NCBI GenBank assembly: GCA_964021785.1
Contig: CAXIAX010000002.1
Span: 4,801-68,800, forward strand
Length of the DNA stretch: 64,000 nucleotides
Source of the DNA: an uncultured Flavobacteriales bacterium
GTDB lineage: Bacteria; Bacteroidota; Bacteroidia; Flavobacteriales_D; CAJJDF01
Reading direction: 5' to 3'
Shown: positions 1-64,000 of the stretch, piece after piece
Layout of the letters: each line of letters opens with the position of its first letter
Numbering within the stretch: position 1 is the stretch's first letter
Notes under the pieces: generated by a model
The model's database searches: none
What the model was told of the DNA's origin: nothing
Seen by the model: only the letters and a program-made list of their open reading frames with translations
Made by a program: the position numbers and the translations under genes

Positions 1-605
1 TCATTTATATTGGAATATCCTTCTTTTGATTTAATCAATTCACTAGCATTGATGGCTTTCCCATAACTCACTAGTAAATCTGCTGTTTTGTTTCTCGTGT
101 TAGAGTAATTTAATCCTACCGGAACTACCCAAATATCTTGCTCCGCTTCTGTATCCGCTTGCAAAGCAATTCTCGCAATACCTTTTTTTAGTTGTCTTAA
201 TCTATTCTGATTGTTATGACTTCCTTCCGGAAAAATGATAATTCTACCATTATTACCTAAAATTTCACTACATCTATTGAAAATTTCTATGTTCTTTTCT
301 TTAAAATCTGCTCCATCTCTTTCTCTATAAATAGGTAACATATTCATTGAGTAAAGAATTTTTGCAATGGCAGGTTTTTTAAATACATCCGATTTAGTAA
401 GAAAAAATACAGGATACCTATTGGTAGTAGCAATTACGATAGGATCTATCAAAGAGTTTTGATGATTCACAGCAAATATTACCGGTTTGTTTTTAGGAAT
501 ATTACTTAAGCCTTGGCGTGTTACACGTTTGTAATATCCTTGCTTGGTAAACCAAACTAGAATAAATCCCACTACATAAGTTGGAGTCCAATTTTTAACT
601 CTCAT
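1..605 (-). CDS. Lysophospholipid/glycerol-3-phosphate acyltransferase family protein (PlsC-like). The 3' end is cut by the window edge.
   Basis: Not in the ORF track because it runs off the window. My translation from ATG (complement of 603-605) gives MRVKNWTPTYVVGF...VIFAVNHQNSLIDP...IIIFPEGSHNN. These are acyltransferase-type NHxxxxxD and FPEG motifs. Confidence 0.7.
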   Translation of the reverse strand, partial: MRVKNWTPTYVVGFILVWFTKQGYYKRVTRQGLSNIPKNKPVIFAVNHQNSLIDPIVIATTNRYPVFFLTKSDVFKKPAIAKILYSMNMLPIYRERDGADFKEKNIEIFNRCSEILGNNGRIIIFPEGSHNNQNRLRQLKKGIARIALQADTEAEQDIWVVPVGLNYSNTRNKTADLLVSYGKAINASELIKSKEGYSNIN

Positions 606-684
606 CTACTAATTTGTTAAATAAAATACTGTAATCATCTCTAAACTTAAATATAAGGTAAAATTCAATCTAAACTACTTATAA

Positions 685-720
685 ACTAAAAAAACCGCTC
701 CAATTTAAAGGAACGGTTTT
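685..720 (-). terminator. Rho-independent terminator downstream of nqrF
   Basis: Hairpin aaccgctcc/ggaacggtt (8 bp, 1 mismatch, 8-nt loop), followed on the minus strand by a T-run. It lies between the nqrF stop (741) and the next gene start (605). Confidence 0.6.
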
Positions 721-740
721 TAAAAATTTAATCTTAGAAT

Positions 741-2042
741 TTATCCTCCAAAATCATCAAATCTTACATTTTCATCTGGAACTCCCCAATCATCACACAT
801 TTTGATAACTGCTTGGTTCATCATTGGTGGACCACAGAAATAAAACTCAATATCTTCTGGTGAATCATGTTTCTCTAAATATTGTTCGATAACTGCATTA
901 TGAACAAATCCTACGAAACCATCTCCTTCTTCATCATGAATATCTTTCTTTTCTTTCCAGTTATCTTCTGGTAACATATCTGAAAGTACTAAATAGAATT
1001 TGAAGTTTGGAAATTCTTTTTCTAGATCTCTAAAATAGTGAATGTAGAATAATTCCGCTTTACTTCTTCCTCCGTACCAATATGTTACTTTTCTTCCTGT
1101 TTTTATCGTTTTGAACAACTCATACAAGTGAGATCTCATTGGTGCCATTCCTGCTCCTCCTCCTACGTATAGCATTTCTGCATCCGAGTCATTGATAAAG
1201 AATTCTCCGTAAGGTCCTGAAATAGTTACTTTATCTCCTACTTTTTGGTTAAAGATATAAGATGATGCAACACCAGGATTAACTTTCATCCATCCTCCTG
1301 CTACTCTATCAAATGGTGGCGTAGCGATACGTACATTCAACATAATCTTTCTTCCTTCTGCAGGGTAAGAAGCCATTGAATAAGCTCTTACTACTTCTTC
1401 TTTGTTTTCCATTACTAATGGCCACAATCCAAATTTTTCCCAGTCTGCCTTAAATTTATCAGGCTCGCCTGGATGATCTTGAGGATGTGCCTCAATATCC
1501 ATGTCTTTGTAGTTAATTGTACATGGTGGAATCTTAATCTGGATATACCCTCCAGCTTTATAATCCATATCTTCTGGAATCTCAACTATAAATTCTTTAA
1601 TAAAAGTGGCTACATTAAAGTTTGAAGATACTGTAGCTTCCCATTCTTTAATACCAAGAATTTCTTCTTCAATCTCAATCTCCATGTTTTCTTTTACCTT
1701 CACCTGACAACCCAATCTGTGATTAGTTGCTATTTCTTTTCTTGTAAAAGAAGGTGTTTCTGTAGGTAGAATTGCTCCTCCTCCTTCGTGTACTTGACAT
1801 ACACATTGTGCACATGTTCCACCTCCACCACAAGCTGATGGTAAGAAAATTCCTTGGTTACCTAGAGTACTCAAAAGAGTGTCTCCCCCATTTACTTCTA
1901 TAACTCTTTCTCCACCATTAATGTTAATGGTTATCTTTCCTGAAGGTGATAATTTTGCTTTTGCAAAAAGCAACATCAAAACCAAGACAAGAATTACAAG
2001 TAAAAATACTACTATCGTTATTGCGACTACTTTAATATCCAT
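741..2042 (-). CDS. nqrF: Na+-translocating NADH:quinone oxidoreductase subunit F
   Basis: 433 aa with an N-terminal TM helix, a 2Fe-2S ferredoxin Cys cluster (CGGGGTCAQC) and an FAD/NADH-binding half (RAYSMAS, GGGAGMAPM). Last gene of a collinear nqrABCDEF block. Confidence 0.95.
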   Translation of the reverse strand: MDIKVVAITIVVFLLVILVLVLMLLFAKAKLSPSGKITININGGERVIEVNGGDTLLSTLGNQGIFLPSACGGGGTCAQCVCQVHEGGGAILPTETPSFTRKEIATNHRLGCQVKVKENMEIEIEEEILGIKEWEATVSSNFNVATFIKEFIVEIPEDMDYKAGGYIQIKIPPCTINYKDMDIEAHPQDHPGEPDKFKADWEKFGLWPLVMENKEEVVRAYSMASYPAEGRKIMLNVRIATPPFDRVAGGWMKVNPGVASSYIFNQKVGDKVTISGPYGEFFINDSDAEMLYVGGGAGMAPMRSHLYELFKTIKTGRKVTYWYGGRSKAELFYIHYFRDLEKEFPNFKFYLVLSDMLPEDNWKEKKDIHDEEGDGFVGFVHNAVIEQYLEKHDSPEDIEFYFCGPPMMNQAVIKMCDDWGVPDENVRFDDFGG

Positions 2043-2050
2043 AATTTGTT

Positions 2051-2665
2051 TTATATATTAAATCCTAAAAATCCTAAAAATGCTAACCCCATTAGCCCTG
2101 TCAAAATAAATGCCATTCCTACTCCTCTTAAAGGTGCTGGAACGTGAGAATATTTAATTTTTTCTCTAATAGCTGCTAACAATACAATTGCTACAAACCA
2201 TCCAAATCCTGATCCTAATCCATATATCGTAGCATGACCTACTGATGGAAAGTTCTTTTGTTGCATAAACAATGATCCCCCAAGAATTGCACAGTTTACT
2301 GCAATAAGTGGTAAGAAGATTCCTAGTGCTCCATAAAGTGCTGGAGAGAATTTCTCTACCAACATTTCTACCAATTGTACAATAGATGCAATTACTGCGA
2401 TAAACATGATGAAACTTAAGAAACTTAAATCAACATCTGCATACTCTGCACCTAACCAAGCCAAAGCGCCATCCTTAAGGATATATGACTCTAATAAATA
2501 ATTGACTGGTACTGTTACAACCAATACAAATATTACAGCTAATCCTAATCCAAAAGCTGTTTTTACCGTTTTTGATACAGCTAAGTAAGAACACATTCCG
2601 AAGAAGAACGTGAATACCATGTTGTCAACAAAAGCTGCTCTAATAAATAATTTAAATAATTCCAT
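2051..2665 (-). CDS. nqrE: Na+-translocating NADH:quinone oxidoreductase subunit E
   Basis: 204-aa polytopic membrane protein of NqrE/RnfA type, at the expected position between nqrD and nqrF. Confidence 0.92.
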   Translation of the reverse strand: MELFKLFIRAAFVDNMVFTFFFGMCSYLAVSKTVKTAFGLGLAVIFVLVVTVPVNYLLESYILKDGALAWLGAEYADVDLSFLSFIMFIAVIASIVQLVEMLVEKFSPALYGALGIFLPLIAVNCAILGGSLFMQQKNFPSVGHATIYGLGSGFGWFVAIVLLAAIREKIKYSHVPAPLRGVGMAFILTGLMGLAFLGFLGFNI

Positions 2666-2696
2666 TTTTTATATATTAATTCTTTTTGTGTTCTAT

Positions 2697-3359
2697 TTAG
2701 TTTTCTTCAATTAGACTTGGTGTTTTACTTTTTTGAACCCAAATGTAAAGTGCTACCAAAATCAAAGATGAAGGAGGTAATAACATCAATCCATTATCTT
2801 CATATCCTATAGAATATAATCCTGTTTTTTCTATACTGTCTCCAAATACAGGGAATCCAAATACACTTCCTGATCCAAATAATTCTTTGAAGAAAGCAAC
2901 TACCATTAAGATTAATCCATATCCTAATCCGTTTCCTAATCCATCTAGTACTGATCCCCATGGTTTGTTACCAAGAGCATATGCTTCTAGTCTTCCCATA
3001 ATAATACAGTTGGTAATAATCAATCCTACAAATACAGATAAAGATTTAGAAACATCATATACAAATGCTTTCAAAACTTGATCTACTATAATTACAAGTG
3101 CTGCTACAATTACTAATTGTACAATAATCTTGATTTTTGTAGGAATCATATTTCTCATTAATGAAACTATTAAGTTTCCTAAGATCAATACAAACATTAC
3201 CGCTATAGACATTACAAAGGCATTATCCATTTGTACTGTTACTGCCAATGCAGAACAAATTCCTAATACTTGAATAGTAACAGGGTTGTTAAGGTTTAGT
3301 GGATCCGATATTAATTTTTTATTCTTTTTTGAGAACAAAGCTTCTTTTGTTTCAGACAT
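2697..3359 (-). CDS. nqrD: Na+-translocating NADH:quinone oxidoreductase subunit D
   Basis: 220-aa polytopic membrane protein of NqrD/RnfE type (NPVTIQVLGICSALAVT), in operon position. Confidence 0.92.
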   Translation of the reverse strand: MSETKEALFSKKNKKLISDPLNLNNPVTIQVLGICSALAVTVQMDNAFVMSIAVMFVLILGNLIVSLMRNMIPTKIKIIVQLVIVAALVIIVDQVLKAFVYDVSKSLSVFVGLIITNCIIMGRLEAYALGNKPWGSVLDGLGNGLGYGLILMVVAFFKELFGSGSVFGFPVFGDSIEKTGLYSIGYEDNGLMLLPPSSLILVALYIWVQKSKTPSLIEEN

Positions 3360-3385
3360 ATCTTTTGTTTTTATTCTTTAAAAAA

Positions 3386-4306
3386 TTAGTTATTTGCCAA
3401 TATAGCGTTAGTATCAATTACTAATTGAGCCATAGAATCTAAATAAGTAGAATCCATCATAGATGAATCAGTTACGTTTTCTATTACTGCTGGTGCTTCT
3501 ACTCTATTATTTTCAAAGTATTTGTTGTAAACAGACAATGATCTTTTCATCATTTCTTCTACTCCTACTGCTGTAAATGTAGCTCCACTTAATCCTGCAA
3601 CTTCATATTCTTTACGTTCGTTACCTGGCTTAATCACTTTTATTGGTCTGTATTCGTTTTCTTCATTAGTAATTACTTTACCTACGAAATCATTGTTAAA
3701 TACAGCTTCTGTCATTTTTGATCCTAAACCTGGAGTTTCTCCCTTGTGGTCAAATACAGTTCCGTTAATTGTTCTTCCGTCTTCTCTCAATGAAATATAT
3801 CCCCAGATATCATCCCAAAGTCCTTTTCCACTGAAATATGTGATGTAAAATGTTTCACCATCTTTCTCACACACAAACATTGGATAAGTAATTCCTGCTT
3901 CTTTCAATCCTGCTTCATATTCTGCACCTCCTTCTGGGAATTTTTTCATTAATCCAGTTAAGTTGTTGTAATACTTTCTTACGTCTACATTAAAAGCATC
4001 CAATTCATTTTTATCTTTAATTGGGTCTGCACTAGATAATTCAGAAATTACATTTCCGTCATAATCCAATACTATTCTCTTTGTAATGTAATCGTTAAAT
4101 ATTGCTCCAGCTTCGTCTCTTGTTACAGATTTTGTTTCATCAATACCAATTGACTGAAGAATATTTTGCATTTTCTCATTCTTCACGTTTTCTTGTTGAA
4201 TTGGCTTAAGAGATGAGGCTATGTATGCCAATAATCCTCCTACTACAACTACCATTATAATTGCAAAGATTAAAGTATATCCGTTTCCTTCTTTATTTAT
4301 ACTCAT
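3386..4306 (-). CDS. nqrC: Na+-translocating NADH:quinone oxidoreductase subunit C
   Basis: 306 aa with a single N-terminal TM helix and an FMN-attachment-type motif (LSGATFT), in operon position. It carries a C-terminal tail beyond the FMN domain. Confidence 0.85.
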   Translation of the reverse strand: MSINKEGNGYTLIFAIIMVVVVGGLLAYIASSLKPIQQENVKNEKMQNILQSIGIDETKSVTRDEAGAIFNDYITKRIVLDYDGNVISELSSADPIKDKNELDAFNVDVRKYYNNLTGLMKKFPEGGAEYEAGLKEAGITYPMFVCEKDGETFYITYFSGKGLWDDIWGYISLREDGRTINGTVFDHKGETPGLGSKMTEAVFNNDFVGKVITNEENEYRPIKVIKPGNERKEYEVAGLSGATFTAVGVEEMMKRSLSVYNKYFENNRVEAPAVIENVTDSSMMDSTYLDSMAQLVIDTNAILANN

Positions 4307-4330
4307 TGTAATTTTTTTTTAAATTGAAAA

Positions 4331-5533
4331 TTAAGCTGATGCTTTAGCTAGTCTTTTTTCTCTTTTTTTAATGTTTGAATTAATTACCATGTGGTCAATT
4401 AAAGGTGCTGTTACGTTTGCAATTAATATCGCAAGCATTACTCCTTCTGGATAAGCTGGGTTTGCAACTCTAATAAGAATTGCTAAAAATCCTGCTAAAA
4501 ATCCATAAAACCATTTTCCTTTGCTTGTTTGTGAAGCTGTTACTGGATCAGTAATCATAAATACCATCCCGAACATAAATCCTCCTAATAACAATTGGTG
4601 AATTGCTGGCAACTGCATATATGCATTGTCTCCTGCAACTAAATTGAAGATAGAAGCCATTACAAATCCTCCTAAGAAGAATGAAACAACTATTCTCCAA
4701 CTAGCGATTCTTGTTAGTAACAAAAATCCTAATCCTATTAAAATAGCGATTGTAGAAGTTTCTCCTATAGATCCTAAATAATCACCAGTTAATGCTCTAG
4801 CCATTGTAATTCCATTTGTAGTGAAATCTGTAATACTTTCGTAAGCTGGGTTATCTGTAGTCATAGAAGCTAATTCTCCTAAAGGTGTTGCTCCTGTATA
4901 TCCATCAGCAATTTTTACTGCTGCATCTGCTTTAGCTGCACCAAATCCTGAAGTCCATACTGTATTACCAGACATAGAAGTTGGGTGAGCAAAGAATAAG
5001 AAAGCTCTTGTTGTTAAGGCTACATTCACTACGTTCATTCCTGTTCCTCCAAATACCTCTTTTCCTATTACTACACCAAAAACAACTGCTACTGCCACCA
5101 TCCAAAGTGGAGTATCTACTGGCATAATCAATGGAATTAACATTCCCGACACTAAGTATCCTTCGTGTAATGAGTGTCCTTTTATTATTCCAAAAATGAA
5201 CTCTACTGCTAATCCTACTCCGTAAGATACGGCTACGATTGGCAATACTCTTAATGCTCCGTGTAAAAACTTGTCTCCAAATTCTGCAGATTCACCCAAC
5301 ATAACAAAATGTTGTTCTCCTACATTCCACATTCCAAAAAGTAAACAAGGAACCATTGCCAAGATTACGAACATCATTGTTCTTTTCAAATCTACTGCAT
5401 CTCTAATGTGAGCTCCAGATTTTGTTGTATGATTTGGCGTAAAAAGTATCGTGTCAAATGACTCCACCAAAGGATGCCACTTGTGACCCACTTTTTCATA
5501 CTGTTTATCGAAAAAATTTCTTAAAAATTTCAT
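4331..5533 (-). CDS. nqrB: Na+-translocating NADH:quinone oxidoreductase subunit B
   Basis: 400-aa polytopic membrane protein with a YTGATPLG flavinylation-type motif, in operon position. Confidence 0.92.
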   Translation of the reverse strand: MKFLRNFFDKQYEKVGHKWHPLVESFDTILFTPNHTTKSGAHIRDAVDLKRTMMFVILAMVPCLLFGMWNVGEQHFVMLGESAEFGDKFLHGALRVLPIVAVSYGVGLAVEFIFGIIKGHSLHEGYLVSGMLIPLIMPVDTPLWMVAVAVVFGVVIGKEVFGGTGMNVVNVALTTRAFLFFAHPTSMSGNTVWTSGFGAAKADAAVKIADGYTGATPLGELASMTTDNPAYESITDFTTNGITMARALTGDYLGSIGETSTIAILIGLGFLLLTRIASWRIVVSFFLGGFVMASIFNLVAGDNAYMQLPAIHQLLLGGFMFGMVFMITDPVTASQTSKGKWFYGFLAGFLAILIRVANPAYPEGVMLAILIANVTAPLIDHMVINSNIKKREKRLAKASA

Positions 5534-5567
5534 ATTATTTTATAAGGTTTATTAATAGAATAAAGAG

Positions 5568-6908
5568 TTACATACACTCTTCCTCAATTACTTTTAATCC
5601 GTCTCTAATTATTTGCTGAGAATTTATCTTTGAAGTACATACAAATTCACACAAGGCAAAATCTTCTGGAGCTACTTCGTAGATCCCAAGTTTTTCCATC
5701 TTGTCGATATCGTTTGTAATTACTGCTTTTAATAATTGTACTGGGTAAATATCAAAAGGGAATACCTTTTCATATTGTCCTGACATTACAAATGCTCTTT
5801 CTTCTCCGTTAGTATTCGTATCAATATCGTATGCTTTTTTTGGAAGCAAACTAGATAAGAATGTTTGAGAATTAGATAATTTAGTAAATCCTGGAGCCAT
5901 CCATCCTTCTGTGAAAGAGAATTTATGTTGATCTCCTTCTGGAATTACTGTTACTTGATTTTCGTAAAATCCTAAGAATCCTTCTTTACCAACATTTTCA
6001 CCTGTCAATAAGTTTCCTGAGATATACCTTACGTTTTCAGAACTGATTTTTCCTTCTACCAAATCAGCCATTTTTGCTCCTGATACTAATCTGTAGTATG
6101 CTGGCGCTTTAACTTCCGACCCAGTCAATGCAACTACCTTAGTTGTATCAATTGTTCCTTTAGTCATTAAGGTTCCAATTCTTGCTACATCTACTGCATT
6201 AATTGTCCACACAGTTTCTCCTTTATTAATAGGAGCAATTGCATGAATTTGTGTTCCCACATTTCCTGCCGGATGTTTGCTATTGATAGTATGTAATTCA
6301 ATTCCTGTTACTCCAGAAAAAATACTTGTGTTTTTTCCTGCAGCTTCAATTGTTACATTTACTTTTCCTTTAGTCAATTTAGCCAAAGCATCAAATCCTG
6401 CTTGTAACTCAGATTTTTTATCCTTAAGGATATATTCATAATCTGGAGCTAATGGAGCCGAATCAAAACCTGACACGTAGATAGCAAGAGGTGATTTATT
6501 ATAATCTGCCACTATATCCAACGGTCTTTGCTTTATGCAAGGCCACAATCCACTTTTAAGAATTGTTTCTTTTGTATCTCCACTAGTGTCTATCGATTCA
6601 AAAGTAAAATCTTTGTCTGCTTTTATAAGCACTTCCAAGATTTTTCTCTTCGCTCCTCTTACCACACCTTCTATCTCTCCACTTACTGGCGACACATAAT
6701 TTATGGCCTCACGGTATTTGTCATGAAATATAGGTGTTCCTACTTTTACTTTATCTCCAACCTTTACAACCATTTTAGGTGTAAGTGATGGGAAATCAGC
6801 AGGTTTTACAGAGTAGTGAGATGAGTTTGAAACTTCACTAATTGTTAATTCGGGTTTCCCCTTTACTTTAAGGTCTAGACCTTTTTTAATTTTTATAGCT
6901 TTTGCCAT
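5568..6908 (-). CDS. nqrA: Na+-translocating NADH:quinone oxidoreductase subunit A
   Basis: 446-aa soluble protein and first gene of the nqr block. The N-terminus MAKAIKIKKGLDLKVKG is typical of NqrA. Confidence 0.92.
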   Translation of the reverse strand: MAKAIKIKKGLDLKVKGKPELTISEVSNSSHYSVKPADFPSLTPKMVVKVGDKVKVGTPIFHDKYREAINYVSPVSGEIEGVVRGAKRKILEVLIKADKDFTFESIDTSGDTKETILKSGLWPCIKQRPLDIVADYNKSPLAIYVSGFDSAPLAPDYEYILKDKKSELQAGFDALAKLTKGKVNVTIEAAGKNTSIFSGVTGIELHTINSKHPAGNVGTQIHAIAPINKGETVWTINAVDVARIGTLMTKGTIDTTKVVALTGSEVKAPAYYRLVSGAKMADLVEGKISSENVRYISGNLLTGENVGKEGFLGFYENQVTVIPEGDQHKFSFTEGWMAPGFTKLSNSQTFLSSLLPKKAYDIDTNTNGEERAFVMSGQYEKVFPFDIYPVQLLKAVITNDIDKMEKLGIYEVAPEDFALCEFVCTSKINSQQIIRDGLKVIEEECM

Positions 6909-6933
6909 TTGATGTAATTCTACATTTAGAATG

Positions 6934-6941
6934 CAAACTTA
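6934..6941 (-). promoter_or_regulatory. Candidate Bacteroidota -7 promoter box (TAAGTTTG) for the nqr operon
   Basis: The plus strand reads caaactta, which is TAAGTTTG on the minus strand and matches TAnnTTTG. It sits about 26 nt upstream of the nqrA ATG. Confidence 0.35.
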
Positions 6942-7090
6942 TGAAAAGGAAAAATTATTTAATAATTCTTACCCCTATTTTTTGCTCTGTCACTACAACA
7001 TTTGCCTATTTATAATCAATCTAAATAAGAAGAATTCATATTTGTGGATTAATCTTAATTTGGATTAAAGAATCTAAACAAACAATTGTA

Positions 7091-7098
7091 TATATTTG
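7091..7098 (+). promoter_or_regulatory. Candidate -7 promoter box (TATATTTG) for the CBS-type synthase gene
   Basis: Matches TAnnTTTG, 35 nt upstream of the ATG at 7133. Confidence 0.35.
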
Positions 7099-7132
7099 CA
7101 AAATATTAAACAGAAAGACACCCAAAAATCCT

Positions 7133-8488
7133 ATGAAATACTACAATAATATTCTTGAAACCATTGGAAACACTCCTTTAGTTAAACTTAATGTATTAAC
7201 TAAAGAAATTGATGCATTGGTATTGGCTAAAGTTGAAACTACTAATCCAGGAAACTCTGTAAAAGACAGAATGGCCTTGAAAATGATTGAGGATGCTGAG
7301 AAAAATGGAAACCTTAAACCTGGTGGAACACTTATAGAAGGTACTTCTGGTAATACTGGTATGGGACTTGCCTTGGCTTGTATCATTAAAGGATATAAAT
7401 TAATATGCGTATTGAGCGACAAGCAATCCAAAGAGAAAATGGATATCTTGAGAGCTGTAGGTGCCGAAGTTGTAGTTTGTCCGACTAACGTAGATGCAGA
7501 TGACCCAAGGTCTTATTATAGTGTATCAAAAAGATTGGCTGAAGAAACACCAAATAGCTGGTACGTGAACCAATACGATAACTTATCGAACAGAGCTGCT
7601 CATTACGAAAGTACTGGTCCAGAGATTTGGGAACAAACTGAAGGAAAAATCACTCACTTTGTTGTTGGTGTTGGTACTGGAGGAACTATTTCTGGAGTTG
7701 GGAAATATTTGAAAGAAAAAAATCCAGACATAAAAATTATTGGAATAGATACGTATGGTTCGGTATTTAAAAAATACCACGAAACTGGAATTTTTGACGA
7801 AGCAGAAATATACCCTTATATAACGGAAGGAATTGGGGAAGATATTTTACCAAAAAACGTAGACTTTAGTGTTATTGATCATTTTGAGAAAGTAACGGAT
7901 AAAGATGCTGCAATCATGACACCAAGAATTGCCAAAGAAGAAGGGATTTTTGTTGGAAACTCTGCAGGTTCTGCGGTAAAAGGAATGTTGCAAATGAAAC
8001 ACATGTTCAAGAAAGATGATGTGGTTGTTGTACTGTTTCATGACCACGGAAGTAGATACGTAGGTAAATTCTTTAACCAAGACTGGATGAAAGAAAGAGG
8101 ATTTGTAGAAAACAAAGAAACTACGGCTCAAGACATCATTAGCACAGAAGGAAACTTAGTGATAGCAAATCATGACGAATCAATTAGTTCTGTAGTTGAG
8201 AAAATGGCTAGATTTAGTATTTCTCAATTTCCTGTATTCAATGGAAAAGAAATTGTAGGTTCTATTAGCGAAACTAATATTATCAATCATTTATTCAACA
8301 GCCCTGATGCAAAGAGAGACAGCATAGAGTCTATTCTTTCTCCTGCTTTTCCTGTAGTGGCATTGAACACAAAAATGGAAGACATATCTAAAATGATTAC
8401 CAAAGAAAATGCAGCTGTAATGGTACAAAATGAAGATGATTCTTACAGCATTATTACTAAACAAGACTTGATAAAAGCAATATCATAA
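7133..8488 (+). CDS. PLP-dependent cysteine synthase / cystathionine beta-synthase with a C-terminal tandem CBS-domain pair
   Basis: 451 aa with the PLP-lysine motif NPGNSVKDR and the GTSGNTG and GVGTGGTISG loops. The C-terminal ~120 aa has a CBS-pair pattern. Confidence 0.85.
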   Translation: MKYYNNILETIGNTPLVKLNVLTKEIDALVLAKVETTNPGNSVKDRMALKMIEDAEKNGNLKPGGTLIEGTSGNTGMGLALACIIKGYKLICVLSDKQSKEKMDILRAVGAEVVVCPTNVDADDPRSYYSVSKRLAEETPNSWYVNQYDNLSNRAAHYESTGPEIWEQTEGKITHFVVGVGTGGTISGVGKYLKEKNPDIKIIGIDTYGSVFKKYHETGIFDEAEIYPYITEGIGEDILPKNVDFSVIDHFEKVTDKDAAIMTPRIAKEEGIFVGNSAGSAVKGMLQMKHMFKKDDVVVVLFHDHGSRYVGKFFNQDWMKERGFVENKETTAQDIISTEGNLVIANHDESISSVVEKMARFSISQFPVFNGKEIVGSISETNIINHLFNSPDAKRDSIESILSPAFPVVALNTKMEDISKMITKENAAVMVQNEDDSYSIITKQDLIKAIS

Positions 8489-8492
8489 TAAT

Positions 8493-10295
8493 TTGAGCGA
8501 AACAAAAAATATAAGCCTACTGAAAAGAATTATGGTTTTTCAGAAACCATATAAATTGATGTTTTGGCTAACCGTTTCTGGTACCATACTAAATTCAATT
8601 TTAGCACCCATAAGACCCATTATTATTGGTTTTATGATAGATAAATTTGTAATGAAATCATCTAGTTTCAAAGGGGCCTCTGGCCTGCTAGATGATTTCA
8701 ATACTTCTTTAGCGCCAGATAACGGATTTTTGTATTGGACAATTGTGGCTTTGGGTACTGTGATTATTGAAGCTCTTTTGAGGTTTGCAACCGTGTATTA
8801 CACCAATTTAATTGGACAAAACATTATTGCAGATATTCGTGAGAAACTATTCAATCACATTATCCAATTCAAAACTCAATATTTTGACAAAAACCCAATA
8901 GGGAAATTGGTTACTAGATTAGTTTCTGATGTAGAAGCGGCTTCCGAAATTTTCTCTAACGGGATTATTACCATAGCCGGAGATTTACTTGGGCTTATTC
9001 TTGTTATTACCTTTATGTTTATAGAAAACTGGGTATTTGCCCTTATGATTCTATTGCCTCTTCCCCTCCTATTTTGGGCAACCAATATTTTTAAAAATGC
9101 GATCAAAAAAGCCTACCAACTAGAAAGTTCGCAGGTATCTAAACTGAATACGTTTGTACAAGAAAGAATTACAGGAATGAGTATTCTTCAACTTTTTTCT
9201 CGTGAACAAAATGAATACAAGGAATTTACAGAAATAAACAAAGGGCACAGAAACGCACACATTAAGTCCGTTTGGGCCTATTCTATCTTCTTTCCTGTGG
9301 TAGAGATTTTGAGCTCCATTTCTATTGCTTTTGTAATCTTTTATGCCTCTTATCAAATAATAGATCGCCCAATAGATGAGGCCAGTACAGGACAATTAAT
9401 TGCATTTATTCTTTGGGTAAATATGCTGTACAGACCTATTAGAATGCTTGCCGATAAATTTAATGTGATACAAAGAGGATTGGTGAGAGCCAAAAATATT
9501 TTTGAAGTTTTGGATGATAACCAAATTATTAACTCCAAAAGTGAAGGTCCTACCAACACAACTTTTAAAGGAGAAGTTTCATTTAAAAACGTGTGGTTTG
9601 CCTACAATGATCCCGATTATATCTTAAAAGATATTTCTTTTGATATTGCAGCAGGACAAACTGTAGCATTTGTAGGAGCTACTGGTGCAGGGAAATCTAG
9701 TATTATCAATATCTTGAGCCGTTTTTATGAATACCAAAAAGGAAGCATAACGGTTGATGGAAAAGATTTGAGAGAGCTCACGCTTGAAGACATCAGACAA
9801 AACATTGCTGTTGTATTGCAAGATGTATTTTTATTTTCAGATTCTATCTTGAACAACATCACCCTAAAAGATCCTACTATTACCAGAGAACAAGTGATAG
9901 AAGCTTCCAAATTTGTAGGGTTACATGATTTTATCATGAAATTGCCAGGAGATTACGATTACAATGTAAAAGAAAGAGGTGCAGCATTATCTACAGGGCA
10001 AAGGCAATTAATTTCGTTTGTGAGAGCTTATGTTTACAACCCTAAGATTCTTATTTTGGACGAAGCCACTTCTAGTATCGATACCGAAACAGAAGAACTT
10101 ATTCAAACTGCCATTGAGAAACTAACCAAGGGAAGAACTTCTATTTTGGTTGCTCACAGATTATCTACCATTAAAAATGCAGATAAAATCATTGTACTGG
10201 ACAAAGGAAAACTAATGGAACAAGGAAACCACGAAGAGCTTCTTGCTCAGAATGGTATCTACAAGAATTTATACGAAATTCAGTTTGAGGATTAA
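8493..10295 (+). CDS. ABC transporter, fused permease/ATPase (MsbA-like exporter)
   Basis: 600 aa with a six-TM N-terminal half, Walker A GATGAGKSS, signature LSTGQRQ and Walker B ILILDEATS. The start is TTG at 8493; an alternative ATG lies at 8532. Confidence 0.9.
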   Translation: MSETKNISLLKRIMVFQKPYKLMFWLTVSGTILNSILAPIRPIIIGFMIDKFVMKSSSFKGASGLLDDFNTSLAPDNGFLYWTIVALGTVIIEALLRFATVYYTNLIGQNIIADIREKLFNHIIQFKTQYFDKNPIGKLVTRLVSDVEAASEIFSNGIITIAGDLLGLILVITFMFIENWVFALMILLPLPLLFWATNIFKNAIKKAYQLESSQVSKLNTFVQERITGMSILQLFSREQNEYKEFTEINKGHRNAHIKSVWAYSIFFPVVEILSSISIAFVIFYASYQIIDRPIDEASTGQLIAFILWVNMLYRPIRMLADKFNVIQRGLVRAKNIFEVLDDNQIINSKSEGPTNTTFKGEVSFKNVWFAYNDPDYILKDISFDIAAGQTVAFVGATGAGKSSIINILSRFYEYQKGSITVDGKDLRELTLEDIRQNIAVVLQDVFLFSDSILNNITLKDPTITREQVIEASKFVGLHDFIMKLPGDYDYNVKERGAALSTGQRQLISFVRAYVYNPKILILDEATSSIDTETEELIQTAIEKLTKGRTSILVAHRLSTIKNADKIIVLDKGKLMEQGNHEELLAQNGIYKNLYEIQFED

Positions 10296-10310
10296 GCATT
10301 TATCCTAATC

Positions 10311-10420
10311 CCTCTCCTCTTACTTTTCTTCATTTTCTAACGAATTTCACTACCCATTCGCCAAATTATTCTGTCTTTTTGGGAACTATAATTTAGTGGA
10401 AACCTCTATATTCGTTTTAG
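10311..10420 (+). repeat. Copy 1 of a ~108-bp intergenic element (95 bp perfect core at 10324-10418); attC-like candidate
   Basis: Positions 10324-10418 are identical base for base to 12410-12504. The element begins TTCTAAC (10335-10341) and ends GTTTTAG (10414-10420). The outer stem AACGAAT/ATTCGTT plus the inner pairs TTCAC/GTGGA and CCAAA/TTTGG give an imperfect ~85-nt hairpin. Confidence 0.8.
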
Positions 10421-10444
10421 AACAAAAAACTAATTAGAATTTAT

Positions 10445-10458
10445 TTTAGTTAACTAAA
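10445..10458. promoter_or_regulatory. 14-bp perfect palindrome TTTAGTTAACTAAA upstream of the WYL regulator gene (candidate operator)
   Basis: The palindrome is read directly from the sequence. It lies 51 nt upstream of the ATG at 10509. Confidence 0.3.
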
Positions 10459-10508
10459 CCAGTGCCAAAATTATATTTTTAATTTAAAATACTGTAATTA
10501 CATTAAAA

Positions 10509-11198
10509 ATGGAATATACCGAAGTAAATAGATTGTCTAGATTAACAGCCATGTTAATTCAATTTCAGACGAAGCGAATTATTACAGCAACTGAATTATC
10601 TCAAAAATTTCAAGTTAGCAAAAGGACAATTTACCGAGATGTAAAAGCATTGGAACAAGCTGGTGTGCCTATTTTGACAGAAGAAGGAAAAGGATATACA
10701 CTAATGGAAGGTTATAAAATACCTCCAGTAATGTTTACCGAAAAACAAGCAAATGCCTTAATTCTTGCAGAACAGTTAGTCTTAAATAGCAAGGATGCTT
10801 CATTCGTAAAAGATTATTCGGAAGCTATTGATAAAATCAAATCAATTTTAAAGTATAGTATAAAAGATAAAGCAAATTTACTTACTGATAGAACGCAATA
10901 TAACGAAGTTAAAAATCAAGTAAAAAACAGTGACAATCTATCCGATTTACAAAACGCACTTACTAATTATAACCTTGTGCGAATAGATTACACAAACAAG
11001 GAAAATACAGTAACAACAAGACTCATAGAGCCTTTTGCCATTATAAATTCAACAAATTGGTATTTAGTAGCTTGGTGTCGTTTGCGTAATGAATTTCGTT
11101 TTTTTAGACCTGATAGAATTCAGAAAATGGAAATTTTATCCGAAAATTTTGAACCTCACAATATGACTTTACAGGAATATTTTGATAAATATCATTAG
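10509..11198 (+). CDS. YafY-type transcriptional regulator (N-terminal HTH plus WYL domain)
   Basis: 229 aa. The N-terminus RLSRLTAMLIQFQTKRIITATELSQKFQVSKRTIYRDVKALEQAGVPI is the DeoR/HTH_11 pattern of YafY/WYL regulators. The C-terminus contains WYLVAWC. Confidence 0.75.
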   Translation: MEYTEVNRLSRLTAMLIQFQTKRIITATELSQKFQVSKRTIYRDVKALEQAGVPILTEEGKGYTLMEGYKIPPVMFTEKQANALILAEQLVLNSKDASFVKDYSEAIDKIKSILKYSIKDKANLLTDRTQYNEVKNQVKNSDNLSDLQNALTNYNLVRIDYTNKENTVTTRLIEPFAIINSTNWYLVAWCRLRNEFRFFRPDRIQKMEILSENFEPHNMTLQEYFDKYH

Positions 11199-11239
11199 TT
11201 ATTTTTGACCCTTGCCATAAGGCTGTCATAGACCCAATT

Positions 11240-11247
11240 TACTTTTG
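11240..11247 (+). promoter_or_regulatory. Candidate -7 promoter box (TACTTTTG) for the hydrolase gene
   Basis: Matches TAnnTTTG, 30 nt upstream of the ATG at 11277. Confidence 0.3.
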
Positions 11248-11276
11248 CATCATATTCATTTTAAACAATAAAAAAT

Positions 11277-12239
11277 ATGACAAACGTAATTAACAAAAAA
11301 TTCAATTTGATTGAATTTCCAATTTCCACAATGATTTCTATCAATGGTATAGAATTAGAAGTTTTTGAAGCAGGTAAACAAAATACAGGTAATCCCATTG
11401 TACTTTGCCACGGGTTTCCAGAAAACGCATTTTCTTGGCGTTTTCAAATCCCCGAACTAGTTAAAGCTGGCTATCACGTTATTGTTCCAAACCAAAGAGG
11501 TTATGGAAAATCATCTTGGCCAACGGAAATATCAGCTTATGGTATTGAAAATTTAACAGGAGACCTAGTTGCTCTACTCGACCACTACGGATATGAAAAA
11601 GCTACCTTTATAGGTCACGATTGGGGTGCTAATATTGTTTGGAGTCTAGCATTATTACATCCTGAGAAAGTAAATAAAATAATAAATTTGGCTTTACCCT
11701 ATATGCAAAGAGGAGAAAAACCATGGATAGAGTTTATGGAAGAAATATTTGGACCAGATAATTATTTTGTTCACTTTAATAGACAAGTAGGAGTCGCAGA
11801 TGCTATTTTGGATGAAAACAAATCTCAATTTCTTGGTAATTTGTTCCGAAAAAATGTACCTCTTGCAATGCCTGAACCAGGTATGATGATGATTAATCTT
11901 GCAAAAGCAGAAAAATCACTTGGAGACCCAATAATGAGCGAAAGTGAGTTAGCTGTTTATGTTTCTGCTTTCGAAAAATCTGGATTTACAGGAGGAATAA
12001 ATTGGTATAGAAATCTTGACCAAAATTGGCATTTATTGACAGATGTGAATCCTATCATTAAACACTCTGCACTTATGATTTATGGAAACCAAGATATGAT
12101 TCCTAAATCTGAAAATTTAACAGATTTTGTTCCTAATGTAGAAGTAGTTAGTTTAGATTGTGGTCATTGTATACAGCAAGAACTTCCCGAAGAAACGAAT
12201 AAAACGATTTTAAAATGGCTAGCTAGCCATAAATCGTAA
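11277..12239 (+). CDS. Alpha/beta hydrolase, epoxide hydrolase / haloalkane dehalogenase-like
   Basis: 320 aa with an HGFPE oxyanion-hole motif, a GHDWG nucleophile elbow and a C-terminal GHC catalytic-His region. Confidence 0.8.
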   Translation: MTNVINKKFNLIEFPISTMISINGIELEVFEAGKQNTGNPIVLCHGFPENAFSWRFQIPELVKAGYHVIVPNQRGYGKSSWPTEISAYGIENLTGDLVALLDHYGYEKATFIGHDWGANIVWSLALLHPEKVNKIINLALPYMQRGEKPWIEFMEEIFGPDNYFVHFNRQVGVADAILDENKSQFLGNLFRKNVPLAMPEPGMMMINLAKAEKSLGDPIMSESELAVYVSAFEKSGFTGGINWYRNLDQNWHLLTDVNPIIKHSALMIYGNQDMIPKSENLTDFVPNVEVVSLDCGHCIQQELPEETNKTILKWLASHKS

Positions 12240-12396
12240 AATAATATATAAGCATAGCATATTAATGCCAAATAGATGGACACAGCTAATTTTAAAAAAT
12301 TAGTTGATGAGAAAAATCTGTTTGGCATTTTTATAAAATATCAACCCAAAAGCAGAGTACATCTCTGTAATGGAGAAATAGGAAGAATTCCCAACC

Positions 12397-12506
12397 CCTC
12401 TCCTTCTAATTTTCTTCATTTTCTAACGAATTTCACTACCCATTCGCCAAATTATTCTGTCTTTTTGGGAACTATAATTTAGTGGAAACCTCTATATTCG
12501 TTTTTA
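12397..12506 (+). repeat. Copy 2 of the ~108-bp intergenic element (95 bp perfect core at 12410-12504)
   Basis: Identical to 10324-10418, with a degenerate 13-nt 5' extension (10 of 13 matches). It begins TTCTAAC (12421-12427), ends GTTTTTA (12500-12506) and sits 13 nt upstream of the ATG at 12519. Confidence 0.8.
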
Positions 12507-12518
12507 AATAAAATCACC

Positions 12519-13196
12519 ATGAATAAAACCCTAAAACAAGCTAGTTTTCTTCTTCTATTTTCCTTTGTTTTGTTTGGTTGCAACAGCAATAAAACAAACA
12601 ATAAATTTGAAATGCAACAAGGAGACATATTGTTTCAAAATACAGGGACAGATGAAATAGACAATGCCATAAAAGATGTAACGGCTACTGCCTTGGCAAA
12701 AAACTATTCGCATGTGGGGATTGCCATGCAAAAAGAAGGAAAATGGTTTGTAGTAGAAGCCATACCTAAAAAAGGAATTTGCCAAACTCCTTTACAAAAA
12801 TTCCTAGACAGGCATACAAACAAATTGAACAAATCGCAGACTACTGTAGCCAGACTAGACAGCTATTACCAGCCCTATATTGCTACGGCTATAACTTACG
12901 GACTAGAAAGATTAAATACACCTTATGATGAAGTGTTTTTGTGGGACGATTCTTCTTATTATTGCTCCGAATTAGTGTATAAAATGTTCTCTACTCAAGA
13001 TTTACCCAAAGATTCTATTCCTTTTCTTACTCACCCAATGACTTTTAACGACAGCACAGGAAACCCAATGCCTAGCTGGGAATCGTATTACAAAAAACGC
13101 AATCAGCCAATTCCTGAGGGAATTGAAGGTACAAATCCTAACCTGATGGCGAGCAGTCCGCTTATCACTTTTGTGCACGATTACGAGAACGAATAA
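12519..13196 (+). CDS. YiiX-family permuted papain-like (NlpC/P60 superfamily) lipoprotein
   Basis: 225 aa with a lipoprotein signal (LFGC) and the motifs GDILFQ, SHVGIA and YCSELVY, which are characteristic of YiiX/DUF830-type enzymes. Confidence 0.6.
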   Translation: MNKTLKQASFLLLFSFVLFGCNSNKTNNKFEMQQGDILFQNTGTDEIDNAIKDVTATALAKNYSHVGIAMQKEGKWFVVEAIPKKGICQTPLQKFLDRHTNKLNKSQTTVARLDSYYQPYIATAITYGLERLNTPYDEVFLWDDSSYYCSELVYKMFSTQDLPKDSIPFLTHPMTFNDSTGNPMPSWESYYKKRNQPIPEGIEGTNPNLMASSPLITFVHDYENE

Positions 13197-13380
13197 AAGA
13201 TAATATTACTAATTATTAACTAGTTGTAAACAGTTATTCTTCTTTCTTACTAAGAAAAAACTCCCTCACCTCCCACTACTACTTACAATCCAAAGATTCT
13301 ACTTCTTTTGGACTGAGCAATAACTCATGCCATACTTTTTCATAAAAGAAAAAGTTTATTTTATTTATCTATATTTGTCT

Positions 13381-13466
13381 CATAACAAAACAACTACCTA
13401 TAAAGCTAGTAAACTATATCCCGCGATATAGAGTATACTGTTAACTATATACTGTTGTTCTAAGCC
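13381..13466 (+). repeat. Repeat-dense junction element: CATAAC box, nested palindromes, tandem TATACTGTT repeats and a GTTCTAA box
   Basis: CATAAC at 13381-13386. The palindrome ctatat-cccgcg-atatag spans 13414-13431. The direct repeat tatactgtt occurs at 13434-13442 and 13448-13456, and aactatat at 13412-13419 and 13443-13450. GTTCTAA lies at 13457-13463. Confidence 0.6.
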
Positions 13467-13477
13467 ATTACCTAAAT

Positions 13478-14029
13478 TTGGAAATTGAAAATAAAATATT
13501 ATTAGTATTGGATTTAGACGAAACTCTAATTCATGCAACTGAAAGAAAACTCGAAATTGATTTTGACTTTCAGTATGCTGACTATTTTATTTATCGAAGA
13601 CCACACCTTGAATGGTTTCTGGAGTCTATGAGTGCTGATTTTAAATTAGCTGTTTGGTCCTCTGCTGACGATAAATATGTTGAAGAAATAGTTGAAAGAA
13701 TAAAACCTCCAAGTATTAAGTTTGAATTTGTTTGGGGTAGAACTCGTTGTACAACTAAAAGAGATTATGAACTTGATGAATACGTTCACGAAAAAAGACT
13801 TAAAAAAGTAAAAAAACAAGGGTTTTCAATTGAGCAGATATTGATGGTAGACGATTCTCCTGAAAAGACAAAAGATAATTATGGAAACGCAATTTATGTG
13901 ACAGCTTTTGAGGGAAAACAAAATGATACTGAATTAAAAACTCTTGCGGAATATTTAAACTCAATTAAAAGCACTTCAAATGTGAGAAGTTTTGAGAAAA
14001 GAGGATGGAAAAATAACAAAACGGCTTAG
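13478..14029 (+). CDS. FCP1/NIF (NLI-interacting factor)-like HAD-superfamily phosphatase
   Basis: 183 aa. The catalytic DxDxT motif is near the N-terminus (LVLDLDETLIH), followed by RPHLEWFL...LAVWSS and MVDDSP, matching the CTD-small-phosphatase fold pattern. The only start codon available is TTG. Confidence 0.7.
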   Translation: MEIENKILLVLDLDETLIHATERKLEIDFDFQYADYFIYRRPHLEWFLESMSADFKLAVWSSADDKYVEEIVERIKPPSIKFEFVWGRTRCTTKRDYELDEYVHEKRLKKVKKQGFSIEQILMVDDSPEKTKDNYGNAIYVTAFEGKQNDTELKTLAEYLNSIKSTSNVRSFEKRGWKNNKTA

Positions 14030-14217
14030 AACACTATATATAGCAAATTGGGCGATTAGTGTTTAATCGAAAGGTATGTGTCTATTTGCAAAGTCGCCAA
14101 ATCTTTTGATTTGGTATTAAAGAAAAAAATTAAAACAAAATAAAAAGATTTGGCTTGTGGCTAAACTGAAAGTAATACTTATTTTCTGCCCAACTTGCCA
14201 TATATTTAACGTTATGC
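14023..14217 (+). repeat. Intergenic element A: ~190-nt imperfect hairpin closed by AAC...GTT (attC-like candidate)
   Basis: It starts inside the upstream stop codon (ggcTTAGAAC, 14023-14032). Arm 14036-14052 pairs with arm 14189-14205 (15 of 17 Watson-Crick pairs by my count). AAC 14030-14032 pairs with GTT 14211-14213. It ends GTTATGC (14211-14217). Confidence 0.65.
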
Positions 14218-14237
14218 AAAAATTTATTGCAGCAAAC

Positions 14238-14693
14238 ATGAAAACTTTACCGACAATACTGACAATACTGACAATTTTAATATTTTCATTTTTTTGTAGT
14301 TGTGTTGACAGAAACCCGACTAAAAACCAAGACAATGATGGAACGACTGATTCTATAATTAATTGCTATGAACTGATAGGACAATTACCTAACCTGACAA
14401 TAGAGAACTCAAAATATTATGGCAAAGTCTTTTTGGAAGTTTTTTATGATTCAACTAAGAATTCCTTTGAAAAATATTTAATTGTGAGATCAACAATATG
14501 GAAGAAATCTGACAAATCAGTGTTTAGCCATTATGATTCTGATACAAAAATGTCTGTACCTGAGATTTATACTGAAATTATAAAAGAGATTAAAAACCGA
14601 GTTGACAATTCAGACCTTAAACTGAAACGAAAAGAAAATATTGAAAAATGCGAAGACGTTAATTGGCTCATTTTACCTGTTGAAGTTAAATAA
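14238..14693 (+). CDS. Hypothetical small lipoprotein
   Basis: The track ORF 14157..14693 is trimmed to the in-frame ATG at 14238, which gives MKTLPTILTILTILIFSFFCSC, a lipoprotein signal. The upstream extension lies inside repeat element A. Confidence 0.6.
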   Translation: MKTLPTILTILTILIFSFFCSCVDRNPTKNQDNDGTTDSIINCYELIGQLPNLTIENSKYYGKVFLEVFYDSTKNSFEKYLIVRSTIWKKSDKSVFSHYDSDTKMSVPEIYTEIIKEIKNRVDNSDLKLKRKENIEKCEDVNWLILPVEVK

Positions 14694-14699
14694 AATCTG

Positions 14700-14722
14700 T
14701 GCATAACAAATGATATAGCAAA
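14700..14722 (+). repeat. Truncated copy of the left arm of element A/B
   Basis: tGCATAACaaatgatatagcaaa resembles 14026-14047 (ttagaacactatatatagcaaa). It ends abruptly 4 nt before the ATG at 14727. Confidence 0.5.
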
Positions 14723-14726
14723 CATC

Positions 14727-15476
14727 ATGAAAAAAGCGATTATACTTCTTTTATTTTTCAGTTTAAAGGTGAATGGATTTGGGCAAAAACCAAAACTATT
14801 TATTCATGAGGATGATACCTGTTTTGTTTTACCTGATAGTTTAAAAATGGAAAATTTCTCTTATTTCAACAAACCAAATCAATCTTTTTCTAACGGAATT
14901 TGGATACAAATTATAGACAGTAGTTTTTTCTGTAAGTTCACTTTAAAGAATAACATTTTACACGGAAAATATACCTATTTCCGACCTGAAATTGAAGCTC
15001 AAGGAAACTACACAAATGGAACTAGACAAGGACCATATTTTAGATATAATAAATCAGGTGATATAGTTTACAAGTGTTATTTTGAATCAGGAAACCAATT
15101 AGATTCATACTTTTATTACAACAATAGAAATTTAAAAAAAAGATTTCTTAACACTTCCGATACTACAAGTTTTCATTCATATTATTATTTGAACGGTTTT
15201 AAAAAATCTGAAGGGACATATTTTAACAAATATAATGTTAAAACATCCGAGTTTGACTTTTGGAAAATTGGAAAATGGTCAAATTGGTTTGGTAATGGTG
15301 TGATTAAATCTTCCGGTTATTATAATGACGGCAAAAAGGATTCTGTATGGAAGTATTATAACGAAAAAAGCGAATTTGAAAAATGTGAATATTACAAAAA
15401 AGGAATATTAATTAAATCTTCGTTTACATCAATTATTAATATAGAAGGAAAAGAAATAGGAACACCTGAAAAATAG
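14727..15476 (+). CDS. MORN-repeat-variant protein, YwqK (antitoxin/immunity)-like, with signal peptide
   Basis: 249 aa with repeated G-x-Y/W-x-x-Y/F-x-x-G motifs (HGKYTYFRPE, RQGPYFRYNKSGD, GKWSNWFGNG, KKDSVWKYYNEKSE) typical of the MORN_2/YwqK family. Confidence 0.6.
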   Translation: MKKAIILLLFFSLKVNGFGQKPKLFIHEDDTCFVLPDSLKMENFSYFNKPNQSFSNGIWIQIIDSSFFCKFTLKNNILHGKYTYFRPEIEAQGNYTNGTRQGPYFRYNKSGDIVYKCYFESGNQLDSYFYYNNRNLKKRFLNTSDTTSFHSYYYLNGFKKSEGTYFNKYNVKTSEFDFWKIGKWSNWFGNGVIKSSGYYNDGKKDSVWKYYNEKSEFEKCEYYKKGILIKSSFTSIINIEGKEIGTPEK

Positions 15477-15477
15477 A

Positions 15478-15668
15478 CATTTTCTAACATTATGTATAAA
15501 ACATAGCTGGTAAGTGCTAGTCCGAAAGGTTTATGCCTATTTATAAAGTCCACCAAGTCTTTTTAATTTGGCTTTAGAACGAAAGAGATAAAACAAAATA
15601 AAAAGTTTTGGCTTAGTGCTTAATCGAAAATTAATAACTTTTTAATCACCAACTCTTCTTCTACTAAC
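15478..15668 (+). repeat. Intergenic element B: homologue of element A with a decayed right arm
   Basis: It aligns with element A over ~150 nt and shares the perfect 17-mer taaaacaaaataaaaag (15589-15605 versus 14131-14147). It begins cattttctaac (15478-15488), an 11-mer shared with 10331-10341 and 12417-12427. The right end reads ...ctaacCCT instead of ...ttaacGTT. Confidence 0.65.
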
Positions 15669-15725
15669 CCTCCCGTAAGGCAATTCCTCTAAGTCCGTTC
15701 AATAAAGAATACGCTAGCGCCTTGT

Positions 15726-16901
15726 ATGAAACAATCCAAACTAATACTGCCCATCATTGTAATTGCACAGTTCTGTTGCACTTCTTTGTGGTTTGCGGGC
15801 AATGGAGTAATGAGCGAACTCATTCTCAATTTTCAGCTTCATCCCACTGATGGCGTTCACCTCACTTCTTCGGTTCAGTTTGGGTTTATCTTAGGTACTC
15901 TAATCTTTGCGCTCTTAACTATTGCCGATAAATTTTCTCCTTCCAAAGTGTTTTTGGTCTGTGCTTTGCTAGGTGCAGGTTTCAATGCAGGTATAATTTG
16001 GGAAGGCAACAATTTGTATAGTATACTTTTGCTCCGTTTTACTACCGGTTTTTTTCTTGCAGGAATCTACCCCGTAGGAATGAAAATAGCCGCAGATTAT
16101 TACGAAAAAGGACTAGGAAAAACCCTAGGCTTTTTGGTGGGTGCTTTGGTTATTGGTACTGCATTTCCTCATTTGGCAAAAGACCTTACTCATTCCTTTC
16201 CTTGGAAATATGTGCTTATCCTCACTTCTACTCTTGCCGTATTGGGTGGTATCCTCATGAGTACCGTTCCTGATGGTCCTTTTCGTAAACCAGGAAAAAA
16301 ATTGAATATCTCTGCTTGTTTTGGTGTGTTTAAGAACCGAAATTTTAGTGCGGCTGCCCTTGGTTATTTTGGTCACATGTGGGAGTTGTATGCTTTTTGG
16401 GCATTTGTTCCTTTCATTCTTAGCACTTACCAAGCGCTTCACCCTACTGCTGTATTTAGTATTCCTCTTTGGTCGTTTTCTGTTATTGCCATTGGAGGAA
16501 TTGCCAGTGTACTCTCAGGATTCCTTGCCACAAGATTGGGAACAAAAAAAATTGCCTTTACTTCCTTATTCCTTTCGGGAGTGTGTTGCTTAGTTTCTCC
16601 TTTGCTATTCTTGGTGGGTTCGCCCTCTGTGTTTCTTGCATTTTTGTTGTTTTGGGGAATGGTAGTAGTAGCAGATTCTCCTCTATTCTCTACGTTAGTA
16701 GCACAAAACACTACTCCAGAAATGACCGGAACTGCACTAACCTTAGTAAATTGTATTGGATTTGCGGTAACAATTGTGAGCATACAAATCCTCAATCTAT
16801 TGCTTACTTCCATAGATTCTACTTACATTTATACTCTATTAGCAATTGGGCCAATAATTGGATTAATCGCTTTGTCTCGCAATAAGAAACAACTCGGCTA
16901 A
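15726..16901 (+). CDS. MFS transporter
   Basis: 391 aa with about 12 predicted TM helices and a typical MFS loop (GIYPVGMKIAADYY). Confidence 0.8.
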   Translation: MKQSKLILPIIVIAQFCCTSLWFAGNGVMSELILNFQLHPTDGVHLTSSVQFGFILGTLIFALLTIADKFSPSKVFLVCALLGAGFNAGIIWEGNNLYSILLLRFTTGFFLAGIYPVGMKIAADYYEKGLGKTLGFLVGALVIGTAFPHLAKDLTHSFPWKYVLILTSTLAVLGGILMSTVPDGPFRKPGKKLNISACFGVFKNRNFSAAALGYFGHMWELYAFWAFVPFILSTYQALHPTAVFSIPLWSFSVIAIGGIASVLSGFLATRLGTKKIAFTSLFLSGVCCLVSPLLFLVGSPSVFLAFLLFWGMVVVADSPLFSTLVAQNTTPEMTGTALTLVNCIGFAVTIVSIQILNLLLTSIDSTYIYTLLAIGPIIGLIALSRNKKQLG

Positions 16902-16951
16902 TAAATCCACAAATTGCAGTAGATTTTGAATCACAAAAAGACCGCTACGCA

Positions 16952-17512
16952 ATGAAGAATTATTTCTTTTCTATCTTATTTATCGTTTCTAGTTTTGTTG
17001 CTTTTTCGCAATCTAGCGAAAATGATTCTGTGGTTACCCCTACTGTTCTCACTTCAAAAAATATGTACTCTTACCAAAATAACGGTTGGGAATTGATGGA
17101 GTATGCCGAGAGAAAATTCCTACTCAATTTATCCAACAAAGAGTACGTTTTGTTATTCCGTATCACTTGCAAACAAGAAGGTAAAAAGCCTAATTTCTTA
17201 ATCGAATACTCGAACAATTACAGAGATGGAAACTACGGAAGAATAGATTTTACGAATTCAAGAGATGAGCGATTCGAGAAAACAGTTATCCTTATAGATG
17301 AAGTGGAAACGGCTAATCCATTTGAAAAATCGGACGAAAAAGGGCTACAAGAATTTATCAATTTATTGAAAAAAGGAAAAACGCTTACGTTTCAGTTCTA
17401 CGACCTAGAGTACAATCCCGAAACAGGAAAAGAGGAATTAGAACTAAACCGAGCCCTTAATTTTAAGCTAGAAAATAGCGAACTATTGGATCATGCAGTA
17501 GACTGCGAATAA
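16952..17512 (+). CDS. Hypothetical secreted protein
   Basis: 186 aa with the signal peptide MKNYFFSILFIVSSFVAFSQ. I recognise no family. Confidence 0.55.
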   Translation: MKNYFFSILFIVSSFVAFSQSSENDSVVTPTVLTSKNMYSYQNNGWELMEYAERKFLLNLSNKEYVLLFRITCKQEGKKPNFLIEYSNNYRDGNYGRIDFTNSRDERFEKTVILIDEVETANPFEKSDEKGLQEFINLLKKGKTLTFQFYDLEYNPETGKEELELNRALNFKLENSELLDHAVDCE

Positions 17513-17550
17513 TCACAGCATGAGCCACACCACTAACCAATACTTAGTAT

Positions 17551-18309
17551 ATGTTTAGACACCAAGGCAAAAGCAGAACATTAAAACACAACCTTAGGAT
17601 TGCTACGATTTTATCTTTCGTGGCAGGAATTGTAAACATTACAGGATTCCTTGCTTTTAGTCAATTAACGACTAATGTAACCGGTCATTTTGCTTTATTT
17701 ATAAATGACATTACCCAGTTTCAGTTTTGGAAAGGATTCTTATTTTTCCTTTATATTTTCTCTTTTTTAATCGGTTCTTTTCTCTCTAGTTTTTTGATAG
17801 AAAAATACCGAGAAAGCAAAAAGATAAATGTATTTCTATTGCCCACCCTGCTCGAAGCTTTTATCTTATTTACGATAGGAGTTTTAAGCAATTTTATTCA
17901 ACCTTTCTCTGCCGATCTTGTTATTTGCTTGTTGCTGTTTGCAATGGGTGTACAAAACTCATTTGTAACAAAAATATCCAATGCAGTAGTAAGAACCACT
18001 CACCTCACAGGTTTGTTTACCGATTTGGGAATTGATGTATCTCAATTATTCTTCAAGAAATACAAGAGTCAAAAGAAATTGCTCAAGGCAAATATAAAAC
18101 TGAGGTTATACATCATTACTTTCTTTTTTGTGGGAGGATTAATAGGTGGTTTTTTCTTCTCCAAAATAGGATTGGGACTAAACACACTAAGCATTGGTGC
18201 TGTAATTCTTCTTGCGAGTTTATTTTATGATGATTTTAGATACAAAGTGATAAAAACCCGAAGGTCGTTCCATCAAAAAAGAAAAAAAGGGAATAAGGGA
18301 AAGCTTTGA
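17551..18309 (+). CDS. YoaK/DUF1275-family membrane protein
   Basis: 252 aa and multi-TM. The motifs TTNVTGH and VRTTHLTG are characteristic of DUF1275. Confidence 0.6.
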   Translation: MFRHQGKSRTLKHNLRIATILSFVAGIVNITGFLAFSQLTTNVTGHFALFINDITQFQFWKGFLFFLYIFSFLIGSFLSSFLIEKYRESKKINVFLLPTLLEAFILFTIGVLSNFIQPFSADLVICLLLFAMGVQNSFVTKISNAVVRTTHLTGLFTDLGIDVSQLFFKKYKSQKKLLKANIKLRLYIITFFFVGGLIGGFFFSKIGLGLNTLSIGAVILLASLFYDDFRYKVIKTRRSFHQKRKKGNKGKL

Positions 18310-18394
18310 GATTTATCAAATCCTAAAAATTCTTAAATAGGAATAAGTCGTGTACTATTCTTTCAATTCTTGGGTTATCCTTATTCAAGTTTAT

Positions 18395-18402
18395 TACCTT
18401 TG
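18395..18402 (+). promoter_or_regulatory. Candidate -7 promoter box (TACCTTTG)
   Basis: Matches TAnnTTTG, 40 nt upstream of the ATG at 18442. Confidence 0.3.
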
Positions 18403-18441
18403 TATTGAGTTAGAAAATAACTGGATCCAATCCCATTACCT

Positions 18442-20076
18442 ATGATTCTAAATCCAAGTAAAAGAAGAAAAAAAGCATTTGGCCTTGCCTTTAAAATTAT
18501 TGGTAGCTATTTGAAATTAAGAATTTTAAAGAAATTAATCTCTTCTGACTCTTATCAGAAAAAACTAATTGTTCTTCACAACAAAAACGCAATTAGAATT
18601 AAAGAAACCATTTTAGAATTGAATGGTTTATTCATCAAAGTAGGACAATTATTATCTATACTATCGGGTGTAATTCCCAAGGAATTTGGCGAAGCCTTAG
18701 AATCCCTTCAAGACAAAACTCCTCATTCCCCGTTTGCTATTACTAAAAAAAGTATAGAAAACGAACTAAATGATTCGCTAGAGAATCTATTTGCCGAATT
18801 TGCCGAAACTCCTATTGCCTCTGCCTCTATAGGGCAAGTGCACAAAGCAAAACTAAAAACGGGAGAACTAGTGGCTGTAAAAATTCAGCATCCCTACATT
18901 AAAGATTTGGCAAAAGTAGATTTGGATATCATTGAAAGGCTTCACAAAAAAATCAGCTTTTTCTTCAAGGTAAATGGATTAGACCACGCATTTAATCAGG
19001 TGAAACTGATGATTTACGAAGAGCTTGATTACACCAAAGAAGCAAGTAGAATGCAAGAAATAAAGGAGAACTGTAAAGAAATTAAGGGAGTTTTGATTCC
19101 TACGATTCACAGTGCATATAGCTCTCCGCTTATCTTAACGGCTACTTTTTATGAAGGAGTAAAAATTACCGATACCGTACAAATGGCAGAATGGGGAATA
19201 AACTCCAATGAGATTGCAGAGAGATTGGTATTTACATATTGCGAAATGCTCATGAACCATGGGGTGTATCATGCAGATCCTCACCCTGGGAATTTGATGA
19301 TAAACAAAGAAGGAAATCTTATTATTCTTGATTTTGGTGCTGTGGGCGAATTAAAAGAAGAAATGCGAGCAAATATCCCTCCATTTATTCAAGCGATATT
19401 GGCCAAGGACAATGACAAAATTATGGAATGCCTGCAAAAAATGGAATTCATAAGTAAGGAAAAAACAAACGACAAAGCCACCAAACAGATTGTAGAAGCA
19501 CTTACCGAGTTCTTGCAAGATGGTATAAATATGGAAAGCTTCAATTTTGAAAACATCAAAGAATCGAGCTTATTCAAATTGCAAAAAAAACTGAGTTTAA
19601 AAGAGCTTACCACAAGTCTTGATGTTCCTAAAGATTGGATATTACTGGAAAGAACGCTTCTTTTATTGTATGGAATATGTACTACCATAGCTCCAGAATA
19701 CAAAGCTATGAGTACGGTAAAACCCTACCTCAAAAAACTAGTATTGAAAGATGGAGGATTACAAAAAATAATTGTAGATACCCTAAAAACCCAAGCTACT
19801 ACCCTATTTGCTTTACCAAAAAAAATAGATGCTTATTTATCTAAAGCCAACCAAGGCGAATTGGAATTTGAAATTTCAAACTTGGATAGTAACACCAATA
19901 AACTCTATGCTGTGGGTCAGCAATTGTTATTTGGACTACTGGCAGGAATATTCCTAATTGGTGCAATGGTGAGCAGCACTTATCAAGCTACAGGCTACCA
20001 AACTCTGTTTCATGTATTGGCAACTGTATGTGGCGTATTTTTGATAGTGAGTGTTATAAAAAATCGTAAAAAATAA
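18442..20076 (+). CDS. ABC1/UbiB-family atypical protein kinase (AarF domain)
   Basis: 544 aa with ASASIGQVHKA, VAVKIQHP and HADPHPGNL motifs and C-terminal TM helices. Confidence 0.85.
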   Translation: MILNPSKRRKKAFGLAFKIIGSYLKLRILKKLISSDSYQKKLIVLHNKNAIRIKETILELNGLFIKVGQLLSILSGVIPKEFGEALESLQDKTPHSPFAITKKSIENELNDSLENLFAEFAETPIASASIGQVHKAKLKTGELVAVKIQHPYIKDLAKVDLDIIERLHKKISFFFKVNGLDHAFNQVKLMIYEELDYTKEASRMQEIKENCKEIKGVLIPTIHSAYSSPLILTATFYEGVKITDTVQMAEWGINSNEIAERLVFTYCEMLMNHGVYHADPHPGNLMINKEGNLIILDFGAVGELKEEMRANIPPFIQAILAKDNDKIMECLQKMEFISKEKTNDKATKQIVEALTEFLQDGINMESFNFENIKESSLFKLQKKLSLKELTTSLDVPKDWILLERTLLLLYGICTTIAPEYKAMSTVKPYLKKLVLKDGGLQKIIVDTLKTQATTLFALPKKIDAYLSKANQGELEFEISNLDSNTNKLYAVGQQLLFGLLAGIFLIGAMVSSTYQATGYQTLFHVLATVCGVFLIVSVIKNRKK

Positions 20077-20083
20077 TTTTAGT

Positions 20084-20743
20084 ATGAATAATCAATTAAT
20101 TAACAACTTAGAAAACATAAAATCTCCTTTGCCTTCTTCGGTAACTTTGGTAGCAGTTTCCAAAACAAAACCTATGGCAGATATTGAAGTTTTGTACCAA
20201 GCAGGACAAAGAAAATTTGGAGAAAACCGAGTAGAAGAATTAGTTGAAAAACACGAGACACTTGCCAAAGATATTGAGTGGCACATGATAGGACATTTAC
20301 AAAGCAAAAAAGTAAAGAAAATTGCTCCTTTTGTAGGTTTAATTCACGGAGTAGATAGTTTGAAACTTTTGCAAGAAATAAATAAACAAGCTCTAAGAAA
20401 CGAAAGAGTAATAGACTGTTTACTACAGTTTCATATTGCAAAGGAAGAAACTAAATTTGGATTAACTCTTGCCCTATTTCATGAGTTTATTGCAAATAAT
20501 GATTTTGCAGAATTGAAAAACATAAACATTAAAGGGGTAATGGGAATGGCTACTTTTACAGAGGATGAATCTGTGGTAAGAGCCGAGTTTCAAACTTTAA
20601 AAAACATGAGTAAAGAAGTGCAAAACCACTTCAAAAATGCAACAGTAATTTCTATGGGAATGAGTGGAGATTACAAGATTGCAATAGAGGAAGGAAGTAC
20701 CATGATTCGTGTAGGAAGCAGTATTTTTGGGAGTCGTAACTGA
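20084..20743 (+). CDS. yggS: YggS-family pyridoxal-phosphate homeostasis protein
   Basis: 219 aa with LVAVSKTK (PLP lysine), WHMIGHLQSKK and a MGMSGDY...GSTMIRVGSSIFG tail. Confidence 0.85.
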   Translation: MNNQLINNLENIKSPLPSSVTLVAVSKTKPMADIEVLYQAGQRKFGENRVEELVEKHETLAKDIEWHMIGHLQSKKVKKIAPFVGLIHGVDSLKLLQEINKQALRNERVIDCLLQFHIAKEETKFGLTLALFHEFIANNDFAELKNINIKGVMGMATFTEDESVVRAEFQTLKNMSKEVQNHFKNATVISMGMSGDYKIAIEEGSTMIRVGSSIFGSRN

Positions 20744-20818
20744 TAAAAATCATAAGTTATCCACAGTCTTTACCTATTAAAAAATGGTTAATAAAAGATT
20801 ACTCTGAAAAAAAAGAAG

Positions 20819-20826
20819 TAAGTTTG
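20819..20826 (+). promoter_or_regulatory. Candidate -7 promoter box (TAAGTTTG) for the desaturase gene
   Basis: Matches TAnnTTTG, 24 nt upstream of the ATG at 20850. Confidence 0.35.
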
Positions 20827-20849
20827 TAATTAACAACAAAAGTTAATAT

Positions 20850-21953
20850 ATGAGTTCAAAAAACAAACCTCTTCAACATTTAAGGTTTTCCCACACAATA
20901 GGAAAAGACTTTTCGTCAACCTTAAACAAGAGAGTAAGAGCGTATTTCAAAGAGAATAACATTACAAAATACGCAAATTCTACTATGGTTATAAAAACCA
21001 TTTTTATGATTTTATTATACATCATTCCTTTCGCGATAATGATGTTTGGTGTGGTTACTAATTTCTGGTTAATCTTCTTGATGTTTGTAATTATGGGTGT
21101 AGGAATGGCTGGAATTGGTCTTTCTATTATGCATGATGCAAATCACGGAGCATATTCTAAAAACGACAAAGTAAACAAATGGATAGGTAGAGTAATAAAC
21201 CTTGTAGGAGGTTATGCTTTAAACTGGAAAATACAACATAACGTATTGCACCATACTTATACCAATGTGCACGAATATGATGAAGACATCAGTACAATCG
21301 GTTTATTAAGATTTTCTCCAGATGATGAAAGAAAACCAATTCACAAGTACCAATATTTATATGCTTGGTTCTTTTACGGTTTGATGACTGTAATGTGGAT
21401 GACAACAAAAGATTTTCAACAACTTAAGCGTTATAAAGACAAAGATTTATTAAAGACTTTTAACACAACTTACAGAAAGAACATCCTTGTTCTTATTGCA
21501 AGTAAATTAGTTTATTATGCAGCAATTATCGTATTGCCAATCATAATACTACCAGTTGCTTGGTACTGGGTACTTATCTTTGTGTTTGTAATGCATTACA
21601 TTGCTGGATTTATTTTGGCTATCGTATTCCAACCTGCACACGTAATACCTGATACTGAATTTGTGAAAGCTACAGATGATTTAACTATCGAAAACAATTT
21701 CGCAATTCACCAAATGGAAACTACATGTAATTTTGCACCAGATGCAAAAATATTAAGCTGGTTTGTAGGAGGATTAAATTTCCAAGTAGAGCACCATTTA
21801 TTTCCAAATATTTGTCACGTTCACTACAAGAAATTATCTAAGATTGTAAAGGAAACTGCAGAAGAGTTTAACGTGCCTTACAACAGTCACAAAACGTTTT
21901 TACAAGCAATTATGTACCATACAAAAATGCTTAAAGACTTAGGAAGAGCTTAA
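20850..21953 (+). CDS. Membrane fatty-acid desaturase (three His boxes)
   Basis: 367 aa with His boxes HDANH, HNVLHH and QVEHH, and four TM segments. Confidence 0.85.
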   Translation: MSSKNKPLQHLRFSHTIGKDFSSTLNKRVRAYFKENNITKYANSTMVIKTIFMILLYIIPFAIMMFGVVTNFWLIFLMFVIMGVGMAGIGLSIMHDANHGAYSKNDKVNKWIGRVINLVGGYALNWKIQHNVLHHTYTNVHEYDEDISTIGLLRFSPDDERKPIHKYQYLYAWFFYGLMTVMWMTTKDFQQLKRYKDKDLLKTFNTTYRKNILVLIASKLVYYAAIIVLPIIILPVAWYWVLIFVFVMHYIAGFILAIVFQPAHVIPDTEFVKATDDLTIENNFAIHQMETTCNFAPDAKILSWFVGGLNFQVEHHLFPNICHVHYKKLSKIVKETAEEFNVPYNSHKTFLQAIMYHTKMLKDLGRA

Positions 21954-21983
21954 TTTTATATTTAGCCCCAACCCAATTCTAAA

Positions 21984-22016
21984 AGGACTTGTTTTTACAA
22001 CAAGTCCTTTTTTTTT
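21984..22016 (+). terminator. Rho-independent terminator after the desaturase gene
   Basis: aggacttgtt/aacaagtcct forms a 10-bp stem with a 5-nt loop, followed by T9. Confidence 0.8.
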
Positions 22017-22255
22017 GTGCCTTATATAAAACAAGCCCAAGGTTGTTACATTTCATTCATTGCTACACTAATAATAGGTAAATACAAAAGAAGCTTTAAA
22101 ACGTCTAAAATCGATATCTTAAATAGATTGAAGCCTTCATTATTGGATGACCAATTACCTTTTTCTACTCTACCCTACCTTTTTGGAATATCGCTATGGC
22201 TATTCCAATTACTGACAAAGCGATAAGTTCATATGGAAAGTTGAACTTAGTTAGC

Positions 22256-22296
22256 TATAAAAGAAAACCCTCAAAGAGAAATTCTCTTGGAGGGTT
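22256..22296 (-). terminator. Rho-independent terminator after the OmpA-family gene
   Basis: aaccctcaaagag/ctcttggagggtt forms a 12-bp stem with 1 mismatch, followed on the minus strand by a T-rich tail. Confidence 0.6.
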
Positions 22297-22351
22297 CAAT
22301 ATAACTAGGCTTGTTGTGAATTAGTGTTAAAACTAATTCTCTGTATTAAAT

Positions 22352-24223
22352 TTAGTAAGCTATTGTAAACTCAATTCTTCTGTTCAATCTGTGGTCAATG
22401 TCTTTACATACAATTCCGTTCCCACATTTATTCACAAGGTTTGTTTCTCCAAAACCTTGGTATTTTATTTTGTCTTCAGGAATTCCGTTTTCTATTAAGT
22501 ATTCTCTGGTTGCCAAAGCTCTTTTTACCGATAATTTATCATTGTAAGTTGTAGATCCTCTAGAATCTGTATAGGCATTAAGAATAACGTATTTGGCATT
22601 ACTCGAATTCATATAGCCGATTAGTTTATCCAGCTTATTTTGAGAGTACTCATAAATCGTGTAAGAATCAAAAGCAAAGTAGATATTTTCAAAACTTTCT
22701 TTTCTATCAAATTTAATTACTTCTTTTTTAGGTTCGTCAATTACAACAGGATCAGTTTTTGCTTTTACAGTTTCAATAATCCCTTCATCTTTTATTAAAT
22801 TGTCTTTTTTAGGCACAACCACAGGTATTTCTGTAATATCCTTGATGTTCGTTTTTTGATCATCAACCACTGCAACTAATTCAGTTTCTTTTTTCTCTTC
22901 AATTTTCGGATCCAATTCTGTTACCTTTTTCTCGTCAATTACTGGATCTACCTTTGCAATTACTTTTTCAGTACTATCTAATTTATCAACCAATACATCA
23001 ATATTATCTACTAATAAGGTGTCGTTAAAGATTGCATCATTTTCTAGGTCAAATGTTTCTGAAACAAAACCACTGTAATAATTCACAGGAAAAGCAAACA
23101 ACCTAGTGTATTCGTCATTATTAAAAGCAATTTGGTATTGCTTTCCTCTTTCCAATTTATAATAATTAAACTCAGTCTTATCTATCTCCTTGCTAGAAAT
23201 TTCATTTCCTTCATCATCCATCAAAGTAGTTGTTCCTGTTGTTAGGTACTCGCCATTGTTGGTGAATTTTACTAATAAATCGAAATTCTTATCGTAATCT
23301 ACATTAGTGATAGTAAAACTATAAATGTCATCATTACCAGAAAATTTATTGTTTCTGTTAGAAGTAAAAAATCCTTCAAATTCTGACTCGTTATTATTAA
23401 AACAAATTGCATAATCATCATTAGGTGTATTCGCTCCTACCAACTCCGTAGGAAAATGCGTCATAATTTCTGATTCTTTCACAAAAAACAAATCTAAATC
23501 TGTACCTACTTGGTTTCTTTGACCATCCGAAGCAAAAAATAAAATTCCATTTTTTACATAAGGAAATAGTTCTGATTTTAATGAGTTTATTCTTTTACCT
23601 AGGTTAACTGGTTCTGCCCATCCGTCCCCTTTTTTCTCACAATAAAACAAATCACTCTCCCCTATTGTTCCTGGCATTGTAGAAACAAAATACAACCTTT
23701 TTGTAGCATTAGAATAAGTAGCATGCCCCACGTTATAGATTGGATTATTGTATGAAAATTCTTTTAAGTTAGATATTATCCCATCCTTAAAGTCTCCTTC
23801 TAGCAATCTTAATCTATTCTTATTAAGTGTGTTTAATTTCTTTTCACGCTTCATTCCTTTTTTATCTAAAGAACTAATCGTAATGTAAATCCTATTATTT
23901 ATTTCATCTACATAGCAAGGGCCTTCGTGATAATTAGTAATGATGGTTAATTGCTCAGTTAAACTTACTTTGTTGTTATCTCCTTTTTTAGATTCAAGGC
24001 TTGCACTATCCAACATAAACAAGTCATAATACTGACTGTAACTCTTAATTGCTTTTTTATTCTGAAAATAAAGTAATTGCCCATCTACATAATCAGCAGA
24101 AATTTCTGATAAGGAAGTATTAAAATCTAACTTATTCGCAACAACCTTTATTCTACTCATATCTTGAGAGTAGGAAAGTGAAAAAAATAAAAATGCAAAT
24201 ATGAAAAGTAGTGGCTTACTCAT
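22352..24223 (-). CDS. OmpA-family protein with a TolB-like beta-propeller region and a C-terminal OmpA peptidoglycan-binding domain
   Basis: 623 aa with a signal peptide. The C-terminus reads NIYFAFDSYTI...AYTDSRGSTTYNDKLSVKRA...NRRIEFTI. It lies immediately downstream of a PorP/SprF gene. Confidence 0.8.
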   Translation of the reverse strand: MSKPLLFIFAFLFFSLSYSQDMSRIKVVANKLDFNTSLSEISADYVDGQLLYFQNKKAIKSYSQYYDLFMLDSASLESKKGDNNKVSLTEQLTIITNYHEGPCYVDEINNRIYITISSLDKKGMKREKKLNTLNKNRLRLLEGDFKDGIISNLKEFSYNNPIYNVGHATYSNATKRLYFVSTMPGTIGESDLFYCEKKGDGWAEPVNLGKRINSLKSELFPYVKNGILFFASDGQRNQVGTDLDLFFVKESEIMTHFPTELVGANTPNDDYAICFNNNESEFEGFFTSNRNNKFSGNDDIYSFTITNVDYDKNFDLLVKFTNNGEYLTTGTTTLMDDEGNEISSKEIDKTEFNYYKLERGKQYQIAFNNDEYTRLFAFPVNYYSGFVSETFDLENDAIFNDTLLVDNIDVLVDKLDSTEKVIAKVDPVIDEKKVTELDPKIEEKKETELVAVVDDQKTNIKDITEIPVVVPKKDNLIKDEGIIETVKAKTDPVVIDEPKKEVIKFDRKESFENIYFAFDSYTIYEYSQNKLDKLIGYMNSSNAKYVILNAYTDSRGSTTYNDKLSVKRALATREYLIENGIPEDKIKYQGFGETNLVNKCGNGIVCKDIDHRLNRRIEFTIAY

Positions 24224-24224
24224 T

Positions 24225-25250
24225 TTATTCGAAATGTTTAGGTGAAATAACAGCTATAGGTCTGAATGGTCCAATGTATGACAAAGCAAACTCTGGTCCT
24301 CCTCTAAATAAACTTGCTTGAGATAATTTTGATAGAGTTAAGTCATAACTTACTCCTACCGTTATTTTTTTATGTACAGTTACTTTCACAACTGGAATAA
24401 TAGCATCTCCAATTCTATAGTAAGCACCTGCATACACATTAATGTTATTGTAATATCCTGTATATTTAGATACCATACCTAAATCTTTTCTAAACAATCC
24501 TCCAACAACAATCTCTCTTGCTCTTTTCTGCATTGCTGCGAAAACCAAAAATTTATATCCTAAATTTCTATTGTTTGGAAAATTAAATTCTTTAGAGGCG
24601 TTCAAAGATACTTTAACAGGAATTACACCATCCACTCCTACTACATTTAGTTTAGGTCTTGCCAAGTGAAAAGCAGATAAACCAATCTCTAGAGGATATA
24701 AATCGTCATCAAAAACTCTGTATAATAATCCGGCAGATAAATCAAATGCTTTTTCTGCATACCCAACAAAACTTTCTCCTGAAGCTGCTCTCTGGTCAAA
24801 ATCTACACCATTGTATTGGCTTCCCCAGTTTAATCCTACATAATTTGCAGACATATCTAGATAAGAAAGTCCTATTCCTAATGTTAAATCAGAATTATCG
24901 GACAAATAAACTGTTTGAGATAAATCTAAATCTACACGAGTTGTCTTTGTTTTAGATGAACCTGCTTGATCTTGAAAAGCAGAAAATCCTAAACCAGTAG
25001 ATTTAAGACCCATGTAATTTTTAAAAATTATAAAATCGGCAGAAGCGGCATATGTTTCATAAACATTTCCAATAGTTGCCCATTGGTTTTTATAATTTAA
25101 GCTAAATCTATAATTCCCTTCGTACATTCCTGCGTAAGCGGGACTTAATAACAAAGGGTTTTCAGTGAACTGAGAAAAATGAATGTCTTGAGACCTAACA
25201 TTTCCTAATCCTAGAATTAAAAATAAAATAAATAAGTACTTTTTTACCAT
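24225..25250 (-). CDS. PorP/SprF-family type IX secretion membrane protein
   Basis: 341 aa. After the signal peptide comes QDIHFSQFTENPLLLSPAYAGM, the hallmark PorP/SprF N-terminal motif. Confidence 0.8.
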   Translation of the reverse strand: MVKKYLFILFLILGLGNVRSQDIHFSQFTENPLLLSPAYAGMYEGNYRFSLNYKNQWATIGNVYETYAASADFIIFKNYMGLKSTGLGFSAFQDQAGSSKTKTTRVDLDLSQTVYLSDNSDLTLGIGLSYLDMSANYVGLNWGSQYNGVDFDQRAASGESFVGYAEKAFDLSAGLLYRVFDDDLYPLEIGLSAFHLARPKLNVVGVDGVIPVKVSLNASKEFNFPNNRNLGYKFLVFAAMQKRAREIVVGGLFRKDLGMVSKYTGYYNNINVYAGAYYRIGDAIIPVVKVTVHKKITVGVSYDLTLSKLSQASLFRGGPEFALSYIGPFRPIAVISPKHFE

Positions 25251-25254
25251 AATA

Positions 25255-26439
25255 TTATCTAACTAATGTAATATCCCCTTTTTGAGTCACAGTCTCGCCT
25301 TCGTCTATCTTTGCTTCCAAATAATAAACATAAACTCCTGCTTGTGCACCCGAACCTCTAAACTGACCATCCCATCCTATAGAATTATCACTAGATTCAA
25401 ATACCTTTTCTCCCCATCTGTTGTATACAATAAATGTCATTGATTCCACTCTATTTCCGTATACGTATAGGATGTCGTTTAATCCGTCACCATTTGGAGA
25501 AAATATTTGAGGAACATAAATAGTTGTCTGGTCTTCAATTGTTAATGCGTACACATCATTATTGAAATTAAGTGAATTTATTTCCATTGCTTTATCTGGA
25601 GTACCAATAGAAGGTAAAACAGTTGTAGAAGCTAGTGAGAAATTATCCATTGACCATCTTGGTACAGAATTGTCCCAAGTAGCTACATTGTTATAATCAT
25701 GCAAGCTTGGTTCATCTGTATCGAAATAATATATTTTTGCATTTCCATTAGTAGATCCGTAGAACCTAGCAATGTGATGATAAAATTCTTCATTTAACTC
25801 CAAGACCACAGGTGCTTTTTGTTGCAAAGGATATGGTCCTGTAGATCCTGTGACTGAGGTTCCTGTAAAATCAAAATCTGCATTAGTTGCTGCTAGCCTC
25901 ACTCCAATTACAGAACTATCTCCTGAATTTGGAACAAAAGTCACTGCTCTATAAATATTTAATAGATTAGTAGATCCTACAGGAAATACATATTCTGCAG
26001 TTCTATCTGTACTTCTCATAAAATAACCACCAATCGAATCTCCAGAAATAAACCCTGTATTCCAAATTAATGAATCCGGGTGAGTATTATAAAGATGAAG
26101 TCTGTTGTTATTTAATTGAATTTCAGCATCTGTTATATCTAGCTTGTTTTCAACCCAAACATCTGCATACATTGTTTTTAATGCAGCATTTTGAGCTATT
26201 AGATTATAAAATTTAGTTGGATTTAATCCTGAAATAGTTTGATTTGCACCAAACAAATTAACTGTTCCAGGATTAGAATTCAAAAAAACATTAAATACGG
26301 AATTGTTTATCCAATTATTTTGAACAAACAGAGTTCCACTGTTATCAATTAATCCTGTGTTTTCTATAACTACATCACCTTCCACATAAAAGATTGCATT
26401 CGCATCTAAATGGATTAATCCGTCATCATTTGTAAGCAC
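25255..26439 (-). CDS. T9SS type B (gliding-motility-associated C-terminal domain) cargo protein. The true N-terminus probably lies upstream (see findings).
   Basis: The C-terminus IFSPNGDGLNDILYV...VYNRWGEKVFES...WDGQFRG...GVYVYYLEA is the Bac_Flav_CTERM/type B sorting domain. The track start is GTG, and no signal peptide is present downstream of it. Confidence 0.75.
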   Translation of the reverse strand: MLTNDDGLIHLDANAIFYVEGDVVIENTGLIDNSGTLFVQNNWINNSVFNVFLNSNPGTVNLFGANQTISGLNPTKFYNLIAQNAALKTMYADVWVENKLDITDAEIQLNNNRLHLYNTHPDSLIWNTGFISGDSIGGYFMRSTDRTAEYVFPVGSTNLLNIYRAVTFVPNSGDSSVIGVRLAATNADFDFTGTSVTGSTGPYPLQQKAPVVLELNEEFYHHIARFYGSTNGNAKIYYFDTDEPSLHDYNNVATWDNSVPRWSMDNFSLASTTVLPSIGTPDKAMEINSLNFNNDVYALTIEDQTTIYVPQIFSPNGDGLNDILYVYGNRVESMTFIVYNRWGEKVFESSDNSIGWDGQFRGSGAQAGVYVYYLEAKIDEGETVTQKGDITLVR

Positions 26440-26565
26440 AGTTTGTGCGCTACTTGAAACAAGTAGTATGGATAACAGGGTGGTATGTATTATTTTCTTA
26501 TAGATTTTGTAAAGTAATTAATAATAGTTATAACTTCCGTAAAATTAACAAATAAAAAACGGTTA

Positions 26566-27741
26566 TTACATGTTTTCAATAACCATTGCAGAAGCTCCTC
26601 CACCTCCATTACAGATTGCGGCAGCTCCTATTTTACCTCCATTTTGTTTTAATACGTTCAATAAAGTAACAACAATCCTAGATCCTGAGTTTCCTAGTGG
26701 ATGACCTATAGATACTGCTCCTCCATTAACATCAACTTTAGAAGGGTCTAATTTCAATTTTTCAATATTTGCTAATCCTACAACTGCAAAAGCTTGGTTT
26801 AACTCCCAATAATCAACATCTTGTGTTGATAAGTTCGCTTTTTTAAGAGCTATTGGCAATGCTTTAGATGGTGCTGTTGTAAACCATTCTGGTTCTTGAG
26901 CTGCATCTGCATAACTTACTATTTTTCCAATTGGCTTAATTCCCAATTGTTCTGCTTTTTCTTTAGAACAAAGAATTAATGCTGATGCTCCGTCATTCAA
27001 AGTAGATGCATTTGCTGCAGTTACTGATCCTTCTTTTTGAAATACAGGTCTTAAAGTTGGTATTTTTTCTAATTTAACTTTCTTGTACTCTTCATCTTCA
27101 GAAACAAGAATAGCATCTCCTCTTCTTTGTGGAACTTCTACAGATACAATTTCATCATTAAATTTCCCTTCACTCCATGCTTTTGCAGATCTTTTGTAAG
27201 ACTCTATTGCAAATTCATCTTGAGCTTCTCTAGAAATATTACATTCCTTAGCACATAATTCTGCTGCGTTACCCATGTGATAATCATTGTATACATCTGT
27301 CAATCCATCAAGAACTAAACCATCTTTCATAGTTATGTCTCCTAATTTTTGACCATTTCTTGCATTCATATAATGAGGAACCATACTCATGTTCTCCATT
27401 CCTCCTGCTACCACTAACTCATTGTCTCCTGCCAAAATAGATTGTGCTGCCAATGAAATAGATTTCATCCCTGAAGCACATACTTTATTTATTGTAGTTG
27501 CTGGAACTGTATTACTAATCCCTGCAAACATAGCTGCTTGTCTTGCCGGAGCTTGACCAAGTCCTGCTTGCAATACATTACCCATAAAAACTTCATCCAC
27601 TTCTTTTGGATCGATAGTAGCTTTTTCCAAAGCTCCTTTAATTGCTGCTGCTCCAAGTCTAGTTGCAGGCACTGTAGACAAAACTCCTCCAAAACTTCCT
27701 ATTGGAGTTCTTACTGCTGATAATATATATATTTCTTTCAT
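26566..27741 (-). CDS. Acetyl-CoA C-acetyltransferase (thiolase II)
   Basis: 391 aa with the active-site region NKVCASGMKS and a C-terminal NGGGGASAMVIE. Confidence 0.92.
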   Translation of the reverse strand: MKEIYILSAVRTPIGSFGGVLSTVPATRLGAAAIKGALEKATIDPKEVDEVFMGNVLQAGLGQAPARQAAMFAGISNTVPATTINKVCASGMKSISLAAQSILAGDNELVVAGGMENMSMVPHYMNARNGQKLGDITMKDGLVLDGLTDVYNDYHMGNAAELCAKECNISREAQDEFAIESYKRSAKAWSEGKFNDEIVSVEVPQRRGDAILVSEDEEYKKVKLEKIPTLRPVFQKEGSVTAANASTLNDGASALILCSKEKAEQLGIKPIGKIVSYADAAQEPEWFTTAPSKALPIALKKANLSTQDVDYWELNQAFAVVGLANIEKLKLDPSKVDVNGGAVSIGHPLGNSGSRIVVTLLNVLKQNGGKIGAAAICNGGGGASAMVIENM

Positions 27742-27803
27742 TATTTTATGTTGGTTTTAGTTCTTCAAAATTATGAAAAATGTAGCTTAAAAATTGGGTT
27801 TTG

Positions 27804-27840
27804 GCAAAAAAAAATCCCTGATAAAATTTATCAGGGATTC
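27804..27840 (-). terminator. Rho-independent terminator after the OmpA/TPR gene
   Basis: atccctgata/tatcagggat forms the stem, followed on the minus strand by T9. Confidence 0.75.
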
Positions 27841-27861
27841 TTATTAATATTCTATTCGTAA

Positions 27862-30192
27862 TTAGAAGCTATTTGTACTGTTATTCTTAACACCTTCCCC
27901 ACCAGATACAACTCTAAACTCAGTTCTTCTGTTTAATTGGTGCTCTTCTTCAGAACAATCTGATTTGTTAGTAGGCTCACAAGCACAACCATTTAACAGT
28001 CTTGTTTCTCCATACCCTTTTCCAAAGATTCTGTAAGCTGCAATTCCTTGAGAGATTACATATTTTCTTGCAGATTTTGCTCTTCTGTCAGATAACTTTT
28101 CGTTATATCTTTTTGATGCTCTACAATCTGTATGAGATCCAATCTCAATAATCATTTCAGGATTATCATTCATACATTTTACAAGTTTATCAAGTTCCAA
28201 TGCAGCATCTGGTCTAATGTATGATTTATCAAAGTCATATAACAAGTCTTTTATTTCACATAATTCAGCAACATCAGATCCTATTTCTAGTATTCCTAAC
28301 TCTTCTACCATTCTTACAATACCTGCTGTTGTGATAGTTTTATTGAATTTAACGTTTTTAGATAAATAACCTTCTTTTTCAATTGTAATGTTAAAGTCAA
28401 TTACTCCCCCTGGACAGTCGTAGTTAGCTAAATCATCAGAGAATTCTCCATTTTCATCTGTATTTATCGTTACTGTTTCTCCATTCGTATTATCTAACAA
28501 TACAATACTTGCACCTGGTATTGGTTCTTTAGTAGATTTATCTACAATTTTACCAATTAAGCCACAATCTCTTTTCTTAAATAATGTGTTGGCTGGTTCT
28601 ACAACTCCTGCAACAGCATCATCTGTACTAAACTCATGGTTGTACGTATTGATGTAGTCTGCTTTAGTTCCATCTATTTTATATGATCCTTCTTCTACAT
28701 CTTTAAATTCGTAACATCCTTTTTCATCTGTTACAATAGTTGCTATAATTTCATTTGTTGCTTTGCTAATTAGATTAACTGTCACTCCTTCCAATTTCTC
28801 TTCAGTAACTTCTAACATAGCACATCCTTTTACTGCAATCAATGGTGGAGTAAATGGCTCGTGATTTTTAAATCTATAGATATCATCATTTCCTACAGCA
28901 TCACCTCCTGTTCTGTTTGAAGAAAAATAACCTTCAGTTTCATCTTTATTAATAATCATTGCAAAATCATCTGAATTTGTATTCAAAGGATATCCCATAT
29001 TCTCAGGAGCACTAAATGATTCTCCAGATTTAGTAGATCTATATAAATCTAAACCTCCTAATCCAGCATGTCCATCTGAAGCAAAATAAATTATTTGATC
29101 TTCATTTATATAAGGAAACATTTCTCTTCCTTCTGTATTTAAATCAGCAACATTTGTTGGTGTTGACCATTTGTTGTTTACCAAAGTAGATTTCCAAATA
29201 TCTGTAACTCCCTTACCTCCCGGCATATCAGATGAAAAATACATTACCTTCCCATCTTCTGTAACTGTTGCATGTCCTAAAGAATAATTATCACTATTAT
29301 AAGGAAACTCAACTAAATCACTCCATTTACCATTTGAATCTTTTTCTGATAAATACAATTTCAAGTTATTGTGTTCTGCAGAATCTAAACCTTTCTTTCG
29401 GTTCAAATAGTTACTTCTAGTTAGATACATTTTATTTGCATTGTTACTAAAAGATACTGGTCCTTCATGGTATTTAGATTTGACATCTCTGTCAAATCTT
29501 TTAACACCTGTAGACTCTCCGTCTTCACCTAGAGAAGAAACATATACGTCAAGAAAGTGAGACCCATCCCATTGAAAATCTTTATTCAACATGGCCATGT
29601 TCTTTCTTGCTGAAGCAAAAGTTAATTTTGTTTCTCCATCTATAGTTTTATAATTTGGTCCAAAATCAGATAAATCTGTGTTTACCTTATCTCCCATTAT
29701 TGCAATGGTATATCTGTCAGGATTAGATTTTAATTTAGCTACGTAATCTGCATTAGATACGTGTGCATTGGCAATTGAATTATCTGCAGAAAGTGACCTG
29801 AATTTCTCCATCATAGAGTTTGCCATGTCATATTTCTCATTCATTTTAAGCATTTGAGCATAGTGATAATAATCTTCTGCTACTACAACATTTTCTTCTG
29901 CCGAAGATGTTTTTGCTTCATCCGTTCCTGTTTCTTGAACTAGTTTACCATACCATATCTCACTATTCTTGCTATCTCCTACCAATCTGTAGCATTCAGC
30001 AGTTCTTCTAGTTACATAGGCATTTGCATTGTCTTTTTTTGCTAAATCTTGATAAAGCTCTACTGCTTTAAAAAATGATAACTCATCATATAATCTATCC
30101 GCAACTCTTTGTTTCATAGATTGCGATTGAGCTTGAAAACTCAAAAGTCCAACTACGAACAGTAAAATTACTTTTTTCGAAATACTTTTCAT
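27862..30192 (-). CDS. Multidomain OmpA-family protein (TPR-like N-terminus, TolB-like propeller, CarboxypepD_reg-like domains, C-terminal OmpA domain)
   Basis: 776 aa with a signal peptide. The C-terminus reads LLYDFDKSYIRPDA...GSHTDCRASKRYNEKLSDRRA...NRRTEFRV. It is paralogous in layout to 22352..24223. Confidence 0.8.
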   Translation of the reverse strand: MKSISKKVILLFVVGLLSFQAQSQSMKQRVADRLYDELSFFKAVELYQDLAKKDNANAYVTRRTAECYRLVGDSKNSEIWYGKLVQETGTDEAKTSSAEENVVVAEDYYHYAQMLKMNEKYDMANSMMEKFRSLSADNSIANAHVSNADYVAKLKSNPDRYTIAIMGDKVNTDLSDFGPNYKTIDGETKLTFASARKNMAMLNKDFQWDGSHFLDVYVSSLGEDGESTGVKRFDRDVKSKYHEGPVSFSNNANKMYLTRSNYLNRKKGLDSAEHNNLKLYLSEKDSNGKWSDLVEFPYNSDNYSLGHATVTEDGKVMYFSSDMPGGKGVTDIWKSTLVNNKWSTPTNVADLNTEGREMFPYINEDQIIYFASDGHAGLGGLDLYRSTKSGESFSAPENMGYPLNTNSDDFAMIINKDETEGYFSSNRTGGDAVGNDDIYRFKNHEPFTPPLIAVKGCAMLEVTEEKLEGVTVNLISKATNEIIATIVTDEKGCYEFKDVEEGSYKIDGTKADYINTYNHEFSTDDAVAGVVEPANTLFKKRDCGLIGKIVDKSTKEPIPGASIVLLDNTNGETVTINTDENGEFSDDLANYDCPGGVIDFNITIEKEGYLSKNVKFNKTITTAGIVRMVEELGILEIGSDVAELCEIKDLLYDFDKSYIRPDAALELDKLVKCMNDNPEMIIEIGSHTDCRASKRYNEKLSDRRAKSARKYVISQGIAAYRIFGKGYGETRLLNGCACEPTNKSDCSEEEHQLNRRTEFRVVSGGEGVKNNSTNSF

Positions 30193-30226
30193 ATTAAATT
30201 TTATTATTGACTTTTTTCTTTATTTA

Positions 30227-31171
30227 TTAAAATCTTCTTGGAGTTCTAAACCCTTTTCCTAAGAAATCTAAATCATAGTTAATCATGATTTCATGAGTTC
30301 CTGTATTGTAGTTTCCTAAATCCGAAGTTGTGTAATCGTATGCATAACCAGCTCTAAACTGTGGTGTAAAGTGGTACACTATATTTCCTACGAAAGAATC
30401 ATCAAATCTATATCCTCCTCCAATCCATAATTTCTCATAGAATAAAAAGTTAACATTAATATCTGCTGATAAAGGTGCATCTTCTACTGCTTTCACAACA
30501 AATGATGGAATCATTTCTACTACACTGTTCAATTCGAAAGTGTATCCTGCAGTTAAGAAAAAGTGTCTGTCTTGAATTGAAGCGATTGAACTCCCTAGGT
30601 TATCACCTCCATCCAATTCATTTTTAATAATCTTTGGTGCAGTTAATCCTACATAATATTTATCTGAATTTAAATAAACTCCAAATCCAAAATTAGGCAT
30701 CAATTGATTTTTGATTGGTGTTGTATACAAAGCATCAGATGGATCTGTTACTCTCAAATCATTGAAGTTTGCAGAAAACATATCTAATCCCCCTTTTAAA
30801 CCAAAGGCTAATTTGCTATTTTTAGAAACTGGAAATCTATAAGACACATCTCCGTAAAATGAACTGTTTTTTGTTGGTCCAATTTCATCTTGAATCACAG
30901 ATAACCCTAAAGATACTCTTTCATATCTTAATGGAGAGTGAATCGACAAAGTCCCTGTTGAAGGTGCTCCATCAATATTTACCCATTGTTTTCTTCCTAA
31001 CATTGTAACACTCAGTGCGTCTCTACTTCCTGCATAGGCTGGATTTACAGATAATGGATTGAACATATACATTGTGTACTGAGCATCTTGCTGGGCAGAC
31101 ACATTTGATGTGTTAAATACACCAACCGTAGTAAGTAAAATACTTAGGGTAGATATTAAAACTTTTTTCAT
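30227..31171 (-). CDS. PorP/SprF-family type IX secretion membrane protein
   Basis: 314 aa. After the signal peptide comes QQDAQYTMYMFNPLSVNPAYAGS, and the C-terminus is a beta-barrel-type ...RRF. Confidence 0.8.
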   Translation of the reverse strand: MKKVLISTLSILLTTVGVFNTSNVSAQQDAQYTMYMFNPLSVNPAYAGSRDALSVTMLGRKQWVNIDGAPSTGTLSIHSPLRYERVSLGLSVIQDEIGPTKNSSFYGDVSYRFPVSKNSKLAFGLKGGLDMFSANFNDLRVTDPSDALYTTPIKNQLMPNFGFGVYLNSDKYYVGLTAPKIIKNELDGGDNLGSSIASIQDRHFFLTAGYTFELNSVVEMIPSFVVKAVEDAPLSADINVNFLFYEKLWIGGGYRFDDSFVGNIVYHFTPQFRAGYAYDYTTSDLGNYNTGTHEIMINYDLDFLGKGFRTPRRF

Positions 31172-31200
31172 AATATTTTCGTTTATTCTATTCTATTTTG

Positions 31201-31208
31201 CAAATATA
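31201..31208 (-). promoter_or_regulatory. Candidate -7 promoter box (TATATTTG) for the PorP/SprF-OmpA pair
   Basis: The plus strand reads caaatata. The box sits 30 nt upstream of the start at 31171. Confidence 0.3.
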
Positions 31209-31375
31209 GCTCGGTCTGTAGGTTTATTCACATATCACACTGTTTATTATTGTTTAAGATGCTCTTTTCATTTATTAAGATGCTACAAATTAAATATATT
31301 AGTTTAATTTTGAACTTTACAATTAATAATCAAAATACTTTTCGGTATTTTACTTAACAAAAATTTGCGCTAATT

Positions 31376-31945
31376 ATGATCGAAATAGAAGATAAATTAA
31401 TCTCAGAAGAAATATTTTCAAAACAATTTGTATGCGACTTATCCGCTTGTAAAGGAGCTTGTTGCGTAGAGGGTGATGCGGGTGCCCCACTAGAAAAGGA
31501 AGAGAAAACAATAATAGAAAATAACCTTACTAAGATAATCCCATATATGCGTCAAATTGGTATTGATGCAGTTACCAATGATGGAGTTTCTTATGAGGAT
31601 TTTGATGGCGAATTAGTCACAACTTTAGTTAACAACAAAGAATGTGCTTTTGTTTATTTTGACGATACAAATACTGCAAAATGTGCCATAGAAAAAGCTC
31701 ATAGAAAGGGAGAAATAGACTTTATTAAACCAATTTCTTGTCACCTTTATCCTATTAGAGTCAATAAATTAACTTACTATGACGCTTTGGATTACAACAA
31801 GTGGGATATCTGTAGCCCAGCTTGTGCATGTGGGGAAGAATTAAATGTTTCTGTGTTTAGGTTTTTGAAAGAACCATTAGAAAGAAAATACGGAAAAGAG
31901 TTTTATAAAAAACTAGTTATTATCGATAAAGAATTATCAAAATAA
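31376..31945 (+). CDS. Cys-rich DUF3109-family protein
   Basis: 189 aa with FVCDLSACKGACCVEGDAGAPL, which matches my recollection of the DUF3109 N-terminal pattern. Confidence 0.55.
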   Translation: MIEIEDKLISEEIFSKQFVCDLSACKGACCVEGDAGAPLEKEEKTIIENNLTKIIPYMRQIGIDAVTNDGVSYEDFDGELVTTLVNNKECAFVYFDDTNTAKCAIEKAHRKGEIDFIKPISCHLYPIRVNKLTYYDALDYNKWDICSPACACGEELNVSVFRFLKEPLERKYGKEFYKKLVIIDKELSK

Positions 31946-33079
31946 ACGATAGTATTCTACTTTGCTTATTGGCATTATGGACACATTTTTATAATAATGG
32001 TGTAATACCTCTTTATAACTATGTGTTTTTGCCATAACAATACCTCCTTCTTGACATAAACCTACTCCATGCCCATATCCTTTACCTATGAGCACAACTT
32101 TATCTCCTATGTCATGAACCGAAAAGTAAGTTGATTTAAGCTTAAATTTAGACCTTATTTTTACTAACCTAACTTTATTATTTCCAAACTGGTAATATTC
32201 CTTTCTTTGATACTGATTAAAGTTCAAATCTGATGATTTAACAGAAGAGATGGATTTTTTTGTTTGTTGAGAAAGATATTGTACCCAAGTAGCTTTTGAA
32301 ATTGTTTTTTTCCAAGTAGCTTGACTGGAGTTTAAACAAAAGGTATCTTTTATACTTTCCATACACTCCAATTTTTTACTCCAAACATAATCAGATGAAA
32401 CCGTTTGTCCTCCACAATTAGAATGAAACAAAGTATTTATATAAGATAAGCTTGAGTCTACAAGAACTTCTTCTGAAGTAGCTTCCACTGCTTCGGCAAT
32501 TGTATTTTTATCGTTTATTCCATGATATACTTGGCAATGTGTATGATCACACAAATCAAACCCTTCATGCTTGTGTTTTTGATGATGCAAAGCATAAGTT
32601 CTACTAATTACGGCTTGCACTTTATAATATTCTAAGCTGTATCCATATCCTGCCTCTCCCTTTATTACTCCTTCTACGTATTTATCAATGTCTATTTCAT
32701 TAATAGCCTTTAGCTTCCCTTTAATGGAGTACAAAATAACATTTCCTTTGTATTTTCTTTTTTTAGTTCCTCCAGCAATTATCAAACTGTTGTTCTCTAT
32801 TCTATAATCTAATCGAAACCAAATTTGCTCACCTAAGTACTTCCCATTCATGTAAGCTTTCACTTTATCATTAGATGCTATAAAGTTAATTTCATCACTT
32901 CTATTACTTATTATTCCATAAGATTCCGATTCTGAGTAAAACTCAAATCTTCCAATATCATAAAATACATCAACTTTAGTGATGTTTGTATTTTCAAATA
33001 ATCCCACTCTTATTTCTTTGGCATTTACAGATAATGCTTGACATAGTAAGAATAGTATTATAAAAAAATAGGTTCTCAT
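31937..33079 (-). CDS. SpoIID/LytB-domain protein
   Basis: 380 aa with a signal peptide and the motifs AQAVISRTYAL, FHSNCGGQT and GHGVGLCQEG. Its start overlaps the lpxB stop by 1 nt (TAATG). Confidence 0.7.
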   Translation of the reverse strand: MRTYFFIILFLLCQALSVNAKEIRVGLFENTNITKVDVFYDIGRFEFYSESESYGIISNRSDEINFIASNDKVKAYMNGKYLGEQIWFRLDYRIENNSLIIAGGTKKRKYKGNVILYSIKGKLKAINEIDIDKYVEGVIKGEAGYGYSLEYYKVQAVISRTYALHHQKHKHEGFDLCDHTHCQVYHGINDKNTIAEAVEATSEEVLVDSSLSYINTLFHSNCGGQTVSSDYVWSKKLECMESIKDTFCLNSSQATWKKTISKATWVQYLSQQTKKSISSVKSSDLNFNQYQRKEYYQFGNNKVRLVKIRSKFKLKSTYFSVHDIGDKVVLIGKGYGHGVGLCQEGGIVMAKTHSYKEVLHHYYKNVSIMPISKVEYYRLF

Positions 33080-34197
33080 TATTGACTAATATAATGAGTA
33101 ATTAATTCAGCAGTTTTTGCAGAAGCTCCTTCACCTCCAAGCTTTGTAATTAATGAAGTGTAATTATTCTTCATCTTTTCTCTCCCTTTTCCCTCTGTAA
33201 TTTTACCTAATTCACTTACCAAATTATCGGTAGTTAAATCATGCTGTATCAACTCTTTTACAATTTCCTTATCCATTATTAAATTAACCAAAGAGATAAA
33301 TTTAATCTTAACTAAACGTTTTGCTATCGCGTAAGAAATTGGATTAGCTTTATAGCAAACCACTTGCGGAACTTCAAAAAGTGCTGTTTCTAGGGTAGCA
33401 GTACCAGAAGTAATTAGCCCTGCATGACTATTCATCAATAAAGGATAAGTTTTACCAAAAATTAAGGATACTTGTTTGTTTCCAGCTATATGCGATTGAT
33501 AAATTTCTTCTTTTTGCGAAGGAGCACCTGCAATTACAAATTGATAATTGGGATATTTGTCTATTACAGATAGCATCATAGGTAGTTTCGTATTAATTTC
33601 TTGAGTTCTACTTCCTGGTAATAATGCTATTATTGGTCTTTCATCCAACTTATTAATCCCTCTAAAGTCTTCCGATTGATATTGTTTTTTGAAATTTCCT
33701 ATTTCATCCAACAATGGGTTTCCTACAAAATCAACATGATAATCAAACTTTTCGTAAAATGGTTTTTCGAAAGGAAGAATCACAAATAAATGATCTACTA
33801 CTTTCTTTATTTTTTTTACTCGTGATTGTTTCCAAGCCCAAACTTGTGGGGAAATATAATAGAAAACTTTTATTCCTTTCTCGTGTAAAAACTCAGCAAT
33901 TCTCAGATTAAAACCTGGGTAATCTATCAATATTACCGCATCTGGTTTATACTCTATAATATCCTTTTTACACAGTTTAATGTTATTCAAAATTGTTTTC
34001 AAATTCATTATAACTTCAGCAAAACCCATAAATGCCAATTCCTTATAATGCTTAACTAAAGTTAAACCTTGATGCTCCATTTTGTCTCCACCCCAACCTC
34101 TAAACTCTGCATTGGGCTGCAATTTCTTCATCTCAGAAATTAAATTTGCTCCATGCATATCGCCAGATGCTTCTCCTGATATTACGTAGTATTTCAT
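33079..34197 (-). CDS. lpxB: Lipid-A-disaccharide synthase
   Basis: 372 aa with MKYYVISGEASGDMHGANL at the N-terminus, plus LLPGSR and SGTATLE motifs. Confidence 0.88.
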   Translation of the reverse strand: MKYYVISGEASGDMHGANLISEMKKLQPNAEFRGWGGDKMEHQGLTLVKHYKELAFMGFAEVIMNLKTILNNIKLCKKDIIEYKPDAVILIDYPGFNLRIAEFLHEKGIKVFYYISPQVWAWKQSRVKKIKKVVDHLFVILPFEKPFYEKFDYHVDFVGNPLLDEIGNFKKQYQSEDFRGINKLDERPIIALLPGSRTQEINTKLPMMLSVIDKYPNYQFVIAGAPSQKEEIYQSHIAGNKQVSLIFGKTYPLLMNSHAGLITSGTATLETALFEVPQVVCYKANPISYAIAKRLVKIKFISLVNLIMDKEIVKELIQHDLTTDNLVSELGKITEGKGREKMKNNYTSLITKLGGEGASAKTAELITHYISQ

Positions 34198-34216
34198 GGT
34201 TATATTTCTATTATAA

Positions 34217-34483
34217 TTAAGTATAAATCATATATTTCACTACTAGAAATATAAAACAAAGAAAAGACGCAAGCATCACTCCTCTTGCCGGATAATCTTT
34301 GTCTTTCTTAAAGTAATACCTCATTAACAAAGCGTTTAATCCTAGTGCAAACAATAGCCCTGAGCTTATTACTTGATCCGTAATGGTTTTTTCAAACCAA
34401 TAAAAAACGAAGAATAGTATGCCTATAAAACCTGCTGGTATTAACAAACCAATAATCGTACCTTTTGCAATTTCTTTTTTCAT
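34217..34483 (-). CDS. Small hypothetical membrane protein
   Basis: 88 aa with three predicted TM helices, tightly packed upstream of lpxB. Confidence 0.5.
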   Translation of the reverse strand: MKKEIAKGTIIGLLIPAGFIGILFFVFYWFEKTITDQVISSGLLFALGLNALLMRYYFKKDKDYPARGVMLASFLCFIFLVVKYMIYT

Positions 34484-34576
34484 GATAACAAATATAACTT
34501 TTTTGTATCGTGTGAAATTCGATTTGATTAGATTTTTGTAAACAAAAAATTGTGTACGAAGTGAAAGTAAATATCC

Positions 34577-35644
34577 TTAATTTTTTGATCTAAAATCATT
34601 GATATTGGTAGTCACAGAAAAGCTATGAGATTTTCCGGATAAATGATAACTTGAAATGCTATAATTTAAGCTAAATTTCTTTATTTTAAATCCTACACCC
34701 CCAGAAAAACCGACTAAACCTGTTTTTTCTGTAAATTTCAGTTCTTGCCTTTTTCTGTAATTATATCCCAATTGAATATTGAAATTTTTACTTAGAATAA
34801 ATTCCGTTCCAAATACTAAATGTCGCATTCCTTTGTCTAAGAAGCTTGGCTCTTCTGCTGGTAATTCTTCAAATGTATTAGGGTCAAATTCTTTTTTTGC
34901 ATTAGGATCATCATAAGTTAAATCCCAAGTTTGAAGATTCGTAAATGTTAAAGAAAACCTGAAAGGGGCGTGTTTTAATTTTTTGGTCAATCCCAATTGA
35001 ATTTCGAATGGAAGTTTTTCCTGCTCACTGTACTTAGAAATTACAAATCCTATATTCTTCATCACCAAACTTGCTGAAAATCGTTTTGATGGCTTGTAAT
35101 AGTTTCCTGCTAAATCTAAAGCAATTCCATTGGAGTTGTAAATATCATAAATGGATTGAAAGAATTTAAAATTCCCTCCAATACTGAATAAAGAATCAAT
35201 TTTTTTACCGTATCCTATTATTAAAGCCAAATCATTTACAGAGAAATTTCCTTGCTTAATACCTGCTTCATCTGTTCTTACAAAATCTCCATAATTGGCA
35301 TACATGAAGGACGCATTAAAAGTTCCTATGTTATCAAAATGTTTTGTAAAAGAGGTAAATCCATAATTTATATCCGAGATATAATTCATGTAATTCAATG
35401 AAATAGACCCCGATTTTGTGGAATCTAACAATGCAGGGTTAGAGATATTTAAATTTACGTCATTGTCGTAAATCGAAATATTACTTCCTCCCAATGCTTG
35501 TATTCTAGAAGAGTTTGATAAATCTAAAAACTGATAGGAATTAGAACCTCCCAATTGCGAAAGGCTATAATTACTATAAAGTATAGCAAATAAGAAAAAC
35601 GATAATTGTAATGACTTAGTTCTGATGGTCTTATTTACTTTCAA
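34577..35644 (-). CDS. porQ: Outer-membrane beta-barrel protein, probable type IX secretion component PorQ
   Basis: 355 aa. After the signal peptide comes QLGGSNSYQFLDLSNSSRIQALGGSN...NPALL, which matches my memory of the PorQ N-terminal signature. Not verified by search. Confidence 0.5.
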   Translation of the reverse strand: MKVNKTIRTKSLQLSFFLFAILYSNYSLSQLGGSNSYQFLDLSNSSRIQALGGSNISIYDNDVNLNISNPALLDSTKSGSISLNYMNYISDINYGFTSFTKHFDNIGTFNASFMYANYGDFVRTDEAGIKQGNFSVNDLALIIGYGKKIDSLFSIGGNFKFFQSIYDIYNSNGIALDLAGNYYKPSKRFSASLVMKNIGFVISKYSEQEKLPFEIQLGLTKKLKHAPFRFSLTFTNLQTWDLTYDDPNAKKEFDPNTFEELPAEEPSFLDKGMRHLVFGTEFILSKNFNIQLGYNYRKRQELKFTEKTGLVGFSGGVGFKIKKFSLNYSISSYHLSGKSHSFSVTTNINDFRSKN

Positions 35645-35685
35645 GTTTGTTTATATTTTTTAAGAACAAGGTTCTTGTTAAAATA

Positions 35686-35907
35686 TTAATCACAAGATCC
35701 GCTAACGTATTCTACTCCTGCACATTCAGCATAAGATGAGTTGGCATAAGTTTTATTGTTACATCCACAAACCGGCTCATATTCTTGAGTTGTAGGACAT
35801 CCTTGCTCAAAGAATTCTTCACATTTACCAATTGTTTTTTTACAACTACTATTCAGGATGGTTGCTGCAAAGGCTACAGTTGCGATTAATAATATGTTCT
35901 TTTTCAT
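35686..35907 (-). CDS. Small lipoprotein with a Kazal-like domain
   Basis: 73 aa with the lipobox LNSSC. CPTTQEYEPVCGCNNKTYANSSYAEC...C fits the Kazal core Y-x-PVCG-x(3)-TY-x-N-x-C. Confidence 0.6.
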   Translation of the reverse strand: MKKNILLIATVAFAATILNSSCKKTIGKCEEFFEQGCPTTQEYEPVCGCNNKTYANSSYAECAGVEYVSGSCD

Positions 35908-35939
35908 AATTATTGTTTATTAACGTTCAATTTCTTGAT

Positions 35940-36179
35940 TTATTTCTCTTCTTTACATTTTCCTGGCACATAAGTTACATTACTGCAACCTGCATGGCAT
36001 GCATTGTAGTATGTCTTGTTATCACAACCACAAACTGGGTCGTAATTCTGAGCACAAACACAACTTTCTTCTGTACTTGGAACACAAGGTTCTGTTTTTT
36101 CTGTTAGCTCTGTTTTATTTACTTTACATGAAAATAACAAACTAGCAGAAAATAAAAAAATAGTTATACTTGATTTCAT
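35940..36179 (-). CDS. Small lipoprotein with a Kazal-like domain (paralogue of 35686..35907)
   Basis: 79 aa with the lipobox LFSC and the sequence CVCAQNYDPVCGCDNKTYYNACHAGC...C. Confidence 0.6.
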   Translation of the reverse strand: MKSSITIFLFSASLLFSCKVNKTELTEKTEPCVPSTEESCVCAQNYDPVCGCDNKTYYNACHAGCSNVTYVPGKCKEEK

Positions 36180-36257
36180 TGAAACAAATATAACTATTTT
36201 TTACTATTTAACAACCTCAATAATTTGCAGGAATTAACAGCAAATTGTTAATGCGGT

Positions 36258-38684
36258 TTATATTAATGCAATGTCTAGCACTTCTAGCATAGAATCTACA
36301 TAATGAAACTCTAATCCAACTAAATAATCTGGCTTAATCTCATCAATGTCTTTCTTATTACTTGTACATAGAATAATCTCTTTAATCCCAGCTCTTTTAG
36401 CGGCCAAGATTTTTTCTTTTATCCCTCCTACCGGCAATACTTTTCCTCTTAGCGTTATTTCTCCTGTCATTGCTAAGTTTGGTTTCACTTTCTTGTTCAT
36501 GAAGATAGAAGTCAAAGCAGTAAGAATTGTAATCCCTGCAGATGGTCCATCTTTTGGAGTTGCTCCTTCTGGCACGTGAATATGAACACTATTTTTTTCG
36601 AATTTCTCACGTTCTATTCCAATCTTATTGGCATTAGATTTTAAGTATTCCAATGCAATCACAGCACTTTCTTTCATTACATCTCCCAAGTTCCCGGTAA
36701 GAGTAAGTTTTTCTTTTCCTGGCGATAAACTAGTTTCAATAAATAAGATATCTCCTCCATTTTGAGTCCAAGCCAATCCTGTTACAACACCAGGAATATC
36801 ATTCCCTTGGTATTTATCTTTTGGATGTGCAGGCCCCAATATTTTGTTAAGCTCCTCTTTTTTAATTTCTACTGTATAGTTTTCATTCATTGCCAATTGC
36901 TTAGCTCTGTATCTTACCAATTTAGAAATTCTTTTTTCTAGTCCTCTCACTCCACTTTCATTCGTGTAGTTTTCTACTACAGCTTCAAGAGCTTCGTCAG
37001 ATATTTCTATTGAACTTTCTTTTACTCCTGTTTCTTTAATTTGTTTTGGTAGCAAAAATTTACGTGCTATCATTACTTTTTCTTCAATCGTGTATCCAGA
37101 AATTTCAATAATCTCCATTCTGTCTCTTAAGGCAGGCTGAATCGTATTTAAACTATTGGCAGTTGCCACGAACATTACATTGGATAAATCGTAATCCAAA
37201 TCCACAAAATTATCATTGAACGTAGAGTTTTGTTCTGGATCAAGAACTTCTAGCAATGCAGATGATGGATCTCCATGGGAATCTCTTGTCAATTTATCTA
37301 TTTCATCCAATACAAATACTGGGTTAGAAGTTTTTACTTTCTTTAAGTTTTGTAAAATTCTTCCTGGCATTGCACCAATGTATGTTTTTCTATGCCCTCT
37401 TATTTCTGCTTCATCCCTTAATCCACCAAGCGACATTCTCACATATTTTCTTCCCATTGCTTCTGCAATAGATTTACCCAAAGATGTTTTTCCTACTCCC
37501 GGAGGTCCATAAAGACAAAGAATTGGAGCTTTCATGTTCTTCTTTAATTTAAGAACGGCAAGGTGCTCAATTATTCTTTCTTTTACTTTATCCAATCCAA
37601 AATGATCTCTGTCCAATATTTCTTGAGCTCTTTGCAAGTCAAATTTATCTTTGGTCTTTTTCTTCCAAGGTAAATCTGTTAGTAACTGCAAGTAATTTAA
37701 CTGTACAGAGTATTCTGCAGCTTGCGGATTCATTCTTTCAAGTTTGCTCAATTCTTTGTAAAAAGTATTGTTTACTTTTTTACTCCATTTTTTCTTTTCA
37801 GCTTTTATTCTTAAGTCTTCTACCTCCTGTTGCGCAGGATTATTTCCCAATTCTTCTTGAATCTGGCGCATTTGTTGGTGCAAGAAATAATCTCTTTGCT
37901 GCTTATCTAAATCTGTTCTTACTTTGGATTGAATGTCGTTTTTCAATTCAAGTAATTGCAGTTCGTTCGTTAAGTTTTTTAATACCAACTTAGCTCTAGA
38001 AGTCATATCAATTTCTTCTAGCATCAATTGTTTTTCGCTCACATCTGCATTGATGTTTGAGGAAATAAAATTGATCATGAAATTAGGACTCTCAATGTTT
38101 TTTATTGCGAAAGAAGCTTCTGATGGTATAGAAGGAGATTCTTTAATAATTTTTAATGCCAAATCTTTTAAAGAAGAAAACAAAGCAAAAAACTCTGGAT
38201 CGTTTTCATCCGGTTTTGTTTCAATAGTTGTTTTTACTCTTGCTTTCAAATAGGGCTCTTCTTGAGTAAATTCTTCTATCTCGAATCTTCTCTTTCCTTG
38301 AATGATTACAGTTGTACTTCCATCAGGCATTTTAAGGTGCTTCAGGATTTGCCCTATTGTTCCTACTTTATTAATCTCTGATGAAGATGGATCTTCTATT
38401 TTATCGTCTTTTTGAGATACTACTCCCAATATTTTGTTTCCTGCATAGGCATCTTTTATCAATTTTATTGATTTGTCTCTGCCAACAGTAATAGGAATTA
38501 CAACTCCCGGGAAAAGCACATTATTTCTTAGCGAAAGGATTGGCATTTCTTCAGGAAATTCCTCTTTGTTCATTTCATTTTCATCTTCAGAGGTAATCAA
38601 AGGAATAAATTCCCCTTCGTCTGATGCTTGTGAAAATTGAAATATATTTTCTTCAAATGAATCGTTCATATTTTTTAAGGTCAT
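36258..38684 (-). CDS. lon: ATP-dependent Lon protease
   Basis: 808 aa with a LON N-domain, Walker A GPPGVGKTS, Walker B VFVLDEIDK and the protease serine motif PKDGPSAGIT. Confidence 0.95.
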   Translation of the reverse strand: MTLKNMNDSFEENIFQFSQASDEGEFIPLITSEDENEMNKEEFPEEMPILSLRNNVLFPGVVIPITVGRDKSIKLIKDAYAGNKILGVVSQKDDKIEDPSSSEINKVGTIGQILKHLKMPDGSTTVIIQGKRRFEIEEFTQEEPYLKARVKTTIETKPDENDPEFFALFSSLKDLALKIIKESPSIPSEASFAIKNIESPNFMINFISSNINADVSEKQLMLEEIDMTSRAKLVLKNLTNELQLLELKNDIQSKVRTDLDKQQRDYFLHQQMRQIQEELGNNPAQQEVEDLRIKAEKKKWSKKVNNTFYKELSKLERMNPQAAEYSVQLNYLQLLTDLPWKKKTKDKFDLQRAQEILDRDHFGLDKVKERIIEHLAVLKLKKNMKAPILCLYGPPGVGKTSLGKSIAEAMGRKYVRMSLGGLRDEAEIRGHRKTYIGAMPGRILQNLKKVKTSNPVFVLDEIDKLTRDSHGDPSSALLEVLDPEQNSTFNDNFVDLDYDLSNVMFVATANSLNTIQPALRDRMEIIEISGYTIEEKVMIARKFLLPKQIKETGVKESSIEISDEALEAVVENYTNESGVRGLEKRISKLVRYRAKQLAMNENYTVEIKKEELNKILGPAHPKDKYQGNDIPGVVTGLAWTQNGGDILFIETSLSPGKEKLTLTGNLGDVMKESAVIALEYLKSNANKIGIEREKFEKNSVHIHVPEGATPKDGPSAGITILTALTSIFMNKKVKPNLAMTGEITLRGKVLPVGGIKEKILAAKRAGIKEIILCTSNKKDIDEIKPDYLVGLEFHYVDSMLEVLDIALI

Positions 38685-38747
38685 TATGACATACTTAATT
38701 TAAAGTTATTACTTTAAAAAGCTATCGTATTTATATTGTTTAAAATA

Positions 38748-38770
38748 AAATCACTGAAAATCAGTGATTT
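38748..38770. promoter_or_regulatory. Perfect 10-bp-arm palindrome AAATCACTGA-aaa-TCAGTGATTT in the lon upstream/leader region
   Basis: Read directly from the sequence. It lies between the candidate lon -7 box (38806-38813) and the lon start codon (38684). Confidence 0.4.
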
Positions 38771-38805
38771 ATTATTTATTCTTTCTTGTTTCTACTTAAT
38801 ATTTT

Positions 38806-38813
38806 CAAACTTA
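38806..38813 (-). promoter_or_regulatory. Candidate -7 promoter box (TAAGTTTG) for lon
   Basis: The plus strand reads caaactta. The box sits ~120 nt upstream of the lon ATG. Confidence 0.3.
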
Positions 38814-38884
38814 GTGCCAAATAGAAATAACGGAAATTATGTCGCATATATACAGTCTAACCAATTGTAACTATATTTAAGCAT

Positions 38885-40045
38885 ATGAAAAAAACTATCC
38901 TTATTTCGTTTTTGTTATTCTCTCTTTTGGCTACAGCACAAAGTTATACTACGGGCAACATTTATTATGGCCATGATAGTTTAATCGAATACACTTGCGG
39001 AAACTTACCAATTATCCTTTCTTCTCCACACGGAGGATACGAATTACCATCTTCCCTACCCGATAGAAACTGTGTGGGTTGCGTAACAGGAAGAGATTCC
39101 TATACTCAAGAATTAACAAGAGAAATTGCAACCTCTATTTTTAATAAAACGGGATGCTACCCTCATGTAATAATAAATAAACTCCACCGAAAAAAACTAG
39201 ATGCAAACAGAGAAATTATAGAAGCTACAGACAGTAATTCTATTACTGAGAAATATTGGCATGATTACATGAATTATATTGATTCTGCAAAACAAATCAT
39301 TGTCTCAAATAGCACAAAAGGATTGTTTTTAGATATTCACGGGCATGGGCACTCCATACAAAGATTAGAACTGGGTTATTTACTTTCCGGAACTGATTTG
39401 AGAAAAAGTGACTCATTTATCAATACCATATCTATCAGTTCTAAATCTAGTGTTTTCAATTTACAATCCAATAATTTGAATTCCTATTCTCATTCACAAT
39501 TAATAAGAGGCACGAATAGTTTTGGGGCAATGATTCAAAGAAGAGGAATCCCAGCTGTTCCCTCCGACTCTATTCCTTTTCCCTTGGTAGGTGAATCCTA
39601 TTTTAACGGAGGGTATAATACTGTGAGATTTGGATCTAAAAACGGAGGAAGTATAGATGCAATTCAAATAGAATCGCATCAAGGAGTAAGATTTGATTCT
39701 ACCACAAGAGTGAAATTTGCCGATAGTCTGGCAGAAACGATTATAGAATATTTGGAAAAACATTACTTTACCAATTTCTCTACCAACTCCTGCCATCCTG
39801 TTTCTATCAAAGAAAAAAATGAGCTACAGACTGTTGCAGTTTACCCAAATCCAACAACTGGTTTAATAAATATTGATGGAGTTTCTGTGGGTTCTAAAAT
39901 TGATTTATATTCTGTAGAAGGGAAGTTTATTCTTACCTTTGATAATCGCAAATCGATTGATTTAAACCTCTTGAAAAATGGAATTTATTTCCTAAGAGTT
40001 TCTTCTGGCAGTTTTGTTAAATCCATTAAAATAATTAAAACCTAA
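38885..40045 (+). CDS. Secreted N-formylglutamate amidohydrolase-like protein with a T9SS type A C-terminal sorting domain
   Basis: 386 aa with a signal peptide. The SSPHGG and LDIHGHGH motifs are FGase-like (tentative). The C-terminus VYPNPTTGLINI...GIYFLRVSS...KIIK is a Por_Secre_tail-type CTD. Confidence 0.6.
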   Translation: MKKTILISFLLFSLLATAQSYTTGNIYYGHDSLIEYTCGNLPIILSSPHGGYELPSSLPDRNCVGCVTGRDSYTQELTREIATSIFNKTGCYPHVIINKLHRKKLDANREIIEATDSNSITEKYWHDYMNYIDSAKQIIVSNSTKGLFLDIHGHGHSIQRLELGYLLSGTDLRKSDSFINTISISSKSSVFNLQSNNLNSYSHSQLIRGTNSFGAMIQRRGIPAVPSDSIPFPLVGESYFNGGYNTVRFGSKNGGSIDAIQIESHQGVRFDSTTRVKFADSLAETIIEYLEKHYFTNFSTNSCHPVSIKEKNELQTVAVYPNPTTGLINIDGVSVGSKIDLYSVEGKFILTFDNRKSIDLNLLKNGIYFLRVSSGSFVKSIKIIKT

Positions 40046-40053
40046 TTCCTAAA

Positions 40054-40611
40054 ATGAACCTAGTAAATAATAAAACATTCGAAAACATTAACACCCTAGA
40101 ACGAGCAGAATACAATGAATGTACTTTTATTAACTGTAATTTTAGTGAACAAAAATTATTCAACATTACTTTCTCCGAGTGCGAATTTGAAAACTGTAAT
40201 TTAAGTAATTCAAAAATAGATCAATCTAGTTTTAAAGATGTTACTTTTAGAAATTGTAAATTAATGGGGTTGATTTTTGACTCATTAAATCCTTTCTTAT
40301 TGAAACTGAAATTTGAAAAGTGTCAATTAGATTACTCATCTTTTTATCAATTAAAAATACCAAAAACAAGTTTCAAAGACTGCAATTTGGTAGAAGTTGA
40401 TTTTACTGAAGCTATTCTAAGTCAATCAATATTTGCGAATTGCGAATTGACAAATGCGATTTTTGACAGAACAAATTTAGAGAAGGCAAATTTCACTACT
40501 GCCAACAACTACAACATAAATCCTTCGACAAACAAAATAAAAAAAGCCAGCTTTTCACAAGATGGATTAGCCGGCTTATTGCATACTTTTAATATTGTTA
40601 TTTCTCAATAA
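40054..40611 (+). CDS. Pentapeptide-repeat protein
   Basis: 185 aa with a continuous A(D/N)LxX-type five-residue periodicity (CNFSEQKLFNITFSECEFENCNLSNSKIDQSSF...). Confidence 0.8.
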   Translation: MNLVNNKTFENINTLERAEYNECTFINCNFSEQKLFNITFSECEFENCNLSNSKIDQSSFKDVTFRNCKLMGLIFDSLNPFLLKLKFEKCQLDYSSFYQLKIPKTSFKDCNLVEVDFTEAILSQSIFANCELTNAIFDRTNLEKANFTTANNYNINPSTNKIKKASFSQDGLAGLLHTFNIVISQ

Positions 40612-41389
40612 CCATTCTTTTTGTCATTGTTTTACCTTCTACTTCAATGGAATATAAATAAATTCCTTTGTTGATTTTATTAGCATCAAATTTTATAGTA
40701 TTCTCACCTTTTTTAGCGTTATAACTATTTCTGTAAACTACTTCTCCTAATAAATTCATAACATAAAAATTCACTTGAGATTCTTGGGTAACTGAATATG
40801 TAATATTTGTATAACTACTAAATGGGTTTGGTGAATTCTGTTTTAATTCAATCTTAGTTTCATTGCTTTTCAATTTAGTCTCAGAAGAAACATTTAATTC
40901 ATATCCAATTACTTCTTGGGTAATATACTCCCATGACTTATCTTTTTTGAATGTGGCCTTAAAAGTAATAACTAAGGGAAAATCTCCAGTTAAATTTGGA
41001 GTTCCTTTTAATCGAATAAAACCAAATTCATTTTCTTTCCAAGTACATGAAGTATTGTTGCAACTCACATCATCTGTTATGGAAGAGGCTGTAACAAAAT
41101 TCAAACCATTTGGTAAACCATAGATATCTTCTAGTTCAACAATCATCAACTCGCTATTTGTTAATGTGATAGAATTCAATTTATTAACAAAACTAGGAAT
41201 CTTAAAAGATATCACTACATTATAATCTCCTAAAACTATAGCACTAGGCAAATTATCCTCAATAGTTGGTATTAATTGCCAATTTTGAGTTAATAAAGAA
41301 GAATTGATTTGTGATTTTTCCTCTAGCTTTTCCTGAGAAAAACTTAATGAAGTTGACAGAACAAAAAAATAAAGTAATAGTTGTTTCAT
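40598..41389 (-). CDS. Hypothetical secreted protein with a T9SS type A C-terminal sorting domain
   Basis: 263 aa with a signal peptide. The C-terminus is QNSPNPFSSYTNITY...GIYLYSIEVEGKTMTKRMVIEK. Confidence 0.7.
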   Translation of the reverse strand: MKQLLLYFFVLSTSLSFSQEKLEEKSQINSSLLTQNWQLIPTIEDNLPSAIVLGDYNVVISFKIPSFVNKLNSITLTNSELMIVELEDIYGLPNGLNFVTASSITDDVSCNNTSCTWKENEFGFIRLKGTPNLTGDFPLVITFKATFKKDKSWEYITQEVIGYELNVSSETKLKSNETKIELKQNSPNPFSSYTNITYSVTQESQVNFYVMNLLGEVVYRNSYNAKKGENTIKFDANKINKGIYLYSIEVEGKTMTKRMVIEK

Positions 41390-41418
41390 AATAGTCTTTA
41401 CACTATTAATAACAATAA

Positions 41419-41757
41419 TTAAGCCATTAATTCTTCTCCTTCGTTCAAGTTTTCAGTAATGTTTAGAATTTTATCTAATTGAGAAATTACGATTAATTTT
41501 TTAACCATTTCTTGCATAGAGTTAATTACGAATTTTCCTTCTAATTCATTGCACAATCTGTTTCCTACCAATAATGCACTTAACCCTGAAGAATCACAAT
41601 ATTTAACCCCTGCTAGGTCTACTAATATATTTTTCTCTCCCTCTTTGTTCAGCATTACAAATTCTGCTTTAAGGTTTGGAGAAAGCGTACTATCCAATTT
41701 TTCAGTATTGATAGTCAATAAAGTGTGGTTCCCTTTTTTCTCTTTAGTTATTTCCAT
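41419..41757 (-). CDS. STAS-domain protein (anti-sigma-factor antagonist-like)
   Basis: 112 aa with VDLAGVKYCDSSGLSALLVGNR, the SpoIIAA/RsbV-type phospho-serine loop. Confidence 0.75.
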   Translation of the reverse strand: MEITKEKKGNHTLLTINTEKLDSTLSPNLKAEFVMLNKEGEKNILVDLAGVKYCDSSGLSALLVGNRLCNELEGKFVINSMQEMVKKLIVISQLDKILNITENLNEGEELMA

Positions 41758-41813
41758 AAAATGAATTGATAATAATTTTAATACAATATAATAATAATTT
41801 TAAAAATATTGAA

Positions 41814-42737
41814 TTATATTTTCCCTGCTAATAAATAGATTACAGCCATTCTCACTGCAACTCCGTTTTCTACTTGATTAAGAATAATAGAATTGTTTGA
41901 GTCGGCAATTTCACTAGATATCTCTACTCCTCTATTTATTGGCCCTGGATGCATAATTACTATGTCTTTCCCAATTTCATCCAATAATTCTTGAGTTAGT
42001 CCATACTGTAGAGTATATTCCTTTAAAGATGGAAAATATTTAATTTCTTGTCTTTCGTGTTGTATCCTTAGCATATTTGCTACGTCACACCATTCTAATG
42101 CTTTTTTTAAGTTTGTTTCTACTTCTACTCCTAGACTTTCTATATGTTTAGGCATTAGAGTTAGCGGGCCACAAACTTTTACATTTGCACCTAATTTTTT
42201 AAGGCAATGTATATTAGAAATTGCTACTCTAGAGTGTAATATATCTCCTACAATTACTACGTTTTTTCCTTTTACATCTCCTAGTTTTTCTCTTATAGAA
42301 TATGAATCTAGCAAAGCTTGAGTAGGATGTTCATGGGTTCCATCACCTGCATTAATAATTACAGAATCTATATGTTTAGACAGAAAAACTGCTGCTCCAG
42401 GACTTGGGTGCCTCATTACGACCATATCTACTTTCATTGCCAATATATTATTGACAGTATCTATTAAAGTCTCTCCTTTCTTTACACTTGAACTAGCTGC
42501 AGAAAAATTAACTACATCTGCAGATAATCTTTTCTCTGCCAATTCAAACGATAATTTTGTTCGAGTAGAGTTTTCAAAAAATAGATTAGCAATTGTAATA
42601 TCCCTCAAGGTTGGAACCTTTTTTATCGGTCTATTAATTACATCTTTAAAATTATCAGCTACCTTAAATATCATTTGGATATCTTCAGTAGTTAGGTCTT
42701 CAATTCCTAGTAAATGTTTTGTACTTAATGAATTCAT
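41814..42737 (-). CDS. pyrB: Aspartate carbamoyltransferase catalytic subunit
   Basis: 307 aa with FFENSTRTKLSFE, HPTQALLD and HPGPINRG motifs. It overlaps pyrR by 4 nt. Confidence 0.93.
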   Translation of the reverse strand: MNSLSTKHLLGIEDLTTEDIQMIFKVADNFKDVINRPIKKVPTLRDITIANLFFENSTRTKLSFELAEKRLSADVVNFSAASSSVKKGETLIDTVNNILAMKVDMVVMRHPSPGAAVFLSKHIDSVIINAGDGTHEHPTQALLDSYSIREKLGDVKGKNVVIVGDILHSRVAISNIHCLKKLGANVKVCGPLTLMPKHIESLGVEVETNLKKALEWCDVANMLRIQHERQEIKYFPSLKEYTLQYGLTQELLDEIGKDIVIMHPGPINRGVEISSEIADSNNSIILNQVENGVAVRMAVIYLLAGKI

Positions 42738-43276
42738 TTTTTTACCAATATTACTTTATCTATATCTTCTGTTTCTTTCCACATCACTTCCACCCTTTCG
42801 TTAGATAAGGTATCAATGTATTTCCCAACGTAGTTTGCTTCTATGGGTAAATTCCTACTAAATCTACGGTCTATCAATACCAATAACTCAATGGATGTTG
42901 GTCGTCCAAAAGTCATTAAAGCATCCATAGCGGCTCTTATAGTTCTTCCTGAAAATAGTACATCATCTACCAAGATGATTCGTTTGTTTTCTATAGAAAA
43001 ATCAAGATTATTTACGCTAGGCAGAAGGGGTTTATCTTTTCTACGGAAATCATCTCTAAAAAAAGTGGTATCAATTGCACCCGTGGTAACTTCTATTCCA
43101 CTCAGTTCTTTTAGTTTTTGTTGTAACCTATTGGCTACAAATATTCCTCTTGGTTGAACTCCAATTAAAATAGAATCTTCAAATAGATTGTGATTTTCGA
43201 TTAATTGCCTAGTTAATCTTGAAATAAGAATGTTGATTTCAGTCTTATTGAGTATTTCTCTCTCTTTTAAAATCAT
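42734..43276 (-). CDS. pyrR: Bifunctional pyr operon regulator / uracil phosphoribosyltransferase PyrR
   Basis: 180 aa with the PRPP-binding loop ILVDDVLFSGRTIRAA and a PyrR-type N-terminus. Confidence 0.9.
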   Translation of the reverse strand: MILKEREILNKTEINILISRLTRQLIENHNLFEDSILIGVQPRGIFVANRLQQKLKELSGIEVTTGAIDTTFFRDDFRRKDKPLLPSVNNLDFSIENKRIILVDDVLFSGRTIRAAMDALMTFGRPTSIELLVLIDRRFSRNLPIEANYVGKYIDTLSNERVEVMWKETEDIDKVILVKK

Positions 43277-43325
43277 TTAATAGCGGTTGTATTGCTAAGA
43301 GTAATTTATTCATTCAATTACTTAA

Positions 43326-43333
43326 CAAATGTA
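43326..43333 (-). promoter_or_regulatory. Candidate -7 promoter box (TACATTTG) for pyrR-pyrB
   Basis: The plus strand reads caaatgta. The box sits 50 nt upstream of the pyrR ATG, immediately downstream of the rpsA terminator. Confidence 0.3.
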
Positions 43334-43335
43334 AC

Positions 43336-43369
43336 AAAAAAAAACTCTCAGAATAAATTCTGAGAGTTT
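43336..43369 (-). terminator. Rho-independent terminator after rpsA
   Basis: actctcagaa/ttctgagagt forms a 10-bp stem, followed on the minus strand by T9. Confidence 0.8.
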
Positions 43370-43398
43370 TTAGTATGATTATTAGGTGAAATTAATTT

Positions 43399-45306
43399 CT
43401 ATTTCCCTTCTAATTTATCTTTTAAGCTTTGTAAAGCATCCATATCTCCTAAAGTAGATTTAGTGTTTGTGTTTACTTTTGTCATATTCTTAGCAGTATC
43501 TGCTTTGAATTTTTTAGCTTCTTTTTCTTGTGCTTCTTCAAAAGTACGAGTATGAGAAAGGATAATCTTACCATTAGAGTTATCAAACTCCAATACTACG
43601 AAATCCAATACTTCGTCCAATTTAGCTTTTTCACCATCTTCTTTCTTCAAGTGTCTAGCTGGTGCGTAACCTTCGATACCGTAAGGTAAAGAAACTACAG
43701 CTCCTGACTTAGGCTCAACTTTGATGATAGTTCCTGAGTGAGTTGATCCTTCAACAAATACAGATTCAAACTGCTCCCATGGTTTCTCTTCTAATTGTTT
43801 GTGTCCTAATGAAAGTTTTCTGTTTTCTTTGTCTAATTCAAGAACAATTACTTCTAACTCATCACTTACTGCACAAAACTCAGATGGGTGTTTGATTTTC
43901 TTATCCCAAGATAAATCTGAAACGTGGATTAATCCATCAATTCCTGGCTCAAGCTCAGTAAATACTCCAAAGTTTGTGAAGTTTCTTACTGTTGATTTGT
44001 GAGTAGAACCTACTGGGTACTTAGCTTCAATTCCTTCCCATGGATCTGGAGAAAGTTGTTTGATTCCAAGAGACATTTTTCTTTCCTCTCTATCAAGAGT
44101 TAATACTTGTGCATCTATTTCATCTCCAATTTTCAAGAAATCCTGAGCAGATCTTAAGTGCTGAGACCAAGACATTTCAGAAACGTGGATAAGACCTTCA
44201 ACTCCGTCAGCAATTTCAACAAATGCTCCGTAATCAGCCATTACCACAACTTTTCCTTTTACTTTATCTCCTACAGCCATTTTTTCATCTAATGAATCCC
44301 ATGGATGTGGCTCTAATTGTTTCAATCCAAGAGCAATTCTTTTCTTGTCGTCATTAAAGTCAAGGATTACAACATTGATTTTCTCATCTAATGTTACAAT
44401 TTCTTCTGGATGTTTGATTCTTTTCCAAGAAAGATCAGTAATATGGATAAGTCCATCTACACCTCCAAGGTCAACAAATACTCCGTATGAAGTTACGTTT
44501 TTCACGATACCTTGTAATACCTGTCCTTTTTCAAGACCAGACATAATTTGTTTCTTTTGTTCTTCAAGCTCAGCTTCGATAAGTGCTTTGTGAGATACAA
44601 CAACATTTTTAAATTCGTGGTTAATTTTCACAACCTTGAATTCCATGTTTTTACCTACATACTCATCATAATCTCTAATTGGTTTCACATCAATTTGTGA
44701 ACCTGGTAAGAATGCTTCGATTCCAAAAACATCTGCAATAAGTCCTCCTTTTGTTCTTGATTTTACTCTTCCAGTGATAATTTCACCAGTCTCAAGACAT
44801 TCGTTAACTTTTAACCATGCTCTGTGAATTCTAGCAATTTTGTGAGATACTTCTAATTGTCCTTTCTTGTTTTCAAGTTTTTCAACAATTAATTCAACCT
44901 CATCACCTACTGCTAAGTCTGGGTTATATCTAAATTCATTGATTGCAACAACACCTTCAGATTTGTAATCTAGGTTTATTACAACTTCTCTATCTCCAAT
45001 AGAAGATACTTTTCCAAGTACTAATTCTTTGTTTTTGATAGATCTTAGAGTTCCTTCGTATTTTTGAGCAATTGCAGCAGATTCTTCTTCAGTGTAAGTT
45101 TCTCCTGATGCATATTTGTCCCAGTCGAAGTTTTCTAAATCAATTTTCTCTTCTTCTGCTTTTTTCTCAGTGATGATAGCTTCCACTTCATCCTTCGTTT
45201 CTTCAGTAGATTTTGCAGCAACTTTTTCTGTTGATGTTTCTTCTACTTGGTTTGCCACTGTTTCTGGTGTAGATTCAGGTGCTTTGTCTTCTGTATTTTC
45301 AGACAT
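43399..45306 (-). CDS. rpsA: 30S ribosomal protein S1
   Basis: 635 aa with six S1 (OB-fold) repeats (e.g. G.V......G.FV......G..H.S) and an acidic N-terminal extension. Confidence 0.95.
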   Translation of the reverse strand: MSENTEDKAPESTPETVANQVEETSTEKVAAKSTEETKDEVEAIITEKKAEEEKIDLENFDWDKYASGETYTEEESAAIAQKYEGTLRSIKNKELVLGKVSSIGDREVVINLDYKSEGVVAINEFRYNPDLAVGDEVELIVEKLENKKGQLEVSHKIARIHRAWLKVNECLETGEIITGRVKSRTKGGLIADVFGIEAFLPGSQIDVKPIRDYDEYVGKNMEFKVVKINHEFKNVVVSHKALIEAELEEQKKQIMSGLEKGQVLQGIVKNVTSYGVFVDLGGVDGLIHITDLSWKRIKHPEEIVTLDEKINVVILDFNDDKKRIALGLKQLEPHPWDSLDEKMAVGDKVKGKVVVMADYGAFVEIADGVEGLIHVSEMSWSQHLRSAQDFLKIGDEIDAQVLTLDREERKMSLGIKQLSPDPWEGIEAKYPVGSTHKSTVRNFTNFGVFTELEPGIDGLIHVSDLSWDKKIKHPSEFCAVSDELEVIVLELDKENRKLSLGHKQLEEKPWEQFESVFVEGSTHSGTIIKVEPKSGAVVSLPYGIEGYAPARHLKKEDGEKAKLDEVLDFVVLEFDNSNGKIILSHTRTFEEAQEKEAKKFKADTAKNMTKVNTNTKSTLGDMDALQSLKDKLEGK

Positions 45307-45402
45307 ATACTAAATTTTGTATCTCGGTTTTCAGCCAAATCGAGAGGGTTTGTTATAATTAAAAAATAACCATAGGCTGACTCTGGTTTCCTTTACGGAC
45401 TG

Positions 45403-45410
45403 CAAAATTA
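45403..45410 (-). promoter_or_regulatory. Candidate -7 promoter box (TAATTTTG) for rpsA
   Basis: The plus strand reads caaaatta. The box sits ~97 nt upstream of the rpsA ATG. Confidence 0.3.
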
Positions 45411-45598
45411 ACTATAATTTATTAATAACAAGTTTTTTTATTCACTTATTTCAAATATTTACTTAATTTTTATATACTCGTTTTATTTGGTTATTATAGT
45501 ATTAATCCTCAAAACATAAAAATTTGATCTAGATTAAATTTTAGAGTAGAGTATAAATGGTTCTTCCTCCCTAATCTAATTATTTCTTTAAGCTAACA

Positions 45599-47104
45599 TT
45601 ACATATTACTTATCAACTTTTCGCTTTTCATTGTTCCTGTGTTTTTTAGTGCTGTATGCCAACTAAATGCTTCTGGAAGTTTATGTGGTGTATGCCCTCC
45701 CAATTCATAAGCCTCTTCAAAATAGGCTAACAATTGTTCTTTGTAATCAGGATGCACACAATTTGTAATAATTTTACGTGCTCTTTCAATTGGAGCTAAA
45801 CCTCGAATATCTGCCAATCCTTGCTCTGTAACCAAAATATCTACATCATGTTCTGTGTGGTCTGTATGCGAAACCATAGGTACTATGTGAGATATTTTAC
45901 CCTCTTTAGAAATAGACGGACAAGCAAATACACTTAAATACCCATTTCTAGCAAAGTCTCCAGAACCTCCTATTCCATTCATCATATTTGTCCCCATAAT
46001 GTGAGTAGAGTTAACATTCCCATAGATATCAAACTCTATTGCTGTATTAATTCCAATTATTCCCAAACGGCTAATTACTTCTGCTGAATTACTTATATTT
46101 TGAGGTCGTAACAATAATTTTTCTTTATAGTTTTCGAAATTACCAAACACCCTATTGGAACATTCTTCTGTTACTGTGATTGATGAAGCTGAAGCAAATA
46201 ATAATTTACCTGAATCAAAAAGTTCAAATGTACTATCTTGTAATACTTCTGAATACATTGTTAAATCTTTAAACCTACTATTTGTAAATCCAGACAATAT
46301 GGCATTGGCAGTTTTTCCAATTCCTGCTTGTAGTGGAAGCAATGATTCTGTTAATCTTCCCTCATCTACTTCATTTCCCAAAAAATCCAGAATATGATTT
46401 GAAATAGCTATTGTTTTTTCATCTGGTGCCGAAATTACTGCAGGGCTATCTGGCACTTCAGTATATACAATTGCAACCACTTTATTGGTATCTATCTTAA
46501 TATATGGATCTCCTATTCTTGTGTCAGATTTTAATACCGGTATAACATCTCTATTTGGTTGCTTCTTCAAGAACTTTACGTCATGTATACCCGCTAAACT
46601 TTCCGGAAATGAAGTATTTACTTCTATAATAATTTTTTCTGCTTTTTCAGTAAATGCAGGAGAGTTTCCTACAGAGGTTGTAGGTATAATAAATCCTTCT
46701 TCTGTAATACTTACAGCTTCTATTATGGCAACATCAATCTTGAAAGAATCAATCTTTTGAAGCATATCGGCAGTTTGACCCAAATGCTGGTCTACATATA
46801 ACACTTCATGATTATTAATACTTTTTCTTAAAGTTGGATCTGCTTGAAAAGGCATTCTTTTATATAATGCACCATTCTTTGCTAGATCAGCATCTGTATC
46901 ATAGCCAAGTGAAGCTCCACTCAATACTGTTATTTTAAAATCTTCGAAAAGTGCTCGTTCAGCAACTTTTGGCAATACCGATTTGCTATCTCCTGCTTTT
47001 GTAAAGCCACTAACCCCCAAAACATCCCTATTTTTGATTAATAAAGCAGCCTCTTCAGGCGATTGAATTTTATCTAAATAAGGTGCATATTTTATTCTGC
47101 TCAT
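45599..47104 (-). CDS. Acetyl-CoA hydrolase/transferase family protein (succinyl-CoA:acetate CoA-transferase-like)
   Basis: 501 aa with the AcetylCoA_hydro N- and C-domain pattern (GVSGFT...; NGIGGSGDFARN). Confidence 0.85.
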   Translation of the reverse strand: MSRIKYAPYLDKIQSPEEAALLIKNRDVLGVSGFTKAGDSKSVLPKVAERALFEDFKITVLSGASLGYDTDADLAKNGALYKRMPFQADPTLRKSINNHEVLYVDQHLGQTADMLQKIDSFKIDVAIIEAVSITEEGFIIPTTSVGNSPAFTEKAEKIIIEVNTSFPESLAGIHDVKFLKKQPNRDVIPVLKSDTRIGDPYIKIDTNKVVAIVYTEVPDSPAVISAPDEKTIAISNHILDFLGNEVDEGRLTESLLPLQAGIGKTANAILSGFTNSRFKDLTMYSEVLQDSTFELFDSGKLLFASASSITVTEECSNRVFGNFENYKEKLLLRPQNISNSAEVISRLGIIGINTAIEFDIYGNVNSTHIMGTNMMNGIGGSGDFARNGYLSVFACPSISKEGKISHIVPMVSHTDHTEHDVDILVTEQGLADIRGLAPIERARKIITNCVHPDYKEQLLAYFEEAYELGGHTPHKLPEAFSWHTALKNTGTMKSEKLISNM

Positions 47105-47361
47105 ATTGATTTATTATTGTGATTTTAAAGATGAATACTTAGCTAAACGTATTGTACATCATTTGCTAATGAAACGCTAACTTTTATGTAAAATCTAAAT
47201 TACTTAAATCAAATGATTAATCGCGATTTATCAAACAGAAAAAATCACAAATTTTGTGTAAAATACCACAAATTGAAATTTAACTTCAAAAATAACTCGT
47301 AGTTATTAAACAATAAAAATGAATTAGTTATAGATTAATAAAAATTTTAATCAGTATATAA

Positions 47362-48309
47362 TTAATGTTTCAAAAAAGGAAATTCGGAATATAACTGGAT
47401 TTCCTTTTCTTTTATTTTTTTTGAAAAAGCTATTGAATCTTTACTTTCGGGATTTAAGAGCTTGTGATTTTTTTCTTTTTGAATTTGAGATATTCTTTTG
47501 TTCAATTCTTTTGTTTTTATATCAAAAAAAGAATCAGCAAATTTATCCCAAATGTATTCAATTGCAAGCTCCGAAGGGTGTAACATATCTTTGGCATAAA
47601 AACGATAATCTCTCAATTCATCCATCATTATTTCGTAAGATGGGAAATAATGGCAATTGAGCTGGGTTTCATTTATCTGTTTCAAAGCCAAATGCAAAGT
47701 AGACTTACTCTGCTGGTTCTCTACTACTCCATCTTTCCAATGCCTAACTGGGCTAATTGTCGTAATAATATTTATCTCAGGATTTTGTTCTTTTAGCTTT
47801 GCTATAGTCTTATTCATTGCATCAACAATACTATTTATGGACAACAATTCTTTGGTGAATAAATTAGCTGGCATTTTATAGCAATTTGCTACCGTCTCAT
47901 TTGTTTCTTTAAGTTTATAAACCCAAGCAGTACCCAATGTAATTATTACTGTTTTGGATTTCTCTAAATAATCCCCTCCTTTTTTTATTCCTTTATTTAT
48001 TAAGTCTAATGTCTCTTTCCTACTTAAAGAAGAGAAAGAGCTGTGATGGTTATAACTAAAATGAATCTGGTTATTTGTCTTTAATTCATTTTCTGTGTAT
48101 TCTTTTGCAGCTAAACAATCCTCTATAGCTCTACAAACAGAAACTGGATTGAATAAAATTCCAAACGGATTGATACAGATATCAAATTTATGGTATGCCA
48201 ATTTCTCGCCAATGTTTTCGGAAAAGCACGAGCCAAAACTTACAATACTAGTATTGTGAGTTATTTGAAACGGGTATTCTTGAATAGGTATTGGAGTTGA
48301 GAATTTCAT
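47362..48309 (-). CDS. GSCFA-domain protein
   Basis: 315 aa. The family-defining motif FGSCFSENIG lies near the N-terminus. Confidence 0.7.
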   Translation of the reverse strand: MKFSTPIPIQEYPFQITHNTSIVSFGSCFSENIGEKLAYHKFDICINPFGILFNPVSVCRAIEDCLAAKEYTENELKTNNQIHFSYNHHSSFSSLSRKETLDLINKGIKKGGDYLEKSKTVIITLGTAWVYKLKETNETVANCYKMPANLFTKELLSINSIVDAMNKTIAKLKEQNPEINIITTISPVRHWKDGVVENQQSKSTLHLALKQINETQLNCHYFPSYEIMMDELRDYRFYAKDMLHPSELAIEYIWDKFADSFFDIKTKELNKRISQIQKEKNHKLLNPESKDSIAFSKKIKEKEIQLYSEFPFLKH

Positions 48310-48334
48310 AGTTGCAAAAATAAACTTAATTAGA

Positions 48335-49186
48335 TTATCCCAACAAACCTTTCTTTCTTTTCTTCACAAAAAGATCATCCAATACATCCGAATCAAAATC
48401 ATCTAATTCTATTTCATCTACCACTTGATGGTATACTGAAGCAATAAAAACCATTTCGGCAGAGGATACAATACTTTGAATAAGTACAACTATCAAAAAT
48501 CCTGCAGCTATTCCTGCAATTGGATTAATCAATCCAATAATAAATCCCACTGGCAATGCAATTATAATGATTCCTACCAATGATAAAATTCCAAAACTAA
48601 AAGAAGCCCCAATGGATTCTCCCCATTTATTTTTCATAATACTTGCCGATCTTTTTAATGCATCAATTGGTCCTAGGTTTTCATAGGCCAAGATAGGAAC
48701 TACAAAGAAAGTGGCGATAGACCAAACAACTCCTATCAATCCAGAAATAATATTTCCTAATGATCCTGAGTTTTCTTGAATTGCTTTTATAATAATACCA
48801 ACCGTGGCAGATAATACAGCCCAACTAAAGATTACTGGTAGTCTTTTCATACTGAAATTTATTCCTTCTTTAAACGATACTTTTTCTCCCTGAAAATATA
48901 ACCTGGTGCAATGCACTAAACCTATATTGAAAAACACGATAATAAAATAAGATACCAAATAATATACAAATGCAATGACATAATCTGTTACTGAACTTTG
49001 CTCTACTACAGATTCGTATTCGGTTCCAAAACTAGCATAGGCAACTCCTACAAAACTTGCTACTAAGAAAATTAAAACTACTCCCGAGATAATTGGAAAT
49101 AGGACCAATTGCTTATTGTCTCTAATTACTTTTAGGCTAGACATTCCCATGCTCCAACCGCTACTCAATTTTTTAAAAAATCCCAT
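48335..49186 (-). CDS. Hypothetical multi-pass membrane protein
   Basis: 283 aa with about six TM helices. I recognise no family with confidence. Confidence 0.55.
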   Translation of the reverse strand: MGFFKKLSSGWSMGMSSLKVIRDNKQLVLFPIISGVVLIFLVASFVGVAYASFGTEYESVVEQSSVTDYVIAFVYYLVSYFIIVFFNIGLVHCTRLYFQGEKVSFKEGINFSMKRLPVIFSWAVLSATVGIIIKAIQENSGSLGNIISGLIGVVWSIATFFVVPILAYENLGPIDALKRSASIMKNKWGESIGASFSFGILSLVGIIIIALPVGFIIGLINPIAGIAAGFLIVVLIQSIVSSAEMVFIASVYHQVVDEIELDDFDSDVLDDLFVKKRKKGLLG

Positions 49187-49309
49187 AAATCATATTTTAA
49201 ACACAAGATAATTATTATTTATTACACTTTGGTCATAAACCATTTAAAACTAGCGTGTTTTTATATGAAAATAATGGCCTAAAAAAGTAGCACGAATCGA
49301 AAAATGAAT

Positions 49310-49317
49310 TACATTTG
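49310..49317 (+). promoter_or_regulatory. Candidate -7 promoter box (TACATTTG) giving a ~190-nt leader for 49516..49857
   Basis: Matches TAnnTTTG. The downstream 49340-49480 is visibly GC-richer than the flanking intergenic DNA. Confidence 0.25.
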
Positions 49318-49515
49318 ATTCAATAAATTTTTTATACATAAATAGGAAAACGAAAGCAACTATGCTTTTTCCACCAAGACAGATTGAATCTTATATCTCT
49401 CTCGCCAGATAGTCTTTGAAGGAAGTAATTGACTACTAAAAGCCAACTAACCGAGCTTGATGCGAGTTAACCAATCGGTAATAAAACACTATTTATTATT
49501 AAAAAATTTATTACA

Positions 49516-49857
49516 ATGAAACACATAATTTTAACAGCACTTTTATCACTTATTTCAGTTTTAGGTATTTCACAAACAAATACCGCAAAAGCATTTTTTA
49601 TCGAATATGATTCCGATTCTAAAATGTATTCATTTGAAGAAGCAAATGGAGACTATTTAAGTTTTGACTTTGTATCAAAAGAAGTGCTTACAAAGTTCCC
49701 TATCAACACTAACAAACTAGAAGGAAAAGCATTTTTAATTACTTTTTCTAAAAAGATTACAAAAGATGAATATGGTGATGAATATGATGAATTAACAATC
49801 ACTAAACTGCAAGAAATCAAATTAGAAAAAGAATCAACTGACGAAGAAGAGGATTAA
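49516..49857 (+). CDS. Hypothetical small secreted protein
   Basis: 113 aa with a signal peptide (ALLSLISVLGISQ) and an acidic C-terminus. It is followed by a strong terminator. Confidence 0.55.
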   Translation: MKHIILTALLSLISVLGISQTNTAKAFFIEYDSDSKMYSFEEANGDYLSFDFVSKEVLTKFPINTNKLEGKAFLITFSKKITKDEYGDEYDELTITKLQEIKLEKESTDEEED

Positions 49858-49878
49858 TTTTTTCATCTAATTTACGAC

Positions 49879-49913
49879 AGAAAGCTTTCAGTTTTACTGA
49901 AAGCTTTTTTTTT
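49879..49913 (+). terminator. Rho-independent terminator
   Basis: aaagctttcag/ctgaaagcttt forms an 11-bp stem with a 5-nt loop, followed by a T-run. Confidence 0.85.
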
Positions 49914-49922
49914 GAGACAATA

Positions 49923-49957
49923 AAAAAGCCTAATAGCATAGTTTCTATTAGGCTTTT
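49923..49957 (-). terminator. Rho-independent terminator after the LolA-like gene (bidirectional hairpin)
   Basis: aaagcctaatag/ctattaggcttt forms a 12-bp stem with an 8-nt loop. T-runs are present on both strands. Confidence 0.8.
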
Positions 49958-49977
49958 AAAACTTATTGATTTAATTC

Positions 49978-50646
49978 TTAAAATCTCATGTCGTTCACTG
50001 AACAGTTAGGGTATTTAGATTTATCAAATTTGAATTTTGATGCAGAAATAGTTGCTCCTGTTTTAAATCCTTTGATGTTGTATACCATATTCACGCCATC
50101 TCTTCCTTTTATCTCTACTTTGTTTAGTTCGTTTGCCACTTTGTCTACAATTAATGTAATAGTATGGTATTTTGATTTTTTAGGATTCTCTGGGTACAAC
50201 CTAACTTCTTGTAAAGTTTTAGATCCTACTTTCCCCTCTCCTATAAATTTGTATTTAAATCCTTTTTCCCAAATTGATAACAATTGAGTAGGACTCATCA
50301 ATCCATTTTCTTCGTCTGCATCTTCATTAGAAGTAATCGTTACTTCATTTTCTGCTTTTACAAATAGGTAATTTGATCTTCCGTCATTTATTACTTGGTA
50401 ATCTGGTGTGTAATAAGCGTATTTTTTTCCTGCTTTATAAGCCGTTCCGCTCAATGTTTGTGATTTAATTTTCACTCCAGAAAAAGAAGCACTAAAATCT
50501 ATAATAATATTATCTACAGCTTTGTGCTTTGCACTTAATTTATCCAAAATTGCTTTTGCTTCTGGATCTTTGTCTGTGTACGTTTCTTGACTTGTAGCAG
50601 TGAAACCAAATGTTGCCATTGCTGCGAATAAAAGTATCTTCTTCAT
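49978..50646 (-). CDS. lolA: LolA-like outer-membrane lipoprotein carrier protein
   Basis: 222 aa with a signal peptide. It lies directly downstream of ftsK, the conserved Bacteroidota ftsK-lolA arrangement. Sequence-level support is weak. Confidence 0.55.
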   Translation of the reverse strand: MKKILLFAAMATFGFTATSQETYTDKDPEAKAILDKLSAKHKAVDNIIIDFSASFSGVKIKSQTLSGTAYKAGKKYAYYTPDYQVINDGRSNYLFVKAENEVTITSNEDADEENGLMSPTQLLSIWEKGFKYKFIGEGKVGSKTLQEVRLYPENPKKSKYHTITLIVDKVANELNKVEIKGRDGVNMVYNIKGFKTGATISASKFKFDKSKYPNCSVNDMRF

Positions 50647-50751
50647 TATTTATGTTTTATAAAGTGTAAAATTAAAAAAATATATGGTAGAGAAAATTAG
50701 CTATAACAAAATGATAACTAACCGAAAAAACTACTTGTTTTCCTCTAACTA

Positions 50752-53292
50752 TTATAGGTCTTCCAATAACCGTTCCAAACTAATTTCATCCGCAACAAAT
50801 ACCTTACGAGCCTTACTTCCTTCGAACGGGCCAATAATTCCTGCTGCTTCTAATTGATCTACAATTCTTCCCGCTCTGTTGTAACCTAACTTCAGTTTTC
50901 TTTGTAATAAAGAAGCCGATCCTTGCTGATGAATTACAATAATTCTTGCTGCTTCCTCAAATTTTTCATCTCTGTCTTCGTCATCAAATCCTCCTTTGGT
51001 TGATGCCGCTTTTTCATCAATGTATTCTGGTAATAAAAGCGCATTTGGATACCCTCTTTGTTCTCCTATAAAGTTACATATTTTCTCTACCTCTGGCGTA
51101 TCCACAAATCCACATTGTAGCCTTATAATATCACTACCTGTAGAGTAAATCATATCTCCTCTACCTATCAATTGGTCTGCTCCTCCTGCATCCAAAATAG
51201 TTCTAGAATCTATTTTTGACGTTACCCTAAATGCAATACGTCCTGGGAAATTGGCTTTAATAACTCCTGTAATTACATTTACCGAAGGTCTTTGTGTTGC
51301 TACAATCAAGTGTATTCCAATGGCTCTTGCAAGTTGCGCAATACGAGCTATAGGAGTTTCCACTTCTTTCCCTGCAGTCATAATCAAATCGGCAAACTCA
51401 TCAATTACTAGTACTATATATGGCAAGTATTGATGTCCTTTTTCTGGGTTCAATCTTCTTTGAATAAACTTAGCGTTATACTCTTTTATGTTTCTTACTT
51501 GTGCGTCTTTCAATAGGTCATACCTATTATCCATCTCAATACACAATGAATTAAGAGTAGCTACAACTTTTCCAGTATCGGTAATAATTGCTTCTTCCTC
51601 TCCTGGTAATTTTGCTAAGAAATGTCTTTCTATTTTATTAAATAATGTAAGCTCTACTTTTTTAGGATCAATCAATACAAACTTAACCTGCGAAGGATGT
51701 TTTTTGTACAGTAAAGAAACTAGTATCGCATTCAGCCCTACCGATTTCCCTTGTCCCGTAGCACCCGCCATTAGCAAGTGAGGCATTTTAGCTAAATCTG
51801 CAATTAATGTCTCGTTAGATATCGTTTTTCCTAAAGCTACTGGTAATTCAAATTTAGAATTTTGAAATTTATCCGAACTTATCAATGCTTTCATTGATAC
51901 AATTTGAGGATTAGAGTTTGGCACTTCTATCCCTATTGTTCCTTTTCCTGGTATTGGGGCAATAATCCTAATTCCCAAAGCCGATAAACTAAGTGCAATA
52001 TCATCTTCTAAGTTTTTAATTTTAGAAATCCTTACACCTGGAGCAGGAACTACTTCATACAAAGTAACTGTTGGTCCTACGGTTGCTTTAATTTTAGAAA
52101 TCTCAATCTTATAATTAGATAAAGTTTCTACAATTCTATTCTTGTTTTCTTCTAGCTCTTCTTTATTGATATTTATCCCAGTAGTTTGTCCATGAGTTTC
52201 TAACAAATCAATAGGAGGTAATTTATATGACGACAAATCTAGTTCTGGATCGTATTCCCCAAATTCTTTCACCTTTTTGTTGATTTCTTTGTCCGTCAAC
52301 AACTCTTCTTTTACGGTCTCAACTTCTATCTCAAATTCATCATCCAGTTCGGGTTCTTCTTTTTCTGAAGAAATATCATTACTGAGTTCCACCTCATTTC
52401 CATCATTCATTACAAGTTCTTCATCTACTTTTACTTTTTCCTCCACTACTTCCTCTTCCTCCAATTCTATCTCCAATTCACTCTCCACATTGTATTTAGA
52501 TTCTTCAATCTCTTCTTTATCAATGCTCAATTCATTATCAGAAATTAGTTCTTTTTCTTTCTCCACTTCATACTTAGAAATAGATTCTGCTTTTGTTTCT
52601 TGCTTTTCTATTTTTTCTTCTTGTGACAAAAGGGCTTTAGATTTTTCTATCACTTGCTTTATTAAAGCATTAAACATTACACCTGTAATAGCAGAAAATG
52701 AGAATATTAACAAAAAGAAAGTTCCTACTTTACCAATAGAATCAGACAGCCATTGGTTTATTTGGTATCCAAAATTACCTCCCATAAATAAATTAGATTC
52801 TGTGAAGAAATAACCAAAGAAAATTGATCCCCAAACCATAGCAACAACACCAATTTTCATTGCTTTATTAATTGGATAAATAATTTCGTTAAATAATATT
52901 TTTACTGAAACTAATCCTAAAAAAATTGGGATTATAAATGACATAAAACCAAAACCATTGAAGATAATCCTGTGAGAAACTATCGCACCTAACTTTCCTA
53001 ACCAGTTGAAAACTTCGAAAGGTTGTTTGGTAAAAACGAAGTTGAAAAAACTTGCTCCTTCTACTTTATCTTGATCCATTTTTCCCGTAAATAAATACGA
53101 TACAAAAGCGATAAATAGATACACACATATTAATCCAAACAATAACCCAATTATTCTTTTTGTTTTAGAATTCAGTTTTACTTTTGGCCTAGTAATTTTA
53201 GCCTTAACTTTCTTTGTTTTCTTTTCAGTCTTCTCTGGAGTAGATGCTGATTTATATGAGTTTTTTCTTTTCGCCATTTTGTTTAAAGACAT
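50752..53292 (-). CDS. ftsK: DNA translocase FtsK/SpoIIIE
   Basis: 846 aa with N-terminal TM helices, an acidic E-rich linker, Walker A GATGQGKS, Walker B VLVIDEFADL and a C-terminal gamma/winged-helix domain. Confidence 0.93.
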   Translation of the reverse strand: MSLNKMAKRKNSYKSASTPEKTEKKTKKVKAKITRPKVKLNSKTKRIIGLLFGLICVYLFIAFVSYLFTGKMDQDKVEGASFFNFVFTKQPFEVFNWLGKLGAIVSHRIIFNGFGFMSFIIPIFLGLVSVKILFNEIIYPINKAMKIGVVAMVWGSIFFGYFFTESNLFMGGNFGYQINQWLSDSIGKVGTFFLLIFSFSAITGVMFNALIKQVIEKSKALLSQEEKIEKQETKAESISKYEVEKEKELISDNELSIDKEEIEESKYNVESELEIELEEEEVVEEKVKVDEELVMNDGNEVELSNDISSEKEEPELDDEFEIEVETVKEELLTDKEINKKVKEFGEYDPELDLSSYKLPPIDLLETHGQTTGININKEELEENKNRIVETLSNYKIEISKIKATVGPTVTLYEVVPAPGVRISKIKNLEDDIALSLSALGIRIIAPIPGKGTIGIEVPNSNPQIVSMKALISSDKFQNSKFELPVALGKTISNETLIADLAKMPHLLMAGATGQGKSVGLNAILVSLLYKKHPSQVKFVLIDPKKVELTLFNKIERHFLAKLPGEEEAIITDTGKVVATLNSLCIEMDNRYDLLKDAQVRNIKEYNAKFIQRRLNPEKGHQYLPYIVLVIDEFADLIMTAGKEVETPIARIAQLARAIGIHLIVATQRPSVNVITGVIKANFPGRIAFRVTSKIDSRTILDAGGADQLIGRGDMIYSTGSDIIRLQCGFVDTPEVEKICNFIGEQRGYPNALLLPEYIDEKAASTKGGFDDEDRDEKFEEAARIIVIHQQGSASLLQRKLKLGYNRAGRIVDQLEAAGIIGPFEGSKARKVFVADEISLERLLEDL

Positions 53293-53494
53293 TTGAGCAA
53301 ATATAACACTTCAACAACCTATACTACTGATTATATCAAACAAGTTTTAAAGGGTGAATTGTTTACTATTATTTAATTTTTTATATTTAACCAACTGATT
53401 TATAAAACTGATCGTATTTAATATAGTAGGATTAATTAATAAGTAAGTGAAAAAAGAATTAATTCCTTATTTTTGTTCAAAGACCTTATATTTT

Positions 53495-55075
53495 ATGACC
53501 AAACAGTTATTATTTATCACATTAACCCTTATCTTTCTTTTTAATTGTAAAAGAAAAGAAGATACCGCTTGGGATGTAGATGTTTTATCTCCGGTAGTAA
53601 AAACTACACTTACGATTGATAATTTGGTGCAAGATTCTATTTTATCTATCAATTCAGATAATACAGTTAATCTAGACTACAAATTTTCTTTCTCTCCTAT
53701 TAACGATAAATTCTTTTTGGAAGTACCAGATACTACGATCAAATTGTCTTACGGCCTTCCTTTTGTTAATCCTGTTTCTCTTCCTCCTGGATTTGAATTT
53801 GTAAATGATCCTGCAGAAAATGAGTTTGACTTAGGAGATGCCAAAATTAATTTCATGAAAGTGGCAACTGGAGAACTTGCTTACAGAATAGAAAGTGAAA
53901 TTGGAGAAGTAACTTTTTACACTTACTCCATTTTAAAAACGGATGATGGAAATGGAAATACATTTACAAAAAACATCTCTGTTCCTGCTGGATCAAAAAG
54001 CTCTCCTGCTGTAGTTACGGGAAGTTTTAAATTTGATGGCTATTCCTTTGATTTAACCGGAAGCGCAGGAAACAAATTTAATACGTTCGAATCTGTTGTT
54101 TTGGTAAGTATTGATGCTAACGGAAGTGCAGTTTCTGTTACCAATACAGATTCTGTAAGAATAGAAAATAAATTGATCTCTTTAAAACCCGAATATGTTT
54201 CTGGATATTTAGGTCAACCTACTTTTTCTGATGGCCCTACAGATAATGCGTTCACCCTATTTGAGCCTATTATTAGTGGCACTATAGATATAGACTCTAT
54301 TGATATCTATACAGAATTAAAAAACTATGTGGGAGCTGAAGCACAAGTAAAAATGAATCAAATAATTTCTACCAATACAGAAACTGCAAATAGCGTAAAC
54401 CTAAATCACAACAGTATTGGAAGAAACATTAATCTGAACAGAGCTATTGATAATGGAAACAGCATTACGCCTTCAGTTTACAGAATAGATTACACAACTG
54501 CAAACTCTAACATAGATCTAGTAATAGAAAATCTATCGGATATCATGACAACTCAAGTAGAAGCAACTATAAATCCTTTGGGAAATATCTCTAGCGGAAA
54601 TGATTTTCTTTATTTTGACCAAATAATAGATGCTGATTTCCACATTAAGATGCCTCTTAAATTTATAGCAAATGACTTAAGACTAAGACAAGAAGTTAAT
54701 CTTAATGTAAATGAAAACAACAACCCTGTAAACAATGCTCTTCTTTCAATTTACGCAGAAAATGGATTCCCTTTTGATGCAGATATTCAAATTTACTTGT
54801 TGGATGTAGGCAATAATATTACAGATTCTATAAAAATATCGGGATTAATAAATTCTGCTGCAACAGATAGCGACAACAAAGTAATTAATCCTATTAACTC
54901 TGTTCTTAAATATGCATTACCCTCCAATAAAATGGCTATTTTAAATGCAAACTCTAAGGTAATAATAGATGTAACCTTTAACACAAATAGCGCCACACAC
55001 ACTACCATTTACAAAGACTATTATATGAAATTGAAATTGGTAACTGATATGAACATGGAAATTAATTATAGATAA
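53495..55075 (+). CDS. Hypothetical lipoprotein
   Basis: The track ORF starts at GTG 53447. The in-frame ATG at 53495 gives MTKQLLFITLTLIFLFNC, a lipoprotein signal. First gene of a tight three-gene unit. Confidence 0.6.
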   Translation: MTKQLLFITLTLIFLFNCKRKEDTAWDVDVLSPVVKTTLTIDNLVQDSILSINSDNTVNLDYKFSFSPINDKFFLEVPDTTIKLSYGLPFVNPVSLPPGFEFVNDPAENEFDLGDAKINFMKVATGELAYRIESEIGEVTFYTYSILKTDDGNGNTFTKNISVPAGSKSSPAVVTGSFKFDGYSFDLTGSAGNKFNTFESVVLVSIDANGSAVSVTNTDSVRIENKLISLKPEYVSGYLGQPTFSDGPTDNAFTLFEPIISGTIDIDSIDIYTELKNYVGAEAQVKMNQIISTNTETANSVNLNHNSIGRNINLNRAIDNGNSITPSVYRIDYTTANSNIDLVIENLSDIMTTQVEATINPLGNISSGNDFLYFDQIIDADFHIKMPLKFIANDLRLRQEVNLNVNENNNPVNNALLSIYAENGFPFDADIQIYLLDVGNNITDSIKISGLINSAATDSDNKVINPINSVLKYALPSNKMAILNANSKVIIDVTFNTNSATHTTIYKDYYMKLKLVTDMNMEINYR

Positions 55076-56302
55076 ATGAATAAATTTTATTCCTACCCCT
55101 TATTTGCTTTTTTCTTGTTAGCAGGAACCTATTTATTGGGGCAAGATTCAATAGATACTACTGCAATTATTCCTGGAAATAAATTACCTAGCACGAGAAT
55201 AGAAGCATCTTCCTTAATTAATTACGGATCTACTAATTTGAATAATGAGTTTATTCAAAAACTCTTATTTGGAGGAAGAATTGAAAAAAGCATTAAAGAC
55301 AAAGCCCTAGACAAAATTAATAACAAAGGAAGGTTTGGAGTTGAAGTAAACTACAACCTGAAGTATGTTAACTTAAAAGATACTCTGTTTCACAAACTAC
55401 CAAATTACAACTATTACATTGGTTTTGGAAGTTACACAAACGTTAGTGCTTCTTATACTGCCGATTTGTTTAGCACTGCATTTTACGGAAATAAACAGTT
55501 TGAAAATCAAACTGCACAATTGGGAAGATCTAGCTTTGTTTCAACCAAATTTGAAAAAATAACCGTAGGATTAGTTTCTAAAGATAAAAAGACCTCTTAT
55601 GGAGTATCTTTAATTATTGGCGATAGAATTAACAGTTACAATTTTAGAAAAGCAGATATGTTTACACATACAGATGGAACTAATATATCTATGGATTATG
55701 ATGGAACTGTAAAATTATCTGACGATAATAACACAGGTAGTTTTATGACATTTAGTGGAGCAGGTATCGGTTTAGATTATTCCAAAACTTTCATGAAACA
55801 CAAACTAGAAATAACAAATTTTGGATTTTCGATATGGTCAAAAAACACCAAATATTCTAATCTTGCAAAGCAATATGAATTTGATGGTGTAGAGATTGAT
55901 AATATTCTTCAAGTCACTTCTGAAGAACTAGAGTTTAATGCCAAAGCAATATTGCCTGAATTAGAAAATAAACACTTTTTCACTTTACTCCCTACTATCT
56001 TCAGTCTAAGTAACGAGATGGACTATAAAAAAGAGTTTCAACCTACTTATCAACTTAGGTATAAATTATTGTCTAATTATTTTCCTTATCTCAATGCTGG
56101 TGTAGTATACAAAGCGAATAACCACTTATGGCTAAAAGGAACTGCTGCATATGGCGGATATTCTGGGCTGAGAGCAGAGTTTGGGGCTTATTTTAATTAT
56201 AAATTTTTACAAGCAGGAATAGAATCTCAAAACGTAACGGGAATGTTTACAAAAAACGGAAATGGAAACGGACTAAGATTTTACTTAAGCACAACTTTTT
56301 AA
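55076..56302 (+). CDS. Hypothetical outer-membrane beta-barrel protein
   Basis: 408 aa with a signal peptide, alternating beta-strand patterns and a C-terminal ...GLRFYLSTTF (terminal aromatic residue). Its ATG abuts the upstream stop codon. Confidence 0.55.
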   Translation: MNKFYSYPLFAFFLLAGTYLLGQDSIDTTAIIPGNKLPSTRIEASSLINYGSTNLNNEFIQKLLFGGRIEKSIKDKALDKINNKGRFGVEVNYNLKYVNLKDTLFHKLPNYNYYIGFGSYTNVSASYTADLFSTAFYGNKQFENQTAQLGRSSFVSTKFEKITVGLVSKDKKTSYGVSLIIGDRINSYNFRKADMFTHTDGTNISMDYDGTVKLSDDNNTGSFMTFSGAGIGLDYSKTFMKHKLEITNFGFSIWSKNTKYSNLAKQYEFDGVEIDNILQVTSEELEFNAKAILPELENKHFFTLLPTIFSLSNEMDYKKEFQPTYQLRYKLLSNYFPYLNAGVVYKANNHLWLKGTAAYGGYSGLRAEFGAYFNYKFLQAGIESQNVTGMFTKNGNGNGLRFYLSTTF

Positions 56303-56305
56303 AAA

Positions 56306-57793
56306 ATGGCATCAAAAAAAATAATATTTACACTTGCTTTTTTTCAATTTATTGGAGCAATGAGTCTTGCTCAAATACAATTTGAATACAGCTATAGCAC
56401 AGGTAGAAATGACCAAGCAAGAGCAATCACCCAAACTCTAGATAGTGGTTATGCGGTTATAGGCTCTACAGTTAGTTATGAAGGAAACTCGGATGTGTAC
56501 CTTATGAAGACCGATCAATTTGGAATTTTTTCTTGGGCCAAAAGATACGGAGGATTAGGCATGGAACAAGGGCAAGATATTGTTGAAACAGTTGACAGTG
56601 GATTGGCTATACTAGGATATGGTCACAACCAAGGTGTGTACGATATGTTGTTTATAAAAACAGATAAAAACGGAGATAGCCTTTACACTAAATTCATTGG
56701 AGAAGCTGATTGGGATTTTGGTTATGCCCTAAAACAAACTCCCGACAAAGGATATATACTGGCAGGAGAAACCTATGCAAATGGAGAGTCAAAAGCTTAT
56801 TTAGTAAAGCTAGATTCTAATGGAAATACAGAATGGAAAAAAACATTTGGAGGAACTGTAAATAGTAAATTTAAAGATATACTGATTGCACAAAATGGTG
56901 ATTTTGTAATGGCAGGAGAAACTGAAGCTTTTGGTAACGGAAGGCAAGCTTATGTAGTAAGAACTGATAGCTTAGGGACTCTTATTTGGGAACAAAACTA
57001 CGGAAACCCTGGAATTGATTTCGCCAACAGTATCACGGAACTAAACTCTGGAGATTTTGTTTTTGCAGGAGGTACAAACTTCCCTCCATACCCAGATATT
57101 GATAATTGGGCTGTAAAAATTGATGGATTAGGAACAATTATTCAAGCAGAAATCGTTCTCGATTATTCTTCTACTTCGCCAACTACACAAAATGACGATT
57201 GGAATGAAACAGTATTAAATTACAATGACTCTTTGGTTTTTGCGGGACAAAGAAGCTATAACAGCAGTGAGCCAGGTAATATCTATATCTATAGATTTAC
57301 AAATACTTTGGGAGCTGGAGGATATCAAAGTGATTACCAAAAATTTATTTCACCCGATACTGAAACAGTTTACGATTCTAAACATACATTTGATAACGGA
57401 GTAATATTTGCCTGTTCGGCAGAATTTATGGACACAAGTGAATCTAGCATCTATTTAATAAAAATGGATAGCACAATGACTTACCCACACCCATATTACA
57501 ATAGCATTTCATACCAAAATGATTATACAGCTTTAGGAGAAAAAGAAACAAAAACAGATTTTGGTATTTACCCAAATCCTTCTCATAGTTTTGCCACTAT
57601 TGAATTGAATAAATTCAACTCAGAACAAGTAACTATTTCTGTTTTCGATTCTTATGGGAAATTGATATTAAACGAAACGACCAGCAAAAATAACTACCTT
57701 ATTGACGCTACCAGCTTTTATTCTGGAATTTACTTTGTACGAGTACACTCAAATGATTTTGTTACGACAAAAAGGTTAGTAATTTCTAAATAA
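56306..57793 (+). CDS. Beta-propeller-repeat protein with a T9SS type A C-terminal sorting domain
   Basis: 495 aa with five or more ~50-aa repeats (SGYAVIG...YLMKTDQFG..W; KGYILAG...YLVKLDSNGNTEW; ...). The C-terminus is IYPNPSHSFATIEL...GIYFVRVHS...RLVISK. Confidence 0.7.
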   Translation: MASKKIIFTLAFFQFIGAMSLAQIQFEYSYSTGRNDQARAITQTLDSGYAVIGSTVSYEGNSDVYLMKTDQFGIFSWAKRYGGLGMEQGQDIVETVDSGLAILGYGHNQGVYDMLFIKTDKNGDSLYTKFIGEADWDFGYALKQTPDKGYILAGETYANGESKAYLVKLDSNGNTEWKKTFGGTVNSKFKDILIAQNGDFVMAGETEAFGNGRQAYVVRTDSLGTLIWEQNYGNPGIDFANSITELNSGDFVFAGGTNFPPYPDIDNWAVKIDGLGTIIQAEIVLDYSSTSPTTQNDDWNETVLNYNDSLVFAGQRSYNSSEPGNIYIYRFTNTLGAGGYQSDYQKFISPDTETVYDSKHTFDNGVIFACSAEFMDTSESSIYLIKMDSTMTYPHPYYNSISYQNDYTALGEKETKTDFGIYPNPSHSFATIELNKFNSEQVTISVFDSYGKLILNETTSKNNYLIDATSFYSGIYFVRVHSNDFVTTKRLVISK

Positions 57794-59018
57794 AAGTAAG
57801 AGAACTAAATTCATCTTCTACAAAAATTTCATTTGCAATTTCTTGCACCTCTTTGCTTGTGATATCATCTATTTTATCAAAAATCTCTTGATTGGTATCA
57901 ACTTTATCAAACAATAGCAATGATTTCCCCAAAGCAAGCATCAACCCTACTCTATTTTCTTGAGCTAGCGCAATGTGTCCTTTTAGCTGTTGTTTTGCCA
58001 AATGCAATTGATTTGTCCCTAATTCTTTGTCCCTTAGTTTAGCAAATTCTTTGTGAATTAACTTTACTATTTTTGAATGAAATTTTTTCTCTGCACTAAA
58101 ATACACCTGAAAAATTCCAGTATCGGTATAGGGAATAAAATTAGATTCTATACTATACGTCAATCCGTATTTCTCTCTTATATTTAGGTTCAATCTATTG
58201 TTCAATCCCTGACCTCCCAGTACATTATTCAATAAAATTAATCCTCTTCTCTTTTCGTTATGCATGTCATAAGCAAGATTACCAATCATGGTATGCACCT
58301 GATGAGTATCCCTTTTCAGTTCACTTTGCTCTGCTTTGTAACCACTAAAATTAGCTCTAACTACACTTTTATCATTATCAAATTCTACCCCAAAATATTT
58401 GGTGCACAATCTAATGAATTTATCTAGTTTAATGTTTCCTACAGAACTTATAGCAATATTATCTGCCGTATAATTTCTTTTTATGAATTTCTGAATGTCT
58501 TTTTTCTCAAAAGAGTTTACACTATCTACAGTTCCCAATATATTTCTACCAATTGGGTGTCCTTTGTACACTTGATCTTCAAAATCGTCAAAAATTTGTT
58601 CGGAAGGAGAGTCCATGTAAGAATTAATTTCATCAATAATTACATCTTTCTCTTTTTGAATCTCGTGAGATGGAAAAGAAGAATTAAATAAAATATCTGC
58701 AATTAATTCAATTGCTCTTTCATAGTATATATTTAAAAAAGAACCATAAATACAAGTCTCTTCCTTGGTTGTATAAGCATTTATTTCACCACCTACGGCA
58801 TCCAATCTACTCAAGATATGAAAAGGCTTACGCTTGGCTGTACCTTTAAAAATACAGTGCTCTATAAAATGAGCAAGTCCTTGCTCGTTTTCTAATTCAT
58901 CTCTAGAACCAGCTTTTATGGTTATACCAAAATGAGAAACTTCAGCAGTATCAACTTGCTGATGAATGCACCTAATTGCATTCGGTAAAGTAAAAGGGTT
59001 AAGATTTTCCACCTGCAA
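57786..59018 (-). CDS. M16-family (pitrilysin-type) zinc peptidase
   Basis: 410 aa with the inverted zinc motif HFIEH (HxxEH) followed by EIN...YT. Confidence 0.85.
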   Translation of the reverse strand: MQVENLNPFTLPNAIRCIHQQVDTAEVSHFGITIKAGSRDELENEQGLAHFIEHCIFKGTAKRKPFHILSRLDAVGGEINAYTTKEETCIYGSFLNIYYERAIELIADILFNSSFPSHEIQKEKDVIIDEINSYMDSPSEQIFDDFEDQVYKGHPIGRNILGTVDSVNSFEKKDIQKFIKRNYTADNIAISSVGNIKLDKFIRLCTKYFGVEFDNDKSVVRANFSGYKAEQSELKRDTHQVHTMIGNLAYDMHNEKRRGLILLNNVLGGQGLNNRLNLNIREKYGLTYSIESNFIPYTDTGIFQVYFSAEKKFHSKIVKLIHKEFAKLRDKELGTNQLHLAKQQLKGHIALAQENRVGLMLALGKSLLLFDKVDTNQEIFDKIDDITSKEVQEIANEIFVEDEFSSLTFI

Positions 59019-59129
59019 ATATAGAACTAATAGACCTTATGATGTGAGATTTTTATCTTTTTTTAATATCTGCTTTTATTGAGTGTATTATATGTATTCA
59101 TTAAAGATTTTTCTATTTTTATACCACAG

Positions 59130-59864
59130 ATGAAAAAAATAGAAATACTTACTTCCAATAACGTTTCCATTCAATACGAACTGGCAACTGTGGCTCAAAG
59201 AATCTTAGCGTTTTTGCTAGATATAGCTATATTGGCCGTATATTATTTGGTTTGTAGCCTTATCATTGCAATTATTGCCATGAACAGTAGTTTCTTGGGC
59301 GAAATATTAATTTGGATAATGATTCTTCCTGTTTATTTTTTCTACAACTTGTTTTGTGAGGTTTATTTTGATGGACAAACCTTAGGAAAAAAAGCTTTGA
59401 ATATAAAAGTGATAAAAGTAGACGGAGGAAATCCTACCATAAATGATTATTTCATAAGATGGACTTACCGTGTTGTGGATATTTTCTTATCTGCTGGCGC
59501 ACTAGCTGCTATCTTTATTTCTGCCTCAGATAAAAGTCAGAGATTGGGAGATTTATCAGCCAATACTACTTTAATAAAATTAAATCCCGATTCAAAATAT
59601 GGGATAAAAGATATATTGAACATTGCCAATCACGGAGATTACGAGCCTACTTACACACAAGTATCACAACTTACTGATGAAGATATGCTCTTGATAAAAA
59701 ACACGATTGACAGAGTTACCAAACACCCAAATGATGCAAATAAGCAACTTGCCAAAGATTTGATTGCAAAAACTGCTGATGTTTTGGGTATAGATGTTAT
59801 ACCTAAGAACAAAATGAAGTTTCTTAAAACATTACTTAAAGATTACATTGTACTAACCAGATAA
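59130..59864 (+). CDS. RDD-family membrane protein
   Basis: The track ORF is trimmed to ATG 59130 (MKKIEILTSNNVSIQYELA...). It has an RILAFLLD motif and three TM helices, followed by a soluble C-terminal domain. Confidence 0.7.
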   Translation: MKKIEILTSNNVSIQYELATVAQRILAFLLDIAILAVYYLVCSLIIAIIAMNSSFLGEILIWIMILPVYFFYNLFCEVYFDGQTLGKKALNIKVIKVDGGNPTINDYFIRWTYRVVDIFLSAGALAAIFISASDKSQRLGDLSANTTLIKLNPDSKYGIKDILNIANHGDYEPTYTQVSQLTDEDMLLIKNTIDRVTKHPNDANKQLAKDLIAKTADVLGIDVIPKNKMKFLKTLLKDYIVLTR

Positions 59865-59868
59865 CCAC

Positions 59869-60546
59869 ATGCACGGAAAATTATTTTTAGTCCCTACTCC
59901 TATCGGAAACCTTGATGACATGACTTTTAGAGCCGTGAAGGTATTGAAAGAAGTTACACTTATATTGTGCGAAGACACACGAACAAGTGGAAAATTGATG
60001 AAACATTTTGAGATTGGAACTCAACTCAAGTCCTTTCACCAACACAATGAGCACCATCTTGTAACCGAAATGACTCAACAAATGAAATTGGGACAATCGT
60101 TTGCTTTAATCTCTGATGCTGGAACTCCCGGAATATCTGATCCAGGATTTTTACTAGTAAGAGAATGCATTGCCAATGGCATAGAAATAGAATCTTTACC
60201 CGGAGCAACTGCTCTTATTCCTGCCTTAGTAAACTCTGGTTTACCTTGCGATAGATTTGTGTTCGAAGGATTTTTACCTCACAAAAAAGGAAGACAAAAA
60301 AGAGTAACGGCTTTATTAGAAGAAACGAAAACTATTGTGTTTTATGAGTCACCTTACCGTGTTGTTAAGACTTTCAATTTATTGAAAGAACATTTTGGAG
60401 GAGAAAGAAGAGCTTCTTTTTCTAGAGAAATAACCAAACTACACGAAGAAACTTTTAGAGGAACAATTGACGAAATAATTGCTCATTTGGAAGCAAAACA
60501 GGCTATAAAAGGAGAATTTGTTTTGGTTGTGGAAGGGAAAAGTTAG
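59869..60546 (+). CDS. rsmI: 16S rRNA (cytidine1402-2'-O)-methyltransferase
   Basis: 225 aa with LFLVPTPIGNLDDMTFRA...CEDTR and SDAGTPGISDPG motifs. Confidence 0.9.
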   Translation: MHGKLFLVPTPIGNLDDMTFRAVKVLKEVTLILCEDTRTSGKLMKHFEIGTQLKSFHQHNEHHLVTEMTQQMKLGQSFALISDAGTPGISDPGFLLVRECIANGIEIESLPGATALIPALVNSGLPCDRFVFEGFLPHKKGRQKRVTALLEETKTIVFYESPYRVVKTFNLLKEHFGGERRASFSREITKLHEETFRGTIDEIIAHLEAKQAIKGEFVLVVEGKS

Positions 60547-60549
60547 AAT

Positions 60550-61062
60550 ATGTCACAAATTTCAAATAGTATAACAAATTCTATTCTCAACTGGATTAAT
60601 ACATCAGTTCAAAATAAAAAAGGAAAAAGAGACAATCTTGGGAGGCTGAAATGTACACTTACACCTTTCTACAAATGGTTTGGGATTACATTATTTTTTT
60701 TAATTAGTTTACTCATAATATTAATTCCAAAAAATTCTGATTCTGATTTTTATATTGCATTTTCATTATTTGTGTTTTTCGGAGGAATCAGTCTCATTTT
60801 AGTACTAACATACTTTAGATTAAATTTTGTAATGGATGATAAGCAAATTAATTCTAGAAATTTTTTTTACTCAAGTGAAATTTTACGTTGGGAAGAAGTA
60901 AAATCTATTAAATTTAACCACTTTTCGACAAGTATTATTTTTAAAAATAAAAATGGTAAAAAAGTTAAAGCTCATGCTCACCTTCACGGAATCTCAGAAA
61001 TCTTAGAAATGATAGAGAAGAAAAAAGGATTAACAAAACAAGACATTAAATTCCCTTATTAA
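60550..61062 (+). CDS. Hypothetical membrane protein (two TM helices plus a small C-terminal domain)
   Basis: 170 aa. The ORF and hydrophobicity pattern are the only support. Confidence 0.5.
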   Translation: MSQISNSITNSILNWINTSVQNKKGKRDNLGRLKCTLTPFYKWFGITLFFLISLLIILIPKNSDSDFYIAFSLFVFFGGISLILVLTYFRLNFVMDDKQINSRNFFYSSEILRWEEVKSIKFNHFSTSIIFKNKNGKKVKAHAHLHGISEILEMIEKKKGLTKQDIKFPY

Positions 61063-61139
61063 TTTTGATTAAATTAACTATAATATCATTGAATAAAGAA
61101 ATGCTAGGTGTACCAATGTCTGCATTTTTATTAAAAAAA

Positions 61140-61634
61140 ATGAAATCAATTCTAAGAAATATTCTTGTTGCATTATTAGTTCTGATGTTTTTAAATTGTA
61201 ACCCTTCAATTGAAAAAATAAACAATCCTCATACGGATGATTTAAGTAATGTCGAACCTGAGCTTATTGAAGAAACCTTAATCAATCCTAAAGCTAAGTA
61301 TTACTTAAATTTGATGCAGACTAAAAATTATTCTATTTCAATGAATGCTCCTTGCGAAGATGCATTAAGTGACAACACTGTTAAAAGAAACGAATGTTTA
61401 ATTCTTAAAGAAACTTACGAGAATAATACCGCTACTATAAATTTTAAATTCAAAGCAGCTTGTTGCCAAGAGTTCATGGGAGATTACATAATAAAAAACA
61501 ATAAAATAATCTTTAACATGGAGCAAGTAAATGACATTGTTTGTGGTTGTATTTGTTGGTATCACTATGAATTAAAAATCAATAATCTTAACAATAAAGT
61601 AAACAAAATTGATTTAAATTTTATTGATAACTAA
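61140..61634 (+). CDS. Hypothetical Cys-rich lipoprotein
   Basis: Trimmed to ATG 61140 (MKSILRNILVALLVLMFLNC). Several Cys pairs are present (ACCQEF, CGCICW). Confidence 0.5.
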   Translation: MKSILRNILVALLVLMFLNCNPSIEKINNPHTDDLSNVEPELIEETLINPKAKYYLNLMQTKNYSISMNAPCEDALSDNTVKRNECLILKETYENNTATINFKFKAACCQEFMGDYIIKNNKIIFNMEQVNDIVCGCICWYHYELKINNLNNKVNKIDLNFIDN

Positions 61635-61650
61635 AACAAGACGGCTAATT

Positions 61651-62298
61651 ATGAAAAAACTATCACTTATACCTTTTATACTTTTATTATTTAATTGTAC
61701 TGATATTAAAACTATTGGAGCTGAAAAAAATATAGTCTTAATTGGTCTTGAAATTCCAAGTTTTGATATGGATTTCAAAAAGAATAACGAGCAAATTATT
61801 TTAAGAATTACCGATAGTTTAAATTATTATAATGAAGTCTTACTAAACCAGAAACTAGAATTAGCCTTACTTCCATTTTTAAAAGAAATGGATACCACGA
61901 ACACACTAAAAATTCTTCTAAGTATGCCAAAGAGGGATGAAATACTAGTTAATTATGAGATGGAAGCTGTAAATCTAGCTTCAATATTAAAGAATAGATA
62001 TCAAAATATAGAATATTCTAGTTTCATTCAAAAATTAGTAAATAGAATTAATAAGAAAGGAAATTTTAGAGAAATTGATAGAATAAATACTGCCTTACAA
62101 ATGATTATTTCACCAAATTCTAAAGAAAATTGGTATGGAATTAATTCATTAGATTATTTTTATTCTAAATTTTCAGGTGAGAATAGTGAATTTGATGCTG
62201 TATTTAATGAGTTAGAAACTTATTTTGTAGAATCCAATGTGTCCGATTCATTAACTACAAGGGAAATTGCAAAGTTTTTAAAAGAAAATATTTATTAA
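61651..62298 (+). CDS. Hypothetical lipoprotein
   Basis: Trimmed to ATG 61651 (MKKLSLIPFILLLFNC). Confidence 0.5.
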   Translation: MKKLSLIPFILLLFNCTDIKTIGAEKNIVLIGLEIPSFDMDFKKNNEQIILRITDSLNYYNEVLLNQKLELALLPFLKEMDTTNTLKILLSMPKRDEILVNYEMEAVNLASILKNRYQNIEYSSFIQKLVNRINKKGNFREIDRINTALQMIISPNSKENWYGINSLDYFYSKFSGENSEFDAVFNELETYFVESNVSDSLTTREIAKFLKENIY

Positions 62299-62339
62299 GT
62301 CATACTAATTTGCCTATTCATTCTTAAAGAACAACAACT

Positions 62340-62978
62340 ATGACTGTAATTGAAGAATTATCATTTCACGAAAAAGACGAACTTGATTCTTGGTATGACT
62401 TGTCGGAAAAGAAATCGAAAGCATTTTTGAAAAAAATTGTAGCTTTTGCTGACGAATACCCAACTTTACTTGCTGAATATTGCCAATCCTTAATTCCTAA
62501 CGATTTTTCAAGCTTGAGCTTAGTTTATGAAGCTCTGTCTGAATATTCAGTAAATCATAATCAATTTTTATTTGAAGAAATAAAAAGAATAATTGAGCTA
62601 GTAAAGCAACAAAAAATGGATGTTGAATTAATAGATGTTCTATCTGAGAATATCGAAATGGAAGATATCTATTCTAAAACTCCATCTATTTATATCGATA
62701 TTATGAGCTACCTTACCAACTGTTTGGATTCTAATAATTTGGAGCTTTTTAACATTCAAATACTAGATTTTATTGATTGGTGTTTGATTGATTATGATGA
62801 GGATGACGAAATAGAAGAATCTATAAATTGGAAAAACAAACTTCTATTGATTGCAAACGGAGACAATTTAAAACTTAAATTAATCACAAGAAAAATATTG
62901 AAAAACTTTAGTTCTATTTCAAAATTAGAACCTTTGTCTTTTAAAGAAAAACTTTCGAAAATATTCATCCAAAACTAA
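62340..62978 (+). CDS. Hypothetical acidic cytoplasmic protein
   Basis: 212 aa with no signal peptide and D/E-rich content. I recognise no family. Confidence 0.45.
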   Translation: MTVIEELSFHEKDELDSWYDLSEKKSKAFLKKIVAFADEYPTLLAEYCQSLIPNDFSSLSLVYEALSEYSVNHNQFLFEEIKRIIELVKQQKMDVELIDVLSENIEMEDIYSKTPSIYIDIMSYLTNCLDSNNLELFNIQILDFIDWCLIDYDEDDEIEESINWKNKLLLIANGDNLKLKLITRKILKNFSSISKLEPLSFKEKLSKIFIQN

Positions 62979-63478
62979 TGCCAACACAACTCACACATAC
63001 CGAAATAACCAATTCCAAAACCAACAAAGAAATCATTGTAGTAGCAGATGAAATGCGTTCTCCAGAGAATGTTGGGATGATACTAAGAGTTTCTGAAGCT
63101 TTTGGAAGTAAAGAAGTTATATTTTTGGGTAACTCGCCAACTTTAGAAAGCAGAAAAGTAAAGCGAACTTCTCGTAGTGCAGAGAAAGGTTTGTCTGTCA
63201 CATTTAATCAATTGCCGCAAGAGACTATTGAAGCTCTAAAGGCGAGAGGTTTTAAATTAATTGGAATAGAAATCACCAACAACAGTAGTTTATTGAAGGA
63301 TTCTAATTTCGAAAACCTAAACAAAATAGCTGTATTTATTGGCAATGAAAAAGAAGGAATTGATTCAGAAATTTTGAATAAAATGGATGCCGTACAACAT
63401 TTCGACTTATTTGGAAACAATTCTTCTATCAATGTCGTAAATGCTCTTTCTGTGGCGCTTTACGAAATAACTAGATAA
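62978..63478 (+). CDS. SpoU/TrmH-family RNA 2'-O-methyltransferase
   Basis: 166 aa with PENVGMILRVSEAFG, FIGNEKEGI and SINVVNALSVALYE, the three SPOUT motifs. Confidence 0.75.
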   Translation: MPTQLTHTEITNSKTNKEIIVVADEMRSPENVGMILRVSEAFGSKEVIFLGNSPTLESRKVKRTSRSAEKGLSVTFNQLPQETIEALKARGFKLIGIEITNNSSLLKDSNFENLNKIAVFIGNEKEGIDSEILNKMDAVQHFDLFGNNSSINVVNALSVALYEITR

Positions 63479-63486
63479 ATATAACT

Positions 63487-64000
63487 ATGATAAAAAAAAT
63501 ACTATTACCAATTCTATTTGCAACATCCATTCAATCTTTCTCACAAGATTTATCCTATGGATTAGTTTTAAATGATACTGCCAATCACCCCATGCAGGCA
63601 AAATCTAAACCTGCATATTTGGATACCATTCATGATCCATCTTTTGGTACTGTAATTAGAAGAATTACAAATGCAGGAGCTGGTAATGTAATTGTACCCA
63701 TGTATAGCACTGTACAAGCATGGAATTCGGATGAAACTTACATGATTCTTTATAACAAAACAACTGGAGATCATATTTTATTAAACGGAAAAACTTATGC
63801 TCCGGTAAGAACACTTACAGATGTTTCTCCCTTAGATATTGAACAAATATTTTGGGATTTTAATAACCCAGATGCCTTTTATTATCCCGAAAAAACTACC
63901 TATAACTTTATAAAATATACTGTATCTACTTCTACCAAGCAAACCATCTTCAATCTTGATTCTGTAACAGCATGCACAGGAGGATTTACATTAGGAAATG
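63487..64000 (+). CDS. Hypothetical secreted protein. The 3' end is cut by the window edge.
   Basis: Not in the track. My translation from ATG 63487 gives MIKKILLPILFATSIQSFSQDLSYGLVLNDTANHPMQ..., which stays open to position 64000. Confidence 0.55.
   Translation, partial: MIKKILLPILFATSIQSFSQDLSYGLVLNDTANHPMQAKSKPAYLDTIHDPSFGTVIRRITNAGAGNVIVPMYSTVQAWNSDETYMILYNKTTGDHILLNGKTYAPVRTLTDVSPLDIEQIFWDFNNPDAFYYPEKTTYNFIKYTVSTSTKQTIFNLDSVTACTGGFTLGN

What the first reader, a model, noticed from the sequence alone, without database searches (positions are those of the whole stretch)
10296..15725. Integron-like or rAID-like gene-cassette array with no recombinase in the window, between a core ABC exporter and an MFS gene
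1. Layout. Five same-strand units with unrelated functions sit here: WYL regulator plus hydrolase, YiiX-like lipoprotein, FCP1/NIF phosphatase, small lipoprotein, and YwqK/MORN protein. Related non-coding elements separate them.
2. Element starts. Three elements open 0-8 nt after the upstream stop codon with a YYYAAC-type box: TTAGAAC at 14026 (overlapping the stop), GCATAAC at 14701 and TTCTAAC at 15482. TTCTAAC at 10335 lies 40 nt after its stop. TTCTAAC at 12421 and CATAAC at 13381 lie about 180 nt after theirs.
3. Element ends. Each closes with a GTT box 13-21 nt before the next start codon (88 nt for the first). The boxes are GTTTTAG at 10414, GTTTTTA at 12500, GTTCTAA at 13457 and GTTATGC at 14211.
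4. Interpretation. This is the architecture of integron attC sites: an inverse core RYYYAAC and a core GTTRRRY, with AAC/GTT the invariant part. It also recalls the repeat-punctuated orphan-immunity gene arrays (rAID) described in Bacteroidales. YwqK-type proteins are a known immunity/antitoxin family.
5. Missing parts. No integrase, attI or transposase is in the window, so this would be a recombinase-less (CALIN-type) cluster. To my knowledge such cassette arrays are not a described feature of Flavobacteriia.
6. Caveats. The boxes deviate from the purine/pyrimidine consensus. The element families are heterogeneous. Only two cassettes obey the own-R'/R'' complementarity rule.
Basis: partly seen in the sequence, partly recalled or inferred. 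Interest (0 to 1): 0.78.

Follow-up and report, generated by a model that had tools for sequence, protein, structure and literature searches.

The report
Integron-like gene cassettes in a flavobacterium
Part of this region (13457-15669) is a small, decaying array of mobile gene cassettes bounded by about 190-nt folded recombination sites, a family widespread in marine Flavobacteriia and linked elsewhere to a Xer-type recombinase that lacks the integron-integrase domain; the rest of the proposed array is not supported.

Summary

**What is real**
- There are two unrelated repeat pairs: A1/A2 (125 nt, 94% identical) and B1/B2 (about 190 nt, about 75% identical).
- B belongs to a large family in marine Flavobacteriia. 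Its members sit in co-oriented arrays between short ORFs.
- Each member starts at ...AAC and ends at CGTT.
- A 14-bp end-to-end stem covaries strongly.
- The sites obey the integron "cassette rule".
- In 5 of 5 loci fetched around a recombinase of this family, co-oriented B sites follow a Xer/IntI-like tyrosine recombinase. That enzyme lacks the IntI-specific insertion.

**Decisive evidence**
Window 13457-14213 (NIF phosphatase ORF plus B1) recurs at 88-92% nucleotide identity in three other genomes, one of them Cellulophaga baltica. The match breaks exactly at GTT on both sides.

**Verdict**
- 13457-15669 is a three-cassette, recombinase-less remnant. It carries NIF, a lipoprotein and a MORN-like protein. 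One site is intact, one is a stub and one is degenerate.
- The WYL-hydrolase and YiiX units and the A repeats show no cassette signature.
- The system works like an integron and resembles Bacteroidales rAID-1. It fails strict integron membership.
- I found no description of it in Flavobacteriia.

The parts
13376..13459 (+). Left junction of the array: a short imperfect palindrome (IG3) ending in GTT at 13457-13459, where the first cassette begins.
   Evidence: The bottom strand folds with z -3.1. The sequence is not similar to B-family ends (p about 0.5-0.7). The boundary at 13457 is fixed by comparison with L119, L120 and L121. Sister-strain unitig L002 diverges right after this GTT.
13457..14213 (+). 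NIF cassette: the mobile unit from GTTCTAAGCC to ...TTTAACGTT, made of ORF 13478-14029 plus site B1.
   Evidence: It is 88-92% identical at nucleotide level in L119 (Cellulophaga baltica), L120 and L121, from exactly 13457 to 14214/5. The flanks are unrelated in all four genomes. The start GTTCTAAGCC is the reverse complement of 14023-14032 (10/10).
13478..14029 (+). NIF/FCP1-like HAD phosphatase ORF (183 aa). Its stop codon overlaps the left box of B1.
   Evidence: Pfam NIF 1.4e-34. Homologues 91-92% identical at protein level sit inside cassette arrays.
14023..14213 (+). B1, an intact attC-like site. Left box GGCTTAGAAC 14023-14032; stem arms 14038-14053 and 14188-14203; inner hairpin 14096-14107 / 14143-14154; CGTT with GTT at 14211-14213.
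   Evidence: nhmmer 183 bits. All 14/14 and 12/12 predicted pairs form. As single-stranded DNA it folds at -25.4 kcal/mol with z -4.2. Family covariation is shown.
14211..14707 (+). Lipoprotein cassette: start GTTATGCA, ORF 14229-14693, end box TGCATAAC at 14700-14707.
   Evidence: The start and end boxes are 8/8 complementary, or 6/7 by the family test (my reading, scored as). Only 2.3% of random box pairs reach 6/7.
14700..14726 (+). Stub of a site (GCATAAC AAATGATATAGCAAAC). Only the left box and the start of the 5' arm remain, and the next ORF follows directly.
   Evidence: It resembles the left ends of B sites only weakly (p = 0.1). A comparably collapsed site is seen at L119 12587.
14727..15476 (+). 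249-aa secreted or lipoprotein-like ORF, distantly MORN_2-like (YwqK-type). This is the third cassette's cargo.
   Evidence: No direct family hit. It is 26.5% identical (7e-8) to the L099 cassette protein that hits MORN_2 at 1e-14.
15478..15669 (+). B2, a degenerate site. The left box CATTTTCTAAC and the inner hairpin are kept. The 3' arm has decayed and CTC (15670-15672) replaces GTT.
   Evidence: nhmmer 89.9 bits, model positions 3-187. Only 8/14 stem pairs form and there is no GTT. The 98%-identical strain L001 has a 20-nt deletion here.
10303..10427 (+). A1, a 125-nt direct repeat upstream of the WYL gene. It is not part of the cassette array and is listed because the finding included it.
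   Evidence: 94% identical to A2 with a 97-nt identical core. It has no relatives elsewhere. It fails the boundary, fold and cassette-rule tests.
12389..12513 (+). A2, the second copy, ending 6 nt before the YiiX start codon. It is not part of the cassette array.
   Evidence: Same evidence as for A1. Contig L118 joins the flank upstream of A2 to an A copy followed by WYL.

Best explanation
Window 13457-15669 is a short, recombinase-less and partly decayed array of three mobile gene cassettes. The cassettes carry a NIF phosphatase, a small lipoprotein and a MORN-like protein. They belong to an integron-like system of marine Flavobacteriia.

**Structure of a cassette**
- Each cassette is an ORF followed by a recombination site of about 190 nt.
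- The site begins with a box ending in AAC and ends with CGTT.
- Its two ends pair into a 14-bp covarying stem around an inner hairpin.

**Inferred mechanism**
- By analogy with integron attC sites, the site folds as single-stranded DNA.
- A tyrosine recombinase cuts it within GTT.
- Cassettes are then excised as circles and re-inserted at GTT.

**Inferred enzyme**
- The likely enzyme is a Xer-like recombinase with a 112-aa N-terminal extension and no IntI-specific insertion.
- In other genomes it lies directly upstream of such arrays and in the same orientation.
- It is absent from this window.

**State of this array**
- Here the array is frozen. B1 is intact, the next site is reduced to a stub and B2 has lost its 3' arm and its GTT.

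**What lies outside the array**
- The A1/A2 repeats that bracket WYL-hydrolase are a separate local duplication within the same variable islet (10296-20083).

**Shown versus inferred**
- Shown: family membership, array context, covariation, the cassette rule and exact cassette boundaries across four genomes.
- Inferred: the single-stranded substrate, the cleavage position within GTT and the identity of the recombinase.
For: **Spread of the family**
- A B-element pattern hits 27 metagenome stretches where about 1 would be expected by my estimate. Twenty-six of the 27 are B sites by the nhmmer model; 22 were recovered at full length with sharp ends at AAC and CGTT and unrelated flanks.
- An nhmmer model finds co-oriented arrays: 5 sites in L093 and L104, 4 in L099, at least 12 in L113 and L121, and 10 in L120.

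**Cassette context**
- 40 of 54 sites have a co-oriented ORF stop within 30 nt upstream. 39 of 55 have a co-oriented ATG within 60 nt downstream. On the opposite strand the figures are 1/46 and 1/36.

**Folded structure**
- 11 of the 14 terminal-stem pairs show compensatory changes.
- 91.8% of cells pair, against 30-43% when partners are slid.
- The covariation score is 0.418 against 0.04-0.08 for the slid controls, and 0 of 500 shuffles reach it.

**Cassette rule**
- 26 of 40 adjacent site pairs match at 6/7 or better beyond GTT, against 2.3% of random pairs. Boxes of the same site match at the random level, 2.5/7.
- In the window the matches are 10/10 for NIF and 8/8 for the lipoprotein.

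**Mobility**
- The NIF cassette is 88-92% identical in L119, L120 and L121 from 13457 to 14214/5 only.

**Recombinase**
- It scores 238 bits on NF040815 (cut-off 220) and 213 bits on the integron-integrase model TIGR02249 (cut-off 265).
- Between the blocks aligned to VchIntIA it has 25 residues where VchIntIA has 67.
- In 5 of 5 recombinase loci, B sites follow co-oriented.

**Site condition**
- B1 is intact and B2 is degenerate.
Against: - No recombinase lies in the window, and the source genome could not be searched. Activity in this host is therefore unknown.
- The single-stranded mechanism is by analogy only. Covariation shows that pairing is selected, but not in which molecule.
- IG3, the left junction, is not a recognisable family member.
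- The start of the third cassette is missing, so its cassette rule cannot be checked.
- Only one of the three cassettes (NIF) has a copy elsewhere. The window proteins were checked only against the fetched loci, and exact look-ups for the NIF and 249-aa products found nothing.
- The link between recombinase and sites is co-localisation in five loci, not an experiment.
Confidence: 0.8

Rival explanations
1. All five units from 10296 to 15725 form one cassette array, with A1, A2 and IG3 as attC-type sites of other families.
For: - A has an AAC...GTT imperfect inverted repeat 86 nt long, within the attC size range.
- The 11 nt CATTTTCTAAC of A equal the left box of B2.
- Contig L118 shows a junction from the hydrolase flank to an A copy to WYL. 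This is what an excised circle or a tandem copy would give.
- IG3 folds with z -3.1, and its GTT is a proven boundary.
Against: - A1/A2 similarity starts about 32 nt before the AAC box and runs about 10 nt past GTT, so the boxes are not the repeat boundaries.
- The fold is no better than shuffled sequence (z -1.1 and -0.8).
- The cassette rule gives 3/7 for A1 to A2 and about 0-1/7 for A2 to IG3 (my reading of the boxes, scored as).
- A 20-mer of A has no hit in genome, metagenome or viral collections.
- A shows no similarity to the ends of family sites (p > 0.9).
- YiiX is followed by about 180 nt of non-coding DNA before IG3.
Confidence: 0.12
2. The A repeats are an ordinary local duplication of an intergenic promoter/operator segment, or the footprint of unequal crossing-over. 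The WYL-hydrolase pair was inserted or amplified by homologous recombination, not by site-specific recombination.
For: - There are only two copies, 94% identical, and they are unique to this lineage.
- A2 ends 6 nt before the YiiX start codon and A1 lies upstream of the WYL regulator gene.
- The L118 junction fits a tandem duplication by unequal crossing-over.
- The whole stretch 10296-20083 is a variable islet relative to L005.
Against: - No clear Bacteroidetes-type promoter is evident in A by eye (my reading; no tool result).
- The 11-nt identity with the B2 left box is unexplained.
- L118 has 2.8x coverage and may be a misassembly.
Confidence: 0.55
3. The cluster is a canonical integron remnant (CALIN) whose sites are substrates of a true IntI integrase.
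For: - The sites have AAC/GTT ends, obey the cassette rule, are co-oriented with their ORFs and start an ORF shortly after the site.
- One array protein hits the integron-cassette family Hfx_Cass5.
- NCBI names the recombinase "tyrosine recombinase/integron integrase".
Against: - The associated recombinase lacks the IntI-specific insertion and scores below the TIGR02249 cut-off.
- It is co-oriented with the cassettes.
- The sites are about 190 nt against 57-141 nt for attC (range from my own knowledge).
- Published integron surveys report almost none in Bacteroidetes (PMC9024848).
Confidence: 0.05
4. The B elements are generic intergenic repeats (REP/MITE-like, terminators or a small RNA) with no role in gene mobility.
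For: They are highly conserved, structured and intergenic. No Rfam family matches.
Against: - They show a strict orientation and position relative to ORF ends.
- Complementarity holds between adjacent sites but not within a site.
- The same ORF-plus-site unit occurs in four genomes with breaks at GTT.
- They are linked to a recombinase.
Confidence: 0.03

Closest known systems
Integron gene cassettes and attC sites; CALIN clusters (Cury et al. 2016, PMC4889954; IntegronFinder 2.0, PMC9024848)
   Same: - Short, co-oriented ORFs are each followed by an imperfect-palindrome site with ...AAC at its 5' end and GTT... at its 3' end.
- Pairing is conserved while sequence varies.
- The cassette start is complementary to the cassette's own end box.
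- Identity between copies breaks at GTT.
- Arrays without a nearby integrase exist.
   Different: - The sites are about 190 nt with a conserved inner hairpin.
- Sequence is highly conserved within subfamilies.
- The recombinase has no IntI-specific domain, carries a 112-aa N-terminal extension and is co-oriented with the cassettes.
- The strict RYYYAAC/GTTRRRY consensus is not kept.
- The hosts are Flavobacteriia, where integron surveys report essentially none.
rAID-1 (recombinase-associated acquired interbacterial defence) of gut Bacteroidales (Ross et al., bioRxiv 10.1101/471110; 10.1101/2025.05.03.651265)
   Same: - A Xer-family tyrosine recombinase lies at the 5' end.
- It is followed by co-oriented short genes of low G+C and by repetitive intergenic sequences "reminiscent of integrons".
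- The cargo includes immunity-type families: MORN_2 and a weak SUKH hit here.
   Different: - rAID-1 is described only in Bacteroidales and is defined by at least 44% identity to BF9343_RS08045. That could not be tested here.
- In the papers I read, the rAID repeats are described only as intergenic sequence motifs. Site boundaries, folding and a cassette rule are not mentioned, and the mechanism is called unresolved.
- The cargo here is broader: NIF phosphatase, reverse transcriptase, TIR, AAA_21 and DUF262.
- The window copy has no recombinase.
Polyimmunity loci next to XerC/D recombinases (Zhang et al. 2012, PMC3482391)
   Same: These are strain-variable tandem arrays of small, same-strand genes, sometimes adjacent to a XerC/D recombinase, and are found in Bacteroidetes.
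   Different: They are defined by immunity gene content, not by recombination sites. In the passage I read, no site structure is described. Only one of the three window cassettes is immunity-like.

Membership tests
Integron (sensu stricto) | An IntI integrase with the IntI-specific additional domain around patch III | tested here: not met
   No recombinase lies in the window. The family's recombinase (L095) has 25 residues where VchIntIA has 67 between the aligned blocks. It scores 213 bits on TIGR02249, below the 265 cut-off. Its best solved relative is a XerC-like recombinase of the XerA type (4a8e), aligned without a break.
Integron (sensu stricto) | attC sites: an imperfect palindrome with AAC...GTT cores, where the folded structure rather than the sequence is conserved | tested here: met
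   AAC and GTT are kept in 43-44 of 46 sites. The stem has 14 pairs, 11 with compensatory changes, and 91.8% of cells pair against 30-43% in slid controls. B1 folds with z -4.2.
Integron (sensu stricto) | attC length of about 57-141 nt and the RYYYAAC / GTTRRRY consensus; a hit to the attC covariance model | tested here: not met
   The sites are about 190 nt. None of the window boxes fits the consensus. The attC covariance model itself was not available; Rfam gave nothing.
Integron (sensu stricto) | Cassette rule: the start of a cassette is complementary to its own end box, and boundaries lie at G/TT | tested here: met
   In the family, 26 of 40 adjacent pairs reach 6/7 or better, against 2.3% of random pairs. 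In the window the matches are 10/10 and 8/8. The NIF cassette breaks at GTT in four genomes.
CALIN (cluster of attC sites lacking an integrase) | At least two sites close together with no integrase nearby | tested here: met
   B1 and B2 lie 1.27 kb apart, with a stub and a junction as well. There is no recombinase in the 64 kb. This holds only by analogy, because the sites are not canonical attC.
rAID-1 | A 5' XerD-like recombinase at least 44% identical to BF9343_RS08045 | not testable with these tools
   The reference sequence was not obtainable. The window has no recombinase. The family enzyme is Xer-like.
rAID-1 | Two or more co-directional downstream genes of low G+C with repetitive intergenic motifs | tested here: met
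   Three co-oriented ORFs are separated by B-family sites. G+C is 29.0% against 32.2% for the window. The 41% G+C criterion carries no information in a 32% genome.
rAID-1 | Cargo dominated by orphan immunity genes | tested here: inconclusive
   Only the 249-aa ORF is immunity-like, through an indirect MORN_2 link. NIF and the lipoprotein are not. Related arrays hold a weak SUKH hit, YcxB and bPH, but also defence-type genes.

The most novel reading that the evidence does not exclude
Marine Flavobacteriia carry a widespread integron-type gene-capture system. In it, a Xer-like tyrosine recombinase without the IntI-specific domain recombines folded sites of about 190 nt at GTT. If so, attC-style cassette recombination is not exclusive to IntI. 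The same logic may explain how Bacteroidales rAID arrays are built, a mechanism that a 2025 preprint still calls unresolved. The window holds a stranded three-cassette remnant of this system.
Probability: 0.5. Interest if true: 0.85.

Novelty: new variant of a known kind. Interest (0 to 1): 0.7.

Why it matters
- Integron surveys report almost no integrons in Bacteroidetes (PMC9024848).
- rAID arrays are known only from gut Bacteroidales, and their assembly mechanism is unresolved (10.1101/2025.05.03.651265).
- The sequence evidence here includes exact boundaries, covariation and cassette-rule complementarity. The same cassette also occurs in a Cellulophaga genome and in this distant Flavobacteriales lineage.
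- Together these point to an active cassette-exchange system across marine Flavobacteriia, run by a recombinase that lacks the hallmark integrase domain.
- The evidence supplies concrete sites and a candidate enzyme for experiments. It also supplies a simple sequence model for finding such cassettes, many of which carry defence or immunity genes, in ocean metagenomes.
- For this window alone the consequence is modest: a small, partly dead array inside a variable islet.

Tried and rejected
- **Rfam.** A scan of 9800-16300 at E<=10 gave only noise.
- **Collection scans with A.** The A 20-mer had zero hits in genome contigs, metagenome contigs and viral contigs, and a B pattern had zero hits in viral contigs. 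The source genome is therefore not in those collections, and the genome-wide copy number could not be measured.
- **Exact-protein look-ups.** The MFS, NIF, 249-aa and hydrolase products were not on record.
- **Synteny with ABC-exporter relatives.** Only one close relative was found (L005, 77%). It shows a variable islet but contains no B sites.
- **Cassette partner downstream of B2.** None was found.
- **Similarity to B ends.** IG3, A1 and A2 are not similar to B-family ends.
- **Relaxed nhmmer in the window.** At E<=100 it found no further sites.
- **Direct MORN_2 assignment of the 249-aa ORF.** This failed.
- **Literature.** Searches for a description in Flavobacteriia found none. The library is incomplete, so this is not proof of novelty.
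- **Not attempted.** I did not build a covariance model, because nhmmer already separated members cleanly and the candidates of other lengths would not fit such a model.

Full report
**Observation**

The claim that related elements separate all five units does not hold.

Repeat searches within the region and across the 64 kb find only two unrelated pairs:
- A1 10303-10427 and A2 12389-12513 are 94% identical with a 97-nt identical core. They bracket WYL plus hydrolase.
- B1 (about 14023-14213) and B2 (about 15478-15669) are about 75% identical with gaps. They bracket the lipoprotein and the 249-aa ORF.

The spacers 13197-13477 (IG3) and 14694-14726 (IG5) have no relatives in the window. AAC and GTT each occur 17-18 times per kb, so the boxes alone carry no weight. 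Rfam gives nothing.

**Context**

The source genome is not in the searchable collections. The nearest relative is a Flavobacteriales MAG (L005), whose ABC exporter is 77% identical.
- L005 is collinear with window 1-10295.
- It then has 1.5 kb with three unrelated small ORFs where the window has 10296-20083.
- Synteny resumes at 20084.

The variable islet is therefore larger than the finding, and the MFS gene is not core. No homologue of the array recombinase is in the window (tblastn E<=10). Four other integrase, resolvase and transposase queries also found nothing (E<=1).

**The B family**

A 20-base-specified pattern from the conserved centre of B hit 27 stretches of marine metagenome contigs. 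By my own estimate, about one hit would be expected by chance. Twenty-six of the 27 are B sites by the nhmmer model, and 22 were recovered at full length. Their similarity starts sharply at ...AAC and ends sharply at ...CGTT, and the flanks are unrelated.

An nhmmer profile built from them finds arrays of co-oriented sites 0.25-3 kb apart:
- 5 sites in L093 and in L104
- 4 in L099
- 10 in L120
- at least 12 in L113 and in L121

The profile finds exactly two sites in the window.

The sites sit in a fixed relation to genes:
- 40 of 54 have a co-oriented stop codon within 30 nt upstream.
- 39 of 55 have a co-oriented ATG within 60 nt downstream.
- On the opposite strand the figures are 1/46 and 1/36.

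**Structure**

On 46 distinct sites, RNAalifold predicts a 14-bp stem joining the two ends. Eleven of the pairs show compensatory changes. I then scored that stem together with a 12-bp inner hairpin and the AAC/GTT pair:
- 91.8% of cells pair, against 30-43% when the partners are slid.
- The covariation score is 0.418, against 0.04-0.08 for the slid controls.
- No shuffle out of 500 reaches it.

B1 forms all 14 and all 12 pairs. As single-stranded DNA it folds at -25.4 kcal/mol with z -4.2. B2 keeps its left box and hairpin, but only 8 of 14 stem pairs form and CTC replaces GTT.

**Cassette rule**

In arrays, the 7 nt after GTT at the right end of one site are complementary to the 7 nt before AAC at the left end of the next site.
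- 26 of 40 adjacent pairs match at 6/7 or better, against 2.3% of random pairs.
- The boxes of one and the same site match only at the random level, 2.5/7.

This is the signature of units that circularise and re-insert at GTT, as integron cassettes do.

In the window:
- GTTCTAAGCC at 13457 is the exact reverse complement of GGCTTAGAAC at 14023-14032. This is the NIF cassette.
- GTTATGCA at 14211 is the reverse complement of TGCATAAC at 14700-14707. This is the lipoprotein cassette.
- After 14707 only about 20 nt of a site remain before the next ORF.

**Mobility**

The NIF protein has homologues 91-92% identical at protein level in Cellulophaga baltica and in other genomes. There it lies inside long co-oriented arrays of B sites.

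At nucleotide level the match to the window is 88-92%. It runs from exactly 13457 to 14214/5. The sequences on both sides are unrelated in all four genomes. In the other direction, the host's ABC exporter is at most 57% identical to anything but L005. The unit 13457-14213 has therefore moved between distant lineages as a discrete cassette.

A unitig from a sister strain (L002) is identical up to the GTT at 13459 and then differs. This hints at cassette variation, but only two bases support it.

**Recombinase**

In L095 a 380-aa tyrosine recombinase lies upstream of the array and is co-oriented with it.
- It passes NCBIfam NF040815, "site-specific tyrosine recombinase/integron integrase" (238 bits, cut-off 220).
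- It fails the integron-integrase model TIGR02249 (213 bits, cut-off 265).
- Against VchIntIA (2a3v) it aligns in two blocks, with 25 residues between them where the integrase has 67. The IntI-specific insertion is therefore absent. Its best solved relative is a XerC-like recombinase of the XerA type (4a8e).
- Homologues 78-97% identical occur in Maribacter, Arenibacter, Pricia, Psychroserpens and Cellulophaga.
- In all five loci fetched around such a recombinase, B sites follow in the same orientation. One of these is a complete 4-Mb genome (L113) with at least 12 sites.

**The A repeats**

The A repeats show none of these signatures.
- Their similarity runs about 32 nt past the AAC box and about 10 nt past GTT.
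- They do not fold better than shuffled sequence.
- They fail the cassette rule, at 3/7 by my reading of the boxes (scored as).
- They do not resemble the ends of family sites.
- They have no relatives in any collection.

Contig L118 joins the hydrolase-downstream flank to an A copy followed by WYL. This fits a tandem duplication or a circle formed between the repeats. At 2.8x coverage it could also be a misassembly.

I read A as a local duplication within the islet. An 11-nt identity with the B2 left box remains unexplained.

**Comparison with known systems**

The system works like an integron but fails strict membership on three counts: it has no IntI domain, the recombinase is co-oriented with the cassettes, and the sites are about 190 nt long.

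In architecture it matches rAID-1 of Bacteroidales. That system has a 5' Xer-family recombinase, co-oriented low-GC genes and repetitive intergenic sequences (10.1101/471110). Its assembly mechanism is still called unresolved (10.1101/2025.05.03.651265). Membership is defined by identity to a B. fragilis protein that I could not obtain.

IntegronFinder 2.0 reports only In0 elements and one complete integron in Bacteroidetes (PMC9024848). My literature searches found no description of such arrays in Flavobacteriia. The library is incomplete, so this is not proof of novelty.

**Verdict**

This holds only for 13457-15669, and the evidence is comparative rather than the boxes themselves. The instance in this window is a small, recombinase-less remnant with one intact site. 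The family it reveals is the more interesting result.

Noticed in passing
L118 (ENA ERZ8868625 NODE_134226) versus window 12263-12513 and 10303-11301: A contig from a 98-99% identical strain joins the region downstream of the hydrolase gene to an A copy and then to the WYL gene. This junction is expected from a tandem duplication or a circular form of the A-WYL-hydrolase unit. At 2.8x coverage it could also be a misassembly.
   Followed up: partly
L002 (Logan SRR36548965) versus window 13457-13461: A unitig is identical to the window from 12475 to the GTT at 13459, then reads AG instead of CT. A sister strain may carry a different first cassette at the same junction.
   Followed up: partly
window 21954-26531 and 27758-31349: Two further segments are absent from the nearest relative L005. 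Each carries a type IX secretion module: PorP/SprF with an OmpA-family protein, plus a CHU_C-tailed cargo protein in the first segment.
   Followed up: partly
window 15726-16901 versus 8493-10295: The MFS transporter is 72% identical to Flavobacteriaceae proteins. The neighbouring ABC exporter is at most 57% identical to anything except L005. The right half of the islet may also be horizontally acquired.
   Followed up: no
window 15478-15488, 10331-10341 and 12417-12427: The left box of B2 (CATTTTCTAAC) is identical to 11 nt inside both A repeats. By my rough estimate the chance of this in the region is about 0.004. It is unexplained.
   Followed up: no
L121 486-650, 2527-2691, 3102-3266, 9941-10106, 15092-15258 and 19700-19866; L119 12587-12625: There is a second site subfamily of about 175 nt with the same AAC...CGTT ends but a different stem sequence. 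There is also a site apparently collapsed to its two boxes (CTACACAAC AATGGTAAC CGTT).
   Followed up: no
L093 4263-9724; L121 4371-6299 and 8141-9294; L110 3297-5062: Cassettes in related arrays encode defence-type proteins: AAA_21 ATPase with a small partner, a DUF262-like protein, TIR/SEFIR, and a reverse transcriptase with an HTH protein. This resembles what has been reported for sedentary chromosomal integrons.
   Followed up: no
L119 9935-9983 and window 13400-13459: In both genomes where the NIF cassette is first in its array, the GTT junction is preceded by short AT-rich palindromes rather than a full B site. These may be an attI-like or secondary insertion site.
   Followed up: no

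Follow-up and report, generated by a model that had tools for sequence, protein, structure and literature searches.

The operon formed by a WYL-type regulator gene and a hydrolase gene is a cassette carried by some strains of an uncultured marine Flavobacteriales species and not by others. In the window, i.e., the whole 64-kb stretch of DNA that was analysed, this operon lies between two copies of a repeat, R, which forms the intergenic spacer that separates a conserved ABC-exporter gene from the gene of a YiiX-type lipoprotein. The exact empty site was recovered in two other assemblies, and L006 holds a joint of the operon's two ends across R; the operon is therefore a presence/absence cassette. 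On balance, the two R copies are probably junction elements of the first slot of a strain-variable array, exchanged by homologous recombination.

The repeat and the operon between its copies

The sequence-only reading had described a perfect direct repeat, and positions 10324-10418 and 12410-12504 are indeed identical at 95 of 95 positions, with an offset of 2086. The identity is not due to chance, because the exact match is 95 nt long. Identity ends, as had been stated, after CGTTTT, 4 nt beyond the G of GTT, and the count of 10 matches in 13 for a degenerate 5' extension was reproduced. Extended without gaps, 10303-10427 and 12389-12513 share 94% identity. The degenerate left edge (10304-10323) matches the other copy at 15 of 20 positions; further left, at 10270-10303, the 14 matches in 34 are not significant (P=0.09). 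All five mismatches in the 115-nt homology fall within its leftmost 20 nt, a clustering with a probability of about 1.6e-4 under uniform divergence (own arithmetic), and the left edge of R therefore has a separate history. Five mismatches in 20 nt against none in 95 go beyond one simple duplication; either a boundary left by crossover or conversion is needed, or a left edge of foreign origin. The features of this part of the window are as follows.

8532..10295, +, ABC exporter (MsbA-like; Pfam ABC_membrane and ABC_tran), left anchor of the island
10304..10427, +, R1, left repeat copy: degenerate edge 10304-10323, identical core 10324-10418, 6/9 matches beyond
10335-10341, +, R''-like TTCTAAC of R1
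10339-10345 with 10410-10416, +, R1 stem AACGAAT with ATTCGTT
10407-10414, +, -7-box-like TATATTCG of R1, one mismatch to TAnnTTTG
10414|10415, +, putative crossover G|TT of R1
10419..10508, +, WYL leader, beginning TTTTAGAAC; its TTAGAA reverse-complements R'' TTCTAA with an offset of TT
10445-10458, +, 14-nt palindrome of the leader, TTTAGTTAACTAAA
10493-10502, +, palindrome of the leader just 5' of the ATG, TGTAATTACA
10509..11198, +, HTH + WYL (YafY-family) transcription regulator (Pfam HTH_11 and WYL; PADLOC WYL model 1e-54)
11277..12239, +, alpha/beta-fold hydrolase, haloalkane-dehalogenase/epoxide-hydrolase-like (Pfam Abhydrolase_1)
12264..12330, +, strong hairpin with a T-run on its 3' side (DNA fold -14.1 kcal/mol, z -3.7, 0/200 shuffles as good)
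12390..12513, +, R2, right repeat copy: diverged edge 12390-12409, identical core 12410-12504
12500|12501, +, G|TT of R2, followed by TTTTTAAAT; the YiiX start codon lies 14 nt past the core
12519..13196, +, YiiX/Peptidase_C92 lipoprotein gene (Pfam), second cassette

The search of either strand of the 64-kb window yielded no third copy of R, leaving a total of two. An exact 30-mer of R had no match in JGI metagenome contigs, an exact 24-mer had none in the viral contig collection, and among the fetched loci R-like sequence was absent beyond same-species contigs. A dispersed repeat family (REP/MITE-like) was considered for R and rejected, with two copies in 64 kb and none at unrelated sites in the fetched loci. 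Dispersed copies, listed by the sequence-only reading as an observation against a recombinational module, occur neither in the window nor in any fetched locus, and its tests taken together left the module reading standing.

The bracketed genes had been named as a WYL regulator and a hydrolase, and Pfam bears out both assignments (HTH + WYL; alpha/beta hydrolase). The unit between the R copies measures 2,086 bp and consists of the leader, the regulator gene, the hydrolase gene and a probable terminator. The hairpin at 12264..12330 is probably this terminator, and it is weakly conserved 3' of the hydrolase gene in L029. Homology of the leader to leaders elsewhere is limited to its last ~40 nt. 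Homologues of the regulator with 80-88% identity are found across Bacteroidota, and every match of the hydrolase in NCBIfam stayed under its cut-off. A perfect TAnnTTTG box is located 37 nt upstream of the hydrolase gene. Of 80 related loci, 36 have the two genes side by side, and 15 of these carry the WYL gene close, co-oriented and directly upstream.

The open reading frame of the ABC exporter opens at 8493 (TTG) and the called protein begins at 8532; the exact 587-aa product is already in the database. Its orthologues in sister species are 78-90% identical and keep the Nqr-CBS-ABC synteny, with other genes downstream. In other Flavobacteriaceae, YiiX is not adjacent to the ABC gene.

Filled, empty and junction alleles

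Precise deletion of the module had been predicted from the repeat alone, and the deletion allele is present in two independent same-species assemblies, L111 (a 73.7-kb Logan contig, unbroken through R) and L128 (a MEGAHIT k141 contig). Both show the ABC gene, 137 nt with one R (137 = 2223 - 2086), and YiiX. The single R joins the left edge of R1 to the right flank of R2, and the left flank and edge of R1 and the right flank of R2 are identical to these empty-site alleles. The alternative allele carries exactly one hybrid R with nothing else altered, the mark of a repeat-mediated insertion or deletion. The flanks of L111 and L128 share 98.3-99.8% identity with the window, and the assemblies are about 99.5% identical, i.e., of the same species. 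In L006, sequence like 12263-12388 runs into R and then into the WYL leader, as an excised circle or a tandem copy would give; the left edge of R is there a third variant, nearer to that of R1 than to that of R2. Other Logan contigs end inside R, at the very points where a graph with k=31 has to branch. The integrated state, with ABC-R-WYL and hydrolase-R-YiiX contiguous, was found only in the window's own assembly.

Between strains, the module diverges by 0.15-0.24%, like its flanks, within a strain-level divergence of 0.15-0.5%. About 0.3-0.5 differences are therefore expected per 95 nt, and finding none is unsurprising. In one strain (sample SRR32062210), R1 and R2 differ at one base. Three accounts of the perfect identity had been offered. 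The recombinational insertion/deletion unit is borne out by the empty alleles and the L006 joint; neither strong selection nor gene conversion is needed at such low divergence.

A parallel was found in a sister species, in which another regulator-plus-enzyme pair, the genes of a Crp-like regulator and a NAD-binding protein, is bracketed by a duplicated spacer of ~160 nt whose copies are 85% identical. Empty alleles have one spacer copy, and the integrated state was assembled in four independent contigs. Each copy is a mosaic, and the two are reciprocal: the left one is native at 49 of 51 positions and 81% identical thereafter, the right one 68% identical at first and 96-99% beyond, with the switch close to the repeat's left end. 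Such reciprocal mosaics are what a single crossover with a homeologous copy would give.

The downstream array and its relatives

The island at 10.3-15.7 kb is integron-like, i.e., it is laid out as an integron-type cassette array with the R pair at its head. Beyond YiiX, it comprises the following features.

13386..13463, +, attC-like element after YiiX, ending ..CTATATACTGTTG|TTCTAA; R' GTTCTAA 13457-13463; bottom-strand z -2.1
13478..14029, +, NIF/HAD-type phosphatase cassette (Pfam NIF); L111 has another cassette in its place
14026..14217, +, attC-like element of the NIF cassette; R'' TTAGAAC 14026-14032, R' GTTATGC 14211-14217
14240..14707, +, small lipoprotein cassette, ATG 14240, signal peptide and Cys; R'' GCATAAC 14701-14707 at its end
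14727-15476, +, gene of a 249-aa secreted protein, with an element 3' of the gene at 15482
15482..15614, +, attC-like element after the 249-aa gene; left end CATTTTCTAAC, the same 11-mer as R

At least two co-oriented attC-type sites lie between cassettes with boundaries at G|TT, as in a CALIN. The junctions follow a rule: the G|TT 7-mer at the 5' end of a cassette is the reverse complement of the ..AAC 7-mer past the cassette's own stop codon. Perfect R'/R'' complementarity was observed in three cases at strain-variable junctions, two of them predicted before inspection: 13457 GTTCTAA with 14026 TTAGAAC and 14211 GTTATGC with 14701 GCATAAC in the window, and 9813 GTTAGGC with 10630 GCCTAAC in L111. 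A systematic test of the rule gave one probable chance match among the other ~55 genes. The window and L111 part exactly after the GTT at 13457-13459. The L boxes of the NIF-cassette element are L'' = TATATATAGC and L' = GCCATATAT. For the small lipoprotein, the listed GTG start at 14157 is probably wrong and ATG 14240 the true one; the remainder of its element after R'' is lost. The element at 15482..15614 gave a weak full-length match to the array-element model (11.5 bits, E=2).

A scan of the island genes and of the other ORFs of 110 aa or more at 22-60.5 kb revealed no tyrosine recombinase; the near-identical L111 counterparts of 0.7-5.5 and 15.7-22 kb have precomputed Pfam labels without a recombinase. 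The island is hence at most a CALIN, with no integrase adjoining the array. The window contains no tRNA.

Elements of the same kind bound the same genes in other Flavobacteriaceae. GTTGTAA...TTACAAC brackets the WYL-hydrolase unit in L027 and L029, a pair one base off does so in L054, and L028 shows the downstream end only (R'' TTACAAC). By these boundaries, the operon is a bona fide cassette of attC-type arrays in other Flavobacteriaceae. The array-element model also matches just 5' of YiiX in Mariniflexile (L008) and Polaribacter (L009). Across cassettes, 9 of 14 adjacent element pairs obey the complementarity rule perfectly and 4 with one mismatch. The family has an architecture of R box, spacer and L box with compensatory changes, and its hosts include cultured Polaribacter, Tenacibaculum and Mariniflexile. 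On two contigs of the viral collection (L129, L139), the arrays abut a divergent 266-277-aa recombinase of the Xer/IntI clade. Against the integron-integrase model these recombinases scored below the cut-off, in two separate stretches, and they presumably do not have the IntI-specific insertion.

An attC site was taken as an inverted repeat, imperfect and some 57-141 nt long, that folds over its full length as a single (bottom) strand, with the core-site consensus R'' = RYYYAAC and R' = GTTRRRY. R is attC-like in its layout, with AAC...GTT ends and an identity that stops just after G|TT. Its AAC (10339-10341) and GTT (10414-10416) lie 78 nt apart and are paired in the minimum-energy fold. R'' TTCTAAC fits 6 of 7 consensus positions; R' is off consensus, as GTTTTAG (R1) and GTTTTTA (R2) agree with it at GTT and at no more than one or two further positions. 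The sequence can also be read as containing a possible L box with an additional base, TTTCACT/AGTG(G)AAA; the spacers are 3 and 11 nt long, compared with 3 and 6 nt for those of the family. The tail of the WYL cassette, TTTTAGAA, holds TTAGAA, the reverse complement of TTCTAA, displaced by 2 nt. The YiiX cassette tail complements R'' at 5/7 positions, against 7/7 in the neighbouring cassettes.

Of the hairpin proposed in the sequence-only reading, the AACGAAT/ATTCGTT stem and the inner stems are present; the fold is weak and not clearly better than that of shuffled sequence. As RNA, R gives -15 to -18 kcal/mol (+ strand z -1.5 and -2.3, - strand z about 0) and as DNA -6 to -8 kcal/mol (z -0.9 to -1.7). 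Its bottom strand reaches -7 to -8 kcal/mol (z -1.0 to -1.7), compared with -19 to -21 kcal/mol (z -2.7 to -4.3) for validated members of the attC-like family. Neither R1 nor R2 matched the array-element covariance model, for which 11 members of the attC-like family of Flavobacteriaceae had been used (E up to 10, filters off); this model is a weak test, as it barely detects the rule-validated island elements (E=2 and 3). The suggestion of an attC-type site therefore stood in part: the island is of integron type and the same operon is attC-bounded elsewhere, but R misses the consensus, folds weakly and does not match the array-element model, and no integrase was found in the window (scanned ORFs and L111 counterparts). 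The small-RNA option found no Rfam family: R gave only chance-level matches (E 3.7-10) to eukaryotic miRNA/lncRNA models, and the 64 kb gave nothing at the gathering score.

Recombination mechanism and comparison with known systems

The filled and empty states would turn into one another through exchange at the R copies or between them, most likely by ordinary homologous (RecA-type) recombination over the 95-bp identity. Intramolecular exchange would release the cassette as a 2,086-bp circle and leave one R, and unequal exchange would give tandem cassette copies. Re-insertion would take a single crossover between the resident R and the circle or an R-bearing incoming fragment. R looks like a degenerate att-type site, and it probably also carries the promoter of the gene on its 3' side, to judge by near-consensus motifs: TATATTCG ends 4 nt short of the edge of the repeat. 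Since R holds this putative promoter, its duplication would leave YiiX its native upstream region and give the operon the same promoter. The identity of R1 and R2 would reflect a last exchange that was recent on the scale of strain divergence. The homologous-recombination model leaves the first duplication of R without explanation.

Alternatively, R could be a functional attC-type site, the unit being moved by an Xer/IntI-like tyrosine recombinase encoded elsewhere, with a crossover at G|TT and L006 as the excised circle; this is less likely, yet a serious rival. With identical copies, RecA-type and integrase-mediated exchange would give the same products, and the sequence cannot tell them apart. 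The position of R favours the site-specific account, as R sits where the array needs recombination sites and has AAC...GTT ends with identity stopping 2-4 nt past G|TT. The integron-type island, the attC-like elements adjoining the operon and YiiX elsewhere, the cross-cassette rule, the compensatory changes of the family and the recombinases beside the L129 and L139 arrays are all consistent with it. The 78-nt distance between TTCTAAC and GTT with a possible L box, the R1 tail TTAGAA complementing TTCTAA, and ATTCG|TTTTTAAA, which recurs right after the ABC gene in the sister species, point the same way. Nonetheless, R' departs from GTTRRRY, the match of tail and R'' requires a 2-nt slip and YiiX reaches only 5/7, the right-hand spacer has 11 nt against 4-6 nt in validated elements, the bottom-strand z falls short of the family range, and the array-element model has no match at R. 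Moreover, the homology runs about 30 nt 5' of R'', which attC logic does not predict, a cassette would not be expected to bring an attC of its own that matches the first resident site exactly, the switch in the sister species is not at G|TT, and no recombinase was found in the 64 kb (scanned ORFs and L111 counterparts).

Homologous exchange between integrated copies was also weighed against an assembly artefact, in which an empty chromosome and a separate circle or tandem array sharing R were threaded together by the assembler. Outside the window, only ABC-R-YiiX (L111, L128) and module-R-module (L006) were found, no independent contig crosses ABC-R-WYL or hydrolase-R-YiiX, and with a repeat that exceeds k the two arrangements yield one and the same de Bruijn graph. 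The artefact is nevertheless highly unlikely: a circle of 2.1 kb that lacks a replication gene cannot be maintained at a coverage sufficient for assembly, the sister-species repeats, 85% identical, cannot collapse and are integrated in four independent contigs, and the R copies of SRR32062210 differ at one base and have different sequences on their left (ABC vs module end), which is the prediction for a single integrated copy. Least probable of all is that selection keeps R identical as a functional RNA or cis-regulatory element (small RNA, riboswitch-like leader or terminator), the bracketing being incidental. Rfam gave no match even at E up to 10, R-like sequence is absent outside the species in the fetched loci, so that there is no conservation or covariation, recency accounts for the identity, and the empty and junction alleles mark R as recombination end-points. 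The modest + strand fold (z -1.5 and -2.3), the promoter-like boxes within R and a 17-21-nt motif, TATATTCGTTTNTAAAT, common to R and the sister-species spacers would fit such an element.

The analysis captures a small accessory operon in the course of its gain or loss in a natural population, with filled and empty states and a circle or tandem joint all recovered from public assemblies, in a flexible islet 3' of a housekeeping ABC exporter in marine Flavobacteriales that is laid out like an integron cassette array. The repeat predicts high-frequency, precise deletion or duplication of the WYL-hydrolase operon. Integron-like arrays are rarely reported in Bacteroidota, and integrons are reported to be nearly absent from their genomes (PMC9024848); in RefSeq, Bacteroidetes hold only In0 elements and one complete integron, in Salinibacter ruber (PMC9024848). 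Tentatively, R and the neighbouring elements might be sites of a Bacteroidota-specific integron-like system with short arrays beside core genes, whose cassettes include self-promoted regulator-plus-enzyme operons and are moved in trans by a compact Xer/IntI-clade recombinase. If true, such arrays would span Polaribacter, Tenacibaculum, Mariniflexile, Psychroserpens and uncultured lineages, the 95-bp repeat would be a freshly recombined pair of such sites, and standard integron finders would largely miss a cassette system of a major marine phylum. If confirmed, integron-type gene shuffling would reach dominant marine polysaccharide degraders and offer a concrete, testable mechanism for fine-scale strain diversity.

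The island resembles integrons and CALINs in its small co-oriented genes parted by imperfect palindromes with ..AAC and GTT.. ends, in boundaries at G|TT whose 5' 7-mer complements the cassette's own 3' element, in gene content that varies slot by slot among strains, and in an excised-circle-type joint; as in a CALIN, no integrase was found near the array. It differs in that R is off the R' consensus, does not match the family model and folds weakly, and in that the two R copies are identical whereas other elements of the array differ from each other. Furthermore, the cassettes have their own regulators, promoter-like boxes and a terminator, and the recombinases beside related arrays, at 266-277 aa, score below the integron-integrase cut-off.

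Additive flexible genomic islands of marine bacteria are likewise hypervariable islets at a fixed position between conserved genes; in Actinomarinales, small cassettes flanked by a direct repeat of the target are gained and lost (PMC7771536). There, a piece of a tRNA gene serves as the target, and the exchange was ascribed to site-directed recombination at tRNAs (PMC7771536), whereas the repeat described here is a protein-gene spacer of ~115 nt in a window free of tRNA genes. Campbell-type integration and repeat-mediated deletion share with this locus an insert between direct repeats, a precise loss that leaves one copy, tandem or circle joints, and the reciprocal mosaics of the sister species. 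They are a general mechanism and not a family, and they require a circular or R-bearing donor, which is hypothetical here. In sedentary chromosomal integrons, near-identical repeats of ~120 nt, for instance the Vibrio cholerae repeats, flank cassettes within one chromosome and can serve integrase-mediated and homologous exchange alike. In contrast, R has only two copies, and the neighbouring elements are of other sequence types.

Filled, empty and joint alleles of the module

The 95-bp direct repeat R marks a presence/absence cassette, the 2,086-bp WYL-regulator/hydrolase module, in the genome of an uncultured marine Flavobacteriales bacterium. The perfect repeat described in the sequence-only reading is real. 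Its core is identical at 95/95 positions (offset 2086), and a check of both strands found only two copies, R1 on the left and R2 on the right, in the 64 kb of the window. A dispersed repeat family was rejected, as no additional copies were found in the window, in other loci apart from same-species contigs, or with exact 24- and 30-nt patterns in two contig collections. The genes are arranged as follows.

Gene order around R (window coordinates)
NqrA gene
cystathionine-beta-synthase-like gene
ending at 10295: ABC exporter gene, directly left of R1
10324-10418: R1 core
10509-11198: HTH-WYL regulator
11277-12239: alpha/beta hydrolase
12264-12330: strong terminator-like hairpin (z -3.7)
12410-12504: R2 core
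12519-13196: YiiX/C92 lipoprotein
NIF-type phosphatase gene
two genes for small secreted proteins or lipoproteins, followed by strain-conserved genes

Ungapped homology between the copies extends beyond the core (10303-10427 against 12389-12513, 94%). Directly left of the core, 15/20 positions agree, and on the right identity ends after CGTTTT. Farther left (10270-10303), the in-register identity of 14/34 is not above chance (P=0.09), and a decayed ABC 3' end upstream of R2 was rejected on this basis.

The precise deletion predicted from the repeat alone is borne out by two empty-site alleles of the same species. In L111, a Logan contig of 73.7 kb, the ABC exporter gene is followed by 137 nt and YiiX, without the module; this spacing equals that of the window minus 2086 exactly. 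The ABC protein of this strain is identical to that of the window, and the flanks are 99.2-99.8% identical. The same ABC-YiiX junction was found in L128, a MEGAHIT k141 contig from a separate study, and both contigs combine an R1-type left edge with an R2-type right flank. A third arrangement occurs in the ENA contig L006, where the region downstream of the hydrolase runs into R and then into the WYL leader and gene. Such a joint belongs to an excised circle or to tandem copies. L006 has low coverage (2.8x), and the left edge of its R is a third variant. The R1 and R2 of one sample, SRR32062210, are one base apart (C/A at 10341); a further R1/R2 difference among strains is A/T at 10349. The module diverges between strains by only 0.15-0.24%, similar to the flanking core genes, so that no special force is needed to explain why all 95 nt agree.

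A search of the island genes, and of ORFs of 110 aa or more at 22-60.5 kb, found neither recombinase nor transposase; for 0.7-5.5 kb and 15.7-22 kb, the check relied on the precomputed labels of the near-identical L111 counterparts. Look-ups of exact products gave no match for the hydrolase, the 600-aa form of the ABC protein or a 68-aa ORF across R2, and YiiX-ABC synteny is absent in 18 related genomes.

The GC content at third codon positions is 0.215-0.217 in the module genes (10509-12239), below that of ABC (0.30) and YiiX (0.345); the cassettes of the NIF phosphatase and of a 249-aa secreted protein have similar values to the module (0.21-0.22). The WYL regulator, of the YafY family, shares 80-88% identity with proteins of distant Bacteroidota (Cyclobacterium, Algoriphagus, Flammeovirgaceae, Tenacibaculum, Balneola), and its match list (P0122-P0240) has a gap between 88% and 100% identity. 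Such conservation is unusually high for a regulator and fits a cassette that spreads horizontally. Directly 5' of its start codon lies a perfect palindrome, TGTAATTACA (10493-10502), and the surrounding 14-mer AAAATACTGTAATN occurs a second time at 622-635; the palindrome is a possible operator for the WYL/HTH regulator. The leader holds another palindrome, 14 nt long, TTTAGTTAACTAAA (10445-10458).

The window's cassette array and the place of R in it

Cassette boundaries were recognized by a simple rule: the GTT 7-mer at the start of a cassette (R') is the reverse complement of the AAC 7-mer (R'') after the stop of the same cassette. The window and L111 split exactly after ..ACTGTTGTT at 13459. 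On the window side, the cassette starts with G|TTCTAA, and the predicted TTAGAAC was found after the NIF stop (14026-14032). On the L111 side, the start G|TTAGGC predicts GCCTAAC, which was found 6 nt past the stop of that ORF. A third pair, GTTATGC (14211) and GCATAAC (14701), surrounds the next lipoprotein gene (listed as 14157-14693). The start listed for this gene, a GTG at 14157, falls on the 5' side of the boundary at 14211. The likely true start is the ATG at 14240, from which the product has a signal peptide and a lipobox-like Cys. The whole difference between the strains covers 13460-15670 in the window (NIF phosphatase, small lipoprotein, 249-aa secreted protein) and 9816-11152 in L111 (ORFs of 261 aa and 100 aa). 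Its left breakpoint is exactly at G|TT, and its right breakpoint (~15671) does not fall on a GTT.

A systematic test of 57 genes returned only these two window pairs and one further match, around a tetrapyrrole-methylase gene (GTTATAC at 59796-59802, GTATAAC at 60569-60575). Since both 7-mers lie inside neighbouring genes and about 0.5 chance matches are expected among 57 genes, this match was taken as chance. No strict matches were obtained for YiiX in 16 other genomes or for the island genes of a sister species; the integron-like signature is thus local and not universal in such islands. With R'/R'' pairs at its junctions and no integrase nearby, the window island is a CALIN-like array of attC-type sites.

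By position, R forms the first two junctions of this array. It contains an R''-like TTCTAAC, and the element that follows the 249-aa gene begins with the same 11-mer, CATTTTCTAAC. The right end of R has a TATA-rich box and then GTT, identity stops 2-4 nt past G|TT, and the R1 tail TTAGAA is complementary to TTCTAA once displaced by 2 nt. The motif ATTCG|TTTTTAAA appears again just after ABC in the sister species. On the other hand, R misses the R' consensus, its right spacer measures 11 nt, its fold is weak, and homology runs about 30 nt upstream of R''. The covariance model of the array elements gave no significant match in the window, R included, but this model hardly detects the validated sites of the island either. 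In view of these mixed points, R is regarded as a degenerate or atypical att-type junction. The earlier proposal of an attC site is supported for the neighbouring junctions but not proven for R itself. A Xer/dif-type site at TATATTCGTTTTTAAAT was rejected by comparison with the dif consensus, since it lacks palindromic arms and its spacing does not fit. R as a tRNA-fragment target was rejected as well, the window having neither tRNA nor tmRNA.

Proposed exchange between repeat copies and its rivals

Three states were recovered, namely filled, empty and the joint of module end, R and module start, and R is the only sequence shared at the joints. From this, we infer that exchange between R copies links the three states. 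Ordinary homologous recombination is the agent we lean towards. It would delete the module as a 2,086-bp circle, allow unequal exchange between R copies and let the cassette re-enter by a single crossover. Integrase-mediated attC-type exchange in trans, for which the paired junctions next to R speak and the departures of R from the consensus do not, is less likely but a serious rival.

Only the window itself runs through the integrated arrangement, and other same-species Logan contigs end or start inside R, at the branch positions expected of a k=31 graph. A mis-threaded assembly loop is nonetheless improbable. The sister species, whose ABC is 89% identical, has a two-gene indel in this island. 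Its genes encode a Crp-like cNMP-binding regulator and an NAD_binding_10 protein, and a duplicated spacer of about 160 nt with copies 85% identical flanks the pair. The site is filled in four independent contigs and empty in three (L118, L120, L121).

Spacer copies of the sister species
L117, 10020-10156: spacer copy
L117, 11711-11847: spacer copy
L119, L122, L126: site also filled

This case shows that integrated structures of this kind are real rather than assembly loops. The first ~50 nt of the left copy are native-like (49/51) and the remainder has diverged (81%); the right copy is 68% identical at first and then native-like (96-99%). Such reciprocal mosaics are what a single crossover between the resident spacer and a homeologous copy on incoming DNA would produce.

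It is most unlikely that R is primarily a selected RNA or regulatory element. The hairpin reported earlier is present but weak (z -0.9 to -2.3 by strand and chemistry). Rfam returned nothing relevant, either to E 10 over the region or at gathering score across the whole window, and a structured RNA was rejected.

Scans for a sigma-70-type promoter or a terminator inside R stayed at chance level. Promoter-like boxes do occur: TATATTCG ends 4 nt before the R boundary, and the YiiX start is 44 nt downstream of TAATTTAG. Because the Bacteroidetes -7 boxes in R all carry one mismatch and lack the -33 TTG, we infer, and do not assert, that R carries the promoter of the downstream gene.

The motif (T)ATATTCGTTTNTAAA(T/C) is common to the right end of R (window 12493-12509) and the island spacers of the sister species (L112 10129; L117 10093 and 11784; after ABC in L117 and L120, ~8795-8810). 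The surrounding sequence is unrelated between sites. A promoter/-7 element and a conserved core for recombination are both possible readings of the motif.

attC-like elements in other Flavobacteriaceae

A search through hydrolase relatives led to L027 (JGI Ga0209344_10007829, 1-8418), in which co-oriented ORFs are each followed by an element of 122-127 nt with conserved ends. Overall, the family measures 122-135 nt and also occurs in L026, L028, L029, L054, L010, L009, L008 and L015. The elements have an R box (C)AAC/GTT(G), unpaired spacers of 3 and 6 nt and an L box GTGTAT/ATACAC with compensatory GTATAT/ATATAC variants. Each element opens with an AAC 7-mer that is reverse-complementary to the GTT 7-mer closing the previous element, and not to its own. 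Among the 14 adjacent pairs on six contigs, nine are perfect, four have one mismatch and one has two. Such cross-cassette complementarity is the hallmark of cassettes exchanged at G|TT in integrons.

The WYL-hydrolase unit is itself an array cassette elsewhere. Its bounding pair is GTTGTAA...TTACAAC in L027 and L029, with one base different in L054; in L028, only the downstream end is present (R'' TTACAAC). In other genomes, the conserved part of the WYL leader starts exactly at the bounding GTT. The idea that the module is bracketed by local direct repeats in every genome was rejected after flank-versus-flank BLAST with cross-locus controls (control maximum 210 bits). The flank repeats of several loci with the module are dispersed elements common to these loci. 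They proved to be members of the attC-like family, and the idea as stated was dropped. In the public metagenome contig OJIO01003720.1 (L036), the repeat AGCTCTGTCTCTTATACACATCTCCGAG (3126-3153, 4467-4494) includes the Nextera adapter CTGTCTCTTATACACATCT, probably from contamination or a chimeric join.

The family covariance model matched the cultured genomes of Tenacibaculum aquimarinum, Mariniflexile sp. AS56 and Polaribacter sp. IC073 as well as a Psychroserpens MAG. In Mariniflexile and Polaribacter, the element lies directly upstream of YiiX, and no integrase was found beside these small arrays. In Mariniflexile sp. AS56 (L008, 6099-9207), genes for an AAA_15/AAA_21 ATPase and a UvrD-like helicase, a Gabija-like pair, are immediately 5' of this element. 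In IMG/VR, the model found 34 copies of 58-210 nt on 19 contigs. On two of these, a compact tyrosine recombinase of the Xer/IntI clade (266-277 aa) adjoins the array and is divergent from it.

Recombinases adjoining arrays in IMG/VR
L129, 6288-7121 (-): recombinase; elements at 7510, 7989, 8689
L139, 8588-9388 (+): recombinase; elements at 7372, 7006, 6618, 4750 (-)

In contrast to L027, the listed long ORFs between the elements of L129 run on the other strand from the elements themselves. The two recombinases share 40% identity. Each is matched by the integron-integrase model in two separate stretches, below its cut-off. Their best matches are the archaeal XerA/integron-integrase and integron-integrase models, both below cut-off, and the XerA and IntI4 structures. 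As a broader lead, the most interesting outcome would be an attC-type cassette system in Flavobacteriaceae with a Xer/IntI-like recombinase. Bacteroidota are listed only among the phyla with some integrons (PMC8618304), and CALIN-like structures are almost unreported in Bacteroidetes (PMC9024848).

What the first reader, a model, noticed from the sequence alone, without database searches (positions are those of the whole stretch)
13443..14046. FCP1/NIF-like phosphatase ORF is exactly bracketed by an 11-bp (extended ~21-bp) inverted repeat that includes its stop codon
TGTTCTAAGCC (13456-13466), 12 nt upstream of the TTG start, is the exact reverse complement of GGCTTAGAACA (14023-14033). That second box contains the TAG stop codon at 14027-14029.

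The similarity extends outward. ctatatactgt on the left matches the complement of ctatatatag on the right, giving about 18 matches over ~21 positions.

In an integron cassette, the TTxxxx at the 5' boundary is derived from, and complementary to, the inverse core of the cassette's own attC at its 3' end. That is the pattern seen here, with GTTCTAA against TTAGAAC.

There are two alternative readings. One is an invertible (phase-variable) segment of ~590 bp. The other is 5'-3' mRNA end pairing.
Basis: seen in the sequence. Interest (0 to 1): 0.6.

Follow-up and report, generated by a model that had tools for sequence, protein, structure and literature searches.

The report
Integron-type gene cassette in a flavobacterium
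The short inverted repeat around this phosphatase gene marks the two ends of a mobile, integron-style gene cassette with an unusually long (about 190-base) recombination site, in a bacterial group where integrons are thought to be almost absent.

Summary
The repeat is real: TGTTCTAAGCC at 13456-13466 is the reverse complement of 14023-14033, which holds the stop codon. On its own it is at chance level. The window has 74 exact inverted repeats of at least 11 bp at gene-scale spacing, against 65±8 in shuffles.

Comparison with other genomes shows what it is. The same gene lies in four unrelated neighbourhoods. Homology starts exactly at G|TTCTAAGCC (13457/13458) and ends exactly at ...TTTAACG|TT (14211/14212).

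The 184 nt after the stop codon belong to a repeat family of about 125-195 nt that follows each ORF in co-oriented arrays. Each copy runs from nnnnAAC to G|TTnnnn, and its stem shows compensatory changes. Each cassette's first bases are the reverse complement of the AAC box of its own downstream repeat.

The window holds a small array of three cassettes with no recombinase. In Tenacibaculum and Polaribacter, arrays carrying this repeat family start about 34 nt after a co-oriented Xer-like recombinase. That recombinase lacks the IntI-specific insertion, and the layout resembles Bacteroidales rAID-1.

This is a new variant of a known kind.

The parts
13443..13457 (+). Left junction of the array. 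It holds an L'-like box (AACTATATACTGTTG) that ends in the crossover G (13457). It is not part of the cassette.
   Evidence: Homology with the other three loci begins only at G13457. The box resembles the family's L' consensus (..CATATAC..ACG|TT). It also resembles the attI-like site TATATAACCAG|TT found after the recombinase gene in other genera. The 261 nt upstream (13197-13457) give no attC profile hit and no long-range stem.
13458..14211 (+). Cassette A (754 bp): a short 5' leader, the NIF phosphatase ORF and its attC, from TT (13458) to G (14211).
   Evidence: In alignment A1 the inside is 88-97% identical to L001-L003, while the flanks are 38-47%. The same unit is present in Cellulophaga-type loci and in a Tenacibaculum genome.
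13457..13466 (+). R' box: GTTCTAAGCC, that is the junction G plus the cassette's own first 9 nt. This is the left arm of the finding's repeat.
   Evidence: It is the exact reverse complement of 14023-14032. The same rule holds for other cassettes.
13478..14029 (+). NIF/FCP1-like HAD phosphatase ORF, 183 aa, TTG start, with a DLDET motif.
   Evidence: Pfam PF03031, E 1.4e-34. NCBIfam dullard-like phosphatase domain, below cutoff. There are 1188 homologues. Clusters at 90% identity or more span Cellulophaga, Aquimarina, Cyclobacterium, Allomuricauda and Tenacibaculum.
14023..14213 (+). attC-like recombination site of cassette A (191 nt): R'' - L'' - variable central part - L' - spacer - G|TT.
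   Evidence: It is a member of a repeat family found after each ORF in the arrays. As single-stranded DNA it folds with z -3.3 to -3.7 in array form and z -6.0 to -6.4 in circular-junction form. It matches no Rfam family.
14023..14032 (+). R'' box (inverse core): GGCTTAGAAC, containing the TAG stop codon. This is the right arm of the finding's repeat.
   Evidence: AAC is invariant at this position in 21 of 21 aligned family members.
14036..14053 (+). L'' arm of the long stem (ATATATAGCAAATTGGGC).
   Evidence: It pairs with 14188-14205. In the consensus stem, 9 of 12 pairs show compensatory double changes.
14054..14187 (+). Central variable part. It includes an imperfect hairpin, 14096-14120 against 14130-14154.
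   Evidence: The inverted repeat is 25 nt and 88% complementary. This part is shortened or replaced in the 125- and 160-nt size classes of the family.
14188..14205 (+). L' arm (GCCCAACTTGCCATATAT). The spacer TTAAC (14206-14210) follows.
   Evidence: There are two top-strand A.C mismatches, at 14042/14199 and 14047/14194. These are A.C in 19 of 21 and 21 of 21 family members and become G.T wobbles on the bottom strand.
14211..14213 (+). Crossover GTT, where cassette A ends (G) and cassette B begins (TT).
   Evidence: Homology among the four loci ends here.
14212..14726 (+). Cassette B: ORF 14214-14693 (159 aa, a predicted lipoprotein-like protein with no family match) plus a truncated attC remnant at 14698-14726 (R'' TGTGCATAAC and the start of L'').
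   Evidence: The cassette starts GTTATGCA and the remnant R'' is TGCATAAC. The remnant runs straight into the next ATG. No Pfam, NCBIfam or PADLOC hit was found.
14727..15476 (+). ORF of cassette C (249 aa, signal peptide, no family match). The cassette is truncated at its 5' end.
   Evidence: Its attC has the R'' ATTTTCTAAC, but the expected cassette start GTTAGAAAAT is missing between 14212 and 14727.
15479..15672 (+). Second full-length attC-like repeat. Its 3' end is degenerate (CCCTCCCGTAAGG, with no G|TT).
   Evidence: blastn gives 71% identity over 170 nt, E 5e-21. nhmmer gives E 1e-45 and 8e-43. The sequence is shown.

Best explanation
**What it is.** The two arms of the repeat are the R' and R'' boxes of an integron-type gene cassette. 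The cassette is the 754-bp unit from TT (13458) to G (14211). It consists of a 20-nt leader, the NIF phosphatase gene, and a 191-nt attC-like site whose first element (GGCTTAGAAC, R'') overlaps the stop codon.

**How it most likely works (inferred).**
- A tyrosine recombinase cuts at G|TT in two such sites and releases the cassette as a circle.
- In the circle, ...TTTAACG joins TTCTAAGCC... and rebuilds a complete site.
- In that site R' (GTTCTAAGCC) pairs with R'' (GGCTTAGAAC), and L' pairs with L''. Together they give a long folded stem of 10-14 bp plus 18 bp.
- Re-insertion at another G|TT site linearises the circle at the same point.
- This leaves TTCTAAGCC at the cassette's 5' end and its complement at the start of its own attC. 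That is the observed repeat.

**State of the window.** It holds a decayed, recombinase-less array of three cassettes: A intact, B with a truncated attC, and C truncated at its 5' end with a degenerate R'.

**What is shown.**
- The boundaries of the mobile unit.
- The repeat family and its covarying stem.
- The rule that each cassette's 5' end matches its own R'' box.
- The association of such arrays with a co-oriented Xer-like recombinase and a conserved attI-like site in Tenacibaculum and Polaribacter.

**What is inferred.**
- The chemistry of excision and integration.
- That this recombinase family catalyses it.
- That a folded single strand, probably the bottom strand, is the substrate.
For: **Boundaries of the mobile unit.**
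- The same gene (88-92% nt identity) sits in four different gene neighbourhoods. Homology begins at G|TTCTAA and ends at AACG|TT. Flanks are 38-47% identical, and the post-ORF element is 95-97% identical, more conserved than the ORF.

**The post-ORF element is a repeat family.**
- L002/L005 has 10 copies, L007 has 12, L006 has 7 and L004 has 3. All are on the ORF strand and lie between ORFs.
- The window has 2 full copies plus a remnant.

**Box sequences.** Every copy starts with nnnnAAC and ends with G|TTnnnn, for example GCTAAC/GTTAGC and GCCAAC/GTTGGC. This fits the integron core consensus RYYYAAC/GTTRRRY, which I quote from my own knowledge.

**Own-cassette rule.**
- In 13 of 23 adjacent attC pairs, at least 5 of the 7 bases beyond GTT match the reverse complement of the next attC's R''. 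Eight of these match 7 of 7.
- Only 9% of non-adjacent pairs reach that level.
- Three of the ten failures were looked at. Two hold shorter or truncated attCs the profile missed that obey the rule themselves: L006 9840-9980 (Imm27) and the window remnant at 14698. One holds a partial profile hit (L006 11921-11984). The other seven were not examined.

**Folded structure.**
- The L''/L' stem has 12 consensus pairs, 9 with compensatory double changes.
- The circular-junction site folds at -35 kcal/mol, z -6.0 to -6.4.
- Two positions are invariant A.C on the top strand, which is G.T on the bottom strand.

**Link to a recombinase in other genera.**
- In Tenacibaculum and Polaribacter a conserved site, ..CAATATATTTGATTGnATATAACCAG|TTG.., lies directly after the stop codon of a Xer-like recombinase.
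- In 8 loci the 10 nt at that G|TT recur as a perfect reverse complement 0.4-1.7 kb downstream, followed by the L'' signature. Four more loci match at 9 of 10.

**Horizontal spread.** NIF proteins at 90% identity or more occur in Cellulophaga, Aquimarina, Allomuricauda, Tenacibaculum and Cyclobacterium.

**Loss of the boxes with the attC.** An 80% orthologue with no attC has lost both boxes.
Against: - No recombinase of any kind lies in the 64-kb window. Mobility of this particular copy is therefore not shown, and it may be fixed.
- The 261 nt upstream of the cassette are not a recognisable attC or attI. How the array came to this place is unknown.
- The associated recombinase lacks the insertion that canonical integron integrases use to read folded attC sites. 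The single-strand mechanism is therefore an analogy, not a demonstration.
- Folding energies of the top and bottom strands are nearly equal.
- The sites are longer (125-195 nt) than classical attC sites, which are about 57-141 nt by my own recollection.
- No excised circle and no alternative arrangement of this locus was directly observed. The only hint is one metagenomic contig that reads GTTAG instead of GTTCT at the left junction.
Confidence: 0.85

Rival explanations
1. The inverted repeat is a coincidence with no function. An 11-mer happens to recur in reverse complement around a gene in an AT-rich genome.
For: Exact inverted repeats of at least 11 bp at this spacing are as frequent as in shuffled sequence: 74 against 65±8. 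About 0.3 genes per window are expected to have flanks this complementary.
Against: - Both arms are conserved, with a compensating G/A: C/T change in L001/L002 (GTTCTAAACC / GGTTTAGAAC), in loci with unrelated flanks.
- The left arm starts exactly where homology between those loci starts.
- The same relation holds for many other cassettes.
Confidence: 0.03
2. The ~590-bp segment between the arms is an invertible, phase-variable element that a site-specific invertase flips.
For: An inverted repeat brackets the ORF, and Bacteroidota are rich in invertons (my own knowledge).
Against: - The gene has the same orientation relative to its leader, its attC and the neighbouring ORFs in all eight places read: window, L004-L007, L034, L036, L037.
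- There is no invertase or other recombinase in the window.
- Inverting the segment would separate the gene from its start context without any evident promoter switch.
- The arms are explained by the cassette geometry.
Confidence: 0.02
3. The ~190-nt element is a non-autonomous transposon (MITE) or a REP/terminator-type intergenic repeat that merely accumulates after genes. The 5' box is unrelated to it.
For: It is a dispersed intergenic repeat with long terminal complementarity. Some copies contain a hairpin followed by a T-run.
Against: - Copies always have the same orientation as the ORFs and lie between them.
- Gene and element move together as one unit with sharp common boundaries.
- Each element's first box matches the start of its own gene unit rather than a target duplication.
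- A conserved partner site sits next to a recombinase gene.
- No terminator-like site was found by the scan.
Confidence: 0.04
4. The repeat serves gene expression. The 5' and 3' ends of the mRNA pair to stabilise or regulate the transcript.
For: If both arms are transcribed they would lie at the two ends of the coding part of the message.
Against: - The orthologue in L036 (80% identity) keeps the gene and the conserved start context but has neither box.
- Both arms vary between different cassettes while always staying complementary within a cassette. This holds whatever gene is carried.
- That pattern points to the recombination site, not to the gene.
Confidence: 0.03

Closest known systems
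Integron gene cassettes and attC sites, for example the Vibrio cholerae repeats of sedentary chromosomal integrons
   Same: - The unit is an ORF plus a 3' imperfect-palindrome site.
- Arrays are co-oriented.
- The boundary is at G|TT.
- The boxes are of the type RYYYAAC ... GTTRRRY.
- The first bases of a cassette are complementary to its own inverse core.
- There are paired L''/L' arms with a variable centre.
- A simple partner site (attI-like) lies next to the recombinase gene.
- Sites within one genome resemble each other, as in large chromosomal integrons.
   Different: - Sites are 125-195 nt with a branched centre.
- Conserved A.C/G.T positions take the place of the classical extrahelical bases.
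- The associated recombinase lacks the IntI-specific insertion and carries a ~90-aa N-terminal extension.
- The recombinase gene is co-oriented with the cassettes, and its stop codon lies about 34 nt from the crossover. The classical arrangement is divergent.
- The hosts are Flavobacteriaceae. IntegronFinder 2.0 reports almost no integrons in Bacteroidetes (PMC9024848).
CALIN: clusters of attC sites lacking an integron integrase (Cury et al. 2016, PMC4889954)
   Same: The window has two full sites and one remnant, co-oriented ORFs, no recombinase nearby, and signs of decay.
   Different: CALINs are defined with the canonical attC covariance model. Whether that model detects these sites was not testable here.
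rAID-1: recombinase-associated acquired interbacterial defence clusters of Bacteroidales (Ross et al., bioRxiv 10.1101/471110; PMC12247911)
   Same: - The host phylum is the same.
- A XerD-like tyrosine recombinase lies at the 5' end.
- Arrays consist of short co-oriented genes.
- A conserved motif lies after the recombinase stop codon.
- Intergenic sequences are repetitive and described as 'reminiscent of integrons'.
- One array here carries an Imm27-type gene.
   Different: - rAID-1 is defined in gut Bacteroidales by identity to a B. fragilis recombinase, by low GC content and by an immunity-gene content.
- None of the window's three cassette proteins matches an immunity family.
- Identity to the B. 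fragilis protein could not be measured.
- The two papers read here do not mention attC, hairpins or cassettes, and do not describe crossover points or the own-R'/R'' rule.
Xer/XerA chromosome-dimer resolvases
   Same: These are the best sequence matches of the array-associated recombinase: XerA 5hxy at 158 bits in one full-length stretch, and NCBIfam XerA_Arch at 210 bits.
   Different: - The match is below the family cutoff (220).
- The recombinase has an extra N-terminal domain.
- It sits next to a cassette array and an attI-like site, not a dif site.
- There are several copies in one genome, Tenacibaculum pelagium.

Membership tests
Integron (complete) | An integron integrase: a tyrosine recombinase carrying the IntI-specific additional domain. 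| tested here: not met
   - No tyrosine recombinase is present in the window.
- The recombinase next to related arrays scores 179 bits on TIGR02249 (cutoff 265), in two stretches.
- Against VchIntIA (2a3v), 25 residues stand where IntI has 68.
Integron (complete) | An attI site next to the integrase gene, at which the first cassette is inserted. | tested here: inconclusive
   - Not present in the window.
- In Tenacibaculum and Polaribacter loci a conserved site ends in CCAG|TT about 34 nt after the recombinase stop codon.
- The first cassette there obeys the R'/R'' rule: 8 loci at 10/10 and 4 at 9/10.
Integron gene cassette | The mobile unit is an ORF plus attC, with boundaries inside the core site at G|TT. 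| tested here: met
   Homology among four contexts begins at G|TTCTAA and ends at AACG|TT.
Integron gene cassette | R'' (RYYYAAC) and R' (GTTRRRY) boxes are present, and the cassette's 5' end is complementary to its own R''. | tested here: met
   - AAC is invariant and GTT is present in 27 of the 28 full-length sites (the window's 15.5-kb copy lacks it).
- GTTCTAAGCC pairs with GGCTTAGAAC here.
- 13 of 23 adjacent pairs reach at least 5/7, against 9% of controls.
Integron gene cassette | The attC folds as an imperfect hairpin with paired L''/L' arms and strand-specific irregularities (extrahelical bases). | tested here: inconclusive
   - The stem is supported by covariation in 9 of 12 pairs and by folding z-scores of -6.
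- The irregularities are two invariant A.C/G.T positions rather than the classical extrahelical G and T.
- The length of 125-195 nt exceeds the usual range.
Integron gene cassette | Detection by the canonical attC covariance model (IntegronFinder or HattCI). | not testable with these tools
   The model is not in Rfam, and Rfam gave no hit. A published IntegronFinder 2.0 run on one Tenacibaculum genome found no integron (PMC10013915), but that genome may lack arrays.
CALIN | At least two attC sites in a cluster with no integrase nearby. | tested here: met
   The sites are at 14023-14213 and 15479-15672, with a remnant at 14698-14726. There is no recombinase in 64 kb. This holds with the family's own profile, not the canonical model.
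rAID-1 | A 5' XerD-like recombinase at least 44% identical to B. fragilis BF9343_RS08045. | not testable with these tools
   The reference sequence was not obtainable. Representatives at 34-54% identity carry no organism names. There is no recombinase in the window.
rAID-1 | Two or more co-oriented downstream genes, with repetitive intergenic sequences and a conserved motif after the recombinase stop codon. | tested here: met
   This was met in related loci. The window shows the array part only.
rAID-1 | A content of orphan immunity genes. | tested here: inconclusive
   - Imm27 (weak hit) occurs in the Tenacibaculum array.
- The window's cassettes have no immunity-family hit.
- L007 carries TIR/SEFIR and reverse-transcriptase genes instead.
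Inverton (phase-variable invertible segment) | Both orientations occur, and an invertase is present. | tested here: not met
   Only one orientation was seen in all eight places read. There is no invertase in the window. Read-level data were not available.

The most novel reading that the evidence does not exclude
Marine Flavobacteriaceae, and probably Bacteroidota more widely including the gut rAID-1 clusters, carry a separate lineage of integron-like gene-capture platforms.

- In these platforms a Xer/XerA-like recombinase does the work. It has an N-terminal extension and lacks the IntI insertion.
- It recombines long folded attC-type sites at G|TT against a simple site placed directly after its own stop codon.
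- Cassettes, such as this phosphatase gene, circulate between genera and even classes.
- Standard integron finders would largely miss such platforms, which would explain the reported near-absence of integrons from this phylum.
Probability: 0.5. Interest if true: 0.75.

Novelty: new variant of a known kind. Interest (0 to 1): 0.62.

Why it matters
**A likely blind spot in integron surveys.**
- Integrons are the best-known bacterial gene-capture systems.
- Surveys report them as nearly absent from Bacteroidetes (PMC9024848).
- Here the cassette logic is shown base by base in Flavobacteriaceae: crossover at G|TT, own-R'/R'' complementarity, a covarying folded site, and an attI-like partner site.
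- Yet the sites are twice the usual length, and the neighbouring recombinase lacks the domain thought essential for reading folded attC sites.

**If the recombinase link is confirmed, three things follow.**
- It would give a mechanistic basis for the integron-like rAID arrays of gut Bacteroidales.
- It would open a large pool of marine cassettes, including defence-type genes, to systematic mining.
- It would allow a direct test of whether attC-type recombination needs the IntI insertion.

**For this window**, it explains why a eukaryote-like phosphatase gene appears at 90% identity or more in several genera.

Tried and rejected
- **Exact-sequence look-ups that failed.** No record was found for the window's NIF protein or for the MFS protein, so no empty-site comparison for this locus was possible.
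- **More attC sites in the window.** The profile search at E≤10 with --max and a crude AAC...GTT stem scan found only the known ones. The stem scan is insensitive: it recovers only part of the known sites in L005-L007.
- **Is 13197-13457 a degenerate attC?** There is no profile hit and no long-range stem. This stays unresolved.
- **Is Peptidase_C92 a cassette?** No R'/R'' partner was seen upstream.
- **Known RNA family, terminator or sigma-70 promoter.** Rfam gave nothing, promoter-like sites are at shuffle level, and no terminators were found.
- **Function of cassettes B and C.** There are no Pfam, NCBIfam or PADLOC hits.
- **Link to the B. fragilis rAID recombinase.** Close hits are all Flavobacteriaceae, and the 50%-cluster representatives carry no organism names.
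- **Literature.** I found no description of Flavobacteriaceae cassette arrays in the held library. Absence from that library does not prove that the system is unpublished.
Full report
**1. Observation**

The sequence is as described.
- TGTTCTAAGCC (13456-13466) is the exact reverse complement of GGCTTAGAACA (14023-14033).
- The TAG stop (14027-14029) lies in the right box.
- The TTG start (13478) follows the left box by 11 nt.
- The ORF is a NIF/FCP1-type HAD phosphatase (PF03031, E 1.4e-34).
- The outward extension is also there: 19 matches in 22 columns with one gap.

Taken alone, the repeat is not remarkable.
- The window contains 74 exact inverted repeats of at least 11 bp spaced 100-1500 nt.
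- Dinucleotide-preserving shuffles give 65±8.
- Scored as complementarity between start flank and stop flank, this ORF ranks first of 55.
- But 0.5% of mismatched flank pairs score as well, so about 0.3 such genes per window are expected by chance.

**2. The same gene in other contexts**

The closest homologues are 91-92% identical. Some are named Cellulophaga baltica by NCBI. They lie in three other loci with entirely different neighbours.

In the four-way alignment:
- Identity is 38-47% in the flanks.
- It jumps to 95% at G|TTCTAA(G/A)CC (window 13457).
- It stays at 88-92% through the ORF and at 95-97% through the 184 nt after the stop codon.
- It drops again right after ...TATATTTAACG|TT (window 14211-14213).

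The mobile unit is therefore 13458-14211. Both ends lie in a GTT, and the non-coding tail is more conserved than the gene.

**3. The tail is a member of a repeat family**

- blastn and profile searches find a second copy in the window. It lies at 15479-15672, after ORF 14727-15476 (E 5e-21 and 1e-45).
- They also find 32 copies in the enlarged loci L004-L007. All are on the ORF strand and lie between ORFs.
- Copies begin with nnnnAAC, for example GCTAAC, GCCAAC, TACAAC and TAGAAC.
- Copies end with (A/C)CG|TTnnnn, for example GTTAGC, GTTGGC, GTTGTA and GTTCTA. This is the pattern of the integron core sites RYYYAAC and GTTRRRY, which I quote from my own knowledge.
- Shorter size classes (about 125 and 160 nt) share the ends but not the centre.
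- The element matches no Rfam family.

**4. The cassette rule**

In an integron array, the bases after G|TT belong to the next cassette and are complementary to that cassette's own inverse core. This holds here.
- In L005 the successive pairs are GTTAGCATTT/AAATGCTAAC, GTTGTAACAC/GTGTTACAAC, GTTGGCAATA/TATTGCCAAC and GTTCTAAACC/GGTTTAGAAC.
- Over all arrays, 13 of 23 adjacent pairs match at 5 or more of the 7 positions beyond GTT, and 8 of them match at 7 of 7. Only 9% of non-adjacent pairs reach that level.
- I looked at three of the ten failures. Two contain a shorter or truncated site that the profile missed, and those sites obey the rule themselves. One contains a partial profile hit. The other seven were not examined.

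The finding's repeat is thus the R'/R'' pair of the NIF cassette. In L001/L002 both arms carry a compensating change (GTTCTAAACC / GGTTTAGAAC).

It is an L'-like box at the upstream junction (CTATATACTGTTG|TT). That box resembles every L' box of the family, and is therefore complementary to this site's L'' box.

**5. Structure**

- The array-form site folds as single-stranded DNA with z -3.3 to -3.7.
- With the cassette's own 5' end attached, as in an excised circle, it folds at about -35 kcal/mol with z -6.0 to -6.4.
- That fold has an R stem of 10-14 bp, a small asymmetric loop, an L stem of 18 bp, and a branched centre.
- Across 21 diverse copies the L stem has 12 consensus pairs, 9 with compensatory double changes.
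- Two positions in this stem are A opposite C in 19 of 21 and 21 of 21 copies. On the bottom strand these are G.T wobbles.
- That is a strand asymmetry like the one which marks the recombined strand of classical attC sites. However, the computed energies of the two strands are nearly equal, so the active strand is not settled.

**6. The window's array**

- Cassette A (NIF) is intact.
- Cassette B starts G|TTATGCA, with the ATG of a 159-aa ORF at 14214. It ends in a remnant, TGTGCATAACAAATGATATAGCAAACATC (14698-14726). This is R'' plus the start of L'', and it is fused directly to the next ATG.
- Cassette C (ORF 14727-15476) lacks its expected 5' end (GTTAGAAAAT). Its attC has lost the final GTT.
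- No further sites were found.
- No tyrosine recombinase is present anywhere in the 64 kb. The neighbours are ordinary chromosomal genes.
- Three metagenomic contigs carry the exact upstream Peptidase_C92 gene and end at or near the junction. One reads GTTAG where the window reads GTTCT. This is a weak hint that another cassette sits there in a related population.

**7. The recombinase**

In the Tenacibaculum locus L006/L025 the array begins 34 nt after the stop codon of a co-oriented tyrosine recombinase, which is frameshifted in that genome.

Its relatives in Tenacibaculum and Polaribacter show the following:
- attC profile hits occur only downstream and on the same strand.
- A conserved site..CAATATATTTGATTGnATATAACCAG|TTG.., lies directly after the stop codon. 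Beyond it the sequences diverge.
- In 8 loci the 10 nt at that G|TT recur as a perfect reverse complement 0.4-1.7 kb downstream, each time followed by the L'' signature. Four more loci match at 9 of 10.

This is the footprint of insertion at an attI-like site.

The protein is not a canonical integron integrase.
- It scores below cutoff on TIGR02249, at 179 bits against a cutoff of 265, in two pieces.
- It has 25 residues where VchIntIA has its 68-residue region containing the IntI-specific insertion.
- Its best matches are archaeal XerA.
- It carries a ~90-residue N-terminal extension.
- The family is large: 2783 clusters at 50% identity at E≤1e-30, a count that includes ordinary Xer proteins. 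The top 150 representatives almost all match along most of their length, and about four in five match from within the N-terminal extension.

**8. Comparison with what is known**

- Functionally and anatomically the unit is an integron-type cassette, and the window's array fits the CALIN concept (PMC4889954).
- As a complete system it fails the defining integrase test.
- Its architecture matches the rAID-1 clusters of Bacteroidales. [quoted passage not shown]
- Membership of rAID-1 could not be tested, because the reference recombinase was not available.
- The window's cassettes show no immunity domains.
- IntegronFinder 2.0 reports only In0 elements and one complete integron (in Salinibacter) for Bacteroidetes (PMC9024848).
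- I found no description of such arrays in Flavobacteriaceae in the held library.

**9. Rivals**

- Chance is excluded by the conserved boundaries and by the general rule.
- An inverton is not supported. Only one orientation is seen in all eight places read, and there is no invertase.
- A MITE or REP-like repeat does not explain three things: the co-mobility of gene and element, the fixed orientation, and the own-box rule.
- mRNA end pairing is unnecessary. An 80% orthologue lacking the attC has lost both boxes but keeps the gene.
- NIF proteins at 90% identity or more occur in Cellulophaga, Aquimarina, Allomuricauda, Tenacibaculum and Cyclobacterium, as expected for a circulating cassette.

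**10. Verdict**

- The instance in the window is a small, decaying, recombinase-less array.
- The system it belongs to is an integron-like platform with long sites and a non-IntI recombinase. I rate it a new variant of a known kind.
- Interest is 0.62.

Noticed in passing
window 14042/14199 and 14047/14194; alignment A3 columns 28/199 and 33/193: Two positions in the long stem of the attC-like site are A opposite C on the top strand in 19 of 21 and 21 of 21 family members. They become G.T wobbles on the bottom strand. This may be a strand-discriminating mark that stands in for the extrahelical bases of classical attC sites.
   Followed up: partly
window 13473-13480: TAAATTTG overlaps the TTG start codon and matches the Bacteroidetes -7 promoter consensus TAnnTTTG (my own knowledge). 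The context AAATTTGGAAA is conserved in orthologues of 80-86% identity (L034, L036). It is not resolved whether this is a promoter element or a start-codon context.
   Followed up: no
window 14096-14154: Inside the attC centre, GCCAAAT can pair either with the nearby ATTTGG (a short hairpin) or with the distal ATTTGGC (a long 25-nt imperfect hairpin). These are two mutually exclusive foldings. In several family members the short hairpin is followed by a T-run, like a terminator.
   Followed up: no
L006 5200-5260 and 5556-6678: The array-associated recombinase in this Tenacibaculum genome is a frameshifted pseudogene. A fragment resembling a tRNA 3' end lies just upstream on the other strand, but ARAGORN finds no complete tRNA. 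The platform may therefore sit in, or be, an integrated island.
   Followed up: partly
L008, L010, L011, L028 (Tenacibaculum pelagium S7007): At least four copies of the recombinase gene are present, three at contig ends. The genome therefore has several platforms, or the recombinase end is repeated and breaks the assembly.
   Followed up: no
L007 4371-6299 and 8141-9294; L006 6746-9818: The arrays carry defence-like or conflict-like cargo: a TIR/SEFIR protein, an HTH plus reverse-transcriptase pair, NOV_C, DUF5677 and an Imm27-like gene. This recalls both the 'biobank of defence systems' view of chromosomal integrons and the rAID arrays.
   Followed up: no
L031-L033 against window 12475-13461: Three metagenomic contigs from different runs carry the exact Peptidase_C92 gene. 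All start at the same base (window 12475) and end at or near the cassette junction. The C92 unit may itself be bounded by variable sequence.
   Followed up: partly
L004 9930-9985 and L034 8700-8740: Two other junctions end in ..TTATACAATTG|TT, preceded in L004 by a duplicated palindrome TGAACATATGTTCA. This may be a second type of attI-like or attC end in Cellulophaga and Aquimarina.
   Followed up: no
window 10509-11198: A WYL-domain transcriptional regulator with an HTH_11 domain lies 2.3 kb upstream of the array. It has the same orientation as the alpha/beta hydrolase and Peptidase_C92 genes that precede the cassettes. No link to the array was established.
   Followed up: no
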